Positions 1 to 56,439 of a stretch of 56,439 nt of DNA are shown here, in pieces (position 1 is the first letter of the stretch; every line of letters begins with the position of its first letter). The position numbers and the translations under genes are program-made. This DNA comes from a virus (Duplodnaviria; Caudoviricetes). The notes below the pieces were generated by a model that worked only from the letters and a program-made list of their open reading frames with translations, did not search any database and had not been told where the DNA came from. The DNA lies in IMG/VR virus record IMGVR_UViG_3300034374_008412, positions 1-56,439 of that record; one strand, written 5' to 3'.

Positions 1-97
1 AGAAGACTTCTATTTAAAATAGATATATCATACCAAAAAAGTTTTTTTAATAGCTTAAAGAGGTTTTAAATATATTTTGGAAATAAAATGAATATAT

Positions 98-128
98 TTT
101 GTTATTCTAAACAATAACATTAACTTTG
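98..128 (+). promoter_or_regulatory. Bacteroidota sigma-A type promoter with overlapping palindromic operator
   Basis: TTTG (98-101), 19-nt spacer, TAACTTTG (121-128); GTTATT-N6-AATAAC inverted repeat at 101-118. Confidence 0.8.
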
Positions 129-167
129 TGTTGCTCCTGCTGATAGGGGTGTCAAAAAGAATCGGTT

Positions 168-605
168 ATGAATATATTTGTTTTAGACTACGATATTAAG
201 AAGTGTGCTGAAATGCACAAAAACAAACATATCGTAAAAATGCCTTTAGAAACTGCTCAAATGTTGTGTAGTGTTCATCACGTTATTACTGAAAATGATA
301 ACATACCTTACAAGTTGGCACACAAAAACCATCCTTGTTCTATTTGGGCAAGAGAATGTGCTGAAAATTATTTATGGCTATGCGAATTAGGTATTGAATT
401 ATGTAAAGAATATACTAAGCGATACAAAAAGGTTCATAAATGTCAAGAAGTTATTGAATGGGCAATTATCAATATGCCTACAAACTTAATTGTAAATGGC
501 AGTATTACTCCACACGCATTAGCTATGCCCGATGAATGTAAAATTGGGGATGCAGTTAAAAGCTACAACGAATATTATCAAAAGTATAAAGTTCATATAA
601 ACTAA
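168..605 (+). CDS. Pyrimidine dimer DNA glycosylase / endonuclease V (DenV-like)
   Basis: MNIFVLD...HIVKMPLETAQMLCS...HKNHPCSIWAR motifs typical of the phage pyrimidine-dimer glycosylase family. Confidence 0.8.
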   Translation: MNIFVLDYDIKKCAEMHKNKHIVKMPLETAQMLCSVHHVITENDNIPYKLAHKNHPCSIWARECAENYLWLCELGIELCKEYTKRYKKVHKCQEVIEWAIINMPTNLIVNGSITPHALAMPDECKIGDAVKSYNEYYQKYKVHIN

Positions 606-655
606 AGTCAAATAAAATTGAACTTAACGATTTATAAGAATAAATTATTTATTGC

Positions 656-663
656 TATATTTG
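656..663 (+). promoter_or_regulatory. Bacteroidota -7 element upstream of ORF 721
   Basis: TATATTTG matches TAnnTTTG, ~57 nt before ATG. Confidence 0.5.
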
Positions 664-720
664 AGCCGAATAAATGATATAATCGGTTCACGATTAGTAA
701 AAAATTTCTGAATTTAACGA

Positions 721-1650
721 ATGGCAAAATCAAATAAAAATACTCCGAAACCCTCTGTACCAAAGAAAAGGAGAAGTAGGAAAGGTGTTGCACTAAAGAG
801 GTACAATAAGTTACTTTCTATAACTCTATCTGATTATAAGAAAAAAGGTATAGAATATGACTTAAAAGAGGTTCGTAAGGAAGTATCATCTATATATCCC
901 GACTATAAAAATATTGCTCCATCAAGGATTAGAAAAAAGGAAGTAATAAAGTCTGTAAAGGGTTTTAAGCCAAAAGAAGAAGCACCCGAAAAAGATACTT
1001 TTACAATCAAAGCGACAGAAGTTCCAAAGTATTGGTTTGATGAAGAAATTAATTGGTTTGATTTAGATAAATGGATTATCCCATTTAATGAAGCATATCC
1101 CGAAATTCCTATTGTAATTACTTCAAAGAATAATGAGTTAAGAATAAAGGGAGATATTGGTGGTTATAGTGGAAGTTTATTACAAGAGTTTGTTAATGAA
1201 GAATTAAGGGAAGAGTTTGAAAATGATAGTCCAACTATGGTAGGTGGTATTTTCTTTGGTATTCCTGCTTGGCAGGATAGACCCGATAAACAATATGCTT
1301 TTTGGGGTACAATGGATGCTCCACTACCACCAAACGTAATAACAGATTATGATGAATTAGAACCAAGAGTAGAAAAAGAAATCGAAAAGAGAGAGGAAGA
1401 AGTTAAAAAGAAGCAGGAAGAAAGAAAAAAGCAGGAGAAAAAGAAACTACCAAAAGACAAAAAGAAAAAGGTTGTTCCACCAAAAGAAGTTCCTGCTGAA
1501 CCTAAAAGACAACCAACTCCACTTGCAGATAAAAATAGAGCAAAAGAAATTTTATTAGAAGAATTTAAACTCGGTATTTGGACTAAAGATGAATATAGAG
1601 AAAAGGCTAATAAAATTGATAATATGTACTCAAAAGGTGGGAAATTATGA
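721..1650 (+). CDS. Hypothetical protein, Lys/Arg-rich N-terminus, ends in MYSKGGKL motif
   Basis: 309-aa ORF with very basic N-terminus; C-terminal copy of the [FY]xKGG motif. Confidence 0.75.
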   Translation: MAKSNKNTPKPSVPKKRRSRKGVALKRYNKLLSITLSDYKKKGIEYDLKEVRKEVSSIYPDYKNIAPSRIRKKEVIKSVKGFKPKEEAPEKDTFTIKATEVPKYWFDEEINWFDLDKWIIPFNEAYPEIPIVITSKNNELRIKGDIGGYSGSLLQEFVNEELREEFENDSPTMVGGIFFGIPAWQDRPDKQYAFWGTMDAPLPPNVITDYDELEPRVEKEIEKREEEVKKKQEERKKQEKKKLPKDKKKKVVPPKEVPAEPKRQPTPLADKNRAKEILLEEFKLGIWTKDEYREKANKIDNMYSKGGKL

Positions 1651-1958
1651 TGGACAAGGTAAGCAACGTACAACAATTAGCGATATTTAAAATAGACAAA
1701 GCACATAGTACAGATGTTGAAGATACTATGTTGTTTTGTGGATATGCTGATAGCCAAGAAGAAGCATTGTCTTATATGGAGCAAGTTCAAAAAGAAATAG
1801 ATTATAATTTACAAGAAGATTTACAAGGAGAATATATTGTTATTCCTGCATTGTATTTTAATCTAAAGAAATCAGTAGATAGAAAAACAAAAGAAGAATC
1901 ATTAAAAAATAAATCAGATGAAAACGGAAGTACGAAAAGATTTAAAGAAGCACGTTGA
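1647..1958 (+). CDS. Hypothetical protein
   Basis: ATGA overlap with upstream ORF. Confidence 0.7.
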   Translation: MMDKVSNVQQLAIFKIDKAHSTDVEDTMLFCGYADSQEEALSYMEQVQKEIDYNLQEDLQGEYIVIPALYFNLKKSVDRKTKEESLKNKSDENGSTKRFKEAR

Positions 1959-2604
1959 TTTTGCTATTAAGTTCAAAAAAGATTTCAAAGTAAGAAGGTC
2001 GCCAAACTTTTCTGAAATGATTATGACTAATGGTAAGCAAAGACTTTTATTCAATGAAAATTCTACATTTACAAGTGGTCTTTTCTTATTCAGAATGGTG
2101 CAAAGAGATATTAAAGAATATATCGAAAGTAATGGAGCAGTAACTCCTATTGATGAAGCACCCGTAAATTGTATTAATAAAGATTATAATAAGAAGAATA
2201 AAACAATAGGTGTTGATTTAAACCACGCATATTGGAGAGTAGCTTATTTAAAAGATTACATAAGAGAAGAAACCTATTTGAAAGGTTTGGAATCAGATAA
2301 GTACAAACCTATCAGACTTTCTGCATTAAGTAATTTAGGTAGAAGTAAAGTTTATGATGTATATGAAAATGGAGAGTATTCGCATAAAGAAAAAACAGAA
2401 TATAATCAAGAGTATTTAGATTTATACAATGACATACGATATACAACATTCAACATAATGAAGGAACTATCTGAACAATTAGGTAAAGACTTCCATTCTT
2501 GGAGAACAGATTGTATATACTTTAAGGACACAAAAAAGAATATGAAATATGTTACTGAAACCCTTGATAGTTACGACCTTTTATGGAAAGTTGAGAAAGT
2601 TTAA
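1918..2604 (+). CDS. Minimal family-B DNA polymerase-like palm-domain protein
   Basis: IGVDLNHAYW (motif A-like), RLSALSNLG (motif B-like), WRTDCIYF (motif C-like); 228 aa, no exonuclease domain. Confidence 0.55.
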   Translation: MKTEVRKDLKKHVDFAIKFKKDFKVRRSPNFSEMIMTNGKQRLLFNENSTFTSGLFLFRMVQRDIKEYIESNGAVTPIDEAPVNCINKDYNKKNKTIGVDLNHAYWRVAYLKDYIREETYLKGLESDKYKPIRLSALSNLGRSKVYDVYENGEYSHKEKTEYNQEYLDLYNDIRYTTFNIMKELSEQLGKDFHSWRTDCIYFKDTKKNMKYVTETLDSYDLLWKVEKV

Positions 2605-2619
2605 AAATTGAAGTTAATT

Positions 2620-2733
2620 ATGATTAAGAAGTTTATAAAAATATTATCTAATAGAATATCATTTACATTTATATTGTGCGTTTTATCACTATTATTTTGG
2701 GTTTTTATTTATTGTATTTTAAATAGTTTATAA
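2620..2733 (+). CDS. Small membrane protein (37 aa, not in ORF track)
   Basis: MIKKFIKILSNRISFTFILCVLSLLFWVFIYCILNSL; TAATG overlap with next ORF. Confidence 0.5.
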   Translation: MIKKFIKILSNRISFTFILCVLSLLFWVFIYCILNSL

Positions 2734-3032
2734 TGGGAGCAGGAGAAGATGATTTACAAATGTGGCAAAAGTTAGTTATAGGAGAAATAAGTCAAGAGCA
2801 ATTTAATCAATGGTTAAAGGATTGCGACCAACCATTTACAGAACTACATAAATCAATTAATAATTATGGATTAGAAAAAACTTTAAAGTTAAAGTATAAA
2901 TTGATTTCAGATGTAGAAGATTCTGAATTTAATAAGCTACTAAAATACTATAAACAACATTACAAATTACTTATAAACTATATAGAAAATAATGCTCATA
3001 AAGAAATAATAAAATCAAATGAAAATAATTGA
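2733..3032 (+). CDS. Hypothetical protein
   Basis: ORF packed in operon. Confidence 0.65.
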   Translation: MGAGEDDLQMWQKLVIGEISQEQFNQWLKDCDQPFTELHKSINNYGLEKTLKLKYKLISDVEDSEFNKLLKYYKQHYKLLINYIENNAHKEIIKSNENN

Positions 3033-3513
3033 AGTTATTATAAGTAAAAAACAACTTGAAAGAGCAGAAAAACTATATCCATTCAAAGGTTTAAAGGGTT
3101 CTATTACAAAAGGTAAGAGCAACATTTATGGAGCATTAGGAGAAATAATTGTTCACGATTATTTTAAGCTAAAAGGATATGTAGTTGATTTCAATTCTAC
3201 CTATGATTACGACTTAATAATTAATGGGTTCAAAGTAGATGTAAAAACCAAAAGGGGTAAAACAATTCCCGAACCTCATCATTGGGCAAGTATTCCTTCA
3301 TACAATACTAAACAAAATTGCCATATCTATATGTTCGCAAAGATATTAGAAGATTACTCTAAAGGTTATCTATTAGGATATAAGGTTAAATCTGATTTCT
3401 TTGAACAAGCTACATTTAATAAGAAAGGAGAAGAAGATTGGAACGGATGGAAGTTTAAAGATGATTGTTATAATTTAAGTTTTGAAAATCTTAATAGTTT
3501 TAATACAATATAA
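3019..3513 (+). CDS. Putative PD-(D/E)XK restriction-endonuclease-like nuclease
   Basis: GALGEIIV...YDYDLIINGFKVDVKTK catalytic-type pattern (E...D...DVK). Confidence 0.6.
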   Translation: MKIIEVIISKKQLERAEKLYPFKGLKGSITKGKSNIYGALGEIIVHDYFKLKGYVVDFNSTYDYDLIINGFKVDVKTKRGKTIPEPHHWASIPSYNTKQNCHIYMFAKILEDYSKGYLLGYKVKSDFFEQATFNKKGEEDWNGWKFKDDCYNLSFENLNSFNTI

Positions 3514-3540
3514 AAAAAGCAGGATTAATTTTCCTGCTTC
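3513..3540. terminator. Terminator hairpin between convergent genes
   Basis: AAGCAGGA-ttaattt-TCCTGCTT preceded by an A-run. Confidence 0.6.
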
Positions 3541-4223
3541 TCTTTTTTCAATTTCTTTTCATTAAAGTATATATCTTTGATTTCCTTTTGTTTGATAAGT
3601 TCATCAACAATGTATCTACTAAACAAGTTATCACTTTCATAGTGAACTCCTAAAATTTCTCTACTATCAGCTATCATTTTAGCAAGTTGCATAATATCTT
3701 CTCTTTTTTCGGGATTATGAAAAGCAATTACTTCACATATAAAATATGCTTGTATAGTGTGTCCACTTGGATAAGAAGGACTTATTGCAGAACTACTATA
3801 AAGTGGATTAAAGTCTTGATTTGTATAGTAAGCAAATTGATAAGGTCTTGGTCTGTTATAATGTTTCTTTAGTATAAGAATTAAACCACCAATTTTCTCT
3901 TGTAACTTTTCAACGTATGCTCTTTTAAAATCAATATCAATAGCTTTACAATATTGCTCCATTACACTAATAGGGTCTTCATCACAACCTTGTATAAATT
4001 CTTTTATATCCTGCCAAGCAACACTATTCATATTTTCTTTTTGAATAGATATTAAAGATTCTATCTCTTTAGTTGTTGATTCGGGAAGTGGATATGGTTC
4101 ATCCATAAATATTTCAGCATACTTTGAAAATACTTTATCAGAATTATCTATTTGGTCTTGATGCTCTTTTAATATTTTACCATATTTGAGTTCTAATAAA
4201 TAATTTAATTCGTTCAATTTCAT
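3525..4223 (-). CDS. PAP2 family phosphatase / vanadium haloperoxidase-like
   Basis: KKHYNRPRP, PSYPSGH and SREILGVHYESD: all three PAP2 motifs. Confidence 0.85.
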   Translation of the reverse strand: MKLNELNYLLELKYGKILKEHQDQIDNSDKVFSKYAEIFMDEPYPLPESTTKEIESLISIQKENMNSVAWQDIKEFIQGCDEDPISVMEQYCKAIDIDFKRAYVEKLQEKIGGLILILKKHYNRPRPYQFAYYTNQDFNPLYSSSAISPSYPSGHTIQAYFICEVIAFHNPEKREDIMQLAKMIADSREILGVHYESDNLFSRYIVDELIKQKEIKDIYFNEKKLKKEKQEN

Positions 4224-4282
4224 TCTAATACATTTTAATTATCATATTCCGTAAAGGTAATTAATTTTATTATCTTTGACAT

Positions 4283-4366
4283 CAGTTCTATTACATTCGT
4301 TATCATTTATTCATATCACATAGAACTAATAGAAGGGATAGTTTTACTACTCCCTTCTTTTTTTTG
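4283..4366 (+). ncRNA. Candidate small RNA (promoter + stem + intrinsic terminator, no ORF)
   Basis: TATCTTTG at 4271-4278; AGTTCTAT/ATAGAACT stem; GAAGGGA...TCCCTTC hairpin followed by T-run. Confidence 0.35.
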
Positions 4367-4480
4367 TTTATATTCGTAATCTGATTCTTTTTGATTTAGG
4401 GGAGTTTGGTGTTTTATTTGATTTAGCCATCTCCCCTTTTCTTTTATTCTTAAAATTATTTTAAAAATATTTAATAAATA

Positions 4481-4511
4481 TTTGTTATTCTAAAAAATAA
4501 CACTAACTTTG
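4481..4511 (+). promoter_or_regulatory. Bacteroidota promoter with palindromic operator
   Basis: TTTG 4481-4484, 19-nt spacer, TAACTTTG 4504-4511; GTTATT-N6-AATAAC 4484-4501. Confidence 0.8.
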
Positions 4512-4606
4512 TTATGTAGTTGAGAGAGGGGGTTAAAAAGCCTTCCTATTGCGATTGTTCTTTGAAATCTTGGGAATCAGTTTTTAAATCAAATAAATTT
4601 ATAAAT

Positions 4607-5032
4607 ATGGAATCACGAAAAATAGAAATCAAACTTCATAGATGGTTTGATGAAGAAAGTTTAAGCAAAGAAGCACAAAACCTTTTATACAGAAAAGGAG
4701 ATTATTTTTATGCTAAACTTCCTGCAAAAGTTGATTGGTGTCATACTTGCAACGGAAGTGGCAAAAGAAGTAAGTACGATGTTGAAGGTTACGACATTAA
4801 CGAAATGATGTATGAAGATGGAGTTTTAGACCACGAGTTTGCAGAAGATTACTTTGGTGGTCGTACTGATGTTCCTTGCGATAAATGTGAAGGAACTAAA
4901 ATTCAGAATATTTTAGATTACGATTGTTGCAATCAAGTTGAGCAGGAGATAGTAAAACAAAATCAAAAAGCATACAGAGAAGAAGCTAACGACAGAGCAT
5001 ATTCAGATATGGAACGAAGAATGGGTGCTTAA
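4607..5032 (+). CDS. Hypothetical protein with DnaJ-type zinc finger
   Basis: CHTCNGSG and CDKCEGT; ATG at 4607 preferred over TTG 4520, which lies at the likely transcription start. Confidence 0.7.
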   Translation: MESRKIEIKLHRWFDEESLSKEAQNLLYRKGDYFYAKLPAKVDWCHTCNGSGKRSKYDVEGYDINEMMYEDGVLDHEFAEDYFGGRTDVPCDKCEGTKIQNILDYDCCNQVEQEIVKQNQKAYREEANDRAYSDMERRMGA

Positions 5033-5074
5033 CCCGTTCTTCTTTAATTAAATCAAAAATAAAAAGAATCAGTT

Positions 5075-5833
5075 ATGGAAAATTTAGTTTACGAAGCATC
5101 AATGATAGATGCAAACAAAAATGAAATCGGAAAAAATGAATTACACGATTTATTGTTTTATCCGAAAGCAAAAAATTTGGTCGGTTATATAGCCGAAGGA
5201 ATCAAAAGAAAAGACCCTTCTTTTCAATTCTTTAGTAAAAGAGAAAGTTGGTCGGTTTTGAACCATATAGTTCAAACACAATTCAATCAAAGTTTTGGAA
5301 GGATAGACCTTGCATCCGTTTTAAAAGGTATTGAGGAAGTAGGTCAGACTTATGAATACTTAGACTTTCTAAAAAGAGCCGAATTTGAAGGTTTGGAAGT
5401 ATTGGAAGAAGCAGAAGATAATATTATCGGATATGTAGAACTAACAGAAGATTTTGTAGATGGAGATAAAGACCCATACGAAACAGCAGGGGGTTATAGA
5501 AGTTGGAAAGCCTTGAAAGGAAGTGTTGGTTCTATTCACTTAAATAAAAATTTGAGTGCTTACATAGAGTTTGAAAGTAATTGTATGATAGACCACTACA
5601 ATAACAACTTTGCAGGAGTTTCTACGGGTGGTGGAACTACTAAATATAAAATAGGGGAAAGAGTTGAGAAAAGATTTCTTAAAGTTGATACTAAAGGGGT
5701 GTTTTGGGAAAATTGGACTAAAATGCCTATCGAAACAAAAGCTATTTCTGTTTGCAAGAATAACTTAGACAGATTACTTAAAGAATACCAACCCGAATTA
5801 TACGAAGTGGTTAAAAAGAAGGGGACTTATTAA
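5075..5833 (+). CDS. Hypothetical protein
   Basis: 252-aa ORF, AATCAGTTATG start context. Confidence 0.75.
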   Translation: MENLVYEASMIDANKNEIGKNELHDLLFYPKAKNLVGYIAEGIKRKDPSFQFFSKRESWSVLNHIVQTQFNQSFGRIDLASVLKGIEEVGQTYEYLDFLKRAEFEGLEVLEEAEDNIIGYVELTEDFVDGDKDPYETAGGYRSWKALKGSVGSIHLNKNLSAYIEFESNCMIDHYNNNFAGVSTGGGTTKYKIGERVEKRFLKVDTKGVFWENWTKMPIETKAISVCKNNLDRLLKEYQPELYEVVKKKGTY

Positions 5834-5876
5834 GTCCTCTTTTTCTATAAATTAGTAACAATAAAAATCAAATAAA

Positions 5877-6155
5877 ATGAAAAAATCAATTTTTAAGTTT
5901 AAGAGAGTGTTGTCAATGATAACATTATTAGTAAAGTACGATTTGTTAAGACAAACATTGTACTATGAATATTTCTCCCGTGATTGTGATATGTACCAAA
6001 CGGGTGGAGTAAAAAGAGTAAAAGGTTTTATAAACTACCTTATCGAAAGAAAAAAGTTTAGACAAACATACGGGTTCTCTTATATGAACATTATAGATAA
6101 ATCAGAGTTCTATGAACGAAGAAATTTAATTTTATTAACTTCAAAATCTTTTTAA
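5877..6155 (+). CDS. Hypothetical protein
   Basis: ORF packed in operon. Confidence 0.6.
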   Translation: MKKSIFKFKRVLSMITLLVKYDLLRQTLYYEYFSRDCDMYQTGGVKRVKGFINYLIERKKFRQTYGFSYMNIIDKSEFYERRNLILLTSKSF

Positions 6156-6159
6156 AAAA

Positions 6160-6942
6160 ATGGAAAATATATTACTTATTTTAGTCGGTGTTATAATAAC
6201 AATTTTAGTATTTTCTTTTGTTATTAATAACCTTATTACTCGTAACATTCAATCAATAACCGAAGACTTATTTCATAAGGTAAATAAGATGCAGGACAAA
6301 CAGAAAGTAATTGAAACATCTGTTAATTCATTAGGAGAATTATTTATCCTTACAGAGAAACAAAAGGATGAAATTTTAAAATCTAATAATTCTAATTTTG
6401 AAAGACATCAAATTAGTTTAGATGTTATTTTGACAAACCTTGATGCACATATTAGAAGCAGTAAAATACTATTAGTTGATAATTATGATTTTAAAGAAAA
6501 CATTAAACCTATTTTTTCAAATTTAGTTCAGATTAAAAATATGATTGAGAATATTCAACCATCTTATGTAAAGAACTTACCTACAATTATGGATGATATA
6601 GGCAAACAAGTTGATTCTTTGGATGAAACATTATCTATTAGAAAGAAGCCAAGTAAGAAAGTTAATAGACCTAATATATCTCCAAAGGCAGATAAGTTAT
6701 TAAATATGACACTACAAGCATTTATTCATAGTGGAGAAGTGCATCAGTTTTTATCTTTAGACAAGCATAATATAAATGTTATAAATAGGTTTTTAAATCT
6801 AATTTATACTTATTCAAAGGATATTAAAGATGAAAAGATTATCAATATGAGTGGTAAAAAACTTACAGAGATAAAAGGAGCAGGAAAGGTAATGTCCGAT
6901 ATATTTGAAGAAATGAAAAAAGAAATTATAAACTTAAAATAG
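6160..6942 (+). CDS. Membrane-anchored coiled-coil protein with C-terminal HhH-like motif
   Basis: N-terminal hydrophobic helix; C-terminal LTEIKGAGKV resembles helix-hairpin-helix. Confidence 0.65.
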   Translation: MENILLILVGVIITILVFSFVINNLITRNIQSITEDLFHKVNKMQDKQKVIETSVNSLGELFILTEKQKDEILKSNNSNFERHQISLDVILTNLDAHIRSSKILLVDNYDFKENIKPIFSNLVQIKNMIENIQPSYVKNLPTIMDDIGKQVDSLDETLSIRKKPSKKVNRPNISPKADKLLNMTLQAFIHSGEVHQFLSLDKHNINVINRFLNLIYTYSKDIKDEKIINMSGKKLTEIKGAGKVMSDIFEEMKKEIINLK

Positions 6943-6943
6943 T

Positions 6944-7171
6944 ATGCCTAAAAGTACATTATTGTTATTCACTTTAGAAAATAACAAAAGAATACACCAA
7001 GTTGTATTAGGTTATTATGGATTGGGGTTCTTTATTTTGAAGAACCCTATCTTGGGAATAGAGCAGTTTAAATGGAGTTTATCAATAATTTTTATAGGGT
7101 TCAAATACAACTATGGTAAAAAAAGAAAAACTAACTATGGAACTAACGAAAGAAAATATTGGCAGGGTTGA
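6944..7171 (+). CDS. Hypothetical protein
   Basis: ORF fills the gap in the operon. Confidence 0.5.
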   Translation: MPKSTLLLFTLENNKRIHQVVLGYYGLGFFILKNPILGIEQFKWSLSIIFIGFKYNYGKKRKTNYGTNERKYWQG

Positions 7172-7391
7172 GAGGTATTTTAAAAAGTACCCTGCTCCAA
7201 ATGTACCAATGAAGATTAATGTTTGCACAATAGTAAACGACCCACCTAAAATGATAACAACCCATTTAGCAACTTGTAAAACATATTTAGGGGATAGTAA
7301 AAGTAGATATAGAGCATTGCCTTATTGGGATAGGTTAATTTTAGTAGGTAAGCTAACAAAAAAATATTACGATAAATTAAATAATAAATAA
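7113..7391 (+). CDS. Hypothetical protein
   Basis: ORF packed in operon. Confidence 0.65.
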   Translation: MVKKEKLTMELTKENIGRVERYFKKYPAPNVPMKINVCTIVNDPPKMITTHLATCKTYLGDSKSRYRALPYWDRLILVGKLTKKYYDKLNNK

Positions 7392-7392
7392 A

Positions 7393-7584
7393 ATGGATGT
7401 AGAAACTAAAAATGAAAAGTTTGAAAGGATTGCTCCAAAAAGAGTTGAAAATTTCAAATTGTCAGCAGAAAGGTTAAGCAAAATATCTAATAAAGTTTAT
7501 TTTGAATATACCGATGAACAAAAAGCAGAGATACTTAAAGAAGTAGAGGAAGTTTATAAATTTTTAAAATCAAAATTCAATTAA
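7393..7584 (+). CDS. Small helical hypothetical protein
   Basis: ETKNEKFERIAPKRV...YFEYTDEQ; packed in operon. Confidence 0.65.
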   Translation: MDVETKNEKFERIAPKRVENFKLSAERLSKISNKVYFEYTDEQKAEILKEVEEVYKFLKSKFN

Positions 7585-7585
7585 A

Positions 7586-7810
7586 ATGGCAAAATTAAAA
7601 ACGAACAAAACCAAATTAGTAAAACAACATTTATTAGAAGTCGGTCATATTACTTCTTGGATAGCAATAGAAAAATATGGAGCAACAAGATTAAGTGCTA
7701 TCATATTTAATTTAAGGGATGCAGGAATGGATATTAAGACCGAAAATATAGAATGGACTGATAGATATGGCAACGAAACAAGCTATGCTAAATATGTTCT
7801 TAACAGATAA
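7586..7810 (+). CDS. Winged helix-turn-helix protein
   Basis: ITSWIAIEKYGATRLSAIIFNLRDAGMDIKT pattern of small phage wHTH proteins. Confidence 0.75.
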   Translation: MAKLKTNKTKLVKQHLLEVGHITSWIAIEKYGATRLSAIIFNLRDAGMDIKTENIEWTDRYGNETSYAKYVLNR

Positions 7811-7852
7811 ATAATTATATTTAACAAATATTTACAATAAAATTTTAGAAAG

Positions 7853-8155
7853 ATGGGAGTTAAAAAAGAAACTACGACAAAGAAAGCTACAACTAAAGCT
7901 ACAACAAAGGCTACAACTAAATCAAGTGAGCCTAAAATCGAAATGATTAAGATTGATGTTAAGGGAGCAAAAAAAGGTAAGATTATTTCAAGAGTAGAGG
8001 TTACTCAAAGTGAAATTGATAAAAAACCACAAACGTACTTCCCTAATATTCAAGAAGCACAATCAGAAGCAAAGCACCAACTTAATGAATTAAAAGATAA
8101 GTTAGATGCAGAAGTTTTTGATGATATTAAGTGGGAAATTGAATTGTTTAGCTAA
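7853..8155 (+). CDS. Hypothetical protein with K/T/A-rich N-terminus
   Basis: KATT repeats. Confidence 0.7.
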   Translation: MGVKKETTTKKATTKATTKATTKSSEPKIEMIKIDVKGAKKGKIISRVEVTQSEIDKKPQTYFPNIQEAQSEAKHQLNELKDKLDAEVFDDIKWEIELFS

Positions 8156-8436
8156 TGGAAAAGTTCGCTTGTATATTAGTTAATTCAGATGAATCTTTTG
8201 GAGATTTAATGAAGGAGAATGAAAAGTTTGGTATTGAGAGAGGTTTAAAGGCTTCTCTTGATACTGAAATGTTTAATAAACTTTCTTCTATGTTCAATCA
8301 ATTATCTACTAAAGGTTATCACGTTACGGGGTTTATTTTAGACAAAGACAATGGTATAGAGTTTTTATTTCAAAGAGATAAGAACCAAACAACCAAATTA
8401 AAGGAACAAGAAATTAAAAATAAGTATGTCTTATAA
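8155..8436 (+). CDS. Hypothetical protein
   Basis: TAATG overlap. Confidence 0.7.
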   Translation: MEKFACILVNSDESFGDLMKENEKFGIERGLKASLDTEMFNKLSSMFNQLSTKGYHVTGFILDKDNGIEFLFQRDKNQTTKLKEQEIKNKYVL

Positions 8437-8788
8437 GGATAGTAAAGAGCATCAAAAGGAATTGGTTAATAAAATTTTAAGTCAGCCAAGAAAAATGTTA
8501 GAATGGCAATTTTCAGATGATAAGTCAGAAGTTGAGTTATTGTATTGGCACGAAGACCAACCCGAAATTACAGACCACTTTATTAGTGCAGAAGTTGATT
8601 TGTTCAATAAAGAAGTATCATACGTTCATTCTGTATATTATGATGATGGTTACCAACAAGACATCAGAGATAAAGAGATAAACATTTTAGATGAAGATGC
8701 AGACTTTGATATAGATGATGTTATTGATTGTTTTTTAGAAGTTTGGCATAAAGACATTAATAAAATTCACATAGGAAAAATAGAGTAA
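8426..8788 (+). CDS. Acidic hypothetical protein
   Basis: Overlapping operon ORF, D/E rich. Confidence 0.7.
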   Translation: MSYKDSKEHQKELVNKILSQPRKMLEWQFSDDKSEVELLYWHEDQPEITDHFISAEVDLFNKEVSYVHSVYYDDGYQQDIRDKEINILDEDADFDIDDVIDCFLEVWHKDINKIHIGKIE

Positions 8789-9193
8789 ATGGAAATAATT
8801 TTTTATATAAGTATTGCTTTACTATTAATATTAAGCATAAAGAATAGAATAGATTTAATTCGTTATCGTAAATCAGTTAGAAGAGCAAGGTTCGATTACG
8901 AGAAAAAGGTTTCAATGTGGGAAGACCTTAAGTTTAAATCACAATTTTGGGAGCAGGATAAAAGCTATATTCTTAAAACTATTAATGCGATAGCAAAGAA
9001 TGTAATAAGAATTGATGAAGAACTTTATGATAGTTCTAAAAAAAGCAATTTAAAAAGTAAGGTTGTTAATAATGAAATAATGAGTAAAAATAAAATGACA
9101 AACCTTGAATTGTTATCTATGAAAGAAGATGAGGAAAAGTACAGAAAAGAAAGAAAAAACGCAGTTGCAAGGATTAAAAGAAGAATTGATTAA
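8789..9193 (+). CDS. Hypothetical protein with N-terminal TM helix
   Basis: MEIIFYISIALLLILSI. Confidence 0.65.
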   Translation: MEIIFYISIALLLILSIKNRIDLIRYRKSVRRARFDYEKKVSMWEDLKFKSQFWEQDKSYILKTINAIAKNVIRIDEELYDSSKKSNLKSKVVNNEIMSKNKMTNLELLSMKEDEEKYRKERKNAVARIKRRID

Positions 9194-9194
9194 A

Positions 9195-9599
9195 ATGCTT
9201 GAAGTTCAACAAGAATATGAAGAGGAATCAATAAAGTTTGTAATAAGTCAAGTTAAAATTATTGCTCACAATCTTCTGTTTCGTATTTACTCCAATGCAG
9301 TCCTAATTAATTTGATAAGACCACCCGAACCAAAAAATAGTATTTCTGAACTAATAAAGAAAGTTTGCTTTACAACTCAATCTAATATGGTTCAAATATT
9401 TATGAGTGATTACAATTTAGCAAATATTCTCGCAGTCAATTTTGAGGAAATTTTAAAAGAATCAGATACAAAAGATAAAAGCTACGAAGTAGTAGTTTCA
9501 GAGGAAGTAGAAGGAGCAGTTATTGATATTGTTCTAAATAAAAGCAGAATAGAAAGTTTCGTAGATTACTCTAAAGACAAAGAAGTTTATTCTGTTTAA
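9195..9599 (+). CDS. Hypothetical protein
   Basis: ATG 9195 directly follows the upstream stop (track start 9129). Confidence 0.6.
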   Translation: MLEVQQEYEEESIKFVISQVKIIAHNLLFRIYSNAVLINLIRPPEPKNSISELIKKVCFTTQSNMVQIFMSDYNLANILAVNFEEILKESDTKDKSYEVVVSEEVEGAVIDIVLNKSRIESFVDYSKDKEVYSV

Positions 9600-9633
9600 A
9601 AATTATCTTCTAAAAAAACATAAATTAGTTTAA

Positions 9634-9659
9634 GTTATTTTTAAAAATAACTATATTTG
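9634..9659 (+). promoter_or_regulatory. Promoter with palindromic operator upstream of nuclease-recT operon
   Basis: GTTATT-N6-AATAAC 9634-9651 followed by TATATTTG 9652-9659. Confidence 0.75.
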
Positions 9660-9679
9660 TTACATCAAAAGAATCAGTT

Positions 9680-10456
9680 ATGGAAAAGAAAATCAAATTA
9701 AGTCAGAGCCTTATTAAGTCGCTATATGCGTATAAGATGGGCGAAAAATGTGGTAAACTTATTGAAGCACACTATGTAGATGGAGTTCAATTTCCTTCTA
9801 CCGATGCTATGGAACTTGGTAACTACTTTGAGTACATTTGTACGGGAAGTTTAGCAAGGGATGGGCATACTCCCGAACCAACTACTACAAAAAAGGGAGA
9901 ACCAACTGCAAAGTATAAGTTAATGCAGGAACAGAAAGCAAATTTTGACAATATAATGTCAAATTATGGTTTCAAAATATTATCAATAGACCACCACTTT
10001 AAATCTAAAGAGTATTCGGGAATTGCAGATATAATTGCAGAAAAAGATGGTCAGAAAGTTATTATTGATGTTAAAACTTCGGGTTTATTAGAAGACAAAT
10101 GGAGTGATTTCGGTTGGCATAATGACTTTGTAATGAATAATGATAATTTAATGATACAAGCAAGGCATTATAAAATGTTAGCCTATGAAGAATGGGGAGT
10201 AGAAAATATACCTTTTTACTTTATGGTGTTCAGTACAACTAACGCAGTTGATTGTAAAGTGTTTGAAGTTGATTGTCCAACAGAATCATTAGATATGCAC
10301 CAAAGAAATTCAGAAGGTGCAAAAAGAATATTAGATAAACTATTAATTGATGGTTTTGAATCTATACCAAGTGTTAAAGAATGTGCTAAATGTCCTTTAA
10401 AAGATACTTGTAAAGACTTCACAAATGTTCCACCAATAGTAAAAATAGAATGTTAG
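9680..10456 (+). CDS. Cas4/AddB/RecE-like PD-(D/E)XK exonuclease with Fe-S cysteines
   Basis: GIADII...IIDVKTSG, QARHY, N-terminal Cys and C-terminal CAKCPLKDTC; upstream of recT. Confidence 0.8.
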   Translation: MEKKIKLSQSLIKSLYAYKMGEKCGKLIEAHYVDGVQFPSTDAMELGNYFEYICTGSLARDGHTPEPTTTKKGEPTAKYKLMQEQKANFDNIMSNYGFKILSIDHHFKSKEYSGIADIIAEKDGQKVIIDVKTSGLLEDKWSDFGWHNDFVMNNDNLMIQARHYKMLAYEEWGVENIPFYFMVFSTTNAVDCKVFEVDCPTESLDMHQRNSEGAKRILDKLLIDGFESIPSVKECAKCPLKDTCKDFTNVPPIVKIEC

Positions 10457-10457
10457 G

Positions 10458-10856
10458 ATGAATAGAAAAGAATATATAGAGTTTATTAAAACAAAGATAA
10501 TAGACGAAAAATTAAATGGTAAAAGATTTAACGTAATTAGAGAACTTCAAAAAGAATTAGATATGGTATTAGAAAGTAAAGAAGAATCAGATTTCTTAAA
10601 AAACATATCCTTAAAGGATGTTAAAAAGGCAGATAAAAACGATACTCTTAATCAACTCGAAAAGTATCTTGTAGGTTTACAAAACATTAGTAGAACTCAC
10701 AAAGATAAATTGGTTGAAGAAAGATTGCCTAAAGATGGTAAGGTTAGGTTTATAAATTTGCAAGAAAGATTAACACTTGAAGAATTAGAAGGCATTGATG
10801 CTGAAATAGAATTTATACAAAAGCAAATAAATATATTGAAGGATGGCAATAGATAA
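10458..10856 (+). CDS. Hypothetical protein
   Basis: Operon ORF. Confidence 0.65.
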   Translation: MNRKEYIEFIKTKIIDEKLNGKRFNVIRELQKELDMVLESKEESDFLKNISLKDVKKADKNDTLNQLEKYLVGLQNISRTHKDKLVEERLPKDGKVRFINLQERLTLEELEGIDAEIEFIQKQINILKDGNR

Positions 10857-11022
10857 ACCAAAAAACAAAGAAGAACTATTAGACTATATTACTTTTAGAG
10901 CAAGTGGATTAGGTCAAAGCAAAGATTTTACATTTAAACGTTTCTATTATGAAATGCTTGAAATGGTAAGTAAAGAAAGAGAAATAGAATTAGAATTAAT
11001 TAAGTTACAAACCAAAAATTAA
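10843..11022 (+). CDS. Small hypothetical protein (59 aa, not in ORF track)
   Basis: MAIDKPKNKEELLDYITF...; fills the gap before recT. Confidence 0.6.
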   Translation: MAIDKPKNKEELLDYITFRASGLGQSKDFTFKRFYYEMLEMVSKEREIELELIKLQTKN

Positions 11023-11026
11023 TATT

Positions 11027-12142
11027 ATGAGTAAACAATTAACAACTTGGGAAAAATCGTTATCAGAAGGGCATACAAAGTACCTTAAAACGATGAATTA
11101 TGATGCAAACAATGTTCCACAAGAAGTAAAGCAAAAAGCTATGCAGGAAATTGGTTTTGCGTATCAGTCAATGATTAACAACACAATGCTCCAAAATTGT
11201 GAGCCACAAAGTATTGTAAATGCAATTACAAATATTGCAAGAACTTCAATAACTCTTAATCCCGTAATGAGATTAGCTTATTTAGTTCCTCGTAATGGTA
11301 AATGTGTTTTAGACTTCTCTTATATGGGTATGATTAGTTTATTAAAGAATAATGGTAACATTAGAACTATCAATGCTTATATTGTTTATGAAGACGAAGA
11401 TTTTAGGCACGATATTGTGGAAAATGTAATCTATCACACACCACGATATGCAAAAAGCGAAAAAGAACATAATACAAGAAGTATTCTTGGAGCATATTCA
11501 ATCGCTAAACTTCCAACGGGAGAAGTAGATTATTGCTTTATGCCTTATTGGGAAATAGAGAAAGTTAAAAACACTTCTAAAGGTGGAGATTCAAAGTATT
11601 CTCCTTGGGTTACTTGGAAGGATGAAATGATTAAGAAAACAATCATTAAAAGACATTTTAAGATGCTTATTAGTGTTAATGATACTTTTAATTCAAAGCT
11701 AACAACATTATTAGAAGTTGAAAATGATAATAATGGTTTGCAGGAGCAATACAAAGTTCAAAACAAAAGAAATGGTTTAGGTAATGCTTTTATTGAAGAA
11801 GAAGTTGTAGAAAAAACAAATACCGAAAGTAGAATTGCTGAAATAGTTGATTTTACAGAAGAAGAAACTAAAGTTGAAGAAAAGGTTTCTGCTCCAAAAA
11901 AAACAACTAAAACCCAAACCAAAACAAAGGCTACTAAAACAAAGATAGAAAGCCAATTAGATAATCTCGAAAATGATACTTTGTTTGATGATGAAGAAGA
12001 ATTGCCGAATGAAGTTATAGACCAACAAACGGGAGAAATAATAAGTTTTGAAGATGGAGAAGATGTTATTTCAGATGAAATGTTTGAAGATATTAAATCA
12101 CAAGAGAAAAAGTTTCAAGATAACCAATTAAGAATTGAATAA
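11027..12142 (+). CDS. recT: RecT-family single-strand annealing recombinase
   Basis: LNPVMRLAYLVPR, SYMGMISL, IVYEDEDF, SPWVTWKDEMIKKTIIKRHFK; acidic C-terminal tail. Confidence 0.9.
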   Translation: MSKQLTTWEKSLSEGHTKYLKTMNYDANNVPQEVKQKAMQEIGFAYQSMINNTMLQNCEPQSIVNAITNIARTSITLNPVMRLAYLVPRNGKCVLDFSYMGMISLLKNNGNIRTINAYIVYEDEDFRHDIVENVIYHTPRYAKSEKEHNTRSILGAYSIAKLPTGEVDYCFMPYWEIEKVKNTSKGGDSKYSPWVTWKDEMIKKTIIKRHFKMLISVNDTFNSKLTTLLEVENDNNGLQEQYKVQNKRNGLGNAFIEEEVVEKTNTESRIAEIVDFTEEETKVEEKVSAPKKTTKTQTKTKATKTKIESQLDNLENDTLFDDEEELPNEVIDQQTGEIISFEDGEDVISDEMFEDIKSQEKKFQDNQLRIE

Positions 12143-12185
12143 TTATTATAACTTTGTGATGAAGTATTTATGAATTAGTTGTATT

Positions 12186-12222
12186 AAAAGGAGAATGTTT
12201 TTATAATGTTCTCCTTTTTTTT
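12186..12222. terminator. Bidirectional intrinsic terminator at early/late convergence
   Basis: AAAAGGAGAA...TTCTCCTTTT plus T-run. Confidence 0.75.
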
Positions 12223-12352
12223 ATTTACCAATCTTAATTTTCAATCCACTCTTTTTGATTTTAAAATAAGAATAAACCCCAATTCCTGCGAATACAGAAA
12301 TAGCAGTTGCTACTAAAACAATTTTCTTTTGTTTATCTGTCATACCTTTCAT
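12221..12352 (-). CDS. Small single-TM protein
   Basis: MKGMTDKQKKIVLVATAISVFAGIGVYSYF; start moved to 12352 to avoid overlap with 12357-12635. Confidence 0.6.
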   Translation of the reverse strand: MKGMTDKQKKIVLVATAISVFAGIGVYSYFKIKKSGLKIKIGK

Positions 12353-12356
12353 TATT

Positions 12357-12635
12357 TTACCATAAAAGTTTGTCTGCGTACCATCCGTTTGAACCTCTTT
12401 TATGTCTGTTGTTGTTATGTCTTTTTTTGTATGCTTTTCTTCTTTCATCTGCGTAAGCCTTTCCTTTTGTTTTAATGTATGTAGGATAGTCGCCATATCC
12501 AATAGCACCAACTGATGCTACCTTCTTACCATTCTTAAATACATCAATTTTCTTTCCCTTAACCCTGCTTGGCTTTACTTCAACTCCAAGTTTTTTAGCT
12601 TGTCGTTTCGTGTATTGAGTAATAGTATATGCCAT
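12357..12635 (-). CDS. Basic protein resembling DUF5754 (NCLDV/Polinton-like virus family)
   Basis: KKIDV...GAIGYGDYPTY...ERRKAYKKRH...GWYADKLLW pattern. Confidence 0.6.
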   Translation of the reverse strand: MAYTITQYTKRQAKKLGVEVKPSRVKGKKIDVFKNGKKVASVGAIGYGDYPTYIKTKGKAYADERRKAYKKRHNNNRHKRGSNGWYADKLLW

Positions 12636-12638
12636 ACC

Positions 12639-12800
12639 TTAGTTCTTTAAGTCTTTTTCCTCTAAGTCTTCAATTTGCATCCTTGTAATCTTAATGCGAT
12701 AATATGTATGAATACCCGTTAGAAGTAAAACTCCAATTCCTAAAATCGTTGCTATCTCCTTTCCTCTTTTAGTCTGTAAAAATTGTATTAAATTATTCAT
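12639..12800 (-). CDS. Small single-TM protein (53 aa, not in track)
   Basis: MNNLIQFLQTKRGKEIATILGIGVLLLTGIHTYYRIK. Confidence 0.6.
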   Translation of the reverse strand: MNNLIQFLQTKRGKEIATILGIGVLLLTGIHTYYRIKITRMQIEDLEEKDLKN

Positions 12801-12802
12801 AA

Positions 12803-13405
12803 CTATTGCTTTATATAACTACCCCACGCAACATTCAAAAACGTATCTTGCATTAAGGGTTCTAAATTATATCTACTTAAACTTTCTTTTATTGCTCCTT
12901 CATTACATTCAAAGTAATCCCAAACATTTAATTTAGTAAAAGAACTTAAATCTATTGCAAAGTCGTGTGCAAATATTATATCATTTGTATTTAAGAATTT
13001 ACTGAAATGATTAAATTCAGAAATCTTATCTCCACCATCACAAAATAGAATAGTATTCTTTTTACTACTATTTAAAATAAGTTCTATTGTATCTGTTTCA
13101 AAAACATTTTCTTCGTAAAACTTTACTTTTTTTACTTTATTTGATATTTGTCTTTGCCCTATTGAAGCATCAACATCAAAAGAATGTATTGTAGTATTAT
13201 CAGATAGTTTATGATTATCTAAAAAGGTTGTAAAACCACCTCTAAAAGTCCCTATCTCAATTATAGTGTCTATAATAATTTCATTAGAATTTAAATAGTC
13301 ATATAGCTTATCAAATGCACTTTCTATCTGATAGTGCTGACAAGTAAAAACACCATTTATATTACAATGGTTTCTCATATCATTATTTAAAACTACCTCT
13401 AACAT
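12803..13405 (-). CDS. Class I SAM-dependent methyltransferase (CmcI-like)
   Basis: IIEIGTFRGGFT, IHSFDV, ILFCDGG, IFAHD; likely start at the TAATG overlap 13405. Confidence 0.7.
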   Translation of the reverse strand: MLEVVLNNDMRNHCNINGVFTCQHYQIESAFDKLYDYLNSNEIIIDTIIEIGTFRGGFTTFLDNHKLSDNTTIHSFDVDASIGQRQISNKVKKVKFYEENVFETDTIELILNSSKKNTILFCDGGDKISEFNHFSKFLNTNDIIFAHDFAIDLSSFTKLNVWDYFECNEGAIKESLSRYNLEPLMQDTFLNVAWGSYIKQ

Positions 13406-14067
13406 TATTTCATTATTATTATACCACCAATTAAGCCAACTCCTAACCAAAAAACTTTTCGGTCATAGAATTTCTTTTCATCTTCAATTATTACGTTTTT
13501 CATATCAATAGTAGATAAGTAAGGGTTTGTATTTTCTAACTTTACTATTGGAATACTCTTTCTAAATATACCACCCGATTTATTTCCAATAGTTAATTTC
13601 ATTTCATTTGGTATAACAATACTATCAACCAATAATCCTTCCTTTAGAATTAATCCATTAAAAGAATAGTGTTCTTTTGTTAAATTAAACCTTTTAGGAA
13701 CTTCTATTACTCCTTTTGGATAAATTGTATCACTTATATATATAGTTTCAGTATAAGGAACGGGAACACTATCAATTCTTATTTCAGTAATAGTCTTTAC
13801 TTGTCCTTTTATTTTTTTTAGGTTTTCTATTTCCAATATACCTAATTCTATTGCATCTTTTTGAGATATAATTATTTGCTCTTGCTCGGCTATCTTAACA
13901 CTATCCTTTGATAGTTTTTCTTCAAAGAATTGATTATCTAATTGTAACTTTCCTATTTGTTTTTTAAATGAAGAAAGTCGCACTTGGGTATTGCATAGTT
14001 GCCAAACCAAAAACGCAACCACGCACCCAAGTACGACAAGCAGAGATTTTTGTATATCTATCTTCAT
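13405..14067 (-). CDS. Membrane protein with N- and C-terminal TM, coiled coil (spanin-like)
   Basis: N-terminal TM, coiled coil, C-terminal KKFYDRKVFWLGVGLIGG; located in lysis cluster. Confidence 0.55.
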   Translation of the reverse strand: MKIDIQKSLLVVLGCVVAFLVWQLCNTQVRLSSFKKQIGKLQLDNQFFEEKLSKDSVKIAEQEQIIISQKDAIELGILEIENLKKIKGQVKTITEIRIDSVPVPYTETIYISDTIYPKGVIEVPKRFNLTKEHYSFNGLILKEGLLVDSIVIPNEMKLTIGNKSGGIFRKSIPIVKLENTNPYLSTIDMKNVIIEDEKKFYDRKVFWLGVGLIGGIIIMK

Positions 14068-14267
14068 TACTGATTTCTTAATTTCTTCAAATGTGAAAGT
14101 GCTGAAAAAGTAAAAGCGACAATACCCATAGTAACAAATATTAAATCTAATTTTTGTTTGGTAGTCATTTTAGACCACTTGTTTTGCCCTTCCTTAATTT
14201 TCTTATCAACCTTATCTTCTATATAAGATTCAAGTTCTAATACCTCATCTGTAATACTCTTTTTCAT
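14067..14267 (-). CDS. Small single-TM protein
   Basis: LIFVTMGIVAFTFSAL. Confidence 0.65.
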   Translation of the reverse strand: MKKSITDEVLELESYIEDKVDKKIKEGQNKWSKMTTKQKLDLIFVTMGIVAFTFSALSHLKKLRNQ

Positions 14268-14268
14268 C

Positions 14269-14478
14269 TTATTTATTTTGAATATCTTTTTTCTTTAACA
14301 TTCCTATTCCTGCTCCAATACCACCTAAAGCAATACCACCAAGAATAGTATATCCCCAACCTTTCCAAAAACCACTTTTAACTTTAAAAGCATAACCTAA
14401 TGCTATTGCAAACCCTAATGTACTACCTATTTGATAACCCTCTTTCATATAGGTATTTTTTATTTTTTCTTTATTCAT
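14269..14478 (-). CDS. Small two-TM Gly-rich protein
   Basis: Two hydrophobic Gly-rich helices. Confidence 0.7.
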   Translation of the reverse strand: MNKEKIKNTYMKEGYQIGSTLGFAIALGYAFKVKSGFWKGWGYTILGGIALGGIGAGIGMLKKKDIQNK

Positions 14479-14479
14479 A

Positions 14480-15223
14480 TTATTTATTTTTACCTTTTAA
14501 ATATAATCCATAGCCTAACAAACCTAAACCACCTATTAAACCACTTAAAAATATTGTTCTTTTAAAATATAGTTTATTTTGTGTCCACTTATCAAATAAG
14601 GTATATGTGAAGTATTTATTTCTATAAATACCTTCCTGCTTCTCCACTAATTGCATAAACTCTTTAAAACAATAATAGTTTTGAAAAACTTGGCATCCTG
14701 CTGAATAATCTCCAATAAATTCTGTATTACCATTTCCATCGTCTGCTCCGTAATTCTTTGCTTTATGAATGTTTATACCAAACATACCACAATCTTTATC
14801 TTTTAAGTTGAATGATAAAGTTGCGTTCCTATCGTAATCACGATAAACACAAATAGGTTTAGCTTGAGTTAATGCTCTATATTTTCCTTTGTGAGAACCT
14901 ATTTTCCAAGTATCTATATATTGACCCGAAGGCAAAATTGCAGTTGCCGACCTTCCTTGATAACTACCTATACCACCCCTTGTTAAGTATTTAGTAGAAG
15001 GGTCGGTTGTAATTGCATACTTTCTTCCTTCCCAATTATTTTTATCATCCTTCCAAAATACATAAAGTGTATCATCAAACTTTTTGGGATTAGTATTCTT
15101 ATTCCTTACCCCGACTATATTTAGTTGATAAGGTTTTTTATAAATAATATACTTTTTAGACTTCATTAGTCCTAATAAGTATCTTATCTGTACTATACCT
15201 AAATTTTCAGCATTACAACTCAT
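14480..15223 (-). CDS. YkuD/L,D-transpeptidase-like peptidoglycan enzyme with C-terminal TM anchor
   Basis: GINIHKA...YSAGCQVF His/Cys motif; C-terminal IFLSGLIGGLGLLGYGLY. Confidence 0.7.
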   Translation of the reverse strand: MSCNAENLGIVQIRYLLGLMKSKKYIIYKKPYQLNIVGVRNKNTNPKKFDDTLYVFWKDDKNNWEGRKYAITTDPSTKYLTRGGIGSYQGRSATAILPSGQYIDTWKIGSHKGKYRALTQAKPICVYRDYDRNATLSFNLKDKDCGMFGINIHKAKNYGADDGNGNTEFIGDYSAGCQVFQNYYCFKEFMQLVEKQEGIYRNKYFTYTLFDKWTQNKLYFKRTIFLSGLIGGLGLLGYGLYLKGKNK

Positions 15224-15339
15224 TTTGCTTTCCCCCTTTCAAATTTACTTGCTCTACCCTTTCTAACTAAAAAATAAAGCAAAGATGTTCCTACTAATAA
15301 ACCTACACCACCAATAATATATTTATCTGACTTCTTCAT
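15220..15339 (-). CDS. Small single-TM protein (39 aa, not in track)
   Basis: MKKSDKYIIGGVGLLVGTSLLYFLVRK; overlaps both neighbours by 4 nt. Confidence 0.65.
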   Translation of the reverse strand: MKKSDKYIIGGVGLLVGTSLLYFLVRKGRASKFERGKAK

Positions 15340-15935
15340 TTTTTTACACCCTTATAAATAAAATAACCCATCGAACCTAAAACAATTACTCCTAAAGCTA
15401 AAAACATAGCCTTTTTAGAAGTAAAACCACCTGCATACTTTATGTCCTCTAACCTACGCATCCAACCTTCTCTAAAAGCAGGATTACCACTTGCATATCT
15501 ATCAGCACGTTCTTTATAAATATCATCAAATAAAGTCTTTTGATTAGCCTTATTAATAACCTTTGCATCGAAGTTTGTAAAAGATATGTTTTGCTTTGAC
15601 AAAGCCTTTTTAACCATTGATTTAGTTCCATACAACCCGTGATTAACAGAAGCATCATATATTATCAATGCAACAGATTGATTTTTTAGTTTATCTCCAT
15701 CAATCTTATCCCAATAGTTCTGTTTATATATCATAGATGCAGTTTTAGGAGAAAGGTTTTTCATATCCGAAATAGTTATAGGTCTGCCTAAATATGCTTT
15801 AAGTATTGGAGCAGAAATACCATAGTTTGTTCCTATCAGTTTACCATCTACCCAATTACCATTATCTTTAGGATTATTTGTATAACCCCCTTCCGACTTA
15901 CCTACCTTTTTATGTGCATCTACAAAACTTGCCAT
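15336..15935 (-). CDS. Glycoside hydrolase family 108 muramidase with C-terminal TM anchor
   Basis: SEGGYTNNPKDNG...GTNYGIS, IYKQNYW, DASVNHG, FREGWMRR; C-terminal TM. Confidence 0.85.
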   Translation of the reverse strand: MASFVDAHKKVGKSEGGYTNNPKDNGNWVDGKLIGTNYGISAPILKAYLGRPITISDMKNLSPKTASMIYKQNYWDKIDGDKLKNQSVALIIYDASVNHGLYGTKSMVKKALSKQNISFTNFDAKVINKANQKTLFDDIYKERADRYASGNPAFREGWMRRLEDIKYAGGFTSKKAMFLALGVIVLGSMGYFIYKGVKK

Positions 15936-16420
15936 TATCCTTTATTTATATCTTTTACTTCTAATTCTATATATCCTTCACTACTTTTTTCAATAGCATC
16001 AACTAAAATAGGATAAAGGTCTTTATAAGCATCTCCACTTCTACTTCCCCTTGCACTTTTAAAGTCAATACTATAATTCGGAAGTAAGCATCCTGCCGTA
16101 GCATCATCTGAATTTCCTAAATGGATTAGTATATATTGAAATCTTTTACCATCATTCTCTAACACCCAATTAGGCTTATTATAAACACAAAGCATACCTT
16201 TATGAAAATCATACTTTTCAGAATATCTATTGTGAAAACCACCTTCTTTTCTTAATGAAACTTTATAAGTTCCTTCGGGTATTCGGGTTTCACTTGCAAC
16301 CTTTTCCCCACTTGGTCTGTCTTGGTCTTCAATGCAACCACAAAAAGCAACACCATCAATAAGAAAAACACCTATTGTAGTATCGCCATCATCTTTTAGT
16401 CTTAATAATTCAAACTTCAT
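15935..16420 (-). CDS. DUF5675-like putative L,D-peptidase (soluble endolysin candidate)
   Basis: TIGVFLIDG, ETRIPEGTYKV, ILIHLGNSDDATAGCLLP; start MKFELLRL at 16420. Confidence 0.75.
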   Translation of the reverse strand: MKFELLRLKDDGDTTIGVFLIDGVAFCGCIEDQDRPSGEKVASETRIPEGTYKVSLRKEGGFHNRYSEKYDFHKGMLCVYNKPNWVLENDGKRFQYILIHLGNSDDATAGCLLPNYSIDFKSARGSRSGDAYKDLYPILVDAIEKSSEGYIELEVKDINKG

Positions 16421-16421
16421 A

Positions 16422-16736
16422 CTATTTCTTATTTGCGAGTTCTTTGTTAAGGTATTCAAGCATATATTCGACTGCTTCTCTTTCTTCTGCATCAATGTTA
16501 TTGTCTGCAAGAAGTTGTTTATTAGCCGATATAGTTGTTTTAAGTTCATCTAAACTCATATTTTTTACATCATCAATAAACCTTTTAGGAAGGTTAGATT
16601 CAAAAGTTTGCTCAACCTTATTTGGTTCATTTTTCTTTTTTGGTTTGTTCTTTTTTGGTTTGTTAAAGTAAAATAATGCAAAAGCTATTGTCAATAACCC
16701 TACACCAATAATTACTCTATTGTTTCTCTGCTCCAT
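16422..16736 (-). CDS. Membrane-anchored hypothetical protein
   Basis: N-terminal TM followed by Lys-rich linker. Confidence 0.7.
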   Translation of the reverse strand: MEQRNNRVIIGVGLLTIAFALFYFNKPKKNKPKKKNEPNKVEQTFESNLPKRFIDDVKNMSLDELKTTISANKQLLADNNIDAEEREAVEYMLEYLNKELANKK

Positions 16737-17043
16737 CTTTTTTATTATTAGATTGTCTTATAAAATGATTATAATGAAAAATACAAGCCCACAAAAATAA
16801 AATTGATAAACCTATATTTAAAATTACCTCTGTTAATGGTGGTACACTCATTGTTAAAAAATTAAATAAGCTACCACAAGCTATTGTTATTAAACCTACT
16901 TTAATAGTAGTTTGCTCCCATTTTGGAAGTTTAGCCATCGTACCACTCCTACCATATACAAATACTATAAAAGCAGTAACACTTAATGCAATAACACAAT
17001 TACAAAAAGCATTTATAATTTTAATTATCTCCATTGTTTCCAT
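16717..17043 (-). CDS. Three-TM holin-like protein
   Basis: Three hydrophobic helices; adjacent to lysins. Confidence 0.55.
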   Translation of the reverse strand: METMEIIKIINAFCNCVIALSVTAFIVFVYGRSGTMAKLPKWEQTTIKVGLITIACGSLFNFLTMSVPPLTEVILNIGLSILFLWACIFHYNHFIRQSNNKKDGAEKQ

Positions 17044-17326
17044 TTTCTACTTTATTTAAAAATTTATTACTAATTAACTCAACACCTTTTAATCCTAAAA
17101 AACCAAGAACAAAAGCTATTGACATTTGATATTTCATATCTACTCTTGTTATATCTAATATCAAAGGAGTAATATAGTTTGCCGAAGCAACTCCCGATAT
17201 TAAACTAAAAAAAGTAGTCTTTATATTTAATGTTGCCTTCTTTCCTATAAGTAACAAAGCACCGAATAATCCTGCAACAGATATTCCGATGTTAAAACCT
17301 ATTTCCTGCAATATTTCCCTCATCAT
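17021..17326 (-). CDS. Putative holin
   Basis: AGLFGALL...GVASANYITP...AFVLGFLGLKGVE, class I holin-like pattern. Confidence 0.65.
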   Translation of the reverse strand: MMREILQEIGFNIGISVAGLFGALLLIGKKATLNIKTTFFSLISGVASANYITPLILDITRVDMKYQMSIAFVLGFLGLKGVELISNKFLNKVENGNNGDN

Positions 17327-18277
17327 TTATACGTTTTGATAATCATTTGAATAATTTATTAATACATCTGTACCATCATAATACAGAACTAAAGTAGTTA
17401 TTTCACTTGCTCCTTGTCCTATTGAAATAGTACCACTTGGTGCTTTACAATTACCACCCGATATAGTCCAAGTAGTAATATCAACGGGAGAAGATGATTT
17501 CTGTATTATCTTTATAAAATATGTTGCTCCTGCTTGTAAATTTGTAAATGTAACACTAACATTTGAAGTAGCAGAAGCTAAATCAAGTGGTTGGCTATTA
17601 CCATTATTACCATCAATAGTTACTGCGTTTGCAGTAATAGTATTTGTAGCACTTTGTGGAGAATATATATAACCACCTACTATTGAACCATTTATATCTA
17701 TTGAATTTGGTACATCATTAGTTCTACCAATAGCAGAAACTAAAAGACCTTGACATATTGTACCATTTGTTTTAATAACAATACCAACATTTTGAATTAA
17801 ATCATTTGAACCCGTAGGTTTTGTTTGAGTTAAAGTTCCCGTTTTAGAAACATATAAAACATCTCCTTCTGTTAATCCCGTAAAACCCGTTAAATTCTCA
17901 TTATAAACACCACTTACTACTCCATAGTTATCTTTTGTATCAGAAGTGTTCATTTCTTCTTTAGCAATACCAATACAAGGCATTTTTGAAGGGTCGTCTG
18001 CATCAGCTATTCCAACTAATATTCTATTAGAACCACCTATTTCTCCTTTTGAATACAATGGAGAACCTATTGGTATTGTAGCACCTTCATCGTTTCTAAC
18101 TTCAATCATATTAACTGAATTAAAGTTATTTTCCCAATTTGTACCATTGTATTTTAATACTTGTTGGGTTTCAAGAGAAGTTAAGGTAACATCTGTTAAA
18201 TCACCTAAAGAAGTTGCACCACCCGATGATGAACCACCACTTCCGAAAACTGAAAAGAATTGGTTGCTACGTTCCAT
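17327..18277 (-). CDS. Spike/receptor-binding-like protein 1
   Basis: Gly/Ser N-terminal linker, LGDLTDV and LKYNGTNWEN fibre-type motifs; C-terminal domain shared with 19369-20955. Confidence 0.65.
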   Translation of the reverse strand: MERSNQFFSVFGSGGSSSGGATSLGDLTDVTLTSLETQQVLKYNGTNWENNFNSVNMIEVRNDEGATIPIGSPLYSKGEIGGSNRILVGIADADDPSKMPCIGIAKEEMNTSDTKDNYGVVSGVYNENLTGFTGLTEGDVLYVSKTGTLTQTKPTGSNDLIQNVGIVIKTNGTICQGLLVSAIGRTNDVPNSIDINGSIVGGYIYSPQSATNTITANAVTIDGNNGNSQPLDLASATSNVSVTFTNLQAGATYFIKIIQKSSSPVDITTWTISGGNCKAPSGTISIGQGASEITTLVLYYDGTDVLINYSNDYQNV

Positions 18278-18286
18278 AATTATACT

Positions 18287-18568
18287 TTATACATCTATCG
18301 TTGTCCATTCCGTAGAATCGGGGTAGATTTCTATTAAACTATTTCTTTGTTCTTCTGTTAATCCTGCTAATGCAGGAGCAGAATGTCTTACACCTTCCAT
18401 AATAAAAGGCATAGCTACTTGTGTTCCATCTACCTTCTGTATTGTTCGAGTAGAATATTTAATAGCATTATAAGTAGGGTCATCAGCAAGTATTGATGCT
18501 TGAACTGAAGCATCGGTATCTTCCCATCCTTGCCAATCCGATATATCAAAAGGTAAATACTTAACCAT
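18287..18568 (-). CDS. Hypothetical protein (possible spike chaperone)
   Basis: Small ORF between spike-like genes. Confidence 0.6.
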   Translation of the reverse strand: MVKYLPFDISDWQGWEDTDASVQASILADDPTYNAIKYSTRTIQKVDGTQVAMPFIMEGVRHSAPALAGLTEEQRNSLIEIYPDSTEWTTIDV

Positions 18569-19365
18569 TATAATCCATATTTTGTATTAATATAACTATC
18601 TATTTCTGTTTTTTCGGAAGCAGATACCTTATGGTCTATTAAGATAGTTTCAGCTATCATTCCACCAAAACCTCTAAGACTTACTGAATCTCCACCACCG
18701 AAACCTAACTTACCATTTGAACTTGGAATTGCAGTTGTTCTCGTATCGGTAGAAGTACCTACTCCTGCTATTGTTTGAGTTAATGTTCCACTATCCAAAT
18801 CTTTATCCCAATATCCAATCATATAATACCAAGTATTTTTAACTATATCTAATCTTGTTAAATCAGTACCATCATCTCCTAAAAACCAATGTGATTCATC
18901 AGATGTTCTTCTTAAATATTGAGCATAACCTTCATTAGCAACTGAAGTTTCTGTATTACCAAAAATCATATGAATATCACTTGTATTATTCATATCTGTA
19001 TTCCACATAAAAACTGTTACCATAGTAACTGCATTATCTAAATCATAGACATTTGGACTTGGTAAACTTTCAGAGAATAAAAATGTTTTTTCACTCCCTA
19101 AAAATATTTCTTGCGATGTTTGAATTGCAGGTTGTCCGTTAATTTGATTATCGAACCATTCGGGTTGATTAACACCCGTTGATTGTGTAACATCTATATT
19201 TGTAGCAGACCTATCTTCAATTCTACTTACCTTATTAGAGCCATCTTTTGTTACTCTTGTAGAATCGGCATCGTACCAAGCAATTATGCCCGTTACGTTA
19301 GGTAAATCTCCACCTCCACCACTTCCCGATGAACCATTATTAATAAATTGAGGAATATGTACCAT
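18568..19365 (-). CDS. LamG/concanavalin-like lectin domain protein
   Basis: IIAWYDAD, NTWYYMIGYWD, FGGMIAETIL...EIDSYINTKYGL. Confidence 0.7.
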   Translation of the reverse strand: MVHIPQFINNGSSGSGGGGDLPNVTGIIAWYDADSTRVTKDGSNKVSRIEDRSATNIDVTQSTGVNQPEWFDNQINGQPAIQTSQEIFLGSEKTFLFSESLPSPNVYDLDNAVTMVTVFMWNTDMNNTSDIHMIFGNTETSVANEGYAQYLRRTSDESHWFLGDDGTDLTRLDIVKNTWYYMIGYWDKDLDSGTLTQTIAGVGTSTDTRTTAIPSSNGKLGFGGGDSVSLRGFGGMIAETILIDHKVSASEKTEIDSYINTKYGL

Positions 19366-19368
19366 ATT

Positions 19369-20955
19369 TTAAGAATAATTTAGTGAGAAGTTTACTAAGC
19401 AATCTGTACCATCATAATATACAACTAAAGTATCTATTGCAGATGCACCCGTAGATATAGTAGGTGCAGTTCCACTTGGGAATTTAACTACACCACCACT
19501 TATAGTGTATGTACCAATATTAACGGGAGAAGAAGACTTCTGAATAACGGGTATAAAATATGTACCCCCTGCTTTTAAGTTGGTAAATGTTAAGGTTATA
19601 TCTCCCGTAGCACTTGCTAAATCTAATCTTTGAGAATTACCATTATCCCCATCAAATGTACTTGCATTTGCCGATACCGAAATATCAGAACCTTGTGTAC
19701 TCCAAATTTGATTATCTACTTGAAGACCACCTTTAAATACGTTTAAATCATTTGCTCCTGCTTGATATATTCCGTATTTATTAGTTCCCGTTGTATGTCC
19801 ATCTAAGTAAATATGATAAGCATTGGTACAATTAGTAATAGCCATACCCAAACTTTTTAATCCGTGGTAAGTAGTAACTATTCCTGCACCACTTGGAGAA
19901 GAAATGTAAATATCACTTAAATTAGTAATTGTACCCGATATAGCAGTTAAACAACTTACACCTATTAAATTAGTATTTGTATTAGTTGAATTATTTATTA
20001 CACTAATATTAGTACCATCAGCATCTCCATTATTAATTCTTGAATATATACCATAAGCAGAACCCGTACCACCATTTTCAGAATTAATATACATTCCATA
20101 GTTTATACCATTTGCTCCTGCATTACTATTAGTAGATGAGTTTTCAACCCACATTCCAAAAGTAGCACTACTTCCACTCGTAGTTTTTGATATACCTAAT
20201 TTTATATCATCATTAGGAGTTTGACCTATTCCCGTATTACCATTTAAATAGTTTAAATTACTATTGCTATCATAAATACCATACGAATTTCCACTACTAA
20301 CACTATTTTGTATGTAAATACCTAATGAATCTCCACTACTCGTATTACTATTATTTACAAAAACTCCGTAAGCATCACTACTACTTGTATTAGTTGATTT
20401 TATATAAACCCCAATATTATCAGCACTTGATGAATCAGTTATAAATAAACCACCAACACTTTTACCACTACTTGTTGCTACTTGTGAATGAATACCTACA
20501 TATTCATTACCTAAATAAGTAATTGTGTATGGAGTATTTGCAGTTGCAAAACTTCCTGCTACATTAGAACCCGTTATTGTACCCTGCGTACTTGCTCTTA
20601 TACCTATATTATTAGTAGAAGTGTTTGAAGTTGCATTAAAAGTTCCACCAAAAATGTTAGTTCCACCACCCGTAGCTTGTGAGTTAATACCATAACCATC
20701 ATTAAAGGTATTTCTAAGCCTTAAAGTTTCTGATTTAGTAGAATTATCTATATAAACAAGAGAAGAAGAAAATGGAGCAACATTAATACCTATTGTTGTC
20801 CCATCATCTCTAATTAAAGAGTTTCCTAATGTAGTTCCATCGGGAGTCCATTTTGCTACATAATTAAGTGTACCACTACCCGATACACCACCACCACCAC
20901 CCGAAGATGAACCCCCACTTCCAAAGACTGCGAAAAATTGATTATTGCCCTGCAT
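19369..20955 (-). CDS. Spike/receptor-binding-like protein 2 with beta-solenoid G/N/S/T repeats
   Basis: Repeated NxGxY / YGxY units; GSGTLNYVAKW; ATG 20955 matches the paralogue's N-terminus. Confidence 0.7.
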   Translation of the reverse strand: MQGNNQFFAVFGSGGSSSGGGGGVSGSGTLNYVAKWTPDGTTLGNSLIRDDGTTIGINVAPFSSSLVYIDNSTKSETLRLRNTFNDGYGINSQATGGGTNIFGGTFNATSNTSTNNIGIRASTQGTITGSNVAGSFATANTPYTITYLGNEYVGIHSQVATSSGKSVGGLFITDSSSADNIGVYIKSTNTSSSDAYGVFVNNSNTSSGDSLGIYIQNSVSSGNSYGIYDSNSNLNYLNGNTGIGQTPNDDIKLGISKTTSGSSATFGMWVENSSTNSNAGANGINYGMYINSENGGTGSAYGIYSRINNGDADGTNISVINNSTNTNTNLIGVSCLTAISGTITNLSDIYISSPSGAGIVTTYHGLKSLGMAITNCTNAYHIYLDGHTTGTNKYGIYQAGANDLNVFKGGLQVDNQIWSTQGSDISVSANASTFDGDNGNSQRLDLASATGDITLTFTNLKAGGTYFIPVIQKSSSPVNIGTYTISGGVVKFPSGTAPTISTGASAIDTLVVYYDGTDCLVNFSLNYS

Positions 20956-20989
20956 ATTTTTACCTTTAATTTTAGGCAAGACAATAAAA

Positions 20990-21142
20990 CTATTTGCCTT
21001 GCTTTTCTTTTATTCTTTTATTCCTTTGATAATTTTCGTATGCTTGATATATGTAACCCGTTAAAATTGCAGAAAAGAACAAACCCATAAAGTATCTTTG
21101 TTCCCAACTTAAATTCAATGGATTACCACTATCTTTATTCAT
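20990..21142 (-). CDS. Small single-TM protein (50 aa, not in track)
   Basis: MNKDSGNPLNLSWEQRYFMGLFFSAILTGYIYQAY. Confidence 0.55.
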   Translation of the reverse strand: MNKDSGNPLNLSWEQRYFMGLFFSAILTGYIYQAYENYQRNKRIKEKQGK

Positions 21143-21146
21143 AACA

Positions 21147-21782
21147 TTATCTATTTAATAAAAAGTCAATTATAGTTTTTGACTTCTTTTTATTTTTACC
21201 TTTTAATAATTCTGCATCTTTTTTATTTAAAGTATATTGTTTTGCAATACCACTTAAATATTCTTCCTTTTGATTACGTTCCTTATTCAGTTTAACAATT
21301 TCTTTAACCAATGCAGGATTACCCATTACAAAGTTTGTAATTTTTGTATATTCAAACTGAACATTAACAACTGCATACGGAAGTAATTGATAGCTAAACC
21401 TTGTCGTTCCATCAAATATAAACTCATCCCTTCTTTTACCTAAATTAACGTGCTTTAAAGTAGTAGATTCTTGGTTAGCATCAACTATTGGATTAAGTAC
21501 AAACACCCTATCAGTACCCCAAGCTAAATGTTTCCTAAATGTCATAGGTTGTAATAGCTGACTTATTCTTTCATTCAAAGAAAAAGTACCACTTGCGTAA
21601 GGTTGAATAGTTATTGAATTAATGCTTAAACTTTCTCCCGTTTGTGAGTTAAGCAATTCTCCATAACCTACTCCGTTTAAATCTACTACTCCACCACCAC
21701 TACCCGTTGTAAAAGTAGTAGTAAAAGTTCCCGATGCAGGACTTGGAGCAGTAGGGATGATATATGAATAAGACCACGACAT
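21147..21782 (-). CDS. Paralogue of putative capsid protein (minor capsid/penton candidate)
   Basis: Aligns by eye with 31845-32582: GVxYxExL...QxL...LxPxxDxxQ...DGxT...AVV. Confidence 0.6.
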   Translation of the reverse strand: MSWSYSYIIPTAPSPASGTFTTTFTTGSGGGVVDLNGVGYGELLNSQTGESLSINSITIQPYASGTFSLNERISQLLQPMTFRKHLAWGTDRVFVLNPIVDANQESTTLKHVNLGKRRDEFIFDGTTRFSYQLLPYAVVNVQFEYTKITNFVMGNPALVKEIVKLNKERNQKEEYLSGIAKQYTLNKKDAELLKGKNKKKSKTIIDFLLNR

Positions 21783-21810
21783 ATTTTATATATTTAATTT
21801 TATAAAATTT

Positions 21811-22350
21811 CTATGCTAACGTATTGAAAAGTACATTTTTAACTAATTTAGTATATGAATCAATAGGTAGTGTATAATTTATTTCAAAACCTATTTTTGC
21901 AAAAAGTACATCAATATTTCTCCTTATTTGTAATATAGGGTTTACATATACTACATTATCGGTTGGTAGAAACCCATTTACGTTAGTTACTCCATTTACA
22001 ATTTCATCAGCTACTTCTTGTAAAGTAGAATTAGCAGGGAAATTTGGACTTCCACTATCGTCTGAATATACAATCCTTTTAGTAGTAACGGCAGAAACTA
22101 ATTGAATTAAAGTTGGGTCATAGTTTCGATAAATATTATCATCAATAATACCAACAAAACCATTTGTAGTAAACCAAGGATTATCAAACGTATCTGTATC
22201 TGATGATGCAATTCGTTGTTCTTCAATACCATTAGTTGCTTGTGTTACTGCTTGAGGAACATTATCTCCACTTTGCCCTTGGTCAAACAAGTCAATAGTT
22301 ATTGTATCAGAAGTAGTATTAATTAACTTTAAACCCGTATTATTCGCCAT
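21811..22350 (-). CDS. Beta-rich putative virion protein
   Basis: N-terminal LKLINTTSDTITIDLF resembles the first strands of the putative MCP. Confidence 0.55.
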   Translation of the reverse strand: MANNTGLKLINTTSDTITIDLFDQGQSGDNVPQAVTQATNGIEEQRIASSDTDTFDNPWFTTNGFVGIIDDNIYRNYDPTLIQLVSAVTTKRIVYSDDSGSPNFPANSTLQEVADEIVNGVTNVNGFLPTDNVVYVNPILQIRRNIDVLFAKIGFEINYTLPIDSYTKLVKNVLFNTLA

Positions 22351-22750
22351 CTTCTATAATTATTAAATCAATTAAATTTGATAAAAGACCACCATTAAGT
22401 TCAACATCTTTAAGTTTATCTATTGAAAATTTATGCCAATTTAGTTCGGGTGCATCTTCATTAATAAACTCATTCCAAATTTTTAGTTGCTCTTTTTCAG
22501 CCTTTTTATCTTTCCAAACAATCATTTGCATACCATTAATATTTTCAGTTTTTAACTGACCATTATCATCGTATGCTCCACAATTCTTTTTAATATCTTC
22601 TCTTACACCTTCTACTTCCTTCATAAAAGGTTTTACTAATCTTAAATTCTTACCAATTTGATACCAAGCAGGAGTTTCCTTACTCGCTAAATAGCTTAAT
22701 GAATCTGCTATGTTTATCAATTCTTCTTTGGTTAATTTTTGCTCTGCCAC
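22340..22750 (-). CDS. Hypothetical protein
   Basis: GTG start, operon packing. Confidence 0.7.
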   Translation of the reverse strand: MAEQKLTKEELINIADSLSYLASKETPAWYQIGKNLRLVKPFMKEVEGVREDIKKNCGAYDDNGQLKTENINGMQMIVWKDKKAEKEQLKIWNEFINEDAPELNWHKFSIDKLKDVELNGGLLSNLIDLIIIEDGE

Positions 22751-22756
22751 TTTAAT

Positions 22757-22897
22757 TTAATTTTGGTTTTCTAATTCTCTTTTAATCTGCTTAATTCTAA
22801 GGACATCTAAGTATGCCCTAATAATAAAAGAGGTAGCCACACCGATTGCAACAATACCCCCAATTCCTATTACTCCTTTAAAATCTTTGTCATTCAT
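22757..22897 (-). CDS. Small single-TM protein (46 aa, not in track)
   Basis: MNDKDFKGVIGIGGIVAIGVATSFIIRAY. Confidence 0.6.
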   Translation of the reverse strand: MNDKDFKGVIGIGGIVAIGVATSFIIRAYLDVLRIKQIKRELENQN

Positions 22898-22903
22898 AAT
22901 TCG

Positions 22904-23413
22904 CTATTTTTTCATATCAAAATATTTTGACATTAATTGATTTATCTTTTTAAATACTCTACTACTTTCTTGAAAACCTAAACGACTTAAATTTTCAAAA
23001 ACACTTACAATTAGTTGTATAGAAATTAAATGAAGTATAGTCCAATAAATAAAATCGTATATCACACCAACTTTATCTTGTATGAATGATAACTTCATAG
23101 TGTTTACAATAGCTATCATACAAGTATATATGATAACCTTTGCTACAAACCTACCTAATCTTTTGCTCTGTATCTTTTTACCTTCCTTTATAGAAGCATA
23201 AACACCCGTTACGAACTCTATTCCTAACAACAATAAAAAAGCTAAATAAACCATTAATTCTATCCCTAATATTTTATCTACTAAAGCACTTAATGTTCCA
23301 AAAGTAAACGACATACCAAGCATAGGCTTATAGTTTTTGTAATGTAATGTAGATTGAAATAAATCTTCCATTGATACAAACCCCCAATCTTTTATGTATT
23401 CATTAGCTTTCAT
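22904..23413 (-). CDS. Phage holin family 4-like membrane protein
   Basis: EFVTGVYASIKEGKKIQSKRLGRFVAKVIIY...SVFENLSRLG. Confidence 0.7.
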   Translation of the reverse strand: MKANEYIKDWGFVSMEDLFQSTLHYKNYKPMLGMSFTFGTLSALVDKILGIELMVYLAFLLLLGIEFVTGVYASIKEGKKIQSKRLGRFVAKVIIYTCMIAIVNTMKLSFIQDKVGVIYDFIYWTILHLISIQLIVSVFENLSRLGFQESSRVFKKINQLMSKYFDMKK

Positions 23414-23423
23414 AAACTAAATT

Positions 23424-23675
23424 TTAAGATGCTACAATTTGTGCTTCCAAATTAGTTGCATCTGTTAATATTGTTATATCGGGTAAAGTTTGACCCGATG
23501 GAGCAACAAGAGAAACACTTTCTCCCGACTTCAATACTATGTAAGTTCCATTAGCTTGTTGAACTCTACAACCATCAGATGCGTGAGAGTTCAAAACTGC
23601 AATGTTATTTTTGTTTTGATAAGTCGTTTCACTTGTTATTGTTTCTGTAACTAATTGTGTAGTAATTGCACCCAT
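23424..23675 (-). CDS. Small all-beta putative virion protein
   Basis: Alternating hydrophobic strands, IVLKSGESVSL. Confidence 0.55.
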   Translation of the reverse strand: MGAITTQLVTETITSETTYQNKNNIAVLNSHASDGCRVQQANGTYIVLKSGESVSLVAPSGQTLPDITILTDATNLEAQIVAS

Positions 23676-23684
23676 AATCTATAA

Positions 23685-24107
23685 TTAATCTCCAAATATT
23701 TCTCCAAAACTTAAAAGTTTCAAAGGTTTTTCATTGATACAAAGTATCAATCTTAAATCATTACATTCGTTATCATTTGTAGCAATTATAACTGATACTT
23801 TTTTTGAATCAATTTTTTGCTCTTTTGATAATCTATTCAATATTCCTTTGATTTTAGGTTGAACAAACAAATCTGCCTTTAGTCCTTTACCCGTAAAATC
23901 AACTTTGGGAACAAGCATTAGTTGTTTTAAAGTTATTTCATCAAACCCCTCATCTTTAAAGTTTGATAATAATTTATACTTTGGATTACATTCAGCATCT
24001 TCGGTATAAATTTTAATGTTTAACTCCTTTACTTCCTTCTCTTTTTCCCCTGCATAATGTATAATTGCATTACGCATAATTTTTTTGGTTTCGATTTCTG
24101 CATCCAT
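23685..24107 (-). CDS. Hypothetical protein
   Basis: 140-aa ORF. Confidence 0.7.
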   Translation of the reverse strand: MDAEIETKKIMRNAIIHYAGEKEKEVKELNIKIYTEDAECNPKYKLLSNFKDEGFDEITLKQLMLVPKVDFTGKGLKADLFVQPKIKGILNRLSKEQKIDSKKVSVIIATNDNECNDLRLILCINEKPLKLLSFGEIFGD

Positions 24108-24168
24108 TTTCTCTGCTTTTTATTTGATTTTTACGTTATTTTATCTTATAAAGATAATTATTTAAGGT

Positions 24169-24654
24169 TTAATCCTCTAATAATTCTCTCAAAGAATATG
24201 TAACATCAATCGGAGCATCAACAGATATTAATCCTTTTTTTACTGAAACGAAACCTCTCGTAGTAAATTTAGAAGTACCTCTTCTTGTTAAAAGCGAGTA
24301 AATTACATTTGCAATTCCTACTTCTTTTGGATTAAATGAGAAATCAAAAGTTATTTGAGAAGTACCCCCAAAACCTTTAACTAAAGTATCTACATTAGAA
24401 TTTATAATTTTACCAATAAAACTATTATTAATAATAAAGGCTAAATCATATTTTCTAATCGTAAAGTCAATTTCACTATTATTAGTTATATTAACACTAA
24501 TTCTTAAAGTTACGTTTGAAGGACTTTTATCAATTACCTTTATACCACTTAAAGAAATATCAGATTCTTCTAAAATAGCAACTTCGGTCTTATAGTAAGT
24601 ATAAGCACCATAACCAACTAAACCTAACCCCCCTAAAAGTAATAAACTTCTCAT
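24169..24654 (-). CDS. LEA_2/WHy domain protein with N-terminal TM
   Basis: ISLSGIKV...LRISVNITNNSEIDFTIRKYDLAFIINNSFIG...SQITFDF. Confidence 0.7.
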   Translation of the reverse strand: MRSLLLLGGLGLVGYGAYTYYKTEVAILEESDISLSGIKVIDKSPSNVTLRISVNITNNSEIDFTIRKYDLAFIINNSFIGKIINSNVDTLVKGFGGTSQITFDFSFNPKEVGIANVIYSLLTRRGTSKFTTRGFVSVKKGLISVDAPIDVTYSLRELLED

Positions 24655-24657
24655 ATC

Positions 24658-24807
24658 TTATTTTTTTATAAACTTATTATAACCATAATAAGCAATTACT
24701 AAAGCACCACCAATCATAATTAATTTTTTGTGCTTCATCCAAATCTTTTGTAATGGACTAATTTTATCCACTACAACTACTTCCTCTGTTACGTTTGTTT
24801 CTTCCAT
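24658..24807 (-). CDS. Small single-TM protein (49 aa, not in track)
   Basis: KHKKLIMIGGALVIAYYGYNKFIKK. Confidence 0.65.
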   Translation of the reverse strand: MEETNVTEEVVVVDKISPLQKIWMKHKKLIMIGGALVIAYYGYNKFIKK

Positions 24808-25367
24808 TATCTTCTAAATTTTCTAATTGCAAAAACACCTAATCCTAAAAGAATAACTCCCCCTGCAATCATTAAACCTTTATTTTGTAAAATTCCTGCT
24901 TTTTTTGGTTCTTCCATTAATTCTTCACTTGCTCCTGCTCCTGCGTTTTCACTACCTAATGCCTTATCTTTAAGAACATTAGTTAAATCTTTTACTATTG
25001 ATGGTTTTACTGCTTCCTCGATTTCAGCAGGAGTATCATCTATGGCAGGATTAGAACCTGCACTTAAATTGTTAGGATGAACGCTTCTACAAAGGCTATT
25101 CCATTTTGCTCTACCAACACCTAAAGGCTTTTTACGAGTACAACTTTCATAGTCAGTCGTTCTTTTCGCCTTCATATCAAGTCTTTCTTTTCTGTTGTCA
25201 AGACCTCTTTTCTTTATTCTATCTCTCATCGCTTTTCCTTTCTTACCAAAGAGATAATCAAAATCTTCATCAATAGACATATCTTCTCCATCAAAGTCTA
25301 AATATGGCGATACTTCCAATTCATCTAACTCATTGAAACCATCAAAGTTTGAACTACATCCACACAT
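24807..25367 (-). CDS. C-terminally anchored membrane protein with acidic NFDG leader
   Basis: SNFDG, LDFDG, FDYLFGKK; C-terminal TM followed by RKFRR. Confidence 0.75.
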   Translation of the reverse strand: MCGCSSNFDGFNELDELEVSPYLDFDGEDMSIDEDFDYLFGKKGKAMRDRIKKRGLDNRKERLDMKAKRTTDYESCTRKKPLGVGRAKWNSLCRSVHPNNLSAGSNPAIDDTPAEIEEAVKPSIVKDLTNVLKDKALGSENAGAGASEELMEEPKKAGILQNKGLMIAGGVILLGLGVFAIRKFRR

Positions 25368-25410
25368 AATTTTTAATTTTATTGTTACTTATTTATTACT
25401 TATTTATTAC

Positions 25411-25899
25411 TTATTTTCTTGGTCTTAAAGCAAAGAAACCTACTAAACCGATTGCTAATATACTACCAACAATGATTAAACCTTTTTTACTTCCTAATCC
25501 TGCAAGTTTTTGTCCTTGGTCAGTTGGCATACCATTTTCAGTAGTTAAATCATCTCCCCCAACGATTGAATCTCCAACATCAGCAATAGTGTTACCAATT
25601 TTATTTCCAAGTTTTGAAGCCTTACATTTTAAAACTGCACTTCTTCTTGACATACCTTTGTCTTGGTAAAACTGAACACAAGACTTTTTATCAGTTGGAG
25701 CATCAGCACTACTACCAACATCATCCCCTCTTTTTTCTAACCTTTTAATTTTTCTTGCTTGTCTTCTTGCTTTTGCTTTTTTACCGAAAAGATTATCAAA
25801 ATCTTCATCAAAATTAGAATCATCTATATCTCCATTAAAATCAAGCATTTGAGATTCTTCTCCATCCCAACCATCAAAATTTAAAAATTCATTTTTCAT
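25411..25899 (-). CDS. C-terminally anchored membrane protein with acidic NFDG leader (paralogue)
   Basis: LNFDG, LDFNG, FDNLFGKK; C-terminal TM. Confidence 0.75.
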   Translation of the reverse strand: MKNEFLNFDGWDGEESQMLDFNGDIDDSNFDEDFDNLFGKKAKARRQARKIKRLEKRGDDVGSSADAPTDKKSCVQFYQDKGMSRRSAVLKCKASKLGNKIGNTIADVGDSIVGGDDLTTENGMPTDQGQKLAGLGSKKGLIIVGSILAIGLVGFFALRPRK

Positions 25900-25908
25900 A
25901 ATTACTTA

Positions 25909-26661
25909 TTATTTGTTTGTTCTTCTTTTTCTTAATATAAATAAACCACCTATTATAACTACACTTAAAACACTTGCACCAATAATAAGTGTTTTTGTTC
26001 TTTTACTTTTTTCTTCTTGTTGCTTTTTCAAAAACCCTGCTTGTGCTTCTGCTCCTTCTTTATTAGCTTCTGCTTCTAATTTAGTCATTCTTGTTTTTGA
26101 AATTGCTCCTGCCATAGCACCTAAAACTGCTCCACCCGTTGCTATTAAAGATGAAGTAACAGCAGGTTCTAAATTTGAAAATGAAAAGTCGGGGTTTTCT
26201 TCTAAAAATATCATTTCATCATCTGTATAATCAATGAAATTACTTTTTAAGTCAAATTTAGCTTTACAATTTGCTCCACATCCTAAAGGTTTTTTGTCTT
26301 TTCCTGCACTCATACCTTTTAATAAAGCATCCTCGTTACCACCAAGACTTAACCATTTTCGGGTTGCTCTTTTCCATTCAGTCGTTTGTTCAGATTTTGC
26401 TCTGTAAAGCCTTGATGCCATCCCTCTAAAGTTGAATCTTAACAAAGTAAGAAAAGCACCTCTCGGAATAGCTAAACCAACTTTTTTAGCACCTCTACCT
26501 ATTGCAGAACCACCTAATTCAGTTCTACATTGTATTCTTGCTTGTCTTTTATTTTTTCCTTGTGCCTTTGCTTCATCTTCGCAAGACCTTCTTTTTTTAC
26601 CCTTGAAGAAATTATCAAATTCATTTAATTCTTCGTCTATATAATAAGTTCCGTTTTTCAT
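25909..26661 (-). CDS. Membrane protein with acidic leader and C-terminal TM
   Basis: EFDNFFKGKK; Cys pairs; C-terminal TM followed by RKRR. Confidence 0.75.
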   Translation of the reverse strand: MKNGTYYIDEELNEFDNFFKGKKRRSCEDEAKAQGKNKRQARIQCRTELGGSAIGRGAKKVGLAIPRGAFLTLLRFNFRGMASRLYRAKSEQTTEWKRATRKWLSLGGNEDALLKGMSAGKDKKPLGCGANCKAKFDLKSNFIDYTDDEMIFLEENPDFSFSNLEPAVTSSLIATGGAVLGAMAGAISKTRMTKLEAEANKEGAEAQAGFLKKQQEEKSKRTKTLIIGASVLSVVIIGGLFILRKRRTNK

Positions 26662-26670
26662 AATAAATAA

Positions 26671-27456
26671 TTAATCAACATCTAATCCAAATTCCATATC
26701 ATCGCCATCAAAATCAGAAAATTTTCTCATTTTAGTATTCACTCTTCCTGCCATAGCTTTTGCTTTTGCTTCTAATTGTGCTTTATAAGGACTTGCAGAA
26801 GGCTTTGCAATAGTAGTCGGTCTTGATGTAGCTATTGGTCTTACAGATGGTGGTCTTACAGATGGTTTTTTATATATAGTTGGTTTACCAAAAATAGCAT
26901 TTCCAACAGACGACACACCTTTACCAATATTTCCAAACAATCCCGTACCCGTTGGTTTTCTAAAGCCACCACCACTAATAGGTTTTGGACTTGTACCACC
27001 ACTAATAGGTTTTGGACTTGTACCACCTCGAATTGGGTCGCCTAAAGGTACGATTGGTAAACTTGGCTTATCGGGTATATCAATTCCAATAGGTCTATCG
27101 GGTCTTAACCAAGAAGGAGTATCATTTGATGGTTTTCCTTCACTTGGCTTATTATCGCCAATATTGACATTAAGGATGCTTCCTGCTCCCGTTACACCAC
27201 CACCCGTAGCAATATCAACATCAGAACCTTGTCCTGCTTCACTTTCTACATCTCCACCTACCGATGGTTCAGATGGCATACCGAAGCCACCACCACCACC
27301 ACCACCTAAAGATTCTTCTTCTTCGGGTAGTCCTTCTGTTTCCATTTGAGAACGCAACAAGGCTTCTTGTTGTCTTTTTCTTTTTAAATAGATATATCCA
27401 CCACCTAATAAAAGTAGAAGTATAAGTAAATTCCTATTTGTTTTATCCTTTGCCAT
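26671..27456 (-). CDS. Pro/Gly-rich low-complexity membrane-anchored protein
   Basis: N-terminal TM, poly-Gly, P/K/S repeats, C-terminal FSDFDG. Confidence 0.75.
   Translation of the reverse strand: MAKDKTNRNLLILLLLLGGGYIYLKRKRQQEALLRSQMETEGLPEEEESLGGGGGGGFGMPSEPSVGGDVESEAGQGSDVDIATGGGVTGAGSILNVNIGDNKPSEGKPSNDTPSWLRPDRPIGIDIPDKPSLPIVPLGDPIRGGTSPKPISGGTSPKPISGGGFRKPTGTGLFGNIGKGVSSVGNAIFGKPTIYKKPSVRPPSVRPIATSRPTTIAKPSASPYKAQLEAKAKAMAGRVNTKMRKFSDFDGDDMEFGLDVD
26968..27027. repeat. 27-bp tandem duplication (GGTSPKPIS x2)
   Basis: accaccactaataggttttggacttgt present twice plus a partial copy. Confidence 0.85.
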
Positions 27457-27461
27457 AATTC

Positions 27462-27866
27462 CTATTTATTATTCTTTCCGTAATAAGCTAAAGCCTTTTT
27501 TAAATCTGCTCCATCTAAATCATCTTTAAACCAAGCTATCAAATCTTCTCCATTACCAAAATTTGCATCAAAGTAGTTTTTAACCTCTATTCTTTTTTGA
27601 GAATCTAATGGGTCTAAAGTATTCCAAATTAATTTTTCGTTAGTACCCCATCCTTTCATAGCCTTATATAAGTTTTCAGCACTTTCTTTTGGATTAAATT
27701 TAGTATCTGTTCCCTTATCAACATTAGCTATACCCTTTGCAACTTCATCTATTTCATTATTATTCTTAAAAGATTTTTTACCTTTCTTTTTAATGAAAAA
27801 ATATGCTCCTGCTCCTAAAAGTCCAACAACACCTATTCCTATCGCTATTTTAATATTCTTATTCAT
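27462..27866 (-). CDS. TM-anchored single-repeat annexin protein A
   Basis: AENLYKAMKGWGTNEKLIWNTL...RIEVKNYF...FG...DL...KDDLDG. Confidence 0.8.
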   Translation of the reverse strand: MNKNIKIAIGIGVVGLLGAGAYFFIKKKGKKSFKNNNEIDEVAKGIANVDKGTDTKFNPKESAENLYKAMKGWGTNEKLIWNTLDPLDSQKRIEVKNYFDANFGNGEDLIAWFKDDLDGADLKKALAYYGKNNK

Positions 27867-27871
27867 ATACT

Positions 27872-28336
27872 TTACTTATATGCGTTTCTAAAATCACTTT
27901 GTTTTTTAATCAAATCATTAATACTACTTGATTTTCTTCCCATTATTACTGAATGAACATTATCTGTTTTTCTTCCCCAAACACCATCTTCTACTAAATA
28001 AGAAAAATCAGCTATTTTTTTTCTTCTTGCTTCTTTTGAAGAATCAGAATTTTTAGGAGATTTTCTTGCTATGTTAATAATGCTATTCAAAAGTTTTTGT
28101 GATGATTTAACCGATTCTCCCCTTGAACCTCTACTCAGCTTTTTATTCTTATCAACTGAATTAGAATTTGTTTTAGAAGTAGAAGTGGAAGTAGAAGTAT
28201 TAATATCGCTTGAAGTAATTGAATCTACGTCAAAATTTGAATCTTTCTTTAAAAACTTTTTATATAAGAAAAAACCACCAACACTAATTAATGCTAATGA
28301 ACCTATACCTATTGCTATTTTTGTACCTTTTTTCAT
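27872..28336 (-). CDS. TM-anchored peptidoglycan-binding (PG_binding_1-like) protein
   Basis: LSRGSRGESVKSSQKLLN...LVEDGVWGRKT. Confidence 0.75.
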   Translation of the reverse strand: MKKGTKIAIGIGSLALISVGGFFLYKKFLKKDSNFDVDSITSSDINTSTSTSTSKTNSNSVDKNKKLSRGSRGESVKSSQKLLNSIINIARKSPKNSDSSKEARRKKIADFSYLVEDGVWGRKTDNVHSVIMGRKSSSINDLIKKQSDFRNAYK

Positions 28337-28341
28337 ATTGT

Positions 28342-28761
28342 TTAATTAAAATATCCTTTTGCTTTAGCTAATTCGCTTCCATCTAAATCATCTTCAAACC
28401 ATTGAAATAAAGATTCTCCTTTACCTAAATAGGCATCAAAATATTGTTTAACACTATTTCTTTGTTCTTTATTTAATGGCTCTAAAGTGTTCCAAATCAA
28501 ATTTTCGTCTGTACCCCATCCCTTCATAGCTTTGTATAATTGTTCAGCAGGAAATTTAGGGTCAAATTGAACCTTTGTGTTTTTACCTTGTAAGTTACCT
28601 TTACTTTCTTTTGATAGAATAGATTTATTTCCAAGTTTACGAAGAACTTTACCTCTACCCGTTACTTTTTGATAAACCTTTAAACCAACATAAGCTACAC
28701 CAATACCTAAACCTAAATAGATAGCTAATTTAATTTTTCCTTCTTTTGTAGATATATCCAT
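28342..28761 (-). CDS. TM-anchored single-repeat annexin protein B
   Basis: AEQLYKAMKGWGTDENLIWNTL...QRNSVKQYF...FEDDLDG. Confidence 0.8.
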   Translation of the reverse strand: MDISTKEGKIKLAIYLGLGIGVAYVGLKVYQKVTGRGKVLRKLGNKSILSKESKGNLQGKNTKVQFDPKFPAEQLYKAMKGWGTDENLIWNTLEPLNKEQRNSVKQYFDAYLGKGESLFQWFEDDLDGSELAKAKGYFN

Positions 28762-28763
28762 TA

Positions 28764-29264
28764 TTAAAAGTTTGTAATTTTACTTGCTAAAGTTAATTGT
28801 TCCTCATCATCTAATTCTGACTTTAATCTCTCAGATAATGATTCTCCACCTTGTATTCTTGAATATGATTCTGCTACTTTTGATACATTACCTTTACTTC
28901 CTAATTGCTCAAAAACACCATAAATAGCTTCTTCATCAGTTCCCCAACCATCAACTGCATCTTTAATTATATTAGCATAAGATACTGCTTGTTGTTCAGT
29001 TATTGATTTACCACCATTAGTTTTATACCATAATGGCGACCAATATCTTCCCGACCAAAGACTATCGTTTACCTTATCCATTTCTTTTGATTCGGGAGTA
29101 TCAATAACACCCGTTTTCTTTAGGATAGGTCTAACAATACCAAAATAGGCAAAACCTATTACTACGGGTATTCCTATCACATATAAATATACTTGTGGTG
29201 GAATCATCCCTAAAGCACTTGCTCCTGCTTGACCTTGTGTCATACCCTTTCCTTTAACTGCCAT
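28764..29264 (-). CDS. TM-anchored single-repeat annexin protein C
   Basis: ANIIKDAVDGWGTDEEAIYGVF...Y...SLSERLKSEL. Confidence 0.75.
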   Translation of the reverse strand: MAVKGKGMTQGQAGASALGMIPPQVYLYVIGIPVVIGFAYFGIVRPILKKTGVIDTPESKEMDKVNDSLWSGRYWSPLWYKTNGGKSITEQQAVSYANIIKDAVDGWGTDEEAIYGVFEQLGSKGNVSKVAESYSRIQGGESLSERLKSELDDEEQLTLASKITNF

Positions 29265-30045
29265 ATTCCCAATTTTTTATAAAAGCATCTAACTTTTCAA
29301 ATCTATCTAAACTTTGTTTACTATTTGCTGACTTAAATACATTTAAGAAAACATTATATGCATCTATTCTTGGATAACCTAATGCTAAATAAATTCTAAG
29401 TCCATTTAAGTCTGCTTCAACCTCACTACTCGGAGTTTTATTAACGTAATAATGCGAATACTCGTGAAGTAAAATAGCCATTCTCATAGGTATAGAATAC
29501 CTTTCAAATGCTTTTTTTGACACTTCTATTCTACCCGTTAATTGACTTATCCTTGCAGGAGTTTTAATTGGCTTATTGTCTGCCTTGCTCCTTACTTGGT
29601 CGTAATAGTCAATTTGAAATTTACCATTATCACTAAAGTAACTTTCTCCTTTCATACTTGCAGGAAGATAACTTGCTTCCTCTGAAAATTCTTGTGCGAA
29701 ATTTACAAAAGCCTTTGTCTTCCTTGACATAGGTATTCTTTTAGTGCTTTTTAAAGGCAATATTTCTATTGCTTTTATTTTAAACCCATCATTATTTAAA
29801 GGTGTTTGCCCATCTTTATAAACTAACAACCTTGAAACATTTGCACTTTCGGGTAAACCGATATAATATATTTCAGTACCATTAACCCTTGCGTACCTTT
29901 TAGAGTAATATGTTTTTGGTGCATTTGCATCACATATCTTTATCCATAGTTTTTCTGACTTTGGAGTAGATATTACTACTTTTATAGTACAAGCTAATTC
30001 ATCTGTTTTTATATCTCTAACCATCCTATAACGATGCTTCTGCAC
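29254..30045 (-). CDS. Zincin (HExxH) metalloprotease, candidate maturation protease
   Basis: AILLHEYSHYY followed by EVEADLNG (gluzincin-type third ligand); true start may be slightly downstream. Confidence 0.75.
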   Translation of the reverse strand: MQKHRYRMVRDIKTDELACTIKVVISTPKSEKLWIKICDANAPKTYYSKRYARVNGTEIYYIGLPESANVSRLLVYKDGQTPLNNDGFKIKAIEILPLKSTKRIPMSRKTKAFVNFAQEFSEEASYLPASMKGESYFSDNGKFQIDYYDQVRSKADNKPIKTPARISQLTGRIEVSKKAFERYSIPMRMAILLHEYSHYYVNKTPSSEVEADLNGLRIYLALGYPRIDAYNVFLNVFKSANSKQSLDRFEKLDAFIKNWEYGS

Positions 30046-30292
30046 CTTCTAATTTACCACTCTTATTTAATTTATAAATACCATATATAGCTAAAGCAAC
30101 ACCGAAAGCAATCATCAAATTTCTTTTTCTTTTATTTCCGATTTCACTCATAGTTGGAGTATTACCAACTGCGTTTCTATATGTATTTTCATCGTGAACT
30201 TCTAATTGACCTTCTTTTTGTTGTTCAACTAACCATTCTTTAAATGGCTTTGAAGTTCCACTCATTTTGTATTTTTGGTTTGCACTTGACAT
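30026..30292 (-). CDS. Small single-TM protein
   Basis: PFKEWL, YRNAVG, C-terminal TM. Confidence 0.7.
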   Translation of the reverse strand: MSSANQKYKMSGTSKPFKEWLVEQQKEGQLEVHDENTYRNAVGNTPTMSEIGNKRKRNLMIAFGVALAIYGIYKLNKSGKLEGAEASL

Positions 30293-30294
30293 AT

Positions 30295-30519
30295 CTACTT
30301 GTTTTTAATAATTAATCTCCCTGCTACTACACCAACTAATATTCCAATCCAAGGTTTCTTTCTTAAAGCAATAGAACCAATTAAACCGAGTACCCCACCG
30401 ATAACTGCTCCTTGCATATTATCTTTGGAGTTCTTTAAGATTTTATTTGAAAGGTCTTTATTTCCAATATCCTTAACAACCTCAATCTTTTGTTTAAATT
30501 CCTTGCTATCAGTTTTCAT
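30295..30519 (-). CDS. Small two-TM Gly-zipper protein
   Basis: GAVIGGVLGLIG...WIGILVGVVAG. Confidence 0.7.
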   Translation of the reverse strand: MKTDSKEFKQKIEVVKDIGNKDLSNKILKNSKDNMQGAVIGGVLGLIGSIALRKKPWIGILVGVVAGRLIIKNK

Positions 30520-31148
30520 TAATTTCTACTTCTTCTAATTAAAAAAGCAGTCAAACCGATAACTGCAATAGCACCTACTCCAATACCAATTATTAATCCC
30601 GTTTTAGATTTTTTTGGTTGATTATCAAATTGTTGATTTTGATAAGTTTGCATTTGTGAATCTACTTGCTCGTTACCACCTCTATTAAATAAACCACCAA
30701 AAATTGCAGTACCAATTTGTGCGATTGAATCTGCGTTATCTTTTAAGAAGTCGCCTTTCTTTTTTTCATCGCCTTTTTTATCTTCATCAGAATCAGAATC
30801 AGAATCAGCATCAGCTACATTTTTATCTTTTTTTCTATTAAAGAAGTTTGCAAATTCTTCTGTTTTATCCTTTTGTTCAATAAGGATTAAAGCAGATATA
30901 TTGCGTATTAAAGCCTTTGCTTTAGGACTTCTTTTTTCTTTAAGTCTTAAAACTGCTTTTCGCAATATTAATTTTAACTTTTTTGGAGAAGCATCATCAT
31001 CTACTTCAAAACCTGCATCTCTAAATGCTTCAATAACTCCTTTTCTATTATTTACTAATAACCAAGCTAATTGATTAAGAACAAGTCTTTGTCTTTTTCT
31101 TTTACCTTGTCCTTCAACACCTCTTATATTTCTTCTCTTACTAATCAT
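30519..31148 (-). CDS. C-terminally anchored membrane protein
   Basis: EFANFFNRKK; C-terminal TM followed by RRSRN. Confidence 0.75.
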   Translation of the reverse strand: MISKRRNIRGVEGQGKRKRQRLVLNQLAWLLVNNRKGVIEAFRDAGFEVDDDASPKKLKLILRKAVLRLKEKRSPKAKALIRNISALILIEQKDKTEEFANFFNRKKDKNVADADSDSDSDEDKKGDEKKKGDFLKDNADSIAQIGTAIFGGLFNRGGNEQVDSQMQTYQNQQFDNQPKKSKTGLIIGIGVGAIAVIGLTAFLIRRSRN

Positions 31149-31158
31149 TTTTTTTAAT

Positions 31159-31578
31159 TTACTTTTTCAACATTAAAGCTACTCCCATAAGGACAAAACC
31201 ACCGATAATAATTGAGTTTATTGCCATTTTATTGACTACTCTATTTTCTGATTCTCCCATAGCATTATAATAAGCACTCTGTTGTTGTCCTAAAAAATTA
31301 GAATGTAAATCTCTATTCATAGCTAATGAGTTTATTTCCTTATCTTTTGAAGAACAAGAACTACATATACCTTCTAAAAGTTCTCTATCGGGATGAATTT
31401 CTGCAAGGCTATTCAAACCTTTTTCCCCATAGTTTCTTACAAAGTGCTTTATTTGGCTTTCAAGTTCTTCTGTATTTCTCGCTTTTCTATACGAATCATA
31501 CTTGTTCAAAGTAAAATGAACATCAGCAGGAACTCTCTCTGCCAAATATTTAAACATTGTAATTCTTTCTGAACTCAT
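31159..31578 (-). CDS. C-terminally anchored membrane protein
   Basis: LAEIHPDRELL, CSSC, YYNAMG, C-terminal TM. Confidence 0.75.
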   Translation of the reverse strand: MSSERITMFKYLAERVPADVHFTLNKYDSYRKARNTEELESQIKHFVRNYGEKGLNSLAEIHPDRELLEGICSSCSSKDKEINSLAMNRDLHSNFLGQQQSAYYNAMGESENRVVNKMAINSIIIGGFVLMGVALMLKK

Positions 31579-31579
31579 A

Positions 31580-31711
31580 TTAGTTATTTATTTCAATAGA
31601 TGCTTTATTTTTTTTCATTTGGTTATAAATCACAAATGAAACTAAACCGATAATTAATAGGTTGTGAACATTCTGACCACCTAAAAACTTTGGACTTTTA
31701 ATATCAAACAT
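31580..31711 (-). CDS. Small single-TM protein (43 aa, not in track)
   Basis: MFDIKSPKFLGGQNVHNLLIIGLVSFVIYNQM. Confidence 0.6.
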   Translation of the reverse strand: MFDIKSPKFLGGQNVHNLLIIGLVSFVIYNQMKKNKASIEINN

Positions 31712-31735
31712 TTTTTATTTTTTTTAAGATTAAAC

Positions 31736-31773
31736 AAAAAAAGGTAGGTTTAACTTTAAGCTAACCTACCTTT
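31736..31773 (-). terminator. Intrinsic terminator downstream of putative MCP
   Basis: AAAGGTAGGTT...AACCTACCTTT with A-run on + strand (T-run on - strand). Confidence 0.7.
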
Positions 31774-31844
31774 CAGTATTATACAATTAATAACTTTAAT
31801 CGTAGCAACTTGCTGAAAAGCAAGTCTAATAAGTTAAGACTTTC

Positions 31845-32582
31845 TTATCCTCTTCTTCCTTTCAAAGCACGTAATGCACCTTTTGAAAGTTTTAAAGTTT
31901 CAGATTTTACAAGTCTTGGGTTTCCATAACCTCTAACTGCTCTTCTACCCGTTAAAGTTCTTGCAGTAGATACAGTTTCAGAAGGATAGAAGTAAATCTT
32001 CACAACTGCTGATGCTAATACTGAACTTAATACGATTGCTGTGAAACCATCAATTTTATAAGAGAACTTCACAACTACGATAGTAGATTGTTGCTGATAA
32101 GGGTCAATAGTTGGAACTAAAGTCTTTTGACTTTCATTACCATTAACATCCTTTTGAATTAATGTTAAAGTTTCTAATACTTGGTTAGCAGTAGAAGATT
32201 GGTAATAGGTTTGCCCCACTACGAAACTTTTATTCATTGACTGATACAAAAATTCTTGGTAAGTAACCCCTGCAATTCCCATTGTAATAGAAATCGCTGA
32301 CGAATTTTGCCAATTCGGAGAAGAATAAGCTAACGTACTATACGCACCTAAAATAGTACAAGGAAACGCAGTAGTCGTGTTCGTGTTTGTGATAGATACG
32401 ATGTAAGGTTGAGATGTCGGAGCAGATGCTTGTCCTACTGCCATATCAAACTCATCATCTGCGTAACCATCGAAATCATAATCTTCATCTGCAAAATCGT
32501 AGTCGTCATCCCACCCATCTGCATTGAAGAAATTTTCGTTAGCTTCTTCTTGTGCTTCTGAAAAATATTTTCTTAAATCCAC
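31845..32582 (-). CDS. Putative major capsid protein (single jelly-roll candidate)
   Basis: ~145-aa beta-rich core between an acidic leader and an Arg-rich tail; own promoter and terminator; next to the packaging-type ATPase; has a paralogue. Confidence 0.55.
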   Translation of the reverse strand: MDLRKYFSEAQEEANENFFNADGWDDDYDFADEDYDFDGYADDEFDMAVGQASAPTSQPYIVSITNTNTTTAFPCTILGAYSTLAYSSPNWQNSSAISITMGIAGVTYQEFLYQSMNKSFVVGQTYYQSSTANQVLETLTLIQKDVNGNESQKTLVPTIDPYQQQSTIVVVKFSYKIDGFTAIVLSSVLASAVVKIYFYPSETVSTARTLTGRRAVRGYGNPRLVKSETLKLSKGALRALKGRRG

Positions 32583-32646
32583 TTTTGATAAATTTTTAAT
32601 AATTAATAACTAATTTCTTTTTTTTTCTAATTCAATCCTTCCTTGA

Positions 32647-32766
32647 TTATTCAGCAGAAGCAGACTTTTTTTCAGCCAATTTCTTTTGAACCATTGATGC
32701 GATAATTACACCTCCTGCAACACCTAATGCAGTAAATACAATTCCCATAATTGCTTTCTTGTCCAT
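32647..32766 (-). CDS. Small single-TM protein between ATPase and MCP (39 aa, not in track)
   Basis: MDKKAIMGIVFTALGVAGGVIIASMVQKKL. Confidence 0.7.
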   Translation of the reverse strand: MDKKAIMGIVFTALGVAGGVIIASMVQKKLAEKKSASAE

Positions 32767-32887
32767 AATTTCAAAATTATTTTTTAGATTAATAAAATGT
32801 TTTTTAATGCCTACTATTCAAATAGCGACACTCCAAATTTATTTTATTATACTCAATTAATAGCTATTAATATTATTTTTGAAAATA

Positions 32888-32920
32888 AAAAAAGCCTATT
32901 GCATTTTTTACAATAGGCTG
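32888..32920 (-). terminator. Terminator after ATPase gene
   Basis: AGCCTATTG...CAATAGGCT with A-run. Confidence 0.6.
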
Positions 32921-32960
32921 ATATTCAATAGATTATATGTTGCAAATAAATTGCTACATT

Positions 32961-33773
32961 TTATTTATTTGGAATGTACATTTTTACCATTAAATCTTTA
33001 ATATGTTTATGTGCAGTTTCGGGAGTAAACTTTAGCTTACCTTTTGCATCTCTCATATTTAGTAAAGGTTTAACTTTTTTATTGTAATTCAAAGAAATGT
33101 ATTCATCAATAGCTTCTAATATTTGTTTTTTGCTATAATTACCATAGATATATTCATCATCACAATTATATGTAACGTGAAATCTTTTATTTCCATTATG
33201 ATATTGGTTATTAACCATAATCTCTACTAACTTCAATGCTTCGTGCCTATCATCAAACTTTTTATGATGTTTGTCAACTGAATCAGAATTTTTGTGAAAT
33301 CTAATCCAATTTAAGTTTTGCCATACTTTAGGCGATACACGACCAATACTTTGAAAGTGCATAATAATATCAGTAGAGGTATGACGATTAGTACATAAAG
33401 CACCAATAAGGTCATTCGGAGCATAGTCAGAAACATATTTATTGACATCTTCTATTAATAATAACCCCCCTTTGTAATTATCTAAAATAAGTTTTAGTGT
33501 ATCTGCAATTTCAGTTAAACTCATTTTTGAACCATCGGGGTTATATGGTCTTATTCGTCTAACTTCTACTTTTGGATGGTGGCTAAATACTTTAACGTGG
33601 GAAATTGATAAACCCTTTACATTTTCAAATTCATCGTTTACATCAAGTATTAATGCTCTACGAGGTCTAATTGTTGAACCACCTTTAACATATTGCTCTA
33701 TGACTTGCATAGTAGTATATGTTTTTCCTATTCCTTTTTTACCAACTGCAACCCCTAATTGTGCTTCTCTCAT
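32961..33773 (-). CDS. FtsK/HerA-superfamily (A32/P9-like) genome packaging ATPase
   Basis: Walker A GKKGIGKT at N-terminus, ILDVNDEF, Walker B LLLIED, arginine finger TNRH followed by IIMHFQ. Confidence 0.75.
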   Translation of the reverse strand: MREAQLGVAVGKKGIGKTYTTMQVIEQYVKGGSTIRPRRALILDVNDEFENVKGLSISHVKVFSHHPKVEVRRIRPYNPDGSKMSLTEIADTLKLILDNYKGGLLLIEDVNKYVSDYAPNDLIGALCTNRHTSTDIIMHFQSIGRVSPKVWQNLNWIRFHKNSDSVDKHHKKFDDRHEALKLVEIMVNNQYHNGNKRFHVTYNCDDEYIYGNYSKKQILEAIDEYISLNYNKKVKPLLNMRDAKGKLKFTPETAHKHIKDLMVKMYIPNK

Positions 33774-34567
33774 ATTTTTATATTAAATAAATTTTTAGTT
33801 TCAACTACATCATATATACGTTTACCTAACAAAATTGCTCGTTTACCTAATTCAAAATCTTTAAAATTTTGTACGCAATCTTCAATTTCTTCTTTTGGAA
33901 ATACACTTGATGAGTTATTAAACTTTTTCAAAATATTTTTTCTTACGAATGAATAATGGTGCATCTCTAATTCATCCCTATCAAAAACAATACAATTTCC
34001 TACTTTGCTTTGCCTTGTTTGGTCAATACGGATTGGATAATTTTGGTGTAGTTTATATTCTGTATCTTCTTTTAACTTAATAATAAAAGGTACATAATAG
34101 GTTTCTTTTGGTTCTAATCTATAAAAAGGTTCTTTGTAATATGTAACCATTTGACAAAATGAAGTATCATAATTACCATCAATTATTTCATTAAAGGCAT
34201 AACTAAATTGTTCGGAAGTGTAAAATTCATCGGTGTCCATCATTAACAAGTAGTCGCAACCAACTTCCTTGCAATCATTTAAACCAACATTTCTTTTTAC
34301 TAATTCATTAGCAGTACCACTTTCCCAATAAGTTTCTCCATTATCTAAATACAATACTTCGGGTTCATACTTGATAATATTATCAACTAAACCTTGATTC
34401 ATAAGTTTTTTAGAAATTAATTCACTTGAATTATTATGCTCCCCAAAATTAGAAACCACTTGATAGACTATTGTTATATAATCTACCAAGGGTCTAATTG
34501 ACATAATGGAATGTTCTAAAAGTTCTTCTCCATCAAAAAGGTTATATACTACACCAATTTTATTCAC
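33770..34567 (-). CDS. GT-A fold glycosyltransferase (GT2-like)
   Basis: FDGEELLEHSI, KRNVGL, LLMMDTDEFY (DxD), MHHYSFVR. Confidence 0.75.
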   Translation of the reverse strand: MNKIGVVYNLFDGEELLEHSIMSIRPLVDYITIVYQVVSNFGEHNNSSELISKKLMNQGLVDNIIKYEPEVLYLDNGETYWESGTANELVKRNVGLNDCKEVGCDYLLMMDTDEFYTSEQFSYAFNEIIDGNYDTSFCQMVTYYKEPFYRLEPKETYYVPFIIKLKEDTEYKLHQNYPIRIDQTRQSKVGNCIVFDRDELEMHHYSFVRKNILKKFNNSSSVFPKEEIEDCVQNFKDFELGKRAILLGKRIYDVVETKNLFNIKI

Positions 34568-35235
34568 TATGCTTTGTTTTGTTCTAATTTATCATTAAAA
34601 GCATTGCTTAATCTTCTAATTGCTTTGAACAAATATAGCTTATATTCCATATCGTTTTTATGTTCATCCTCTAATTGACTATACCAATACAACTCATCTT
34701 TAATTTCAGACTTAATTGTTTTGCAATCTTCGGATAAGTTTAACTCAACTAAATTATTTGCAATAGAAGATGCAGTTTCAAATACTTTTTCAAACTCTCC
34801 ATCCTTCATTTCTTCACATTCTTTGTCAAATTGCTTTTTGGCAATATTTTCAAAATGGAATAATTTGTCATTGATTAATTTATTGTGAGTTTCAATCATA
34901 CCTCTAACATCATAAAGTTTGATTTTAACTTCATCCCATTCTACAAATTCTTTTGCTCTTTTATACCTCTTATCATCATCATTCTTAATAGGTGTAAGTT
35001 TTTGTGCTAATAATCTTTCGTATAAAGATAAGTTAGCTTGTAAACTTTGAAGAGTACCTAAATAAATTTTATCGTGTTCAATTACTTTTTTAAAATCTGT
35101 AATTGGAAGTATTCTACCATTCATAGTAGCTTGTTTGCTACCATCTCCTTTTACTTCTTTTACTTTGTTTTCAGCAAATCTTTTTGCTAAATCTTTTGAA
35201 TCTGTTGCTCCTGCAATCTCTTTAATCTTTCCCAT
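34567..35235 (-). CDS. Hypothetical helical protein
   Basis: 222-aa ORF. Confidence 0.7.
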   Translation of the reverse strand: MGKIKEIAGATDSKDLAKRFAENKVKEVKGDGSKQATMNGRILPITDFKKVIEHDKIYLGTLQSLQANLSLYERLLAQKLTPIKNDDDKRYKRAKEFVEWDEVKIKLYDVRGMIETHNKLINDKLFHFENIAKKQFDKECEEMKDGEFEKVFETASSIANNLVELNLSEDCKTIKSEIKDELYWYSQLEDEHKNDMEYKLYLFKAIRRLSNAFNDKLEQNKA

Positions 35236-35362
35236 TGTTTTTTATTTTTGGTTTATGTAAAGTTTTTCTGTTTTTCTTATCTTCAATATATATCGTGTAA
35301 AAGAAATCAAAAAATCTATACACGAATAATAATGCAAAAAAGCATAATATAGTTATTCCCAT
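35222..35362 (-). CDS. Small single-TM protein (not in track)
   Basis: MGITILCFFALLFVYRFF. Confidence 0.4.
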   Translation of the reverse strand: MGITILCFFALLFVYRFFDFFYTIYIEDKKNRKTLHKPKIKNNGKD

Positions 35363-35382
35363 AACTTTTAAAAAGTAAATCA

Positions 35383-36150
35383 TCATTCGCTTTTATGGTA
35401 TTTCATATATTTAAAATGCCTTCCCCAATCTTCTTTGTTCCAATGAAATGCGTGTACTCCCGTGTGTACCCAATTTTGAACTCCCCTTTGCAATAAATCT
35501 TCTGCAAAATAAGTGTCGGGTGGATTATTACCATTTTCGGGATGCCTAAACTCAAAATGTTGCATTACCTTACGTTTCATTAAGCAACAACCAATACCTG
35601 CAATATATGTAGGTTGTAATTTTCCATTAACGTAAGAATGCCAAAATAAAGAAGACTTAACGTGAAATCTAAATGCTCTCCAATATTCGTGGTTCTTATC
35701 AACTTGTGCTAAACAAGGAGTTCTATTTGCTCCATCTAATATTTGATACAAAGCATTTACAATAGGCTTCCTACATTCTAAAAGTCTTTCTATAACATCG
35801 TGTTGAGGAAATACATCACTTTCTAAATGTAACATATAATCGCAATCACTTTCTAAAAAGTATCTTCTTAATTGATTATGGCTATCTGCCATTTTATCAA
35901 ATACTGAATAACCCGTATAGTCTTTCCAAAATACTTTTAATCCATACTTCTTATTAAGCATCCTTGCATTTTTATTAGTAGCTGAATTATCTGCTACATA
36001 ATATTCTAATCTGCTTTTAGGATAACTAAACTTATTTAAGTTATCTAAAAAAGCATCAAGGCAATAATTTTTACCTTCGTATGTAGGTATAGCTATTAAT
36101 ATCTTTGGTAGATTTTTAGGTTTCTCCTTTTTGACTTCAACGTAATTCAT
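35383..36150 (-). CDS. GT-A fold glycosyltransferase
   Basis: ILIAIPTY, VADNS, YMLHLESDV, AGIGCCLMKR, PDTYF. Confidence 0.75.
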   Translation of the reverse strand: MNYVEVKKEKPKNLPKILIAIPTYEGKNYCLDAFLDNLNKFSYPKSRLEYYVADNSATNKNARMLNKKYGLKVFWKDYTGYSVFDKMADSHNQLRRYFLESDCDYMLHLESDVFPQHDVIERLLECRKPIVNALYQILDGANRTPCLAQVDKNHEYWRAFRFHVKSSLFWHSYVNGKLQPTYIAGIGCCLMKRKVMQHFEFRHPENGNNPPDTYFAEDLLQRGVQNWVHTGVHAFHWNKEDWGRHFKYMKYHKSE

Positions 36151-36151
36151 A

Positions 36152-37246
36152 TTATTTCTTTCTTTCCTTTGCTTTTGCTTCTGCGTTTGCCTTATCCATC
36201 TCTTTCTGAACTAAATCGGGATGATTTGTTTCTTGTGGTCTTTTAAATTCGTGAATATTCATTTTCTGCGTTTGAACTTCATATTCTGAATTATCTAATC
36301 CTTGACCGATTTCTGTTTCATCATCCAAAATCATCTCTTGAACCCTTGGTTCTTGTCTTCTTTGCCTTTGAACGGGTATTTCTTCTTCATAAACATCTTC
36401 TTGCTCTACTCGTTCTGCCTTATCAGTCGGAATACCACCTTTTGATTCTTCGTGAATTTCTTTTAGTAGATTCATTGTAGAATTAATAGACTTTTTTAAT
36501 CCTATAAATTGAGTTGTTTTTGCAAGTATGTCTTTACCGAACATAAAGATTAGGTATTGTTCATCAGTCATACCCCAACCTTTCTTCATAAATACCCTAA
36601 TCATAGCAGGGCGAACCTTCATACCAAACTCTCTATCGTAGCTTAACACTTCCTCTGCTTGTTCATTATAACTTTGAACGAACTCGGTTAATGAAACATC
36701 TCCACCACTTTCTAAAGGCATACGCATAGTTCCATCAATTTCATCATTTAAGATTAATTGATTTAGCTTATCTTCGGGAAATTTAGCAAAGTTACTTACT
36801 ACTTTATGTAGTCCTGCATAAGTATCTAAAACTGTATCTACCATTGATTCACAAGCAATTTGTTTTTCTTGTGGTGGTAAATCATTTAATGCAGGATTAG
36901 GATTATCAAAAGGGTTTCCTGCTTCCTCTTCCTCTTCACTTGGAGTATTCATTAAATCATCAAAAGACAAGTCCTGCTCAAATGAAGGTTCGGGAATATC
37001 ATCAGTCAAACCTTCGGCAGTTTTTGGAGTTGCATATTCTCTCTCAACTACATTGTCTGCTAATGGATTATAATTGCCAAAAGTACCTTCCAATGGGTCT
37101 TGGCTTTGTGTTTGTTGAACCTCTGCTTCAAATGGTTCATTGTTCGCTTCCTCTACCACGTTTGCATCTTCTATTTCCATTACTTCTACTTCTTGTTCCT
37201 CTACTATTGGTTCGGGAGTTTTTCTTGGTCTTCCTCTTTTTGCCAT
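36152..37246 (-). CDS. Acidic, largely disordered protein (assembly/scaffold candidate)
   Basis: E/D/P-rich termini, N-terminal KRGRPRK. Confidence 0.7.
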   Translation of the reverse strand: MAKRGRPRKTPEPIVEEQEVEVMEIEDANVVEEANNEPFEAEVQQTQSQDPLEGTFGNYNPLADNVVEREYATPKTAEGLTDDIPEPSFEQDLSFDDLMNTPSEEEEEAGNPFDNPNPALNDLPPQEKQIACESMVDTVLDTYAGLHKVVSNFAKFPEDKLNQLILNDEIDGTMRMPLESGGDVSLTEFVQSYNEQAEEVLSYDREFGMKVRPAMIRVFMKKGWGMTDEQYLIFMFGKDILAKTTQFIGLKKSINSTMNLLKEIHEESKGGIPTDKAERVEQEDVYEEEIPVQRQRRQEPRVQEMILDDETEIGQGLDNSEYEVQTQKMNIHEFKRPQETNHPDLVQKEMDKANAEAKAKERKK

Positions 37247-37247
37247 T

Positions 37248-37688
37248 TTATAGATTTTTGTTAATAATATTGTTTTTAAAATCTCTTACCTTAACTTCTA
37301 TTACATCTAACTTGTCAAGTATTCTTTTATCTTCTTGATGGTTAGAATCTAAATATGTTATTTTCTTTATGTATTTAGAAACAACTGAATCGTGTTTCTT
37401 TAAGATTGATGCTATTCTACCTTGCGAATAACCCAAATGTCCTTTTAACTCAACAGAACAAATTGCAAGGGCATTGGTTTTGTCTAAACTACTTTTGCCC
37501 TTTAGAAGTTCTCTTTTTGACATTGAGAAAGCATTACAAACACTTTCAATAATAAATTCTTGCAATATTATATCTTTGTCTTTTGCAAGATTTCTACTAT
37601 TCTTAATTATCTCTAATGTTTTTTCAATTCCTATCTTATCTATTGTCAATACTAATTCTTCAAGAATTGTAAATTCACTTTTGCTCAT
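37248..37688 (-). CDS. DnaA C-terminal-like HTH DNA-binding protein
   Basis: IIESVCNAFSMSKRELL...LGYSQGRIASILKKHDSVV. Confidence 0.65.
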   Translation of the reverse strand: MSKSEFTILEELVLTIDKIGIEKTLEIIKNSRNLAKDKDIILQEFIIESVCNAFSMSKRELLKGKSSLDKTNALAICSVELKGHLGYSQGRIASILKKHDSVVSKYIKKITYLDSNHQEDKRILDKLDVIEVKVRDFKNNIINKNL

Positions 37689-37741
37689 TATTTTGCATTA
37701 AGAAGGTTTAAATTTATGTTGCAATAAATATACGCATTATT

Positions 37742-38149
37742 TTAAGATAAGTACCAATCAACTATCTTTTTAGCTTCTTCTAAACCAACTGCAAACTCAC
37801 AATAGTAGCCTTTTAATCTTAATCTTTGTTGAATTTCCTCTTGTTCCTGCAAATGTTTATCAGATTTAATACTTCCATCTTGTTTTAAGATTTTAACATC
37901 ATCTTTTTTCAATTCGATAAAACATCCGTGATAACCTTTTTTGGCTTCCATTATCCACATATCGGGCAATCCACGAGAACTACGACATCTTTTTGCAACT
38001 ATTGATTGACCCATTGTTAGTTTAATACCACTACTTTCGGCAGTAAAAATTATATCGGGATAAACACTTTTAATATACTCTGAAAGGTCTATTTGGACTT
38101 TAGTTTCAAAATTTTTACTTGTTGGTTTTCTTCCTGCTTTAGTGTTCAT
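37742..38149 (-). CDS. VRR-NUC / Holliday junction resolvase-like nuclease
   Basis: ETKVQ...GLPDMWI...GCFIELK...QEEIQQRLRLKGY. Confidence 0.8.
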   Translation of the reverse strand: MNTKAGRKPTSKNFETKVQIDLSEYIKSVYPDIIFTAESSGIKLTMGQSIVAKRCRSSRGLPDMWIMEAKKGYHGCFIELKKDDVKILKQDGSIKSDKHLQEQEEIQQRLRLKGYYCEFAVGLEEAKKIVDWYLS

Positions 38150-38295
38150 ATCTTGTGAGAAAAATTATAAAGAATAAAAAAAGCCAATGGCTAAAAGGAG
38201 TAATCTCAACTTCTACCATTGGCTAAAACAAACAATCTTTAAAAGCAACTAATACTCAACACAAATCAAGATTGAAGTTGCTACTAAATTAAGAA

Positions 38296-38721
38296 TTAAA
38301 AGTCAAAGAAACCTATCTTTCCTTTAGATTCTTCTTTAGTAGTTGTTGTTGTTGTTTGAGTAGTAGTTGTTTCAGTAGTTTCCATCGTTGGGGTTGATTC
38401 CACTTTTGGAGTTTCTACAACTTTCTTCTCTACAACTTCTTCTTTTACCTTATTTTGGGTCGGAGTTCTTAATTCTTCCTTTTGTTTAGTTTCTAAATAA
38501 TCCCAAATATCGTTTACAATTTGTTCATCGAGTTGGTCTAATTTAGACTTAACATTAGGAGTAATAATATAATCTCCATTTTCATCTTTCTTACCAAAAC
38601 TTGCAACACTTCTTAATGTAGCTTCAACCTTTTTGATTTTAGCTTGAATGTTGTTTGGTAACTCTGCTTTTGTCAAACCCTTTGTTTGTATTAAGGCTTG
38701 ATATGGTAACATTTTTTCCAT
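38296..38721 (-). CDS. Hypothetical protein with Thr-rich tail
   Basis: 141-aa ORF; TAAATTTG -7 element upstream (38745-38752, - strand). Confidence 0.7.
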   Translation of the reverse strand: MEKMLPYQALIQTKGLTKAELPNNIQAKIKKVEATLRSVASFGKKDENGDYIITPNVKSKLDQLDEQIVNDIWDYLETKQKEELRTPTQNKVKEEVVEKKVVETPKVESTPTMETTETTTTQTTTTTTKEESKGKIGFFDF

Positions 38722-38762
38722 ATTATTTGAATTTTTGGTTTATACAAATTTAAAAAAAAATA

Positions 38763-40535
38763 CTAATTAATTGGACTACCTATTTTAGAATACTCTCTAT
38801 TTTGTGGAAGTTTCATACCACCTTCTTCTATAATATTGTAATTATTATTTCCACCATCAACAATCATATATCCATCAACCTCTTTTTTAATTTCATTAAG
38901 AGCAGATTTACCTTTACTAAAGAAATCATCAATCACTTCTAATGGAACAAACCTTCCCGATTTTTGGTATCTTTTTAAGGCTCTATCAACTATTACATCT
39001 TTAGGTACATTATCAATGTAAACTACATAAATCTTATATCCAAGTTCTTTTAATATTTTGATTAATGGAAGATACGATTTAGTATTGTTCATTGTTCCAT
39101 CATAAATTAAATCGAAATTACAAGGCAAACCAATAGTTCTATCAGACAATAAAGTATTTACAATGTCTTTAGTTTCTAAATGTGTTTGAGATGCGTTCCA
39201 ACCTTCATATTCGGGTAACATAGAACGAACTTCATCAGCATCAATTCTTAATAGTTCTTCGCTTAATAAATAAGGTGCATATTTTTTAAGGAATGTACTT
39301 TTACCACTTGCAGGAGAACCACCCATTAAAATAGCAATAGGTTCATCAGATTCAATACAAACTAAATTGTCTTTAAACTCATTAAGTATTTCTTTATGAA
39401 GTTTTTGTCTTGCAGGAGAATACTTTTTTGTTTTCTCGTTAAAGTGTTTAGACTTTGTTTGCTCCAAAGAATTTACATAATCAGTAAGTTCCTTGATGCT
39501 TTTTCTGTCAATCTTTCTTGTACCATCAGAATCAAACAATTTGTCCTTCATTTCCTTTGACATAATTGTTCCACCTTTTTCGTAGTATTCCGACCAATTA
39601 ATTTTAGTCTTACCACCTTTAGCAAATTCTTCAAACCCTTCTAATTCATTTAATGAAACACCTATTGGTCTTAAACCATAAGGCTCATTATCTAACCCGT
39701 AATCAAAAGTATATCCTGCCGATTCCATTTCTTTAAGGAAGTTCTTACTATCCTTGTAATTATAGTCGCCTTCTATGATTTTAGCTTCGTACTTTGCATA
39801 TATATCACGAGCATCTTTTGGTAACTTTTCGTAGTCCTCAAATAAATCTACCATTCCACCTTTAGCGAAAGAGCCACAAGTAGGGCAAACTTCTCCACCT
39901 TTTGCGTAATAATTACCTTTTCTTTTAGATTTATAGGCTTGTTCCCAAGGTTCTTTGCTCAATCTTCTTGCATCTACCCTTCTTGAATGTGTAGTTCTTC
40001 CACCTTTAGCGAATAAACTTATTCCCGTTCCATCCTCTACCCTAATTGTAGCATTTGGATATTTCTCTTTAAGAACTCTATAATGAGCAGGAATTAATTG
40101 CCAATCTTGAATACTAATAGCTTGTTCTAAAACTTTACGATTATCAGTATCTACTGCAACCACAGAAAAAGGAGCATTATAATTATGTATATCTTTCATA
40201 ATACTTCTTAATCTTCCACCTTTAGCAAAGTTTGTAATATAATCTCTATTAACATTATATTGAGCATTTGAAATAAACCTACTATTCCAATTAGAATTAT
40301 TTAGTCTATATGCTTCATCTTTAGTGTGATTTTGTAAATATTCTACTATATCAGAATCGGGTTTATTAATCTTTTCTCCAATTATTTCAGTCCAACCATT
40401 AGGAAGTACATTAGTTTTTACCTCATACCCCATACGTTCATAGTACGGGATAAAAGGTTCAACTGAAAGTTCGGGATGCAGTCTTTCAAGAACTACACCC
40501 CCTTTTTCAAATCTTTCTTCGTTTAAAATATCCAT
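38763..40535 (-). CDS. Polyvalent/polyprotein-like protein with C-terminal zeta-toxin (PezT-like) kinase
   Basis: ILMGGSPASGKST, RIDADEVR, IYDGTM, RALKRYQKSGRFVP; seven [FY]xKGG motifs in N-terminal half. Confidence 0.8.
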   Translation of the reverse strand: MDILNEERFEKGGVVLERLHPELSVEPFIPYYERMGYEVKTNVLPNGWTEIIGEKINKPDSDIVEYLQNHTKDEAYRLNNSNWNSRFISNAQYNVNRDYITNFAKGGRLRSIMKDIHNYNAPFSVVAVDTDNRKVLEQAISIQDWQLIPAHYRVLKEKYPNATIRVEDGTGISLFAKGGRTTHSRRVDARRLSKEPWEQAYKSKRKGNYYAKGGEVCPTCGSFAKGGMVDLFEDYEKLPKDARDIYAKYEAKIIEGDYNYKDSKNFLKEMESAGYTFDYGLDNEPYGLRPIGVSLNELEGFEEFAKGGKTKINWSEYYEKGGTIMSKEMKDKLFDSDGTRKIDRKSIKELTDYVNSLEQTKSKHFNEKTKKYSPARQKLHKEILNEFKDNLVCIESDEPIAILMGGSPASGKSTFLKKYAPYLLSEELLRIDADEVRSMLPEYEGWNASQTHLETKDIVNTLLSDRTIGLPCNFDLIYDGTMNNTKSYLPLIKILKELGYKIYVVYIDNVPKDVIVDRALKRYQKSGRFVPLEVIDDFFSKGKSALNEIKKEVDGYMIVDGGNNNYNIIEEGGMKLPQNREYSKIGSPIN

Positions 40536-40537
40536 AA

Positions 40538-42616
40538 TTACATATTAAATTCGTTCTTCATAAATTGTGCTTGTCTGCGAGTTCTTTCATCGTAGTAAGA
40601 AGGATTATGTAATACTTGATTCATAAAATCTTCTGTATCTAAACCTCTTGCTTCTGCTTTGCGTGAAAATGAATTTTCAACATTTCCACCTTTAGCAAAT
40701 TTATCTTCATCTATTGCATAATAAATGTCTTCTCCTCTTATATAGTCATCTACACCTTCTTCTCCATATACTGCAACACTATATCCATCTAATTCAATAG
40801 CAGTATCATCATTTTGTCCATTTGAGTAAAGCATATCCATTAATTCTTCAATAGTTTGCTTATCTCTTTTTCCACTTTTTAGTTTTTTAGATAATTCTCT
40901 TGAATTAATTGAATAATTTTCTCCTTGTAATGGCTCATTTTCATCTAACCAATAGATAGCAATATCAATAATATCACTTGATGCAGTTACTCCACCTTTA
41001 GCATAGTAATTACCTTTTCTTTTTGACTTATATGCTTGTTCCCAAGGTTCTTGGCTTAATCTTGCTCTGTCTTTTCTGATTGAACGTAATGAACGAGTTT
41101 TACCACCTTTAGCAAATAAGTGTTCATAGTCTTCAAGCATATCGTATTCTTCTAATACTTCTTTTGCTTTTTCATCACTATCATAAGCAACGTATGAATC
41201 TTGTACTGCATAATAAACATCTGAATCTCTACCCCAATCTTCTGCGATAGCACTTAGAACTTTTCCACCTTTAGCGAATTTTTTACCTTTTAATCTATTT
41301 GAGAAATTATCTTCCATAAAATAGTGTAATGGTGCTTCTTTTACTGAATTATTTAATGCTGAAACCATTAATAAAGCATCTCCTTTACCTTTAACTAAAG
41401 CAACAAACTCTCTGTTATCTTTATTTGGGTTATTAGTATTTGTAACAAAAATGTCATAACCTAATTGTTTATCTACAATTACAGATTTAGTAGAACCACC
41501 TTTAGCAAAGTTAATTCCTGCACTTTCTCTTGCTGACAAAATCATATTTTCAAGACCTTTAAGTGTCTTTTTTCCATAATTAGTTTCTATTTTACCATTA
41601 GAAGAATTTATTGTGAAAATTGACTTTGCAATCGTTTCGGAATCAAATTGAGTATTTGAAATCATATCCGATAAACCTTCAATAGATTTTTTACCTCTTG
41701 ACGTTTGTATTTGACCACTCATCTCATTTGGCTCAAATATAGCTTTAACTATATCTGAATCTACCTCTCCACCTTTAGAATACATAGATGGCTTTCCACC
41801 CATCCAAGGAACTTCGTATGCTTGAACTCCTGCTCCAAGTTCTCCACCATAACCATAATCTCTTAATAAAACGTCAATTTCCTTTCTTAAATTAATTAAG
41901 AACTTTTTTTGGTCGTCTTTCTTGAATCTACCAATTTCATCACTAACAGATTCTATGAATTTAGTAGTAGCAGATATAAGGTCTTCGGTCATATCCTCAA
42001 CCTTTTTCTCAATGATTTCCTCTTTCTTTTTTTCAACTTGCTTTTTAACCTCTGTTGCAGTTTTACCTTGTGGCTTAACAACTTTTTTAGCTTCTCTCTC
42101 TGCTTCTTTTTCTATTTGCTCTACTTCCTTTTTAATTTTTGGAGCAACTTCTTTTGCAGTTGTTTTAGTTGTAGCATCAGCAGTTTTAACATTAGTACCA
42201 TCAATGATTTCATCTTTCTTTTTAAGTTCTGAAACTCTTTCTTTTTGCTCCTTATTTGTTTTAAGTCGCATAGCTTCATACTTGGCAAGAATTTCTTTAC
42301 ATTCCTCTATTGTCTTACCCGTAGCATCTTTAACTTCTGCCTTCTTTTTCTCTCTTTCCTCTTTTGTAGTTTTAGGCTTTGTAGTTCTCTTTGCAGTTGT
42401 CTTTTTTGCAGGACTTTTCTTTGGAGCAGGACTTTTTTTTGCTCCACCAATACTAAACTTTGTTTTTAATCTACCTATCTCTTTTTTCAAGTCTTCATCG
42501 GCATCTTTCTCTAATTTGCCAATCATATCTTTAAGACCTTTCAAGTAAAATTCTCTTTCTTCTCCTTTTTCAGAATCTATTACTTGCTCGAACATTGTTA
42601 AATTTTCTTTGCTCAT
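40538..42616 (-). CDS. Polyprotein-like protein: histone-H1-like basic region plus small modules separated by FAKGG
   Basis: AKKSPAPKKSPAKKTTAK; six [FY]xKGG motifs plus FSIGG and YGYGG. Confidence 0.75.
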   Translation of the reverse strand: MSKENLTMFEQVIDSEKGEEREFYLKGLKDMIGKLEKDADEDLKKEIGRLKTKFSIGGAKKSPAPKKSPAKKTTAKRTTKPKTTKEEREKKKAEVKDATGKTIEECKEILAKYEAMRLKTNKEQKERVSELKKKDEIIDGTNVKTADATTKTTAKEVAPKIKKEVEQIEKEAEREAKKVVKPQGKTATEVKKQVEKKKEEIIEKKVEDMTEDLISATTKFIESVSDEIGRFKKDDQKKFLINLRKEIDVLLRDYGYGGELGAGVQAYEVPWMGGKPSMYSKGGEVDSDIVKAIFEPNEMSGQIQTSRGKKSIEGLSDMISNTQFDSETIAKSIFTINSSNGKIETNYGKKTLKGLENMILSARESAGINFAKGGSTKSVIVDKQLGYDIFVTNTNNPNKDNREFVALVKGKGDALLMVSALNNSVKEAPLHYFMEDNFSNRLKGKKFAKGGKVLSAIAEDWGRDSDVYYAVQDSYVAYDSDEKAKEVLEEYDMLEDYEHLFAKGGKTRSLRSIRKDRARLSQEPWEQAYKSKRKGNYYAKGGVTASSDIIDIAIYWLDENEPLQGENYSINSRELSKKLKSGKRDKQTIEELMDMLYSNGQNDDTAIELDGYSVAVYGEEGVDDYIRGEDIYYAIDEDKFAKGGNVENSFSRKAEARGLDTEDFMNQVLHNPSYYDERTRRQAQFMKNEFNM

Positions 42617-42625
42617 AACTATTGT

Positions 42626-44083
42626 TTATTTATTCATTAAATTTAAAAGTTTTATTTTCTTTTCGATTAGTTCCTTATCTGAACCACTTGCACTTGTAAG
42701 CATTAAAGTTAATACTTTCAGTTTTTTATTAATTATATTATTTGATGGATTAATATTTTCAACAAAAGAAGTTTTATTAATTTCATCTTCTTTACCTAAT
42801 CTGTTTATTAATTGAATAGTGTTTTTATCCACTTCACTTTCAAAAGTTTTTTCAAAAATTTCATCTTCACTTAATTGTTCTCCAAACATATTAGGCTCAA
42901 TGTTTTGCTCCATTGAATTATTATACTTTGATAAAACATTTTTAAGTTTTGTTGAATTTTCTTTTGTAACTGAATTTATAATTAATGCTTTTTTATTTTT
43001 ATGCCCTTCTTTTATATCTCCAAAATCAAATGTTTTTTGTTTGATATAATCTTTTAAAGATATGTTACCATTATTTACTAAATCATTTTGAATTAAAAAT
43101 GAATCGTTTATTGAATCAATTAAACTTCCTTTTGATAAAGACTTATTTTTAATTAATGGTATAATAGCATTAACAATATTTTTAGTATAACTTTTTACTC
43201 CATCATTTTGAGAAATTTCAAGGCTATTTTCATTTAAAACTAAACTTAAAAGTATAGTGTTATACATTATTTTACCTTGCTCTGATAAACTATTTGAAGT
43301 AAATAAAGCAGAAATATCATTTTCAGTTATTAAACCACAATCAAGTAATATTTTTTTGAATCGTGAAACACTACTTACATTATTATATAATTCTGAAACA
43401 ATTTCTTGTTCATTTATCAAATCAATAAGTTGATTTTGACAACCTTCGTTCTTTTGTAATAATTGACTTATCCTAATTGACTTATCAATCTGTTTTTCAG
43501 ACTTTGCCCTACTAACATTATATTTATTTAATTCAGTAGAGTTGTATTCGTTAAAATCTACATCAATTCTAACTAAAATTGGAAACTTGAAATCATTACG
43601 ATTTAGTAAGCGATAAGGGTCTAATGTATTTCCATATCCACCATATCCAAGTTCTCTTAATAATGTTTTTCTATAATTAGCATAGTTTTCGGGATAATCA
43701 CTTTTAGCAAGTTTTAATGACATTACTCGATTATTACCACTAACAACAATACCATCTAAAGATATTATAGGAGTACCACTTGAAGTAGCACTTGTTGATA
43801 TTATAATATTTGGCTCTAAATTTTGAGCAACACTTTGAACTTTAGCTTGTGCATTTTCATCATTTTTGTAGTTCCTATCATTTACATTTCTGCCATTTTT
43901 ATCTACGGGATAGTCTTTTGAATTACTAAACGTTTTTTCATTGTGAGATGCAACTATGCTATCTAATTCACATACTGCAAAATAAGATTTTCTTATCTCA
44001 TTATTACCAATCAACAAAATTCTTTCCCTACCTTTTACGATAGGGAATGAACTAAATTTTTCTATTCTGTAACCTACTCTCAT
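42626..44083 (-). CDS. DdrB-like ParB-superfamily domain protein
   Basis: SIVASHN, NDRNY, GTPIISLDGIVVSGNNRVMSL, PILVR. Confidence 0.7.
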   Translation of the reverse strand: MRVGYRIEKFSSFPIVKGRERILLIGNNEIRKSYFAVCELDSIVASHNEKTFSNSKDYPVDKNGRNVNDRNYKNDENAQAKVQSVAQNLEPNIIISTSATSSGTPIISLDGIVVSGNNRVMSLKLAKSDYPENYANYRKTLLRELGYGGYGNTLDPYRLLNRNDFKFPILVRIDVDFNEYNSTELNKYNVSRAKSEKQIDKSIRISQLLQKNEGCQNQLIDLINEQEIVSELYNNVSSVSRFKKILLDCGLITENDISALFTSNSLSEQGKIMYNTILLSLVLNENSLEISQNDGVKSYTKNIVNAIIPLIKNKSLSKGSLIDSINDSFLIQNDLVNNGNISLKDYIKQKTFDFGDIKEGHKNKKALIINSVTKENSTKLKNVLSKYNNSMEQNIEPNMFGEQLSEDEIFEKTFESEVDKNTIQLINRLGKEDEINKTSFVENINPSNNIINKKLKVLTLMLTSASGSDKELIEKKIKLLNLMNK

Positions 44084-44097
44084 AAATTGCTTATTGA

Positions 44098-47000
44098 TTA
44101 ACTTGCCATTTTCATTAAGTTCAGTAGTTTTATTTTCTTTTCAATTAAGGACTTTTGTTCTCCTTCGGCAGTCATAACCATTAGATTAAGAAGTTTAAGT
44201 TTTTTATCAAAAATTGAAAGTTCCTTAACTTCTTCCTTTTGTTCCTTAATTTCCTTCTTTTGTTCCTTAACAACTTTTTTACCCGTTTTTTCTTCTAAAT
44301 ATTTTTCATCAAAAATATCAAGTAGTTCATTTCCAAGGTAATCGGGATTAGGTTTTGCAAATAATATAGATGCTTCTAAAGGACTTAAAGGTTTATCGCC
44401 TAATTGTTCACGTTCCTTAATTTCAATTTCTGCTTCCTTAATAAGTTCTTCTTCATATTCTTTACCATCTATTGATTTTAATTTATCAGTAAGTAAAGCA
44501 ATATCTTCTCTGAACTTCGTTAGTTTTTCTGTTAATTGGTCTTCATTTTTAATACCTAAAGGAATTAAATACTTTTTCCAATATTCATCATTTTCACGAA
44601 CCCATCTCGACCACTCTAATCCATAGTAATTGCCTTTTAAGTATTCATCAGTAAAGTAGTCTTTTACTTTAGCAAATGAATTGAATGATTCTATAACTTT
44701 TTCTTTATTCCAAAAACTTAATAGAGGTTTAAAAGGGGTTTCATAATAATCTTTTCCGAAGAAATTTAAACTTTTATAATCAGTATCTAAATTATATCTC
44801 AAACTTTCTGCCCAATCAAATACATCTCTTAATTCTTCAATAGATTTTTTTGAACCTAATTTTAATTCTTTACCACTTAAATCAAAATTGTCTAAAACAA
44901 CAATAGGATTATCTAATGATTCCATATTGTTTTCGTTTAATGTAATATCTTCGGCAACATTATCTCCACCTAAGTCTATATCATAGCTACGCATCTCTGC
45001 ACTCGCACTTGGATTAAGCACTTCTAAAATAACTCCTTCTTTATCTCCTCTACGAGTTGAAAATTTTACTTTTTCCCCTACCTCAAATTTTGGTAATGGT
45101 TTATTCTTTTCTTCCTTCCATCCCGTTTTATAACCTCTTGGATATTCAATAATTGCATCCTTTCTAAATACATTCATTAATTCAGTTAAGTCTTCAAATG
45201 AATAATTTAACGCATCGGGGTTTACTCTTAATTGTCTTCCCTCTTGTAAAGAAGTAGGTCTAAATAATAAATCTTCATCTCTTACTAAAGGTTTGTCAAT
45301 TAAACTCGGTCTAAAAAAGTTAAGGAAGTTCCAAACTGCTTGAAGTGGATTAGATGTTCTATATCTATTATTATAATTTTTTAAATCGTTGTATTTATCA
45401 ATTATGTTTCCACTAATCTTTCTAACCTCACGCATACCATTATATTCAGTTGTTTGTTCAGTTAGCTTTTCAGTAATTTCTTTAACCTTTTCTTTTTTAA
45501 TTAAATCGGCTATTTGTTTCGGGTTTCGTGAAACTTGCCTTGTCATTTCTTCGGGGTCGAAATCATCTAAATCAAATTCATTTTTACCATCACGTTCCCA
45601 AATTTGATTAATCCTTCCCGTTTTCTCCTGCAACTTTGAATAAATAAAGGCATCTAAACTATTTTCAAGTAATGGAATAACTATACGAACATTAGCAAAT
45701 GCGTTCTTTTGTCGCCATATACGACCTTCTAATTGTGTCATATCAGTAGGATTCCAATCTACCTCACAAACGTAAAGACAAGTAGAATAGAATTGTAAGT
45801 TTACACCTTCTTTAATTGAATTTGAACCAACTAATACTTTTATTCTATCTTCATCGGGTATAGATACATATTTAGGGTTTTTTGGGTCTGTAATATCCAA
45901 TCTTCTACCTAAGAAAGCATCTTGAACTGCATCTTTTCCTTTTTGTTTCTTTTTACCAATAAAGTTTTCAGAAGCAATAATACCTACTTCGTGTTCTTTT
46001 AAACCTAAATATTCAACGCAATAATCAGTTATTAAGTTAAAACAATTTGTTCCTTTAGTCATAAAAATAACTTGACCCGACATAGGAGTTTTTGTTTTTT
46101 CGTGATGCTCTTTTACACTTTTAATACATTCTATTGCATATTCAATTTTTGGACTGCTTTGAACAAACTCGGCAGGAGTAGGGTCTTTATCATACGGAGC
46201 AAAACGATAGAAATAAGGAGATAAAGCAATAGTTCTACCATAAGTTAATGCAAATACACTTCGTATTCCTCCTGCGTTATAATCTGCTCTATTACCTTCT
46301 TCTGCATCTTTTTGTGCTTTTTTAAGCATCGCTTTGATACTACCACATTTTGTATTGTTCCAATACTCTTGGTCGGATAATTGCTCATAAGTCATTTTTC
46401 CCTCTCCGTATGATTCCAATCTTTGCCATAGTTCTTGTTGCTCTCCACTCATTTTAAGCAAAGTAGTAACTTGATTAGAATCTGAAACTTTTATGTTTTC
46501 TTCTCCTATTCTTTTATCCCATAATGGGAGTACAACCTTATTAGGTCTTCTAACCTTTGATGCTTCTTCTTCTTTTGTAGGTTTATCAATTAACGAGTAA
46601 ATTAAACCCTGCATAGCAACCACATTTCTAAAACCTTTTACAACTTGTTTATTAATAGGTTGTAGTGTTGTTGTTACTGCACTTATTGTTCCAATATCAG
46701 CAAAGAAATCAAAGAAATCTGCCATACTTCCAAAACCATTAGCTTTAAGGAAATCGTATCTAACTAAAGATAACATCGCATAAATCTCTAACGGAGTATT
46801 TGTAAATGGAGTAGCAGTAAGCAATAAGCAGTTTCCGTTAGGACTTTTCATTTGAACATATTGAGCAATAGAAAATAATTTAATCGCTTCAATAGATACA
46901 CTTCCCGTAATTGTATAACCACTTGACTTTTCTCTTTTCCCCGTTTCTTCATTTATTCTTGCTTTAACGGATGCAAATAAGTTTTTATAATTATGTGCTT

Positions 47001-48918
47001 CATCAACTACCAAATAATCCCATCCTATTTCATCAAAGAATACTTCTGTTTCAGATTGTGCTAATCCTACAAATTCAGCAGTCTTTTGTGCAATTCTTGA
47101 CTTTTCTCTTTCCCCTCTTTTATCAAGGTTTTCTTCATCCATTCCTTGCTCAATAATCCCCTCGTATCTTTTATAAAGTTTTTTACCCGTTTCATTGTCT
47201 TTAAACCCTAAAATACCTAAAGCACTTGCACTAATTATTGTAATTGAATTATCTTCTACTTCCTTTGCAAGTTCTGAATAAATACTTCTTAAATTGTATA
47301 AACCATTTACCTTGTATTGTGGTAAAAGCATTTTTATTTCTTGTAAGAATTGAGGATAAACAGAATTAGGAACAATTATTAAAGGTCTTTTACATAACCC
47401 CATATCTAAATTTTGACCTATTGTAAATATGGAACAAAATGTTTTACCCATACCTACACCATAAGCTAAACAAGAAGAACCCGTTAGCATATTAAAACCT
47501 AATGCTCTACGTTTTTCGGGTCTTATGTCCATTGTACCAACCCCTACATTCTTAACGAATTGAAATAAAATAGGAACTCTGTTTACATCAAAGTTTAATA
47601 ATCCGTTGTATTGTTGATTCCATACATTTTCAATACCTATTCTATCTACTTCCTGCAAACCTTTTTCAAGGAATAAAGCAAACAATTCATTTCCTATATC
47701 TTTTATCTCTTGCAATTTAACATACCAAGAATCTTTAATGATTGTTTCTTTACCCACACCCGATAAATAATTTTCGGGAATAGCCTTTTTATTATTTGCA
47801 TTGTATTTACCATTAACAAAGAATTTCATTACTAAATCGTAATTAACCCCCGATGGATATATAATATTATAATCTGATGCAGTATATTGAGAAAAGTCTG
47901 TGTACCAAAAAATAAAGGCTTCCTTTAATGTAAGTTTATAATCTCCAAAATAAGCATTACGACCATTTCTTGATTCGGGAACATATCCTTTCGCAGTTTC
48001 ATTAACTTTCCATTCTATTTTACCATCATCTTTTCTTATCCAAGAAGTCCAAGACCTATCAAAAGATTTTTCGTCTATTGGAACACAAGGAGAAACTTTG
48101 AAATCTTCTGCAAACTTACCATCTATTCTTATAAAAATTCTTTTTGACTTATCTGCTCCTGCAAGTGTAAGTTTATTATCATTTACTTTTGATAAAGCAT
48201 CTTTAATTGCGTTTAGATGATTTTCATAAACATCTTCCCCAAAGTTACTTACATAAAAATCTTTATCTTTTACTAATGCTTGATTTTTCTTTCTAATATT
48301 ACCACTTGCATAGTAGAATGTAGGCTTATATCTCCTACGTTCTTCATTTTCGGTATTATCAAAACATAGAACACCCTTCTTCATTAACATTTTAATATTT
48401 GAAGGATTATCTTGAATATCGTATTTTTGAAAACCACCTTGTATTGGCTTACCCGTAAATCTTTTTATATAAAGAACGTATGCTTGTTTTTCGGCTTCTG
48501 TAATAGCTTTTGAGATGAGGTTTCCATCTTTATCGTACCTTGCACCATTATATTCTTCATCTACTTCATCATACGACCAAATATTTTCGGAAGGAGAAAA
48601 ATCGGGAGAAAGTTTTGTTTCTCTTTTTTTGTCAATCCTTTTCTTTGATTTAGTTAAAGCAGTATCAATGTTTGCTACTTCACTTGGAGTTGCGTTTGTT
48701 TCATTTATAACAACCTTTTCAGTAGATACTAAAGGGTCTTCATTTGAAACTTGCATATAATCGGGAATATCTAAAGAAAACAACTTTTCTTTATCTCCAA
48801 TAATAGTTGTGTAAACTTTATCTTTATCGTATTTAGTACCCTTATGTGTTTTTACTTCTCCTAATATTTTATCGGGGTTATCTATAAACCACCTTGCGAA
48901 TTTGTCTAAATTTTCCAT
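44098..48918 (-). CDS. DarB-like SF2/SNF2 helicase
   Basis: YGVGMGKT, LVVDEAHNYKN, LLTATPFTNTPLEIY, KEGVNLQ, WNPTDMTQLEGRIWRQKN. Confidence 0.85.
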   Translation of the reverse strand: MENLDKFARWFIDNPDKILGEVKTHKGTKYDKDKVYTTIIGDKEKLFSLDIPDYMQVSNEDPLVSTEKVVINETNATPSEVANIDTALTKSKKRIDKKRETKLSPDFSPSENIWSYDEVDEEYNGARYDKDGNLISKAITEAEKQAYVLYIKRFTGKPIQGGFQKYDIQDNPSNIKMLMKKGVLCFDNTENEERRRYKPTFYYASGNIRKKNQALVKDKDFYVSNFGEDVYENHLNAIKDALSKVNDNKLTLAGADKSKRIFIRIDGKFAEDFKVSPCVPIDEKSFDRSWTSWIRKDDGKIEWKVNETAKGYVPESRNGRNAYFGDYKLTLKEAFIFWYTDFSQYTASDYNIIYPSGVNYDLVMKFFVNGKYNANNKKAIPENYLSGVGKETIIKDSWYVKLQEIKDIGNELFALFLEKGLQEVDRIGIENVWNQQYNGLLNFDVNRVPILFQFVKNVGVGTMDIRPEKRRALGFNMLTGSSCLAYGVGMGKTFCSIFTIGQNLDMGLCKRPLIIVPNSVYPQFLQEIKMLLPQYKVNGLYNLRSIYSELAKEVEDNSITIISASALGILGFKDNETGKKLYKRYEGIIEQGMDEENLDKRGEREKSRIAQKTAEFVGLAQSETEVFFDEIGWDYLVVDEAHNYKNLFASVKARINEETGKREKSSGYTITGSVSIEAIKLFSIAQYVQMKSPNGNCLLLTATPFTNTPLEIYAMLSLVRYDFLKANGFGSMADFFDFFADIGTISAVTTTLQPINKQVVKGFRNVVAMQGLIYSLIDKPTKEEEASKVRRPNKVVLPLWDKRIGEENIKVSDSNQVTTLLKMSGEQQELWQRLESYGEGKMTYEQLSDQEYWNNTKCGSIKAMLKKAQKDAEEGNRADYNAGGIRSVFALTYGRTIALSPYFYRFAPYDKDPTPAEFVQSSPKIEYAIECIKSVKEHHEKTKTPMSGQVIFMTKGTNCFNLITDYCVEYLGLKEHEVGIIASENFIGKKKQKGKDAVQDAFLGRRLDITDPKNPKYVSIPDEDRIKVLVGSNSIKEGVNLQFYSTCLYVCEVDWNPTDMTQLEGRIWRQKNAFANVRIVIPLLENSLDAFIYSKLQEKTGRINQIWERDGKNEFDLDDFDPEEMTRQVSRNPKQIADLIKKEKVKEITEKLTEQTTEYNGMREVRKISGNIIDKYNDLKNYNNRYRTSNPLQAVWNFLNFFRPSLIDKPLVRDEDLLFRPTSLQEGRQLRVNPDALNYSFEDLTELMNVFRKDAIIEYPRGYKTGWKEEKNKPLPKFEVGEKVKFSTRRGDKEGVILEVLNPSASAEMRSYDIDLGGDNVAEDITLNENNMESLDNPIVVLDNFDLSGKELKLGSKKSIEELRDVFDWAESLRYNLDTDYKSLNFFGKDYYETPFKPLLSFWNKEKVIESFNSFAKVKDYFTDEYLKGNYYGLEWSRWVRENDEYWKKYLIPLGIKNEDQLTEKLTKFREDIALLTDKLKSIDGKEYEEELIKEAEIEIKEREQLGDKPLSPLEASILFAKPNPDYLGNELLDIFDEKYLEEKTGKKVVKEQKKEIKEQKEEVKELSIFDKKLKLLNLMVMTAEGEQKSLIEKKIKLLNLMKMAS

Positions 48919-48919
48919 T

Positions 48920-49156
48920 TTAATCTACTAATCTATTTGGGTCTAAAATTTGTTCTTTTAAATTTACTGCTTGGTCTATTGTATCTCCCAATGCCATTCT
49001 TTGTAAAATGAATTGCTCTAATTCCTTATATCCTTTTTCAGTAGATGCTAACTTACATACATAAAAAGAATCGTTTTCATTACAAAATTCATCAATGAAG
49101 GCTTTAATAGTTCTTTTTGCCTCATTAATAATGTACTTTTTATTATCTATATTCAT
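48920..49156 (-). CDS. Small hypothetical protein
   Basis: Between MTase and helicase genes. Confidence 0.65.
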   Translation of the reverse strand: MNIDNKKYIINEAKRTIKAFIDEFCNENDSFYVCKLASTEKGYKELEQFILQRMALGDTIDQAVNLKEQILDPNRLVD

Positions 49157-49160
49157 AACC

Positions 49161-51269
49161 TTATTTTTTTCTTAAAACAATTATATCGGCATCAACACTT
49201 GTAAATTCAAACATTGAATTACCTAATCTATAAGCATCAACTAAATCAGATTTAGCCAATATTCTACTTTTAGATGGTGTCATTTTCTTTTCTAAAAAAG
49301 GAACTCCACCTAAAGCATTAACACTACCAATTACAAATACTAATAATCCATTTGGAACTAATAAGTCTAATCCTCTTTGAATAAAGTAATCAATGAAATC
49401 ATCTGCCTTTGTATGTTTTTTTTCTGATTTACTTCCACCCATTACTGCATACTTACCTTTATATTCTCCGTATGGTGGGTTTCCTATAACTAAATCATAC
49501 ATAGGTGTAACATTATCTTTAACCGATTTATAGTTATTTATAAATAACTTTTCAAATGAATCGTGATAGAAATTAAATCTATCTTCAGTATATAGAATTT
49601 TGTTTATCATATAACAATACTTGTTAATATCATAACCATCTATATTTACATTTAAAGGTGCTTGGCTAATAAATGCTCCTGCTCCCATTGAAGGTTCAAG
49701 TACGTTTTTAATACTTAAATTTCCACTATGTTTATAAGCTAATCCCCACATAATTTGACAAAGTTTTGCAGGAGTAAAAAATTCGTAAAGCAATCCATAA
49801 TCAAAATCAACCCCTTCGCCTACATCCCTTCTTTTTGCACCATACTTCTCCATTCCACCTATTCCCGTATATTCAGAAATAAACTTCTTTTCTATTACAG
49901 AATAGTTATTTGGGTCTTCGCCTTTTTCATCAAGCATATTTTCTATTGCTTCTGCTTTTTCAAAAGGGTTTTTAAAAGAATTTTCTTCTATTAGTTTTTG
50001 CCAATCTGTTTTCATTAAAGTTGGCACTACCATTCCTTTTTCTGCTTCATATCTTTTGATAGGTGGTTGAACTCCTTGTGGATATTCTTTTTCTAATATT
50101 TCATTAATAGTTTTATACTTCCAATAGAAATCAAGTTGGGGTTTATTTAATGGACTTAAATCATTATCAATTAAATACTCTTTTGGAATATAGCCAAACT
50201 CTGCCATCTGCCAATCTCCATTTAAAACTACAAAACCATAAAATTCATTTGCTCTATCCCATTCTGTTATATACCAATCTGTACCACCAACAAAGTAATG
50301 TAAATAACATACTGCATTTTTACCTTTACCATCCTGCTTGTATAATTTTGGAATTTCTTGATATGCGTTTACAACATTTATAAGCATATCTCTTACTTCT
50401 ATTGGGTCTGCTCCACCATCTTCTTCTAACTCCATTAAATAAGCAACTTGTTGTTTTGGTACAAGTTCTTTTCTTGCATCCATCCACAACTTTACTTTAT
50501 CTTCAACACTTCCACCAAACTCCATTTTACGAGTTTTAATATCTGCATATTCAGTTAAAGGAAAAGACCTTAAATAATGTAATAATTCTCTTATAGGTAA
50601 ATCAATACGCAAGGCTTTAATTTCCTTATCGTTCATTTCTGCCCACTTCCATCTATGATGTCCATCTAAAACATAATCATCGGAAGAAACAATTAAATGC
50701 TTACTATTAACTAAATCTTCCGTAATCATATTAACCCTATCCATATTAATTTCTTTTTGGGTAGGTTTAAGGTTTTTTGCTTCTATAATAGAATAACCAT
50801 AGCTAATATTATCTTCTTTTAATGTATCTAAAAAATCATCTAAATAATGACTTCTAACTTGTGGCATTTCGTGTCTATATAAGCCTAAAGAATTATCGTG
50901 ATAAATAATTGTAGGTATCTTAACTCCATTTTTAGCAAACAAATCTATTCTTTGTTGTTTTTGCCAACCTTCGTAATCAATTTCATCACTAACTGAACCA
51001 CCTTTAGCGTATTTATATTTTTTACCCTCAACTGAATCACAATCTAATGTAACTCCATTATTATTTTTACTATTCAAATCAGAAAGTATTTCGCAAGTCG
51101 TTTTTTGTTCTCCCTCAAATTCATATTTAGTAGGGTCTGCAACATTAGTTTTATTGACAATAACTTCTCCACCTTCAAACTCTATTCTTTGACCCGTGCT
51201 TTTGACTTTAGCTTTTATTCCACCTTCTGCGTGGCTTTTACCTTTTGCTAATCCACCTTTTGCGTTCAT
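49161..51269 (-). CDS. Polyvalent protein: GxSHxxGG domain + ParB-like + DUF2958-like + N6-adenine methyltransferase
   Basis: GKSHAEGGI...EFEGGE; LKPTQ...VLDGHHRW; HYFVGGTDWYITEWD; EFFTP, VLEPSMGAG, VIGNPPY. Confidence 0.8.
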   Translation of the reverse strand: MNAKGGLAKGKSHAEGGIKAKVKSTGQRIEFEGGEVIVNKTNVADPTKYEFEGEQKTTCEILSDLNSKNNNGVTLDCDSVEGKKYKYAKGGSVSDEIDYEGWQKQQRIDLFAKNGVKIPTIIYHDNSLGLYRHEMPQVRSHYLDDFLDTLKEDNISYGYSIIEAKNLKPTQKEINMDRVNMITEDLVNSKHLIVSSDDYVLDGHHRWKWAEMNDKEIKALRIDLPIRELLHYLRSFPLTEYADIKTRKMEFGGSVEDKVKLWMDARKELVPKQQVAYLMELEEDGGADPIEVRDMLINVVNAYQEIPKLYKQDGKGKNAVCYLHYFVGGTDWYITEWDRANEFYGFVVLNGDWQMAEFGYIPKEYLIDNDLSPLNKPQLDFYWKYKTINEILEKEYPQGVQPPIKRYEAEKGMVVPTLMKTDWQKLIEENSFKNPFEKAEAIENMLDEKGEDPNNYSVIEKKFISEYTGIGGMEKYGAKRRDVGEGVDFDYGLLYEFFTPAKLCQIMWGLAYKHSGNLSIKNVLEPSMGAGAFISQAPLNVNIDGYDINKYCYMINKILYTEDRFNFYHDSFEKLFINNYKSVKDNVTPMYDLVIGNPPYGEYKGKYAVMGGSKSEKKHTKADDFIDYFIQRGLDLLVPNGLLVFVIGSVNALGGVPFLEKKMTPSKSRILAKSDLVDAYRLGNSMFEFTSVDADIIVLRKK

Positions 51270-51312
51270 ATATTAAAATGTTATTCTTACTAATAATTCG
51301 ATAAATATACGC

Positions 51313-51341
51313 AAAAAAGTCGGATAATGATACCCGACTTC
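51313..51341 (-). terminator. Intrinsic terminator
   Basis: AAGTCGG...CCGACTT with A-run. Confidence 0.55.
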
Positions 51342-51390
51342 TTCACGTTCAATAACTTACGTTATCTTTAAAAATAAATAATTATTTTAG

Positions 51391-51624
51391 TTAATAACAT
51401 TCCTCTTTTAAGAATGTTTCTTTATCAACTATATCATTTGGTGTGAGATTCAATGCCATACATATCTTTAGTAACGTAAAAACAGAATAGTTATTTACCT
51501 TTCCATTTACTATCATACTAATCCTATCCTTACCAATAGGTGTTTTGCATTTATCTATAATTAACCTATGCAGTTCTGCTTGACTAATTCCTTTTTCTAT
51601 TAATATTGCTTTTAGTTTATTCAT
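51391..51624 (-). CDS. XRE/Cro-C1 HTH transcriptional regulator
   Basis: NKLKAILIEKGISQAEL...ISMIVNGK...TLLKICMALNLTPNDI. Confidence 0.85.
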   Translation of the reverse strand: MNKLKAILIEKGISQAELHRLIIDKCKTPIGKDRISMIVNGKVNNYSVFTLLKICMALNLTPNDIVDKETFLKEECY

Positions 51625-52363
51625 TTTCCTCTACTTTAATTAAATCTTCGTATTTCAATCCTGCATCTGATAAAATTTCTTCTATCGTTACAAAATCACT
51701 CTCAAAAGAATCTGTTTCTCCATTATAAGCATAGCACGTTTTTGGAACTCCTATTTCACGTTGAACGAATTTAATTCCGTTTTCAGTAATACCATACCAA
51801 CCATCTTTATAAACAACCTTATCGGGTCTTGTAGGCATCCTTGAAAGCAAGTCCCAATGGTGCAACAATTCAAAGTTTTCAAATAGTTCTCCGTATTCTT
51901 CTATATTTCCTGCAAAAAAATCTTCCTTTGTATAATATTTACTTTCATCTGCATCGGGATTATGTCTATAAAATTTAACTATCTCAATTAAAGAAATACA
52001 CATTTGAAGGTTTAATTCAAGTGTATTTAAAATAGCTTTATTTCCACAACACCTACAAGTTGTACCATTTTTAGCAAAGTCCTTAATTCTTTGTGCTTCT
52101 TTTGAAGTTTTTGTTTCTTCATCATCTATTATTATAGATAACGAAGAAATTGTTTGATTACAAGCATCGCATTGAGCAATTCCACTTTTATTTATTTCTC
52201 TTGTTAATCTCTCACGTTCTGATTTTAAAGTTCTATTTGAACCTTTTAACTTTGATAGTCCTAATCTTTCAAATTCTGTTGAATTTTCAACTATTGCATC
52301 TTGCATTTTTTTTACATCTCTGTAATCCTCTGTTTTTACTTCTTTTTTATTAGAGTTTTCCAT
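51617..52363 (-). CDS. Hypothetical protein with Cys motifs
   Basis: CDAC, CRCC; GWYGITENG resembles a wHTH wing. Confidence 0.65.
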   Translation of the reverse strand: MENSNKKEVKTEDYRDVKKMQDAIVENSTEFERLGLSKLKGSNRTLKSERERLTREINKSGIAQCDACNQTISSLSIIIDDEETKTSKEAQRIKDFAKNGTTCRCCGNKAILNTLELNLQMCISLIEIVKFYRHNPDADESKYYTKEDFFAGNIEEYGELFENFELLHHWDLLSRMPTRPDKVVYKDGWYGITENGIKFVQREIGVPKTCYAYNGETDSFESDFVTIEEILSDAGLKYEDLIKVEENE

Positions 52364-52380
52364 AATTAATTATTTATTGT

Positions 52381-52716
52381 TTAACCTTTAACCTTCCATC
52401 CACAAGCTAACTCTATTATCTTGTAGATTATTCTATTCAAATACTTTTCTCTTTCTCCTGCTAATTGAAAACCTATCCTTCTCCAACTAAAATAATGGTA
52501 GGTTTCATTTACCATAAGTATATATTCTATCCTAACAGATTTACAAAAGTTAAGGAAGACATAATTAGTGTCATAGGTATATGAAGTAGTTTCATTCATT
52601 TCATTATCAGTAATAACAAAATAAGTTCCCATATTAACTATTGTGTACCTTTTAGAAACCTTTTCAAATATGTTTCTAACTTGACCTTGACTTATTATCT
52701 TAACTCTGCTTTGCAT
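52381..52716 (-). CDS. Hypothetical protein
   Basis: ATG 52716 (MQSRVKI) preferred; the longer track ORF runs into the promoter region. Confidence 0.55.
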   Translation of the reverse strand: MQSRVKIISQGQVRNIFEKVSKRYTIVNMGTYFVITDNEMNETTSYTYDTNYVFLNFCKSVRIEYILMVNETYHYFSWRRIGFQLAGEREKYLNRIIYKIIELACGWKVKG

Positions 52717-52828
52717 ATTTGGTTTGAAATATAATTCTGCTAATTTAATTATTTTTATCAATAACAACCAACTTTTAAACCTAATACTATTCAGATATAA
52801 TTTTTTTTGAAAATATTTTGAAAATAAT

Positions 52829-52859
52829 TTTGTTATTTTCAAAAATAATATTAATTTAG
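52829..52859 (+). promoter_or_regulatory. Promoter with palindromic operator (variant)
   Basis: TTTG 52829-52832, GTTATT-N6-AATAAT, TAATTTAG after a 19-nt spacer. Confidence 0.65.
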
Positions 52860-52947
52860 CTATGCGTTTGGGGGTTGAGGGGTTTGAGAGTTCATTGACA
52901 TCGTGGAAAAATTGTTAGTTTAAATAAAAATCAAAAAAAAATCAGTT

Positions 52948-53211
52948 ATGAAAAATTTAATCGAATTATGGATGAAGTATTGTTGGAACTATAAATCTGT
53001 TCATCACGAGTTTAAATATAAAAAGGAGCAATATTGTTATGCTCCCGAATTGGTTGTTCACTTGGGCGACCACTTCGTTGAAAAGTGGAACAACAAAGCA
53101 AGTCAAGAAGGAATGAACGGAACTTGGGCATTACTTTGGTTGTGGCACGAATTAGATTATCAGAATCAAGATAAAGCAGTAAAATGGTTAGAAGAAAATT
53201 ATAAAGGTTAA
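52948..53211 (+). CDS. Hypothetical early protein
   Basis: AATCAGTTATG start context. Confidence 0.75.
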   Translation: MKNLIELWMKYCWNYKSVHHEFKYKKEQYCYAPELVVHLGDHFVEKWNNKASQEGMNGTWALLWLWHELDYQNQDKAVKWLEENYKG

Positions 53212-53215
53212 TCAT

Positions 53216-53248
53216 CGGGGGGTTATCCCCCCACAAATTTTAAATCAA
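53216..53248 (+). repeat. Intergenic G6/C6 hairpin element, copy 1
   Basis: CGGGGGGTTATCCCCCCAC...TTTTAAATCAAAT. Confidence 0.75.
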
Positions 53249-53782
53249 ATGAAAAAGCAAAGCAGAAAAATAGGGGTTGCAGGTGGTTTTATCAATCAAT
53301 TAATGGGTAACAATGCAACTGAACCAAAAGTAGGAGAAGGAGCAACAATCCTTCATTATAGCGACAGAGAACCTTATGAGGTTATAGAAGTTAGCGAAGA
53401 TGGTAATAAATGTGTTATTAGAACAATGGGTTACAAGTTCATCGGACAATGTTACGGAGATGAAAAATATGAATATTTCAGCGACCCCGATGGATATACT
53501 ACAACTTTGGAATGGAACGAAAAGAAAGGTTGTTGGGGAATGGTAAATTATAGTATTGAGATTATCAAAAAACTTAAAAATGACTTATGGAAAGAGTTTG
53601 GTTTTGATTGGAGTGATAATCTTCCTAATGGAATTAAGTACAAAGACCTTATAGATGGAGAACCAAAAGGTATGTACACAAAGTTGAAGTTGGTTAAAGG
53701 AGTTACAAAGGAATATAAGAACTTCAATAAGGTTAGTATAATTTTCGGGGTTGCCGAAAAATATTACGACCCACACTTTTAA
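53249..53782 (+). CDS. Hypothetical early protein
   Basis: PKVGEGAT...SDREPYEVI...EKYYDPHF. Confidence 0.75.
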   Translation: MKKQSRKIGVAGGFINQLMGNNATEPKVGEGATILHYSDREPYEVIEVSEDGNKCVIRTMGYKFIGQCYGDEKYEYFSDPDGYTTTLEWNEKKGCWGMVNYSIEIIKKLKNDLWKEFGFDWSDNLPNGIKYKDLIDGEPKGMYTKLKLVKGVTKEYKNFNKVSIIFGVAEKYYDPHF

Positions 53783-53790
53783 ATTATTAA

Positions 53791-53823
53791 CGGGGGGTTT
53801 ATCCCCCCACTTTTAAATCAAAT
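53791..53823 (+). repeat. Intergenic G6/C6 hairpin element, copy 2
   Basis: CGGGGGGTTTATCCCCCCACTTTTAAATCAAAT. Confidence 0.75.
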
Positions 53824-53826
53824 ATT

Positions 53827-54009
53827 ATGATATACATAAATATAAAAAATCAATACGGAGTTGAAACAATTGATGAATTAGATAGAAAAGATTACACTAC
53901 ATATAGAGAGTATGTAAAAGCATTAAAAAAATTAATTAAAGACTATCAAGATGCAGGAATGAATGCTTATAGTAGCCAAAGAGCAACAAGTGATTACAGA
54001 AATAGATAA
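53827..54009 (+). CDS. Small hypothetical protein
   Basis: 60-aa ORF after the repeat. Confidence 0.65.
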   Translation: MIYINIKNQYGVETIDELDRKDYTTYREYVKALKKLIKDYQDAGMNAYSSQRATSDYRNR

Positions 54010-54019
54010 ATCAAATGAT

Positions 54020-54553
54020 ATGTTAGCAGAAACTAAACAGACAACAGAATTAGGTAAAAGTTATTGGAGCAATAACGGAGTTTACCAAAAGCAATACGAT
54101 GAATTGTATGAGCAACTTGTTCCTTCAAGTGGAGAGTCAGATACGATTCACGGAGAAATGATAAGAGCAGTATCAAGACTTTATTATGATTTCTGTAATA
54201 ATGGTAATTGTAATGTAATAGAAATTGAACGAGATACTTGCCAAGAATGTGGTGGTAGTGGTTATGTAGATAATGATGATGAAGATGGCATAGAAGATTG
54301 TTATTGGTGTGAAGGTCAAGGTACAGAAGAAGGAGATATTGTTATAGATGAATATTATAAAGAAATGATAGACTTCTTAGAAAACAATATGGAAAACACA
54401 AAGAGCCTTGATGTCCTAATAGATTTTTTAGAAGATAAGTCTTTAGGCTATGGTAAATATAGCTTTGATGATAAGCAAATGAAAATCTATAATGATTTAG
54501 TGGATGCAGTAATGTATCAAGTTATAAATAGTGAAAATCAAAAAATAGTTTAG
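54020..54553 (+). CDS. Hypothetical protein with DnaJ-type zinc finger insert
   Basis: CQECGGSG, CYWCEGQG; GEMIRAVSRLYYDFCNNG. Confidence 0.7.
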   Translation: MLAETKQTTELGKSYWSNNGVYQKQYDELYEQLVPSSGESDTIHGEMIRAVSRLYYDFCNNGNCNVIEIERDTCQECGGSGYVDNDDEDGIEDCYWCEGQGTEEGDIVIDEYYKEMIDFLENNMENTKSLDVLIDFLEDKSLGYGKYSFDDKQMKIYNDLVDAVMYQVINSENQKIV

Positions 54554-54555
54554 TT

Positions 54556-54798
54556 ATGAATATTAGAAGTGCAGAAGTTTTAGAAGGGTACAATCCCGAT
54601 ATGAAATTAATCGTGAACTATAAACCTAAAATGATGGTTAAAACTCACGGAGTAATTGGAACATACGAACAACTATTTGAAAGTATTGCAGAGATAATTA
54701 AAGATGCAGATTATGAAGATAGAAAATTGGCATCGGAAGGCATTAGAAACTTACAAGTAGATAAGATGGAAGTTGGAGATAAACTTATTTTTTACTAA
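54556..54798 (+). CDS. Hypothetical protein
   Basis: Operon ORF. Confidence 0.65.
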   Translation: MNIRSAEVLEGYNPDMKLIVNYKPKMMVKTHGVIGTYEQLFESIAEIIKDADYEDRKLASEGIRNLQVDKMEVGDKLIFY

Positions 54799-54882
54799 CA
54801 ATTATAAACACGATTTTGGGGGAGATAGTATCAAACCCATTTTTTTTATTTATTTTTGAAAATAATTAAATCAATAAGAATT

Positions 54883-55263
54883 ATGATTAATGGTTTTAAG
54901 GATTATACAGAAGAATTGAATAATGAGGAACGCAAAATGCTTCCCATTATCGCAAATGGCTTAAACACAAAGAAAGGTCAAGACAAAGCAGTAACGAATG
55001 AAAACATTATTGCAGGGATGCAAAAGATAGGACATAAAATAGGTTCTGCCCGTGTACGCAAAATTATTAATATCATTCGTAGATATGGATTAGTAAATTT
55101 TTTAATTGCATCGAGCAAAGGTTATCACGTTGCGACAAGCAGAGATGAAGTCGTTGAATATATTGATTCATTACGACAAAGAGAAAGTGCTATTCGTGAG
55201 GTGCGAGTAGCACTTGAAAATCAGTTAGCACAATACGATGAAAAATACGGAGATAATAATTAA
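54883..55263 (+). CDS. Winged-helix DNA-binding protein
   Basis: AVTNENI...SARVRKIINIIR...IASSKGYHVA; ATG 54883. Confidence 0.65.
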   Translation: MINGFKDYTEELNNEERKMLPIIANGLNTKKGQDKAVTNENIIAGMQKIGHKIGSARVRKIINIIRRYGLVNFLIASSKGYHVATSRDEVVEYIDSLRQRESAIREVRVALENQLAQYDEKYGDNN

Positions 55264-55279
55264 ATCAAATAAATAAATT

Positions 55280-55705
55280 ATGGTACATTACGACTTAACA
55301 GAAATCAACAATTATTCAGATAATTGTTACACGAGTTTAACACACGAAGAATACGATGAAATAAAGAACGATAAACGTATTGAATTAATGCCTTGCCCTA
55401 TCGTTAAATGTGAGGATGGTTATATACAAATGAAACGTAGAACAAATACGTTAATTTTTCTAATGGCAACTACGTTAGGTTTCGATGAAATTAATGAACG
55501 TAATTACGAGCAAGTTTTTAATCGAATTAATTACATTGAAAAATTAAATGGTGCGTATCATTCAGCAAAAGATTTTGATGGTAAGGTTGAACCTATGTAT
55601 TATACGTTAGATGATATTAAAAAACATATCGGTTTAAAAACGAATGGTACACCTTTAAATAAAACACAATTTTTAAGTAGAATTTCTAAACAATTTAATT
55701 TATGA
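55280..55705 (+). CDS. Hypothetical protein
   Basis: 141-aa ORF. Confidence 0.7.
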   Translation: MVHYDLTEINNYSDNCYTSLTHEEYDEIKNDKRIELMPCPIVKCEDGYIQMKRRTNTLIFLMATTLGFDEINERNYEQVFNRINYIEKLNGAYHSAKDFDGKVEPMYYTLDDIKKHIGLKTNGTPLNKTQFLSRISKQFNL

Positions 55706-56439
55706 TTTTAAAAAGACCTTTGATAATATTTGACCTCGAAACAACGGGGTTAAATATTGCTAATGATAGAATAGTAGAAATCGGAGCATTAATAATTAAT
55801 CCCGATAATTCAACAGAGTTATATCAAACGTATATCAATCCCGAAGTAGATATACCAAAACAAGCATCAGATATTCACGGAATAACTAACGATATGGTTA
55901 AAGATTCTCCTACGTTCAAAGATGTGTCAAAAGAATTGTTTGATATATTCGATAACGCAGACCTTGGTGGTTATAATAGCAATATGTTTGATGTACCTTT
56001 TTTAGTATCAGAATTTAAACGTGCAGGTTTGTTATATAACATATCTAATCGTGCATTAATTGATGCGTGTTATATTTTTAAAAAGAAGGAACGTAGAAAT
56101 TTAGAAGGTGCATATAAATTTTATTGTAATGCTAAATTAGAAAATAGTCATAGTGCAGTTGCAGATTTAAAAGCAACGTGGTTAGTTTTGCAGGAGCAAA
56201 TTAAACGATATGATGATTTAAGTTTTGATGTTAATGTTTTACATCGTGCAAGTAACGATGAAGCGACTATTGATTTAGCAGGAAGAATGAAGATGGATAT
56301 GGAAGGTTTTGCTTGTATGAATTTTGGTAAGTATAAAGGTCAAAGAATATGCGACCTTGTTTTAACTAATCCCGATTATTTTGATTGGATGTTATCTTCC
56401 GATTTTACAGACGATACTAAAAGCCATTTAAAATCAATT
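55702..56439 (+). CDS. DnaQ-like DEDDh 3'-5' exonuclease (truncated by window end; not in track)
   Basis: MILKRPLIIFDLETTG...IHGIT...GGYNSNMFDVPFL...HSAVADL...NFGKYKG. Confidence 0.85.
   Translation, partial: MILKRPLIIFDLETTGLNIANDRIVEIGALIINPDNSTELYQTYINPEVDIPKQASDIHGITNDMVKDSPTFKDVSKELFDIFDNADLGGYNSNMFDVPFLVSEFKRAGLLYNISNRALIDACYIFKKKERRNLEGAYKFYCNAKLENSHSAVADLKATWLVLQEQIKRYDDLSFDVNVLHRASNDEATIDLAGRMKMDMEGFACMNFGKYKGQRICDLVLTNPDYFDWMLSSDFTDDTKSHLKSI

Follow-up and report, generated by a model that had tools for sequence, protein, structure and literature searches.

Three small genes of an uncultured aquatic bacterial virus encode, judging from their sequences and a predicted fold, genuine single-repeat annexins that each bear an N-terminal membrane anchor. 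All three products are bitopic paralogues, in which ~25-45 flexible linker residues join a membrane helix to a single, complete annexin repeat of five helices. Textbooks present annexins as calcium-and-lipid proteins of eukaryotes; in a large, uncharacterised group of bacterial viruses from aquatic habitats, the repeat is conserved, occurs in several copies and is paired with a wall-binding partner. The stretch of DNA analysed (the window) is the whole virus record of 56 kb (56,439 nucleotides). In the ORF listing, the annexin genes and the gene of their partner form four tightly packed ORFs on the minus strand at 27462-29264, with 2-5 nt between neighbours, and the ORF at 28764-29264 overlaps the upstream gene (29254-30045) by 11 nt:

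27462-27866, minus strand: 134-aa annexin protein with a TM helix at residues 7-25, a basic juxtamembrane KKKGKK, a linker and one annexin repeat (residues ~57-130, loop MKGWGTNE)
27872-28336, minus strand: 154-aa protein with an N-terminal TM helix at residues 7-25, a Ser/Thr-rich linker and a probable PG_binding_1-like domain
28342-28761, minus strand: 139-aa annexin protein with a TM helix at residues 12-30, a disordered linker (residues 43-68) containing a conserved K-G-N-x-x-G, and a five-helix repeat (residues 69-136, loop MKGWGTDE, acidic partner D125)
28764-29264, minus strand: 166-aa annexin protein with a TM helix at residues 25-43, a longer spacer and a divergent repeat (VDGWGTDEE ... 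KSELDD)

An earlier note on this DNA had described three ORFs with an N-terminal TM segment and an annexin motif, and this description was confirmed by the translations, hydropathy, Pfam, PDB and fold searches. The motifs LYKAMKGWGTNEK, LYKAMKGWGTDEN and AVDGWGTDEE are present in the ORF translations of 27462-29264, and a hydropathy scan found one N-terminal hydrophobic helix per protein in 4/4 ORFs. The Pfam Annexin family (PF00191) has a gathering cut-off of 25 bits, which was exceeded by the 139-aa protein (30.7 bits, E 3.3e-7) and the 134-aa protein (25.6 bits, E 1.3e-5); the 166-aa protein fell short of it (15.9 bits, E 0.014), so that the Pfam check suggested in the earlier note came out positive for two of the three proteins. 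Only one stretch per protein was matched by PF00191 and the four- or eight-repeat core of canonical eukaryotic annexins is absent. When a custom repeat HMM was run over every ORF of 50 aa or more in the six frames of the window, it matched just these three, the 166-aa protein at E 3.6e-7, a result far beyond chance.

A phmmer search of PDB sequences with the 139-aa protein returned 76 chains at E<=1, with annexin VI as the best (1.1e-26), and all 60 of the matches listed (of the 76) were annexins or annexin A2 fusions. The AF2 model of this protein has a pLDDT of 81 for residues 61-70 and of 93-98 per 10-residue block from residue 71 on, with helices at 69-79, 86-93, 98-112, 118-125 and 128-136 that make up the five-helix (A-E) fold. 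In Foldseek, the top matches of the model were all annexins (rmsd 1.1-2.0 Å over 74-78 columns), including superpositions on annexins A8, VI, IV and V at about 31% identity, and every match listed was an annexin or an annexin A2 fusion (rmsd 1.1-2.8 Å). A structural match, whose absence the earlier note had named as a refutation, was thus obtained for the 139-aa protein. The annexin genes are under purifying selection, with dN/dS of 0.25-0.47 against the orthologues in the related contigs L015 and L016; the L015 orthologue of the 134-aa protein is 81% identical (dN/dS 0.25). Contigs over the annexin genes from three RNA libraries differ at 0-2 positions, and one of them spans 28743-32626.

A type II calcium site consists of a (M/L)-K-G-x-G-T loop and an acidic residue about 38-40 positions downstream. 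These residues are present in all three annexin proteins of the cluster. Of 16 family members, 15 retain G81, 14 retain G83 and all have both T84 and an acidic residue (D/E) at position 125. The 166-aa type was compared in 15 proteins, of which 14 retain the second glycine, all 15 the threonine and the acidic residue, and 7 the first glycine. D125 of the 139-aa protein aligns with the acidic ligand position in annexin VI repeats (domains 4 and 7), which we take to be the calcium ligand there. On these alignments the canonical type II site is conserved in the three annexins and Ca2+-dependent lipid binding is predicted. Lysine and arginine are richer in the 15 residues after the TM helix than in the 15 before it in 17/19 family members, and owing to this charge bias around the anchor the annexin domains are predicted to face the cytoplasm when made.

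The earlier note had also placed a TM-anchored peptidoglycan-binding protein between the annexins; the flanking arrangement and the anchor stand, and the binding itself is probable. The candidate domain of this 154-aa protein (27872-28336) contains GSRGESVKSSQKLLN ... EDGVWGRKT. In Pfam it had no match at E<=1 save a weak one to DUF2621, and PG_binding_1 (PF01471) was unmatched. It aligns with a membrane-anchored, PG_binding_1-like protein at 9319-9660 of the contig L002 (BLASTP E 3e-5), which itself scores 18.4 bits against PF01471, under the cut-off of 23. A profile of five such proteins (A5) matched solved lysins, namely the endolysin 7rum (E 6.6e-4) and 9h68 (E 4e-3) and also KZ144-type lysins (E 0.23-0.33), and all of these matches fall in the N-terminal or C-terminal wall-binding region of the lysins. 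Because of the L002 alignment and the lysin matches, we regard the product of 27872-28336 as a membrane-anchored and probably peptidoglycan-binding protein. Its orientation is ambiguous, with three K+R before the helix and four after. A PG-binding-like domain fused to an annexin was considered in a 237-aa protein of L017 and rejected, as just the anchor aligns (hhalign, 30 columns).

The annexin genes belong to a late block, in which they lie between a putative capsid gene with an ATPase gene on one side and fibre genes on the other:

17327-20979, minus strand: fibre/spike genes (316, 93, 265 and 536 aa)
24807-27456, minus strand: four more single-pass membrane proteins, downstream of the annexin genes
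29254-30045, minus strand: putative zinc protease of 263 aa with HExxH (LLHEYSHYY) and a weak SprT-like match (E 0.14)
30026-31711, minus strand: five small proteins, upstream, with a hydrophobic segment evident or scored in four
31845-32582, minus strand: jelly-roll-like protein of 245 aa, putative capsid, highly conserved
32961-33773, minus strand: P-loop ATPase of 270 aa, putative packaging or assembly, Walker A GKKGIGKT

Together with their neighbours, the annexin genes belong to a series of 13 or more genes for small membrane proteins. Of the four products of 24807-27456, three are C-terminally anchored and one is N-terminally anchored and Gly/Pro-rich, and they are conserved in L015 at 56-89% identity. 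On the upstream side, the hydropathy scan scored C-terminal TM helices in 30519-31148 and 31159-31578, and hydrophobic stretches were seen by eye in the translations of 30026-30292, 30295-30519 and 31580-31711. The HExxH protein sits directly upstream of the annexin genes and is kept in the module of relatives, with counterparts at L017 8706-9479 (55% identity), L002 6375-6749 and L004 8472-9038.

Homologues of the jelly-roll-like protein form more than 1600 clusters and occur on contigs 45-80 kb long, with no sign of a cultured member of the group. Its AF2 model is an eight-strand sandwich of low confidence (pLDDT 58), whose best fold matches are jelly-roll capsid, turret and penton proteins (Z 5.2-6.9; best Foldseek E 2e-3), matches no better than the level of a common strand arrangement; an Atlas search gave no usable match. 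The ATPase matched the PHROG 'terminase large subunit' (E 9e-7) and AAA_22 (E 0.004) and had no match among PDB sequences, and its Zot/DUF87-type Atlas neighbours are taken as a lead only. Among the fibre genes, the 536-aa protein is repetitive and Gly/Ser/Thr/Asn-rich and shares its C-terminus (repeat D4) with the 316-aa protein, and 18568-19365 matches a PHROG 'virion structural protein' (E 2.8e-8). Tailed-phage hallmarks (portal, HK97 capsid, tail, tape measure) were absent among the 47 ORFs scanned against PHROGs. The earlier note had spoken of a phage structural module, which is a reasonable name for this gene order given the jelly-roll model and the absent hallmarks; the order fits, and the capsid part of the claim is a low-confidence model (pLDDT 58, Z <=6.9). 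A lysis cassette with two endolysin-like genes, DUF5675 and a holin is located at 14480-17326, ~10 kb from the annexin genes, and a further holin-family gene (PF05105) at 22904-23413 is only 4 kb downstream of them.

The annexin module recurs in distant relatives and follows capsid/membrane-protein genes in three divergent lineages. In 45 related viral contigs, the sequence extends for 9 kb or more on the downstream side of the jelly-roll gene, and 15 of these contigs carry a TM-plus-annexin ORF 5-9 kb downstream of that gene; the most widely kept type is the 166-aa one (15/45). No annexin ORF was detectable in the other 30, so that either these viruses can do without the function or the sequence changes rapidly. 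The order 166-139-PGB-134 is the same in L014-L016, and L017, whose jelly-roll protein is 71% identical, has four annexin ORFs. The module is also carried by L002, L008 and L004, contigs in Bacteroidales and Paludibacteraceae MAGs, in the order jelly-roll-like protein, tail-anchored proteins, HExxH protein, TM-annexin (1-2 copies), TM-PG_binding protein and fibre; L002 additionally encodes a TM-M15 peptidase directly after its annexin and PG-binding genes. A scan of viral contigs with a single protein found no relative, and one with a six-row alignment (A3) yielded a single weak locus, L001. In a set of 50,697 phage records, neither 20000-44000 (megablast) nor the jelly-roll protein and the 139-aa annexin (tblastn) had a match, and no protein similar to the 139-aa annexin was present in cultured phage records.

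The host is a peptidoglycan-bearing bacterium, and the distant module in L002, L004 and L008 alone suggests one of the Bacteroidota. L002 is carried by the genome G001, and a sample of 401 genomes from the same phylum gave no match to the jelly-roll protein, a result that is uninformative on the host. Sequencing runs containing the virus are mostly labelled freshwater, with one marine, and relatives also occur on marine contigs. An argument from seawater calcium in particular was dropped, since most of these runs are freshwater.

We tentatively propose, at somewhat below even confidence, that the annexins are viral-membrane proteins which bridge to the lipids of the host envelope at entry. The three proteins would be components of a viral lipid membrane. 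Their heads would be made facing the cytoplasm, and inward pinching of a vesicle would leave these heads on the outside of the viral membrane. As long as they were in the cytoplasm, which is poor in calcium, the repeats would be inactive. Calcium is roughly 1000-fold higher in external water or the periplasm than in the cytoplasm, and on exposure to either, the tryptophan-containing loop would bind anionic phospholipid, and the bound repeats could strap the viral membrane to a leaflet of the host outer or inner membrane. Meanwhile, the neighbouring 27872-28336 protein would grip the cell wall as the virus penetrates the envelope and delivers its genome. The virion location, oligomerisation and Ca2+-triggered membrane contact raised by the earlier note are steps that we infer. 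The one pointer to a virion membrane is the run of small membrane-protein genes. Counting against entry are the weak capsid assignment, the holin-family gene (22904-23413) 4 kb away, the M15 peptidase gene next to the module in L002, the ambiguous orientation of the 27872-28336 protein, the 166-aa protein under the Pfam cut-off and the 30/45 relatives in which no annexin ORF was detected. If the annexins are in the particle, they offer a testable explanation for the way in which a virus without a tail attaches to a bacterial envelope and crosses it.

An unlikely though by no means negligible alternative is that the annexins are assembly factors. Anchored in the host membrane with their repeats facing the cytoplasm, they would label, gather or curve regions of anionic lipid, which capsid proteins would then pinch off as the viral membrane, and both calcium and a role in entry would be dispensable. 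This shares the predicted orientation with the entry proposal, and fits genes that lie among many small membrane proteins, adjoin the putative capsid and ATPase genes and are spanned together with the jelly-roll gene by RNA-library contigs; calcium-free membrane binding has also been reported for some annexins, as given in the accessible part of PMC4656261. However, the strict conservation of the calcium-site residues speaks for a step that depends on calcium, and the cytoplasm is an unlikely place for such a step. Assembly would also leave unexplained why the pairing with a peptidoglycan-binding protein is conserved, because the cytoplasm has no cell wall.

Accessories of lysis and egress are an unlikely alternative, in one of two forms that we rate jointly: either periplasmic heads tie or fuse the inner membrane, wall and outer membrane in a spanin-like manner, or cytoplasmic heads respond to the calcium inflow upon holin opening. 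The inner-membrane spanin subunit has an N-terminal anchor, a linker and a lipid-binding head, a layout that the annexin proteins match. The next gene in L002 encodes the TM-anchored M15 cell-wall peptidase, which could be a signal-anchored endolysin, and in the window the holin-family gene is 4 kb downstream and the partner probably binds peptidoglycan. Spanin genes, however, are placed inside or beside a holin-endolysin cassette, and the annexin genes lie ~10 kb off the recognisable one at 14480-17326, following instead the capsid/membrane-protein module in three divergent lineages. The charge bias gives a cytoplasmic head in 17/19 members, and, against the width of the periplasm, a linker of ~25 disordered residues is short for spanning.

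We consider it improbable that the proteins act as a split annexin, in which 3-4 different anchored repeats form an annexin-like disc on the viral membrane and external calcium triggers the bridging and fusion of the viral and host membranes. Were this true, a virus of bacteria would possess a calcium-triggered fusion device, and the viruses of this widespread aquatic group would ferry annexin repeats between bacteria, possibly towards eukaryotes.

Protection of the host, or exclusion of other viruses, is quite improbable. Here, tethered annexins would patch calcium-leaking lesions of the infected cell, much as eukaryotic annexins are membrane-repair proteins in the accessible parts of PMC12249911 and PMC13519369, or they would block the entry of competing viruses. 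The predicted cytoplasmic orientation also fits the logic of repair. Yet accessory genes usually occupy variable regions, whereas the annexin genes sit inside a conserved morphogenesis-like block retained across distant relatives, and neither the 3-4 paralogues nor the wall-binding partner would be explained. Finally, it is extremely improbable that the proteins resemble annexins through a motif arisen by chance, or as degenerate relics lacking lipid binding: the 166-aa protein is below the Pfam cut-off and the loop's first glycine has been lost in some relatives of its type (kept in 7/15), but Pfam, the PDB sequence search and the fold search agree, ligand positions are conserved, selection is purifying, and the notion is already contradicted for the 134-aa and 139-aa proteins.

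Among the closest known systems are internal-membrane phages such as PRD1, which carries the wall hydrolases P7 and P15 and whose small membrane proteins build a delivery tube for envelope penetration. Much as in PRD1, small membrane-protein genes stand beside putative capsid/ATPase genes in the window, with probable wall-directed proteins in the block. PRD1-like icosahedral viruses (Varidnaviria) have a vertical jelly-roll major capsid protein and an FtsK/HerA-type packaging ATPase, for which the 245-aa and 270-aa proteins are the candidates here. At the sequence level, no kinship with these phages was apparent; the genome has three to five times their size, and the putative capsid is a single jelly roll at low confidence, a double jelly roll not having been found. 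The virion membrane of these phages would have a putative counterpart here.

The proteins share with eukaryotic annexins (A5, A4, A8 and VI; PDB 1avh, 1ann, 1w3w and 1m9i) the five-helix repeat (1.1-2.0 Å), the GxGT loop and the acidic ligand, and the FDP..AE.LYKAMKG.GTDE of the 139-aa protein resembles the eukaryotic repeat-1 type. They differ in having a single repeat and not a four-repeat disc, a covalent TM anchor where eukaryotic annexins are soluble and bind reversibly, and, in the sequence alignment, a two-residue insertion before helix D. Single soluble repeats of ~75 residues would be the simplest system for the study of annexin-lipid binding.

We found no paper describing a phage-encoded annexin in the literature searched. 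A survey of bacterial annexins (Kodavali et al. 2014, PMC3894181) has, in its accessible part, about thirty bacterial homologues and none in viruses, in agreement with the earlier note, which had called bacterial homologues sporadic. The same part describes single-domain annexins of Bacteroidetes, as in Cytophaga hutchinsonii, some bacterial annexins with predicted transmembrane regions, and neighbouring pairs of short annexin genes in Kordia algicida, Aquimarina agarilytica and Flavobacteriaceae bacterium HQM9; this adjacency was taken as a hint that the functional units are pairs or fours of domains. The genes of the window resemble these Bacteroidetes annexins, as far as described there, in having one repeat per protein and short annexin genes side by side, and differ in lying in a virus record and a conserved virus module, with 3-4 paralogues and a wall-binding partner. 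Some of the bacterial annexins regarded as 'sporadic' may accordingly be cargo of viruses. Annexin domains have also been reported near extracellular contractile injection systems as predicted anti-eukaryotic effectors (Geller et al. 2021, PMC8213781, accessible part). There, as here, an annexin domain is tied to a phage-derived delivery machine; here, unlike there, the host is peptidoglycan-bearing and the annexins are membrane-anchored within a virus.

As a minor observation, RNA-library contigs are deeper in the interval 28.4-32.6 kb than in the interval 33.2-36.2 kb, while a DNA run is level across both, and contigs of three RNA runs end at 32626-32828, a pattern that gives a weak hint of a late transcript beginning upstream of the jelly-roll gene.

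The window, 56,439 bases long, is a complete virus record; its G+C content is about 30% and it has no tRNA genes. Positions 27462-29264 hold four minus-strand ORFs separated by spacers of 2-5 nt, the last of which shares 11 nt with the gene upstream of it. Their products are of 134 aa (27462-27866), 154 aa (27872-28336), 139 aa (28342-28761) and 166 aa (28764-29264), each with one hydrophobic helix at the N-terminus in a hydropathy scan. An earlier note had read three of these ORFs as annexin repeats behind an N-terminal transmembrane (TM) helix, and the sequence motifs quoted there are present as written in the translations. The Pfam Annexin profile (cut-off: 25 bits) recognized the 139-aa and 134-aa proteins (30.7 and 25.6 bits) and not the 166-aa protein (15.9 bits). 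The 139-aa protein was compared to all PDB sequences using phmmer, giving 76 matches at E ≤ 1 with annexin VI as the best (1.1e-26); every one of the 60 matches listed was an annexin or an annexin A2 fusion, and the aligned segment (FDP..AE.LYKAMKG.GTDE) resembles repeat 1 of animal annexins.

An AlphaFold2 model of the 139-aa protein, built on 16 family members, consists of a long N-terminal helix (residues 6-42), a disordered stretch (43-68) and five helices within residues 69-136, with pLDDT values of 93-98 per 10-residue block from residue 71, 81 for residues 61-70 and below 50 for residues 43-59. All rows returned by Foldseek against PDB were annexins or annexin fusions, the best covering 74-78 columns at an rmsd of 1.1-2.0 Å and about 31% identity (best E 2.1e-4). 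The annexin repeats are real and a chance motif is ruled out. These proteins belong to the annexin domain family: of the annexin features tested, the four-repeat core seen in eukaryotes is the only one they lack. Most members of the 139-aa type also keep K-G-N-x-x-G in the otherwise disordered linker (residues ~53-60), which is odd for a mere spacer.

The loop that the earlier note had associated with calcium (GxGT...D/E) is kept in the family. Among 16 family members (numbering of the 139-aa protein), G81 is found in 15, G83 in 14, and both T84 and D/E125 in all 16; for the 166-aa type (n=15), the threonine and the acidic residue are invariant, the second glycine is found in 14 and the first in just 7. 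D/E125 aligns with what we take to be the calcium-ligand acidic residue of annexin VI repeats. Residue conservation thus indicates an intact calcium site. The residue between the two glycines is tryptophan in 9/16 members, the type of loop residue with which annexin V enters the bilayer.

The annexin ORFs had also been described as flanking a TM-anchored peptidoglycan-binding protein. The position and the anchor of the 154-aa product stand, and peptidoglycan binding is probable, judging from remote sequence matches. The protein has no Pfam domain match and, searched alone, no PDB sequence match. It aligns pairwise (E 3e-5) with the product of 9319-9660 in L002, a distant contig from a Bacteroidota MAG, where the gene adjoins an annexin gene and shows a weak PG_binding_1 match (18.4 bits vs a cut-off of 23). 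A profile of five such proteins matches the wall-binding domains of an endolysin (7rum, E 6.6e-4) and a spore cortex-lytic enzyme (9h68, E 4e-3); the matches to those of KZ144-type lysins are weaker.

Close relatives of the annexin proteins are few (5 clusters in a word search). When a profile was run against 1.8 billion representatives, 2423 proteins came up at E ≤ 1e-3, mostly long multi-repeat annexins; the best 150 of these include 13 small proteins (129-166 aa) that match over their full length, anchor included. The gene order 166-aa, 139-aa, wall-binding, 134-aa recurs in the close metagenome contigs L014-L016, with neighbour identities of 56-99%. In L017, a more distant virus contig, the jelly-roll protein is 71% identical to that of the window, the block from a 364-aa protein to the annexins is kept, and four annexin ORFs (175, 140, 135 and 237 aa) lie at 9460-12146. 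The 237-aa form aligns with the wall-binding-like protein of the window through its anchor only. The jelly-roll protein led to 61 viral contigs, of which the 45 with at least 9 kb downstream were counted: 15 carry a TM-plus-annexin ORF (147-190 aa) 5-9 kb downstream of the jelly-roll gene, all of the 166-aa type, and 30 carry no annexin ORF by the repeat HMM built here. A far more divergent form of the module occurs in three contigs (L002, L008 and L004) binned in Bacteroidales and Paludibacteraceae MAGs, in the order jelly-roll-like protein (210-231 aa), tail-anchored proteins, HExxH protein, small membrane proteins, one or two TM-annexins, TM-PG_binding protein and large fibre-like protein, with a TM-M15 peptidase additionally in L002. 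Since this distant module also has it, the pairing of a membrane-anchored annexin with a membrane-anchored wall-binding protein is kept across lineages with almost no common sequence.

Kodavali et al. 2014 (PMC3894181) list about thirty bacterial annexins, single-domain forms included, some with transmembrane regions, and three flavobacteria in which two short annexins are neighbours; the window annexins resemble these short flavobacterial forms. Annexin domains adjoining contractile injection systems are described as putative effectors (PMC8213781). No paper on phage-encoded annexins was found in the literature searched. New here are the virus as carrier, the occurrence of three or four paralogues, and their constant position within a virus module, next to a wall-binding protein. 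The annexin repeat is a clear-cut and unexpected domain for this virus group, which is widespread and uncharacterised.

Features of the window (coordinates, strand where noted, description)
Both window ends, plus strand: genes that include a RecT-like protein
12.2 to 52.8 kb, minus strand: single minus-strand block
14480-17326: lysis cassette (two endolysin-like proteins, DUF5675, holin)
17327-20979: fibre or spike genes
22904-23413: second holin-family gene (PF05105), apart from the lysis cassette, within the late block
24807 to 31711: small single-pass membrane-protein genes (nearly every gene, at least 13 consecutive, the four annexin and wall-binding ORFs included)
24807-25367, 25411-25899, 25909-26661, 26671-27456 and 31845-32582: bearers of the N-F/A-D-G-W/F-D motif
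29254-30045: HExxH protein
31845-32582: 245-aa jelly-roll-like protein, putative capsid protein (over 1600 clusters of homologues, from contigs of 45-80 kb)
32961-33773: 270-aa P-loop ATPase
33770-34567 and 35383-36150: glycosyltransferase-like genes adjoining the ATPase (weak GT2; Anp1 29.1 bits vs a cut-off of 28.8)
38763-51269: large-gene block (zeta-toxin-like kinase, 692-aa protein, ddrB-ParB protein, DarB-like methylase/helicase pair)

Portal, HK97-type capsid, tail and tape measure gave zero matches among the 47 window ORFs scanned against PHROGs. The 245-aa putative capsid protein was modelled as an eight-strand β-sandwich (pLDDT 58), and its best structural matches were jelly-roll capsid, turret and penton proteins (Z 5.2-6.9; Foldseek E about 2e-3), rated unspecific. 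A tailless, membrane-containing particle is a reasonable guess, and stays one because the model is of low confidence and its matches are unspecific.

In 17 of 19 family members, K+R residues are more numerous after the anchor than before it. Because this basic cluster directly follows the anchor, the positive-inside rule would place the annexin domain toward the cytoplasm when the protein is made, where the wall-binding partner would find nothing to bind. As the cytoplasm offers the partner no target, export on a viral membrane would fit best; the proteins would leave the cell on that membrane and, when the next cell is infected, come into contact with peptidoglycan and the lipids of the envelope. 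Calcium is scarce in the cytoplasm and far more abundant outside, which would keep the repeats inactive until they have left the cell. We tentatively favour this reading, in which annexin proteins on the viral membrane meet the host envelope at the next infection. The interpretation in the earlier note is partly supported: identity and anchor hold and the partner is probably peptidoglycan-binding, and virion location, oligomerisation and fusion are its hypothetical elements.

A role in assembly at the host membrane is unlikely. Participation in lysis or egress, for which the holin-family gene 4 kb from the annexin genes and the M15 peptidase that follows the annexin/PG-binding pair in L002 speak, is rather improbable, and protection of the host or exclusion of competitors is very doubtful. 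Some role outside this list would take up the remaining probability. Scarcely credible is an annexin likeness that is a relic; dN/dS values of 0.25-0.47 against orthologues in related contigs place the annexin genes under purifying selection.

Several other features of the module and its surroundings were recorded. Several tail-anchored membrane proteins, and the putative capsid protein as well, carry the acidic N-F/A-D-G-W/F-D motif near the N-terminus, often followed by FD.LFGKK; the 26671-27456 product ends in FSDFDGDD. The HExxH protein, which may be a maturation protease, occupies one module place in four lineages (window 29254-30045; L017 8706-9479; L002 6375-6749; L004 8472-9038); in the window and L017 the annexin genes follow it directly downstream. 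Both endolysin-like proteins bear a C-terminal membrane anchor, and one belongs to family GH108. The 316-aa (17327-18277) and 536-aa (19369-20979) fibre-like proteins have a segment in common at the C-terminus (repeat D4, 75% over 75 nt), which would fit two fibres with one and the same distal domain. The glycosyltransferase-like genes, the first of which is tandem-duplicated in L017 (3342-4933), may serve glycosylation of the virion or host surface. Within the large-gene block, the 692-aa protein shares one segment (repeat D2) with the zeta-toxin-like kinase, and the 1606-aa DarB-like methylase/helicase shares its C-terminus (repeat D3) with the ParB protein; a 702-aa methylase is also present. 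The block resembles a set of anti-restriction genes, whose products may enter the cell together with the genome.

The 1.8-kb annexin stretch is present in 20 public runs, which belong to 17 studies; seven of the runs may be the source. Freshwater labels prevail, one run is marine, and six are RNA libraries. Three RNA libraries yielded contigs that cover the annexin genes with 0-2 differences, and one contig spans 28743-32626. In all three runs the RNA contigs stop at 32626-32828, immediately upstream of the jelly-roll gene; a DNA run goes on past this point. This hints weakly at a late transcript, DNA carry-over being possible, that would begin upstream of the putative capsid gene and extend into the membrane-protein genes, and 32626-32828 may hold a late promoter.
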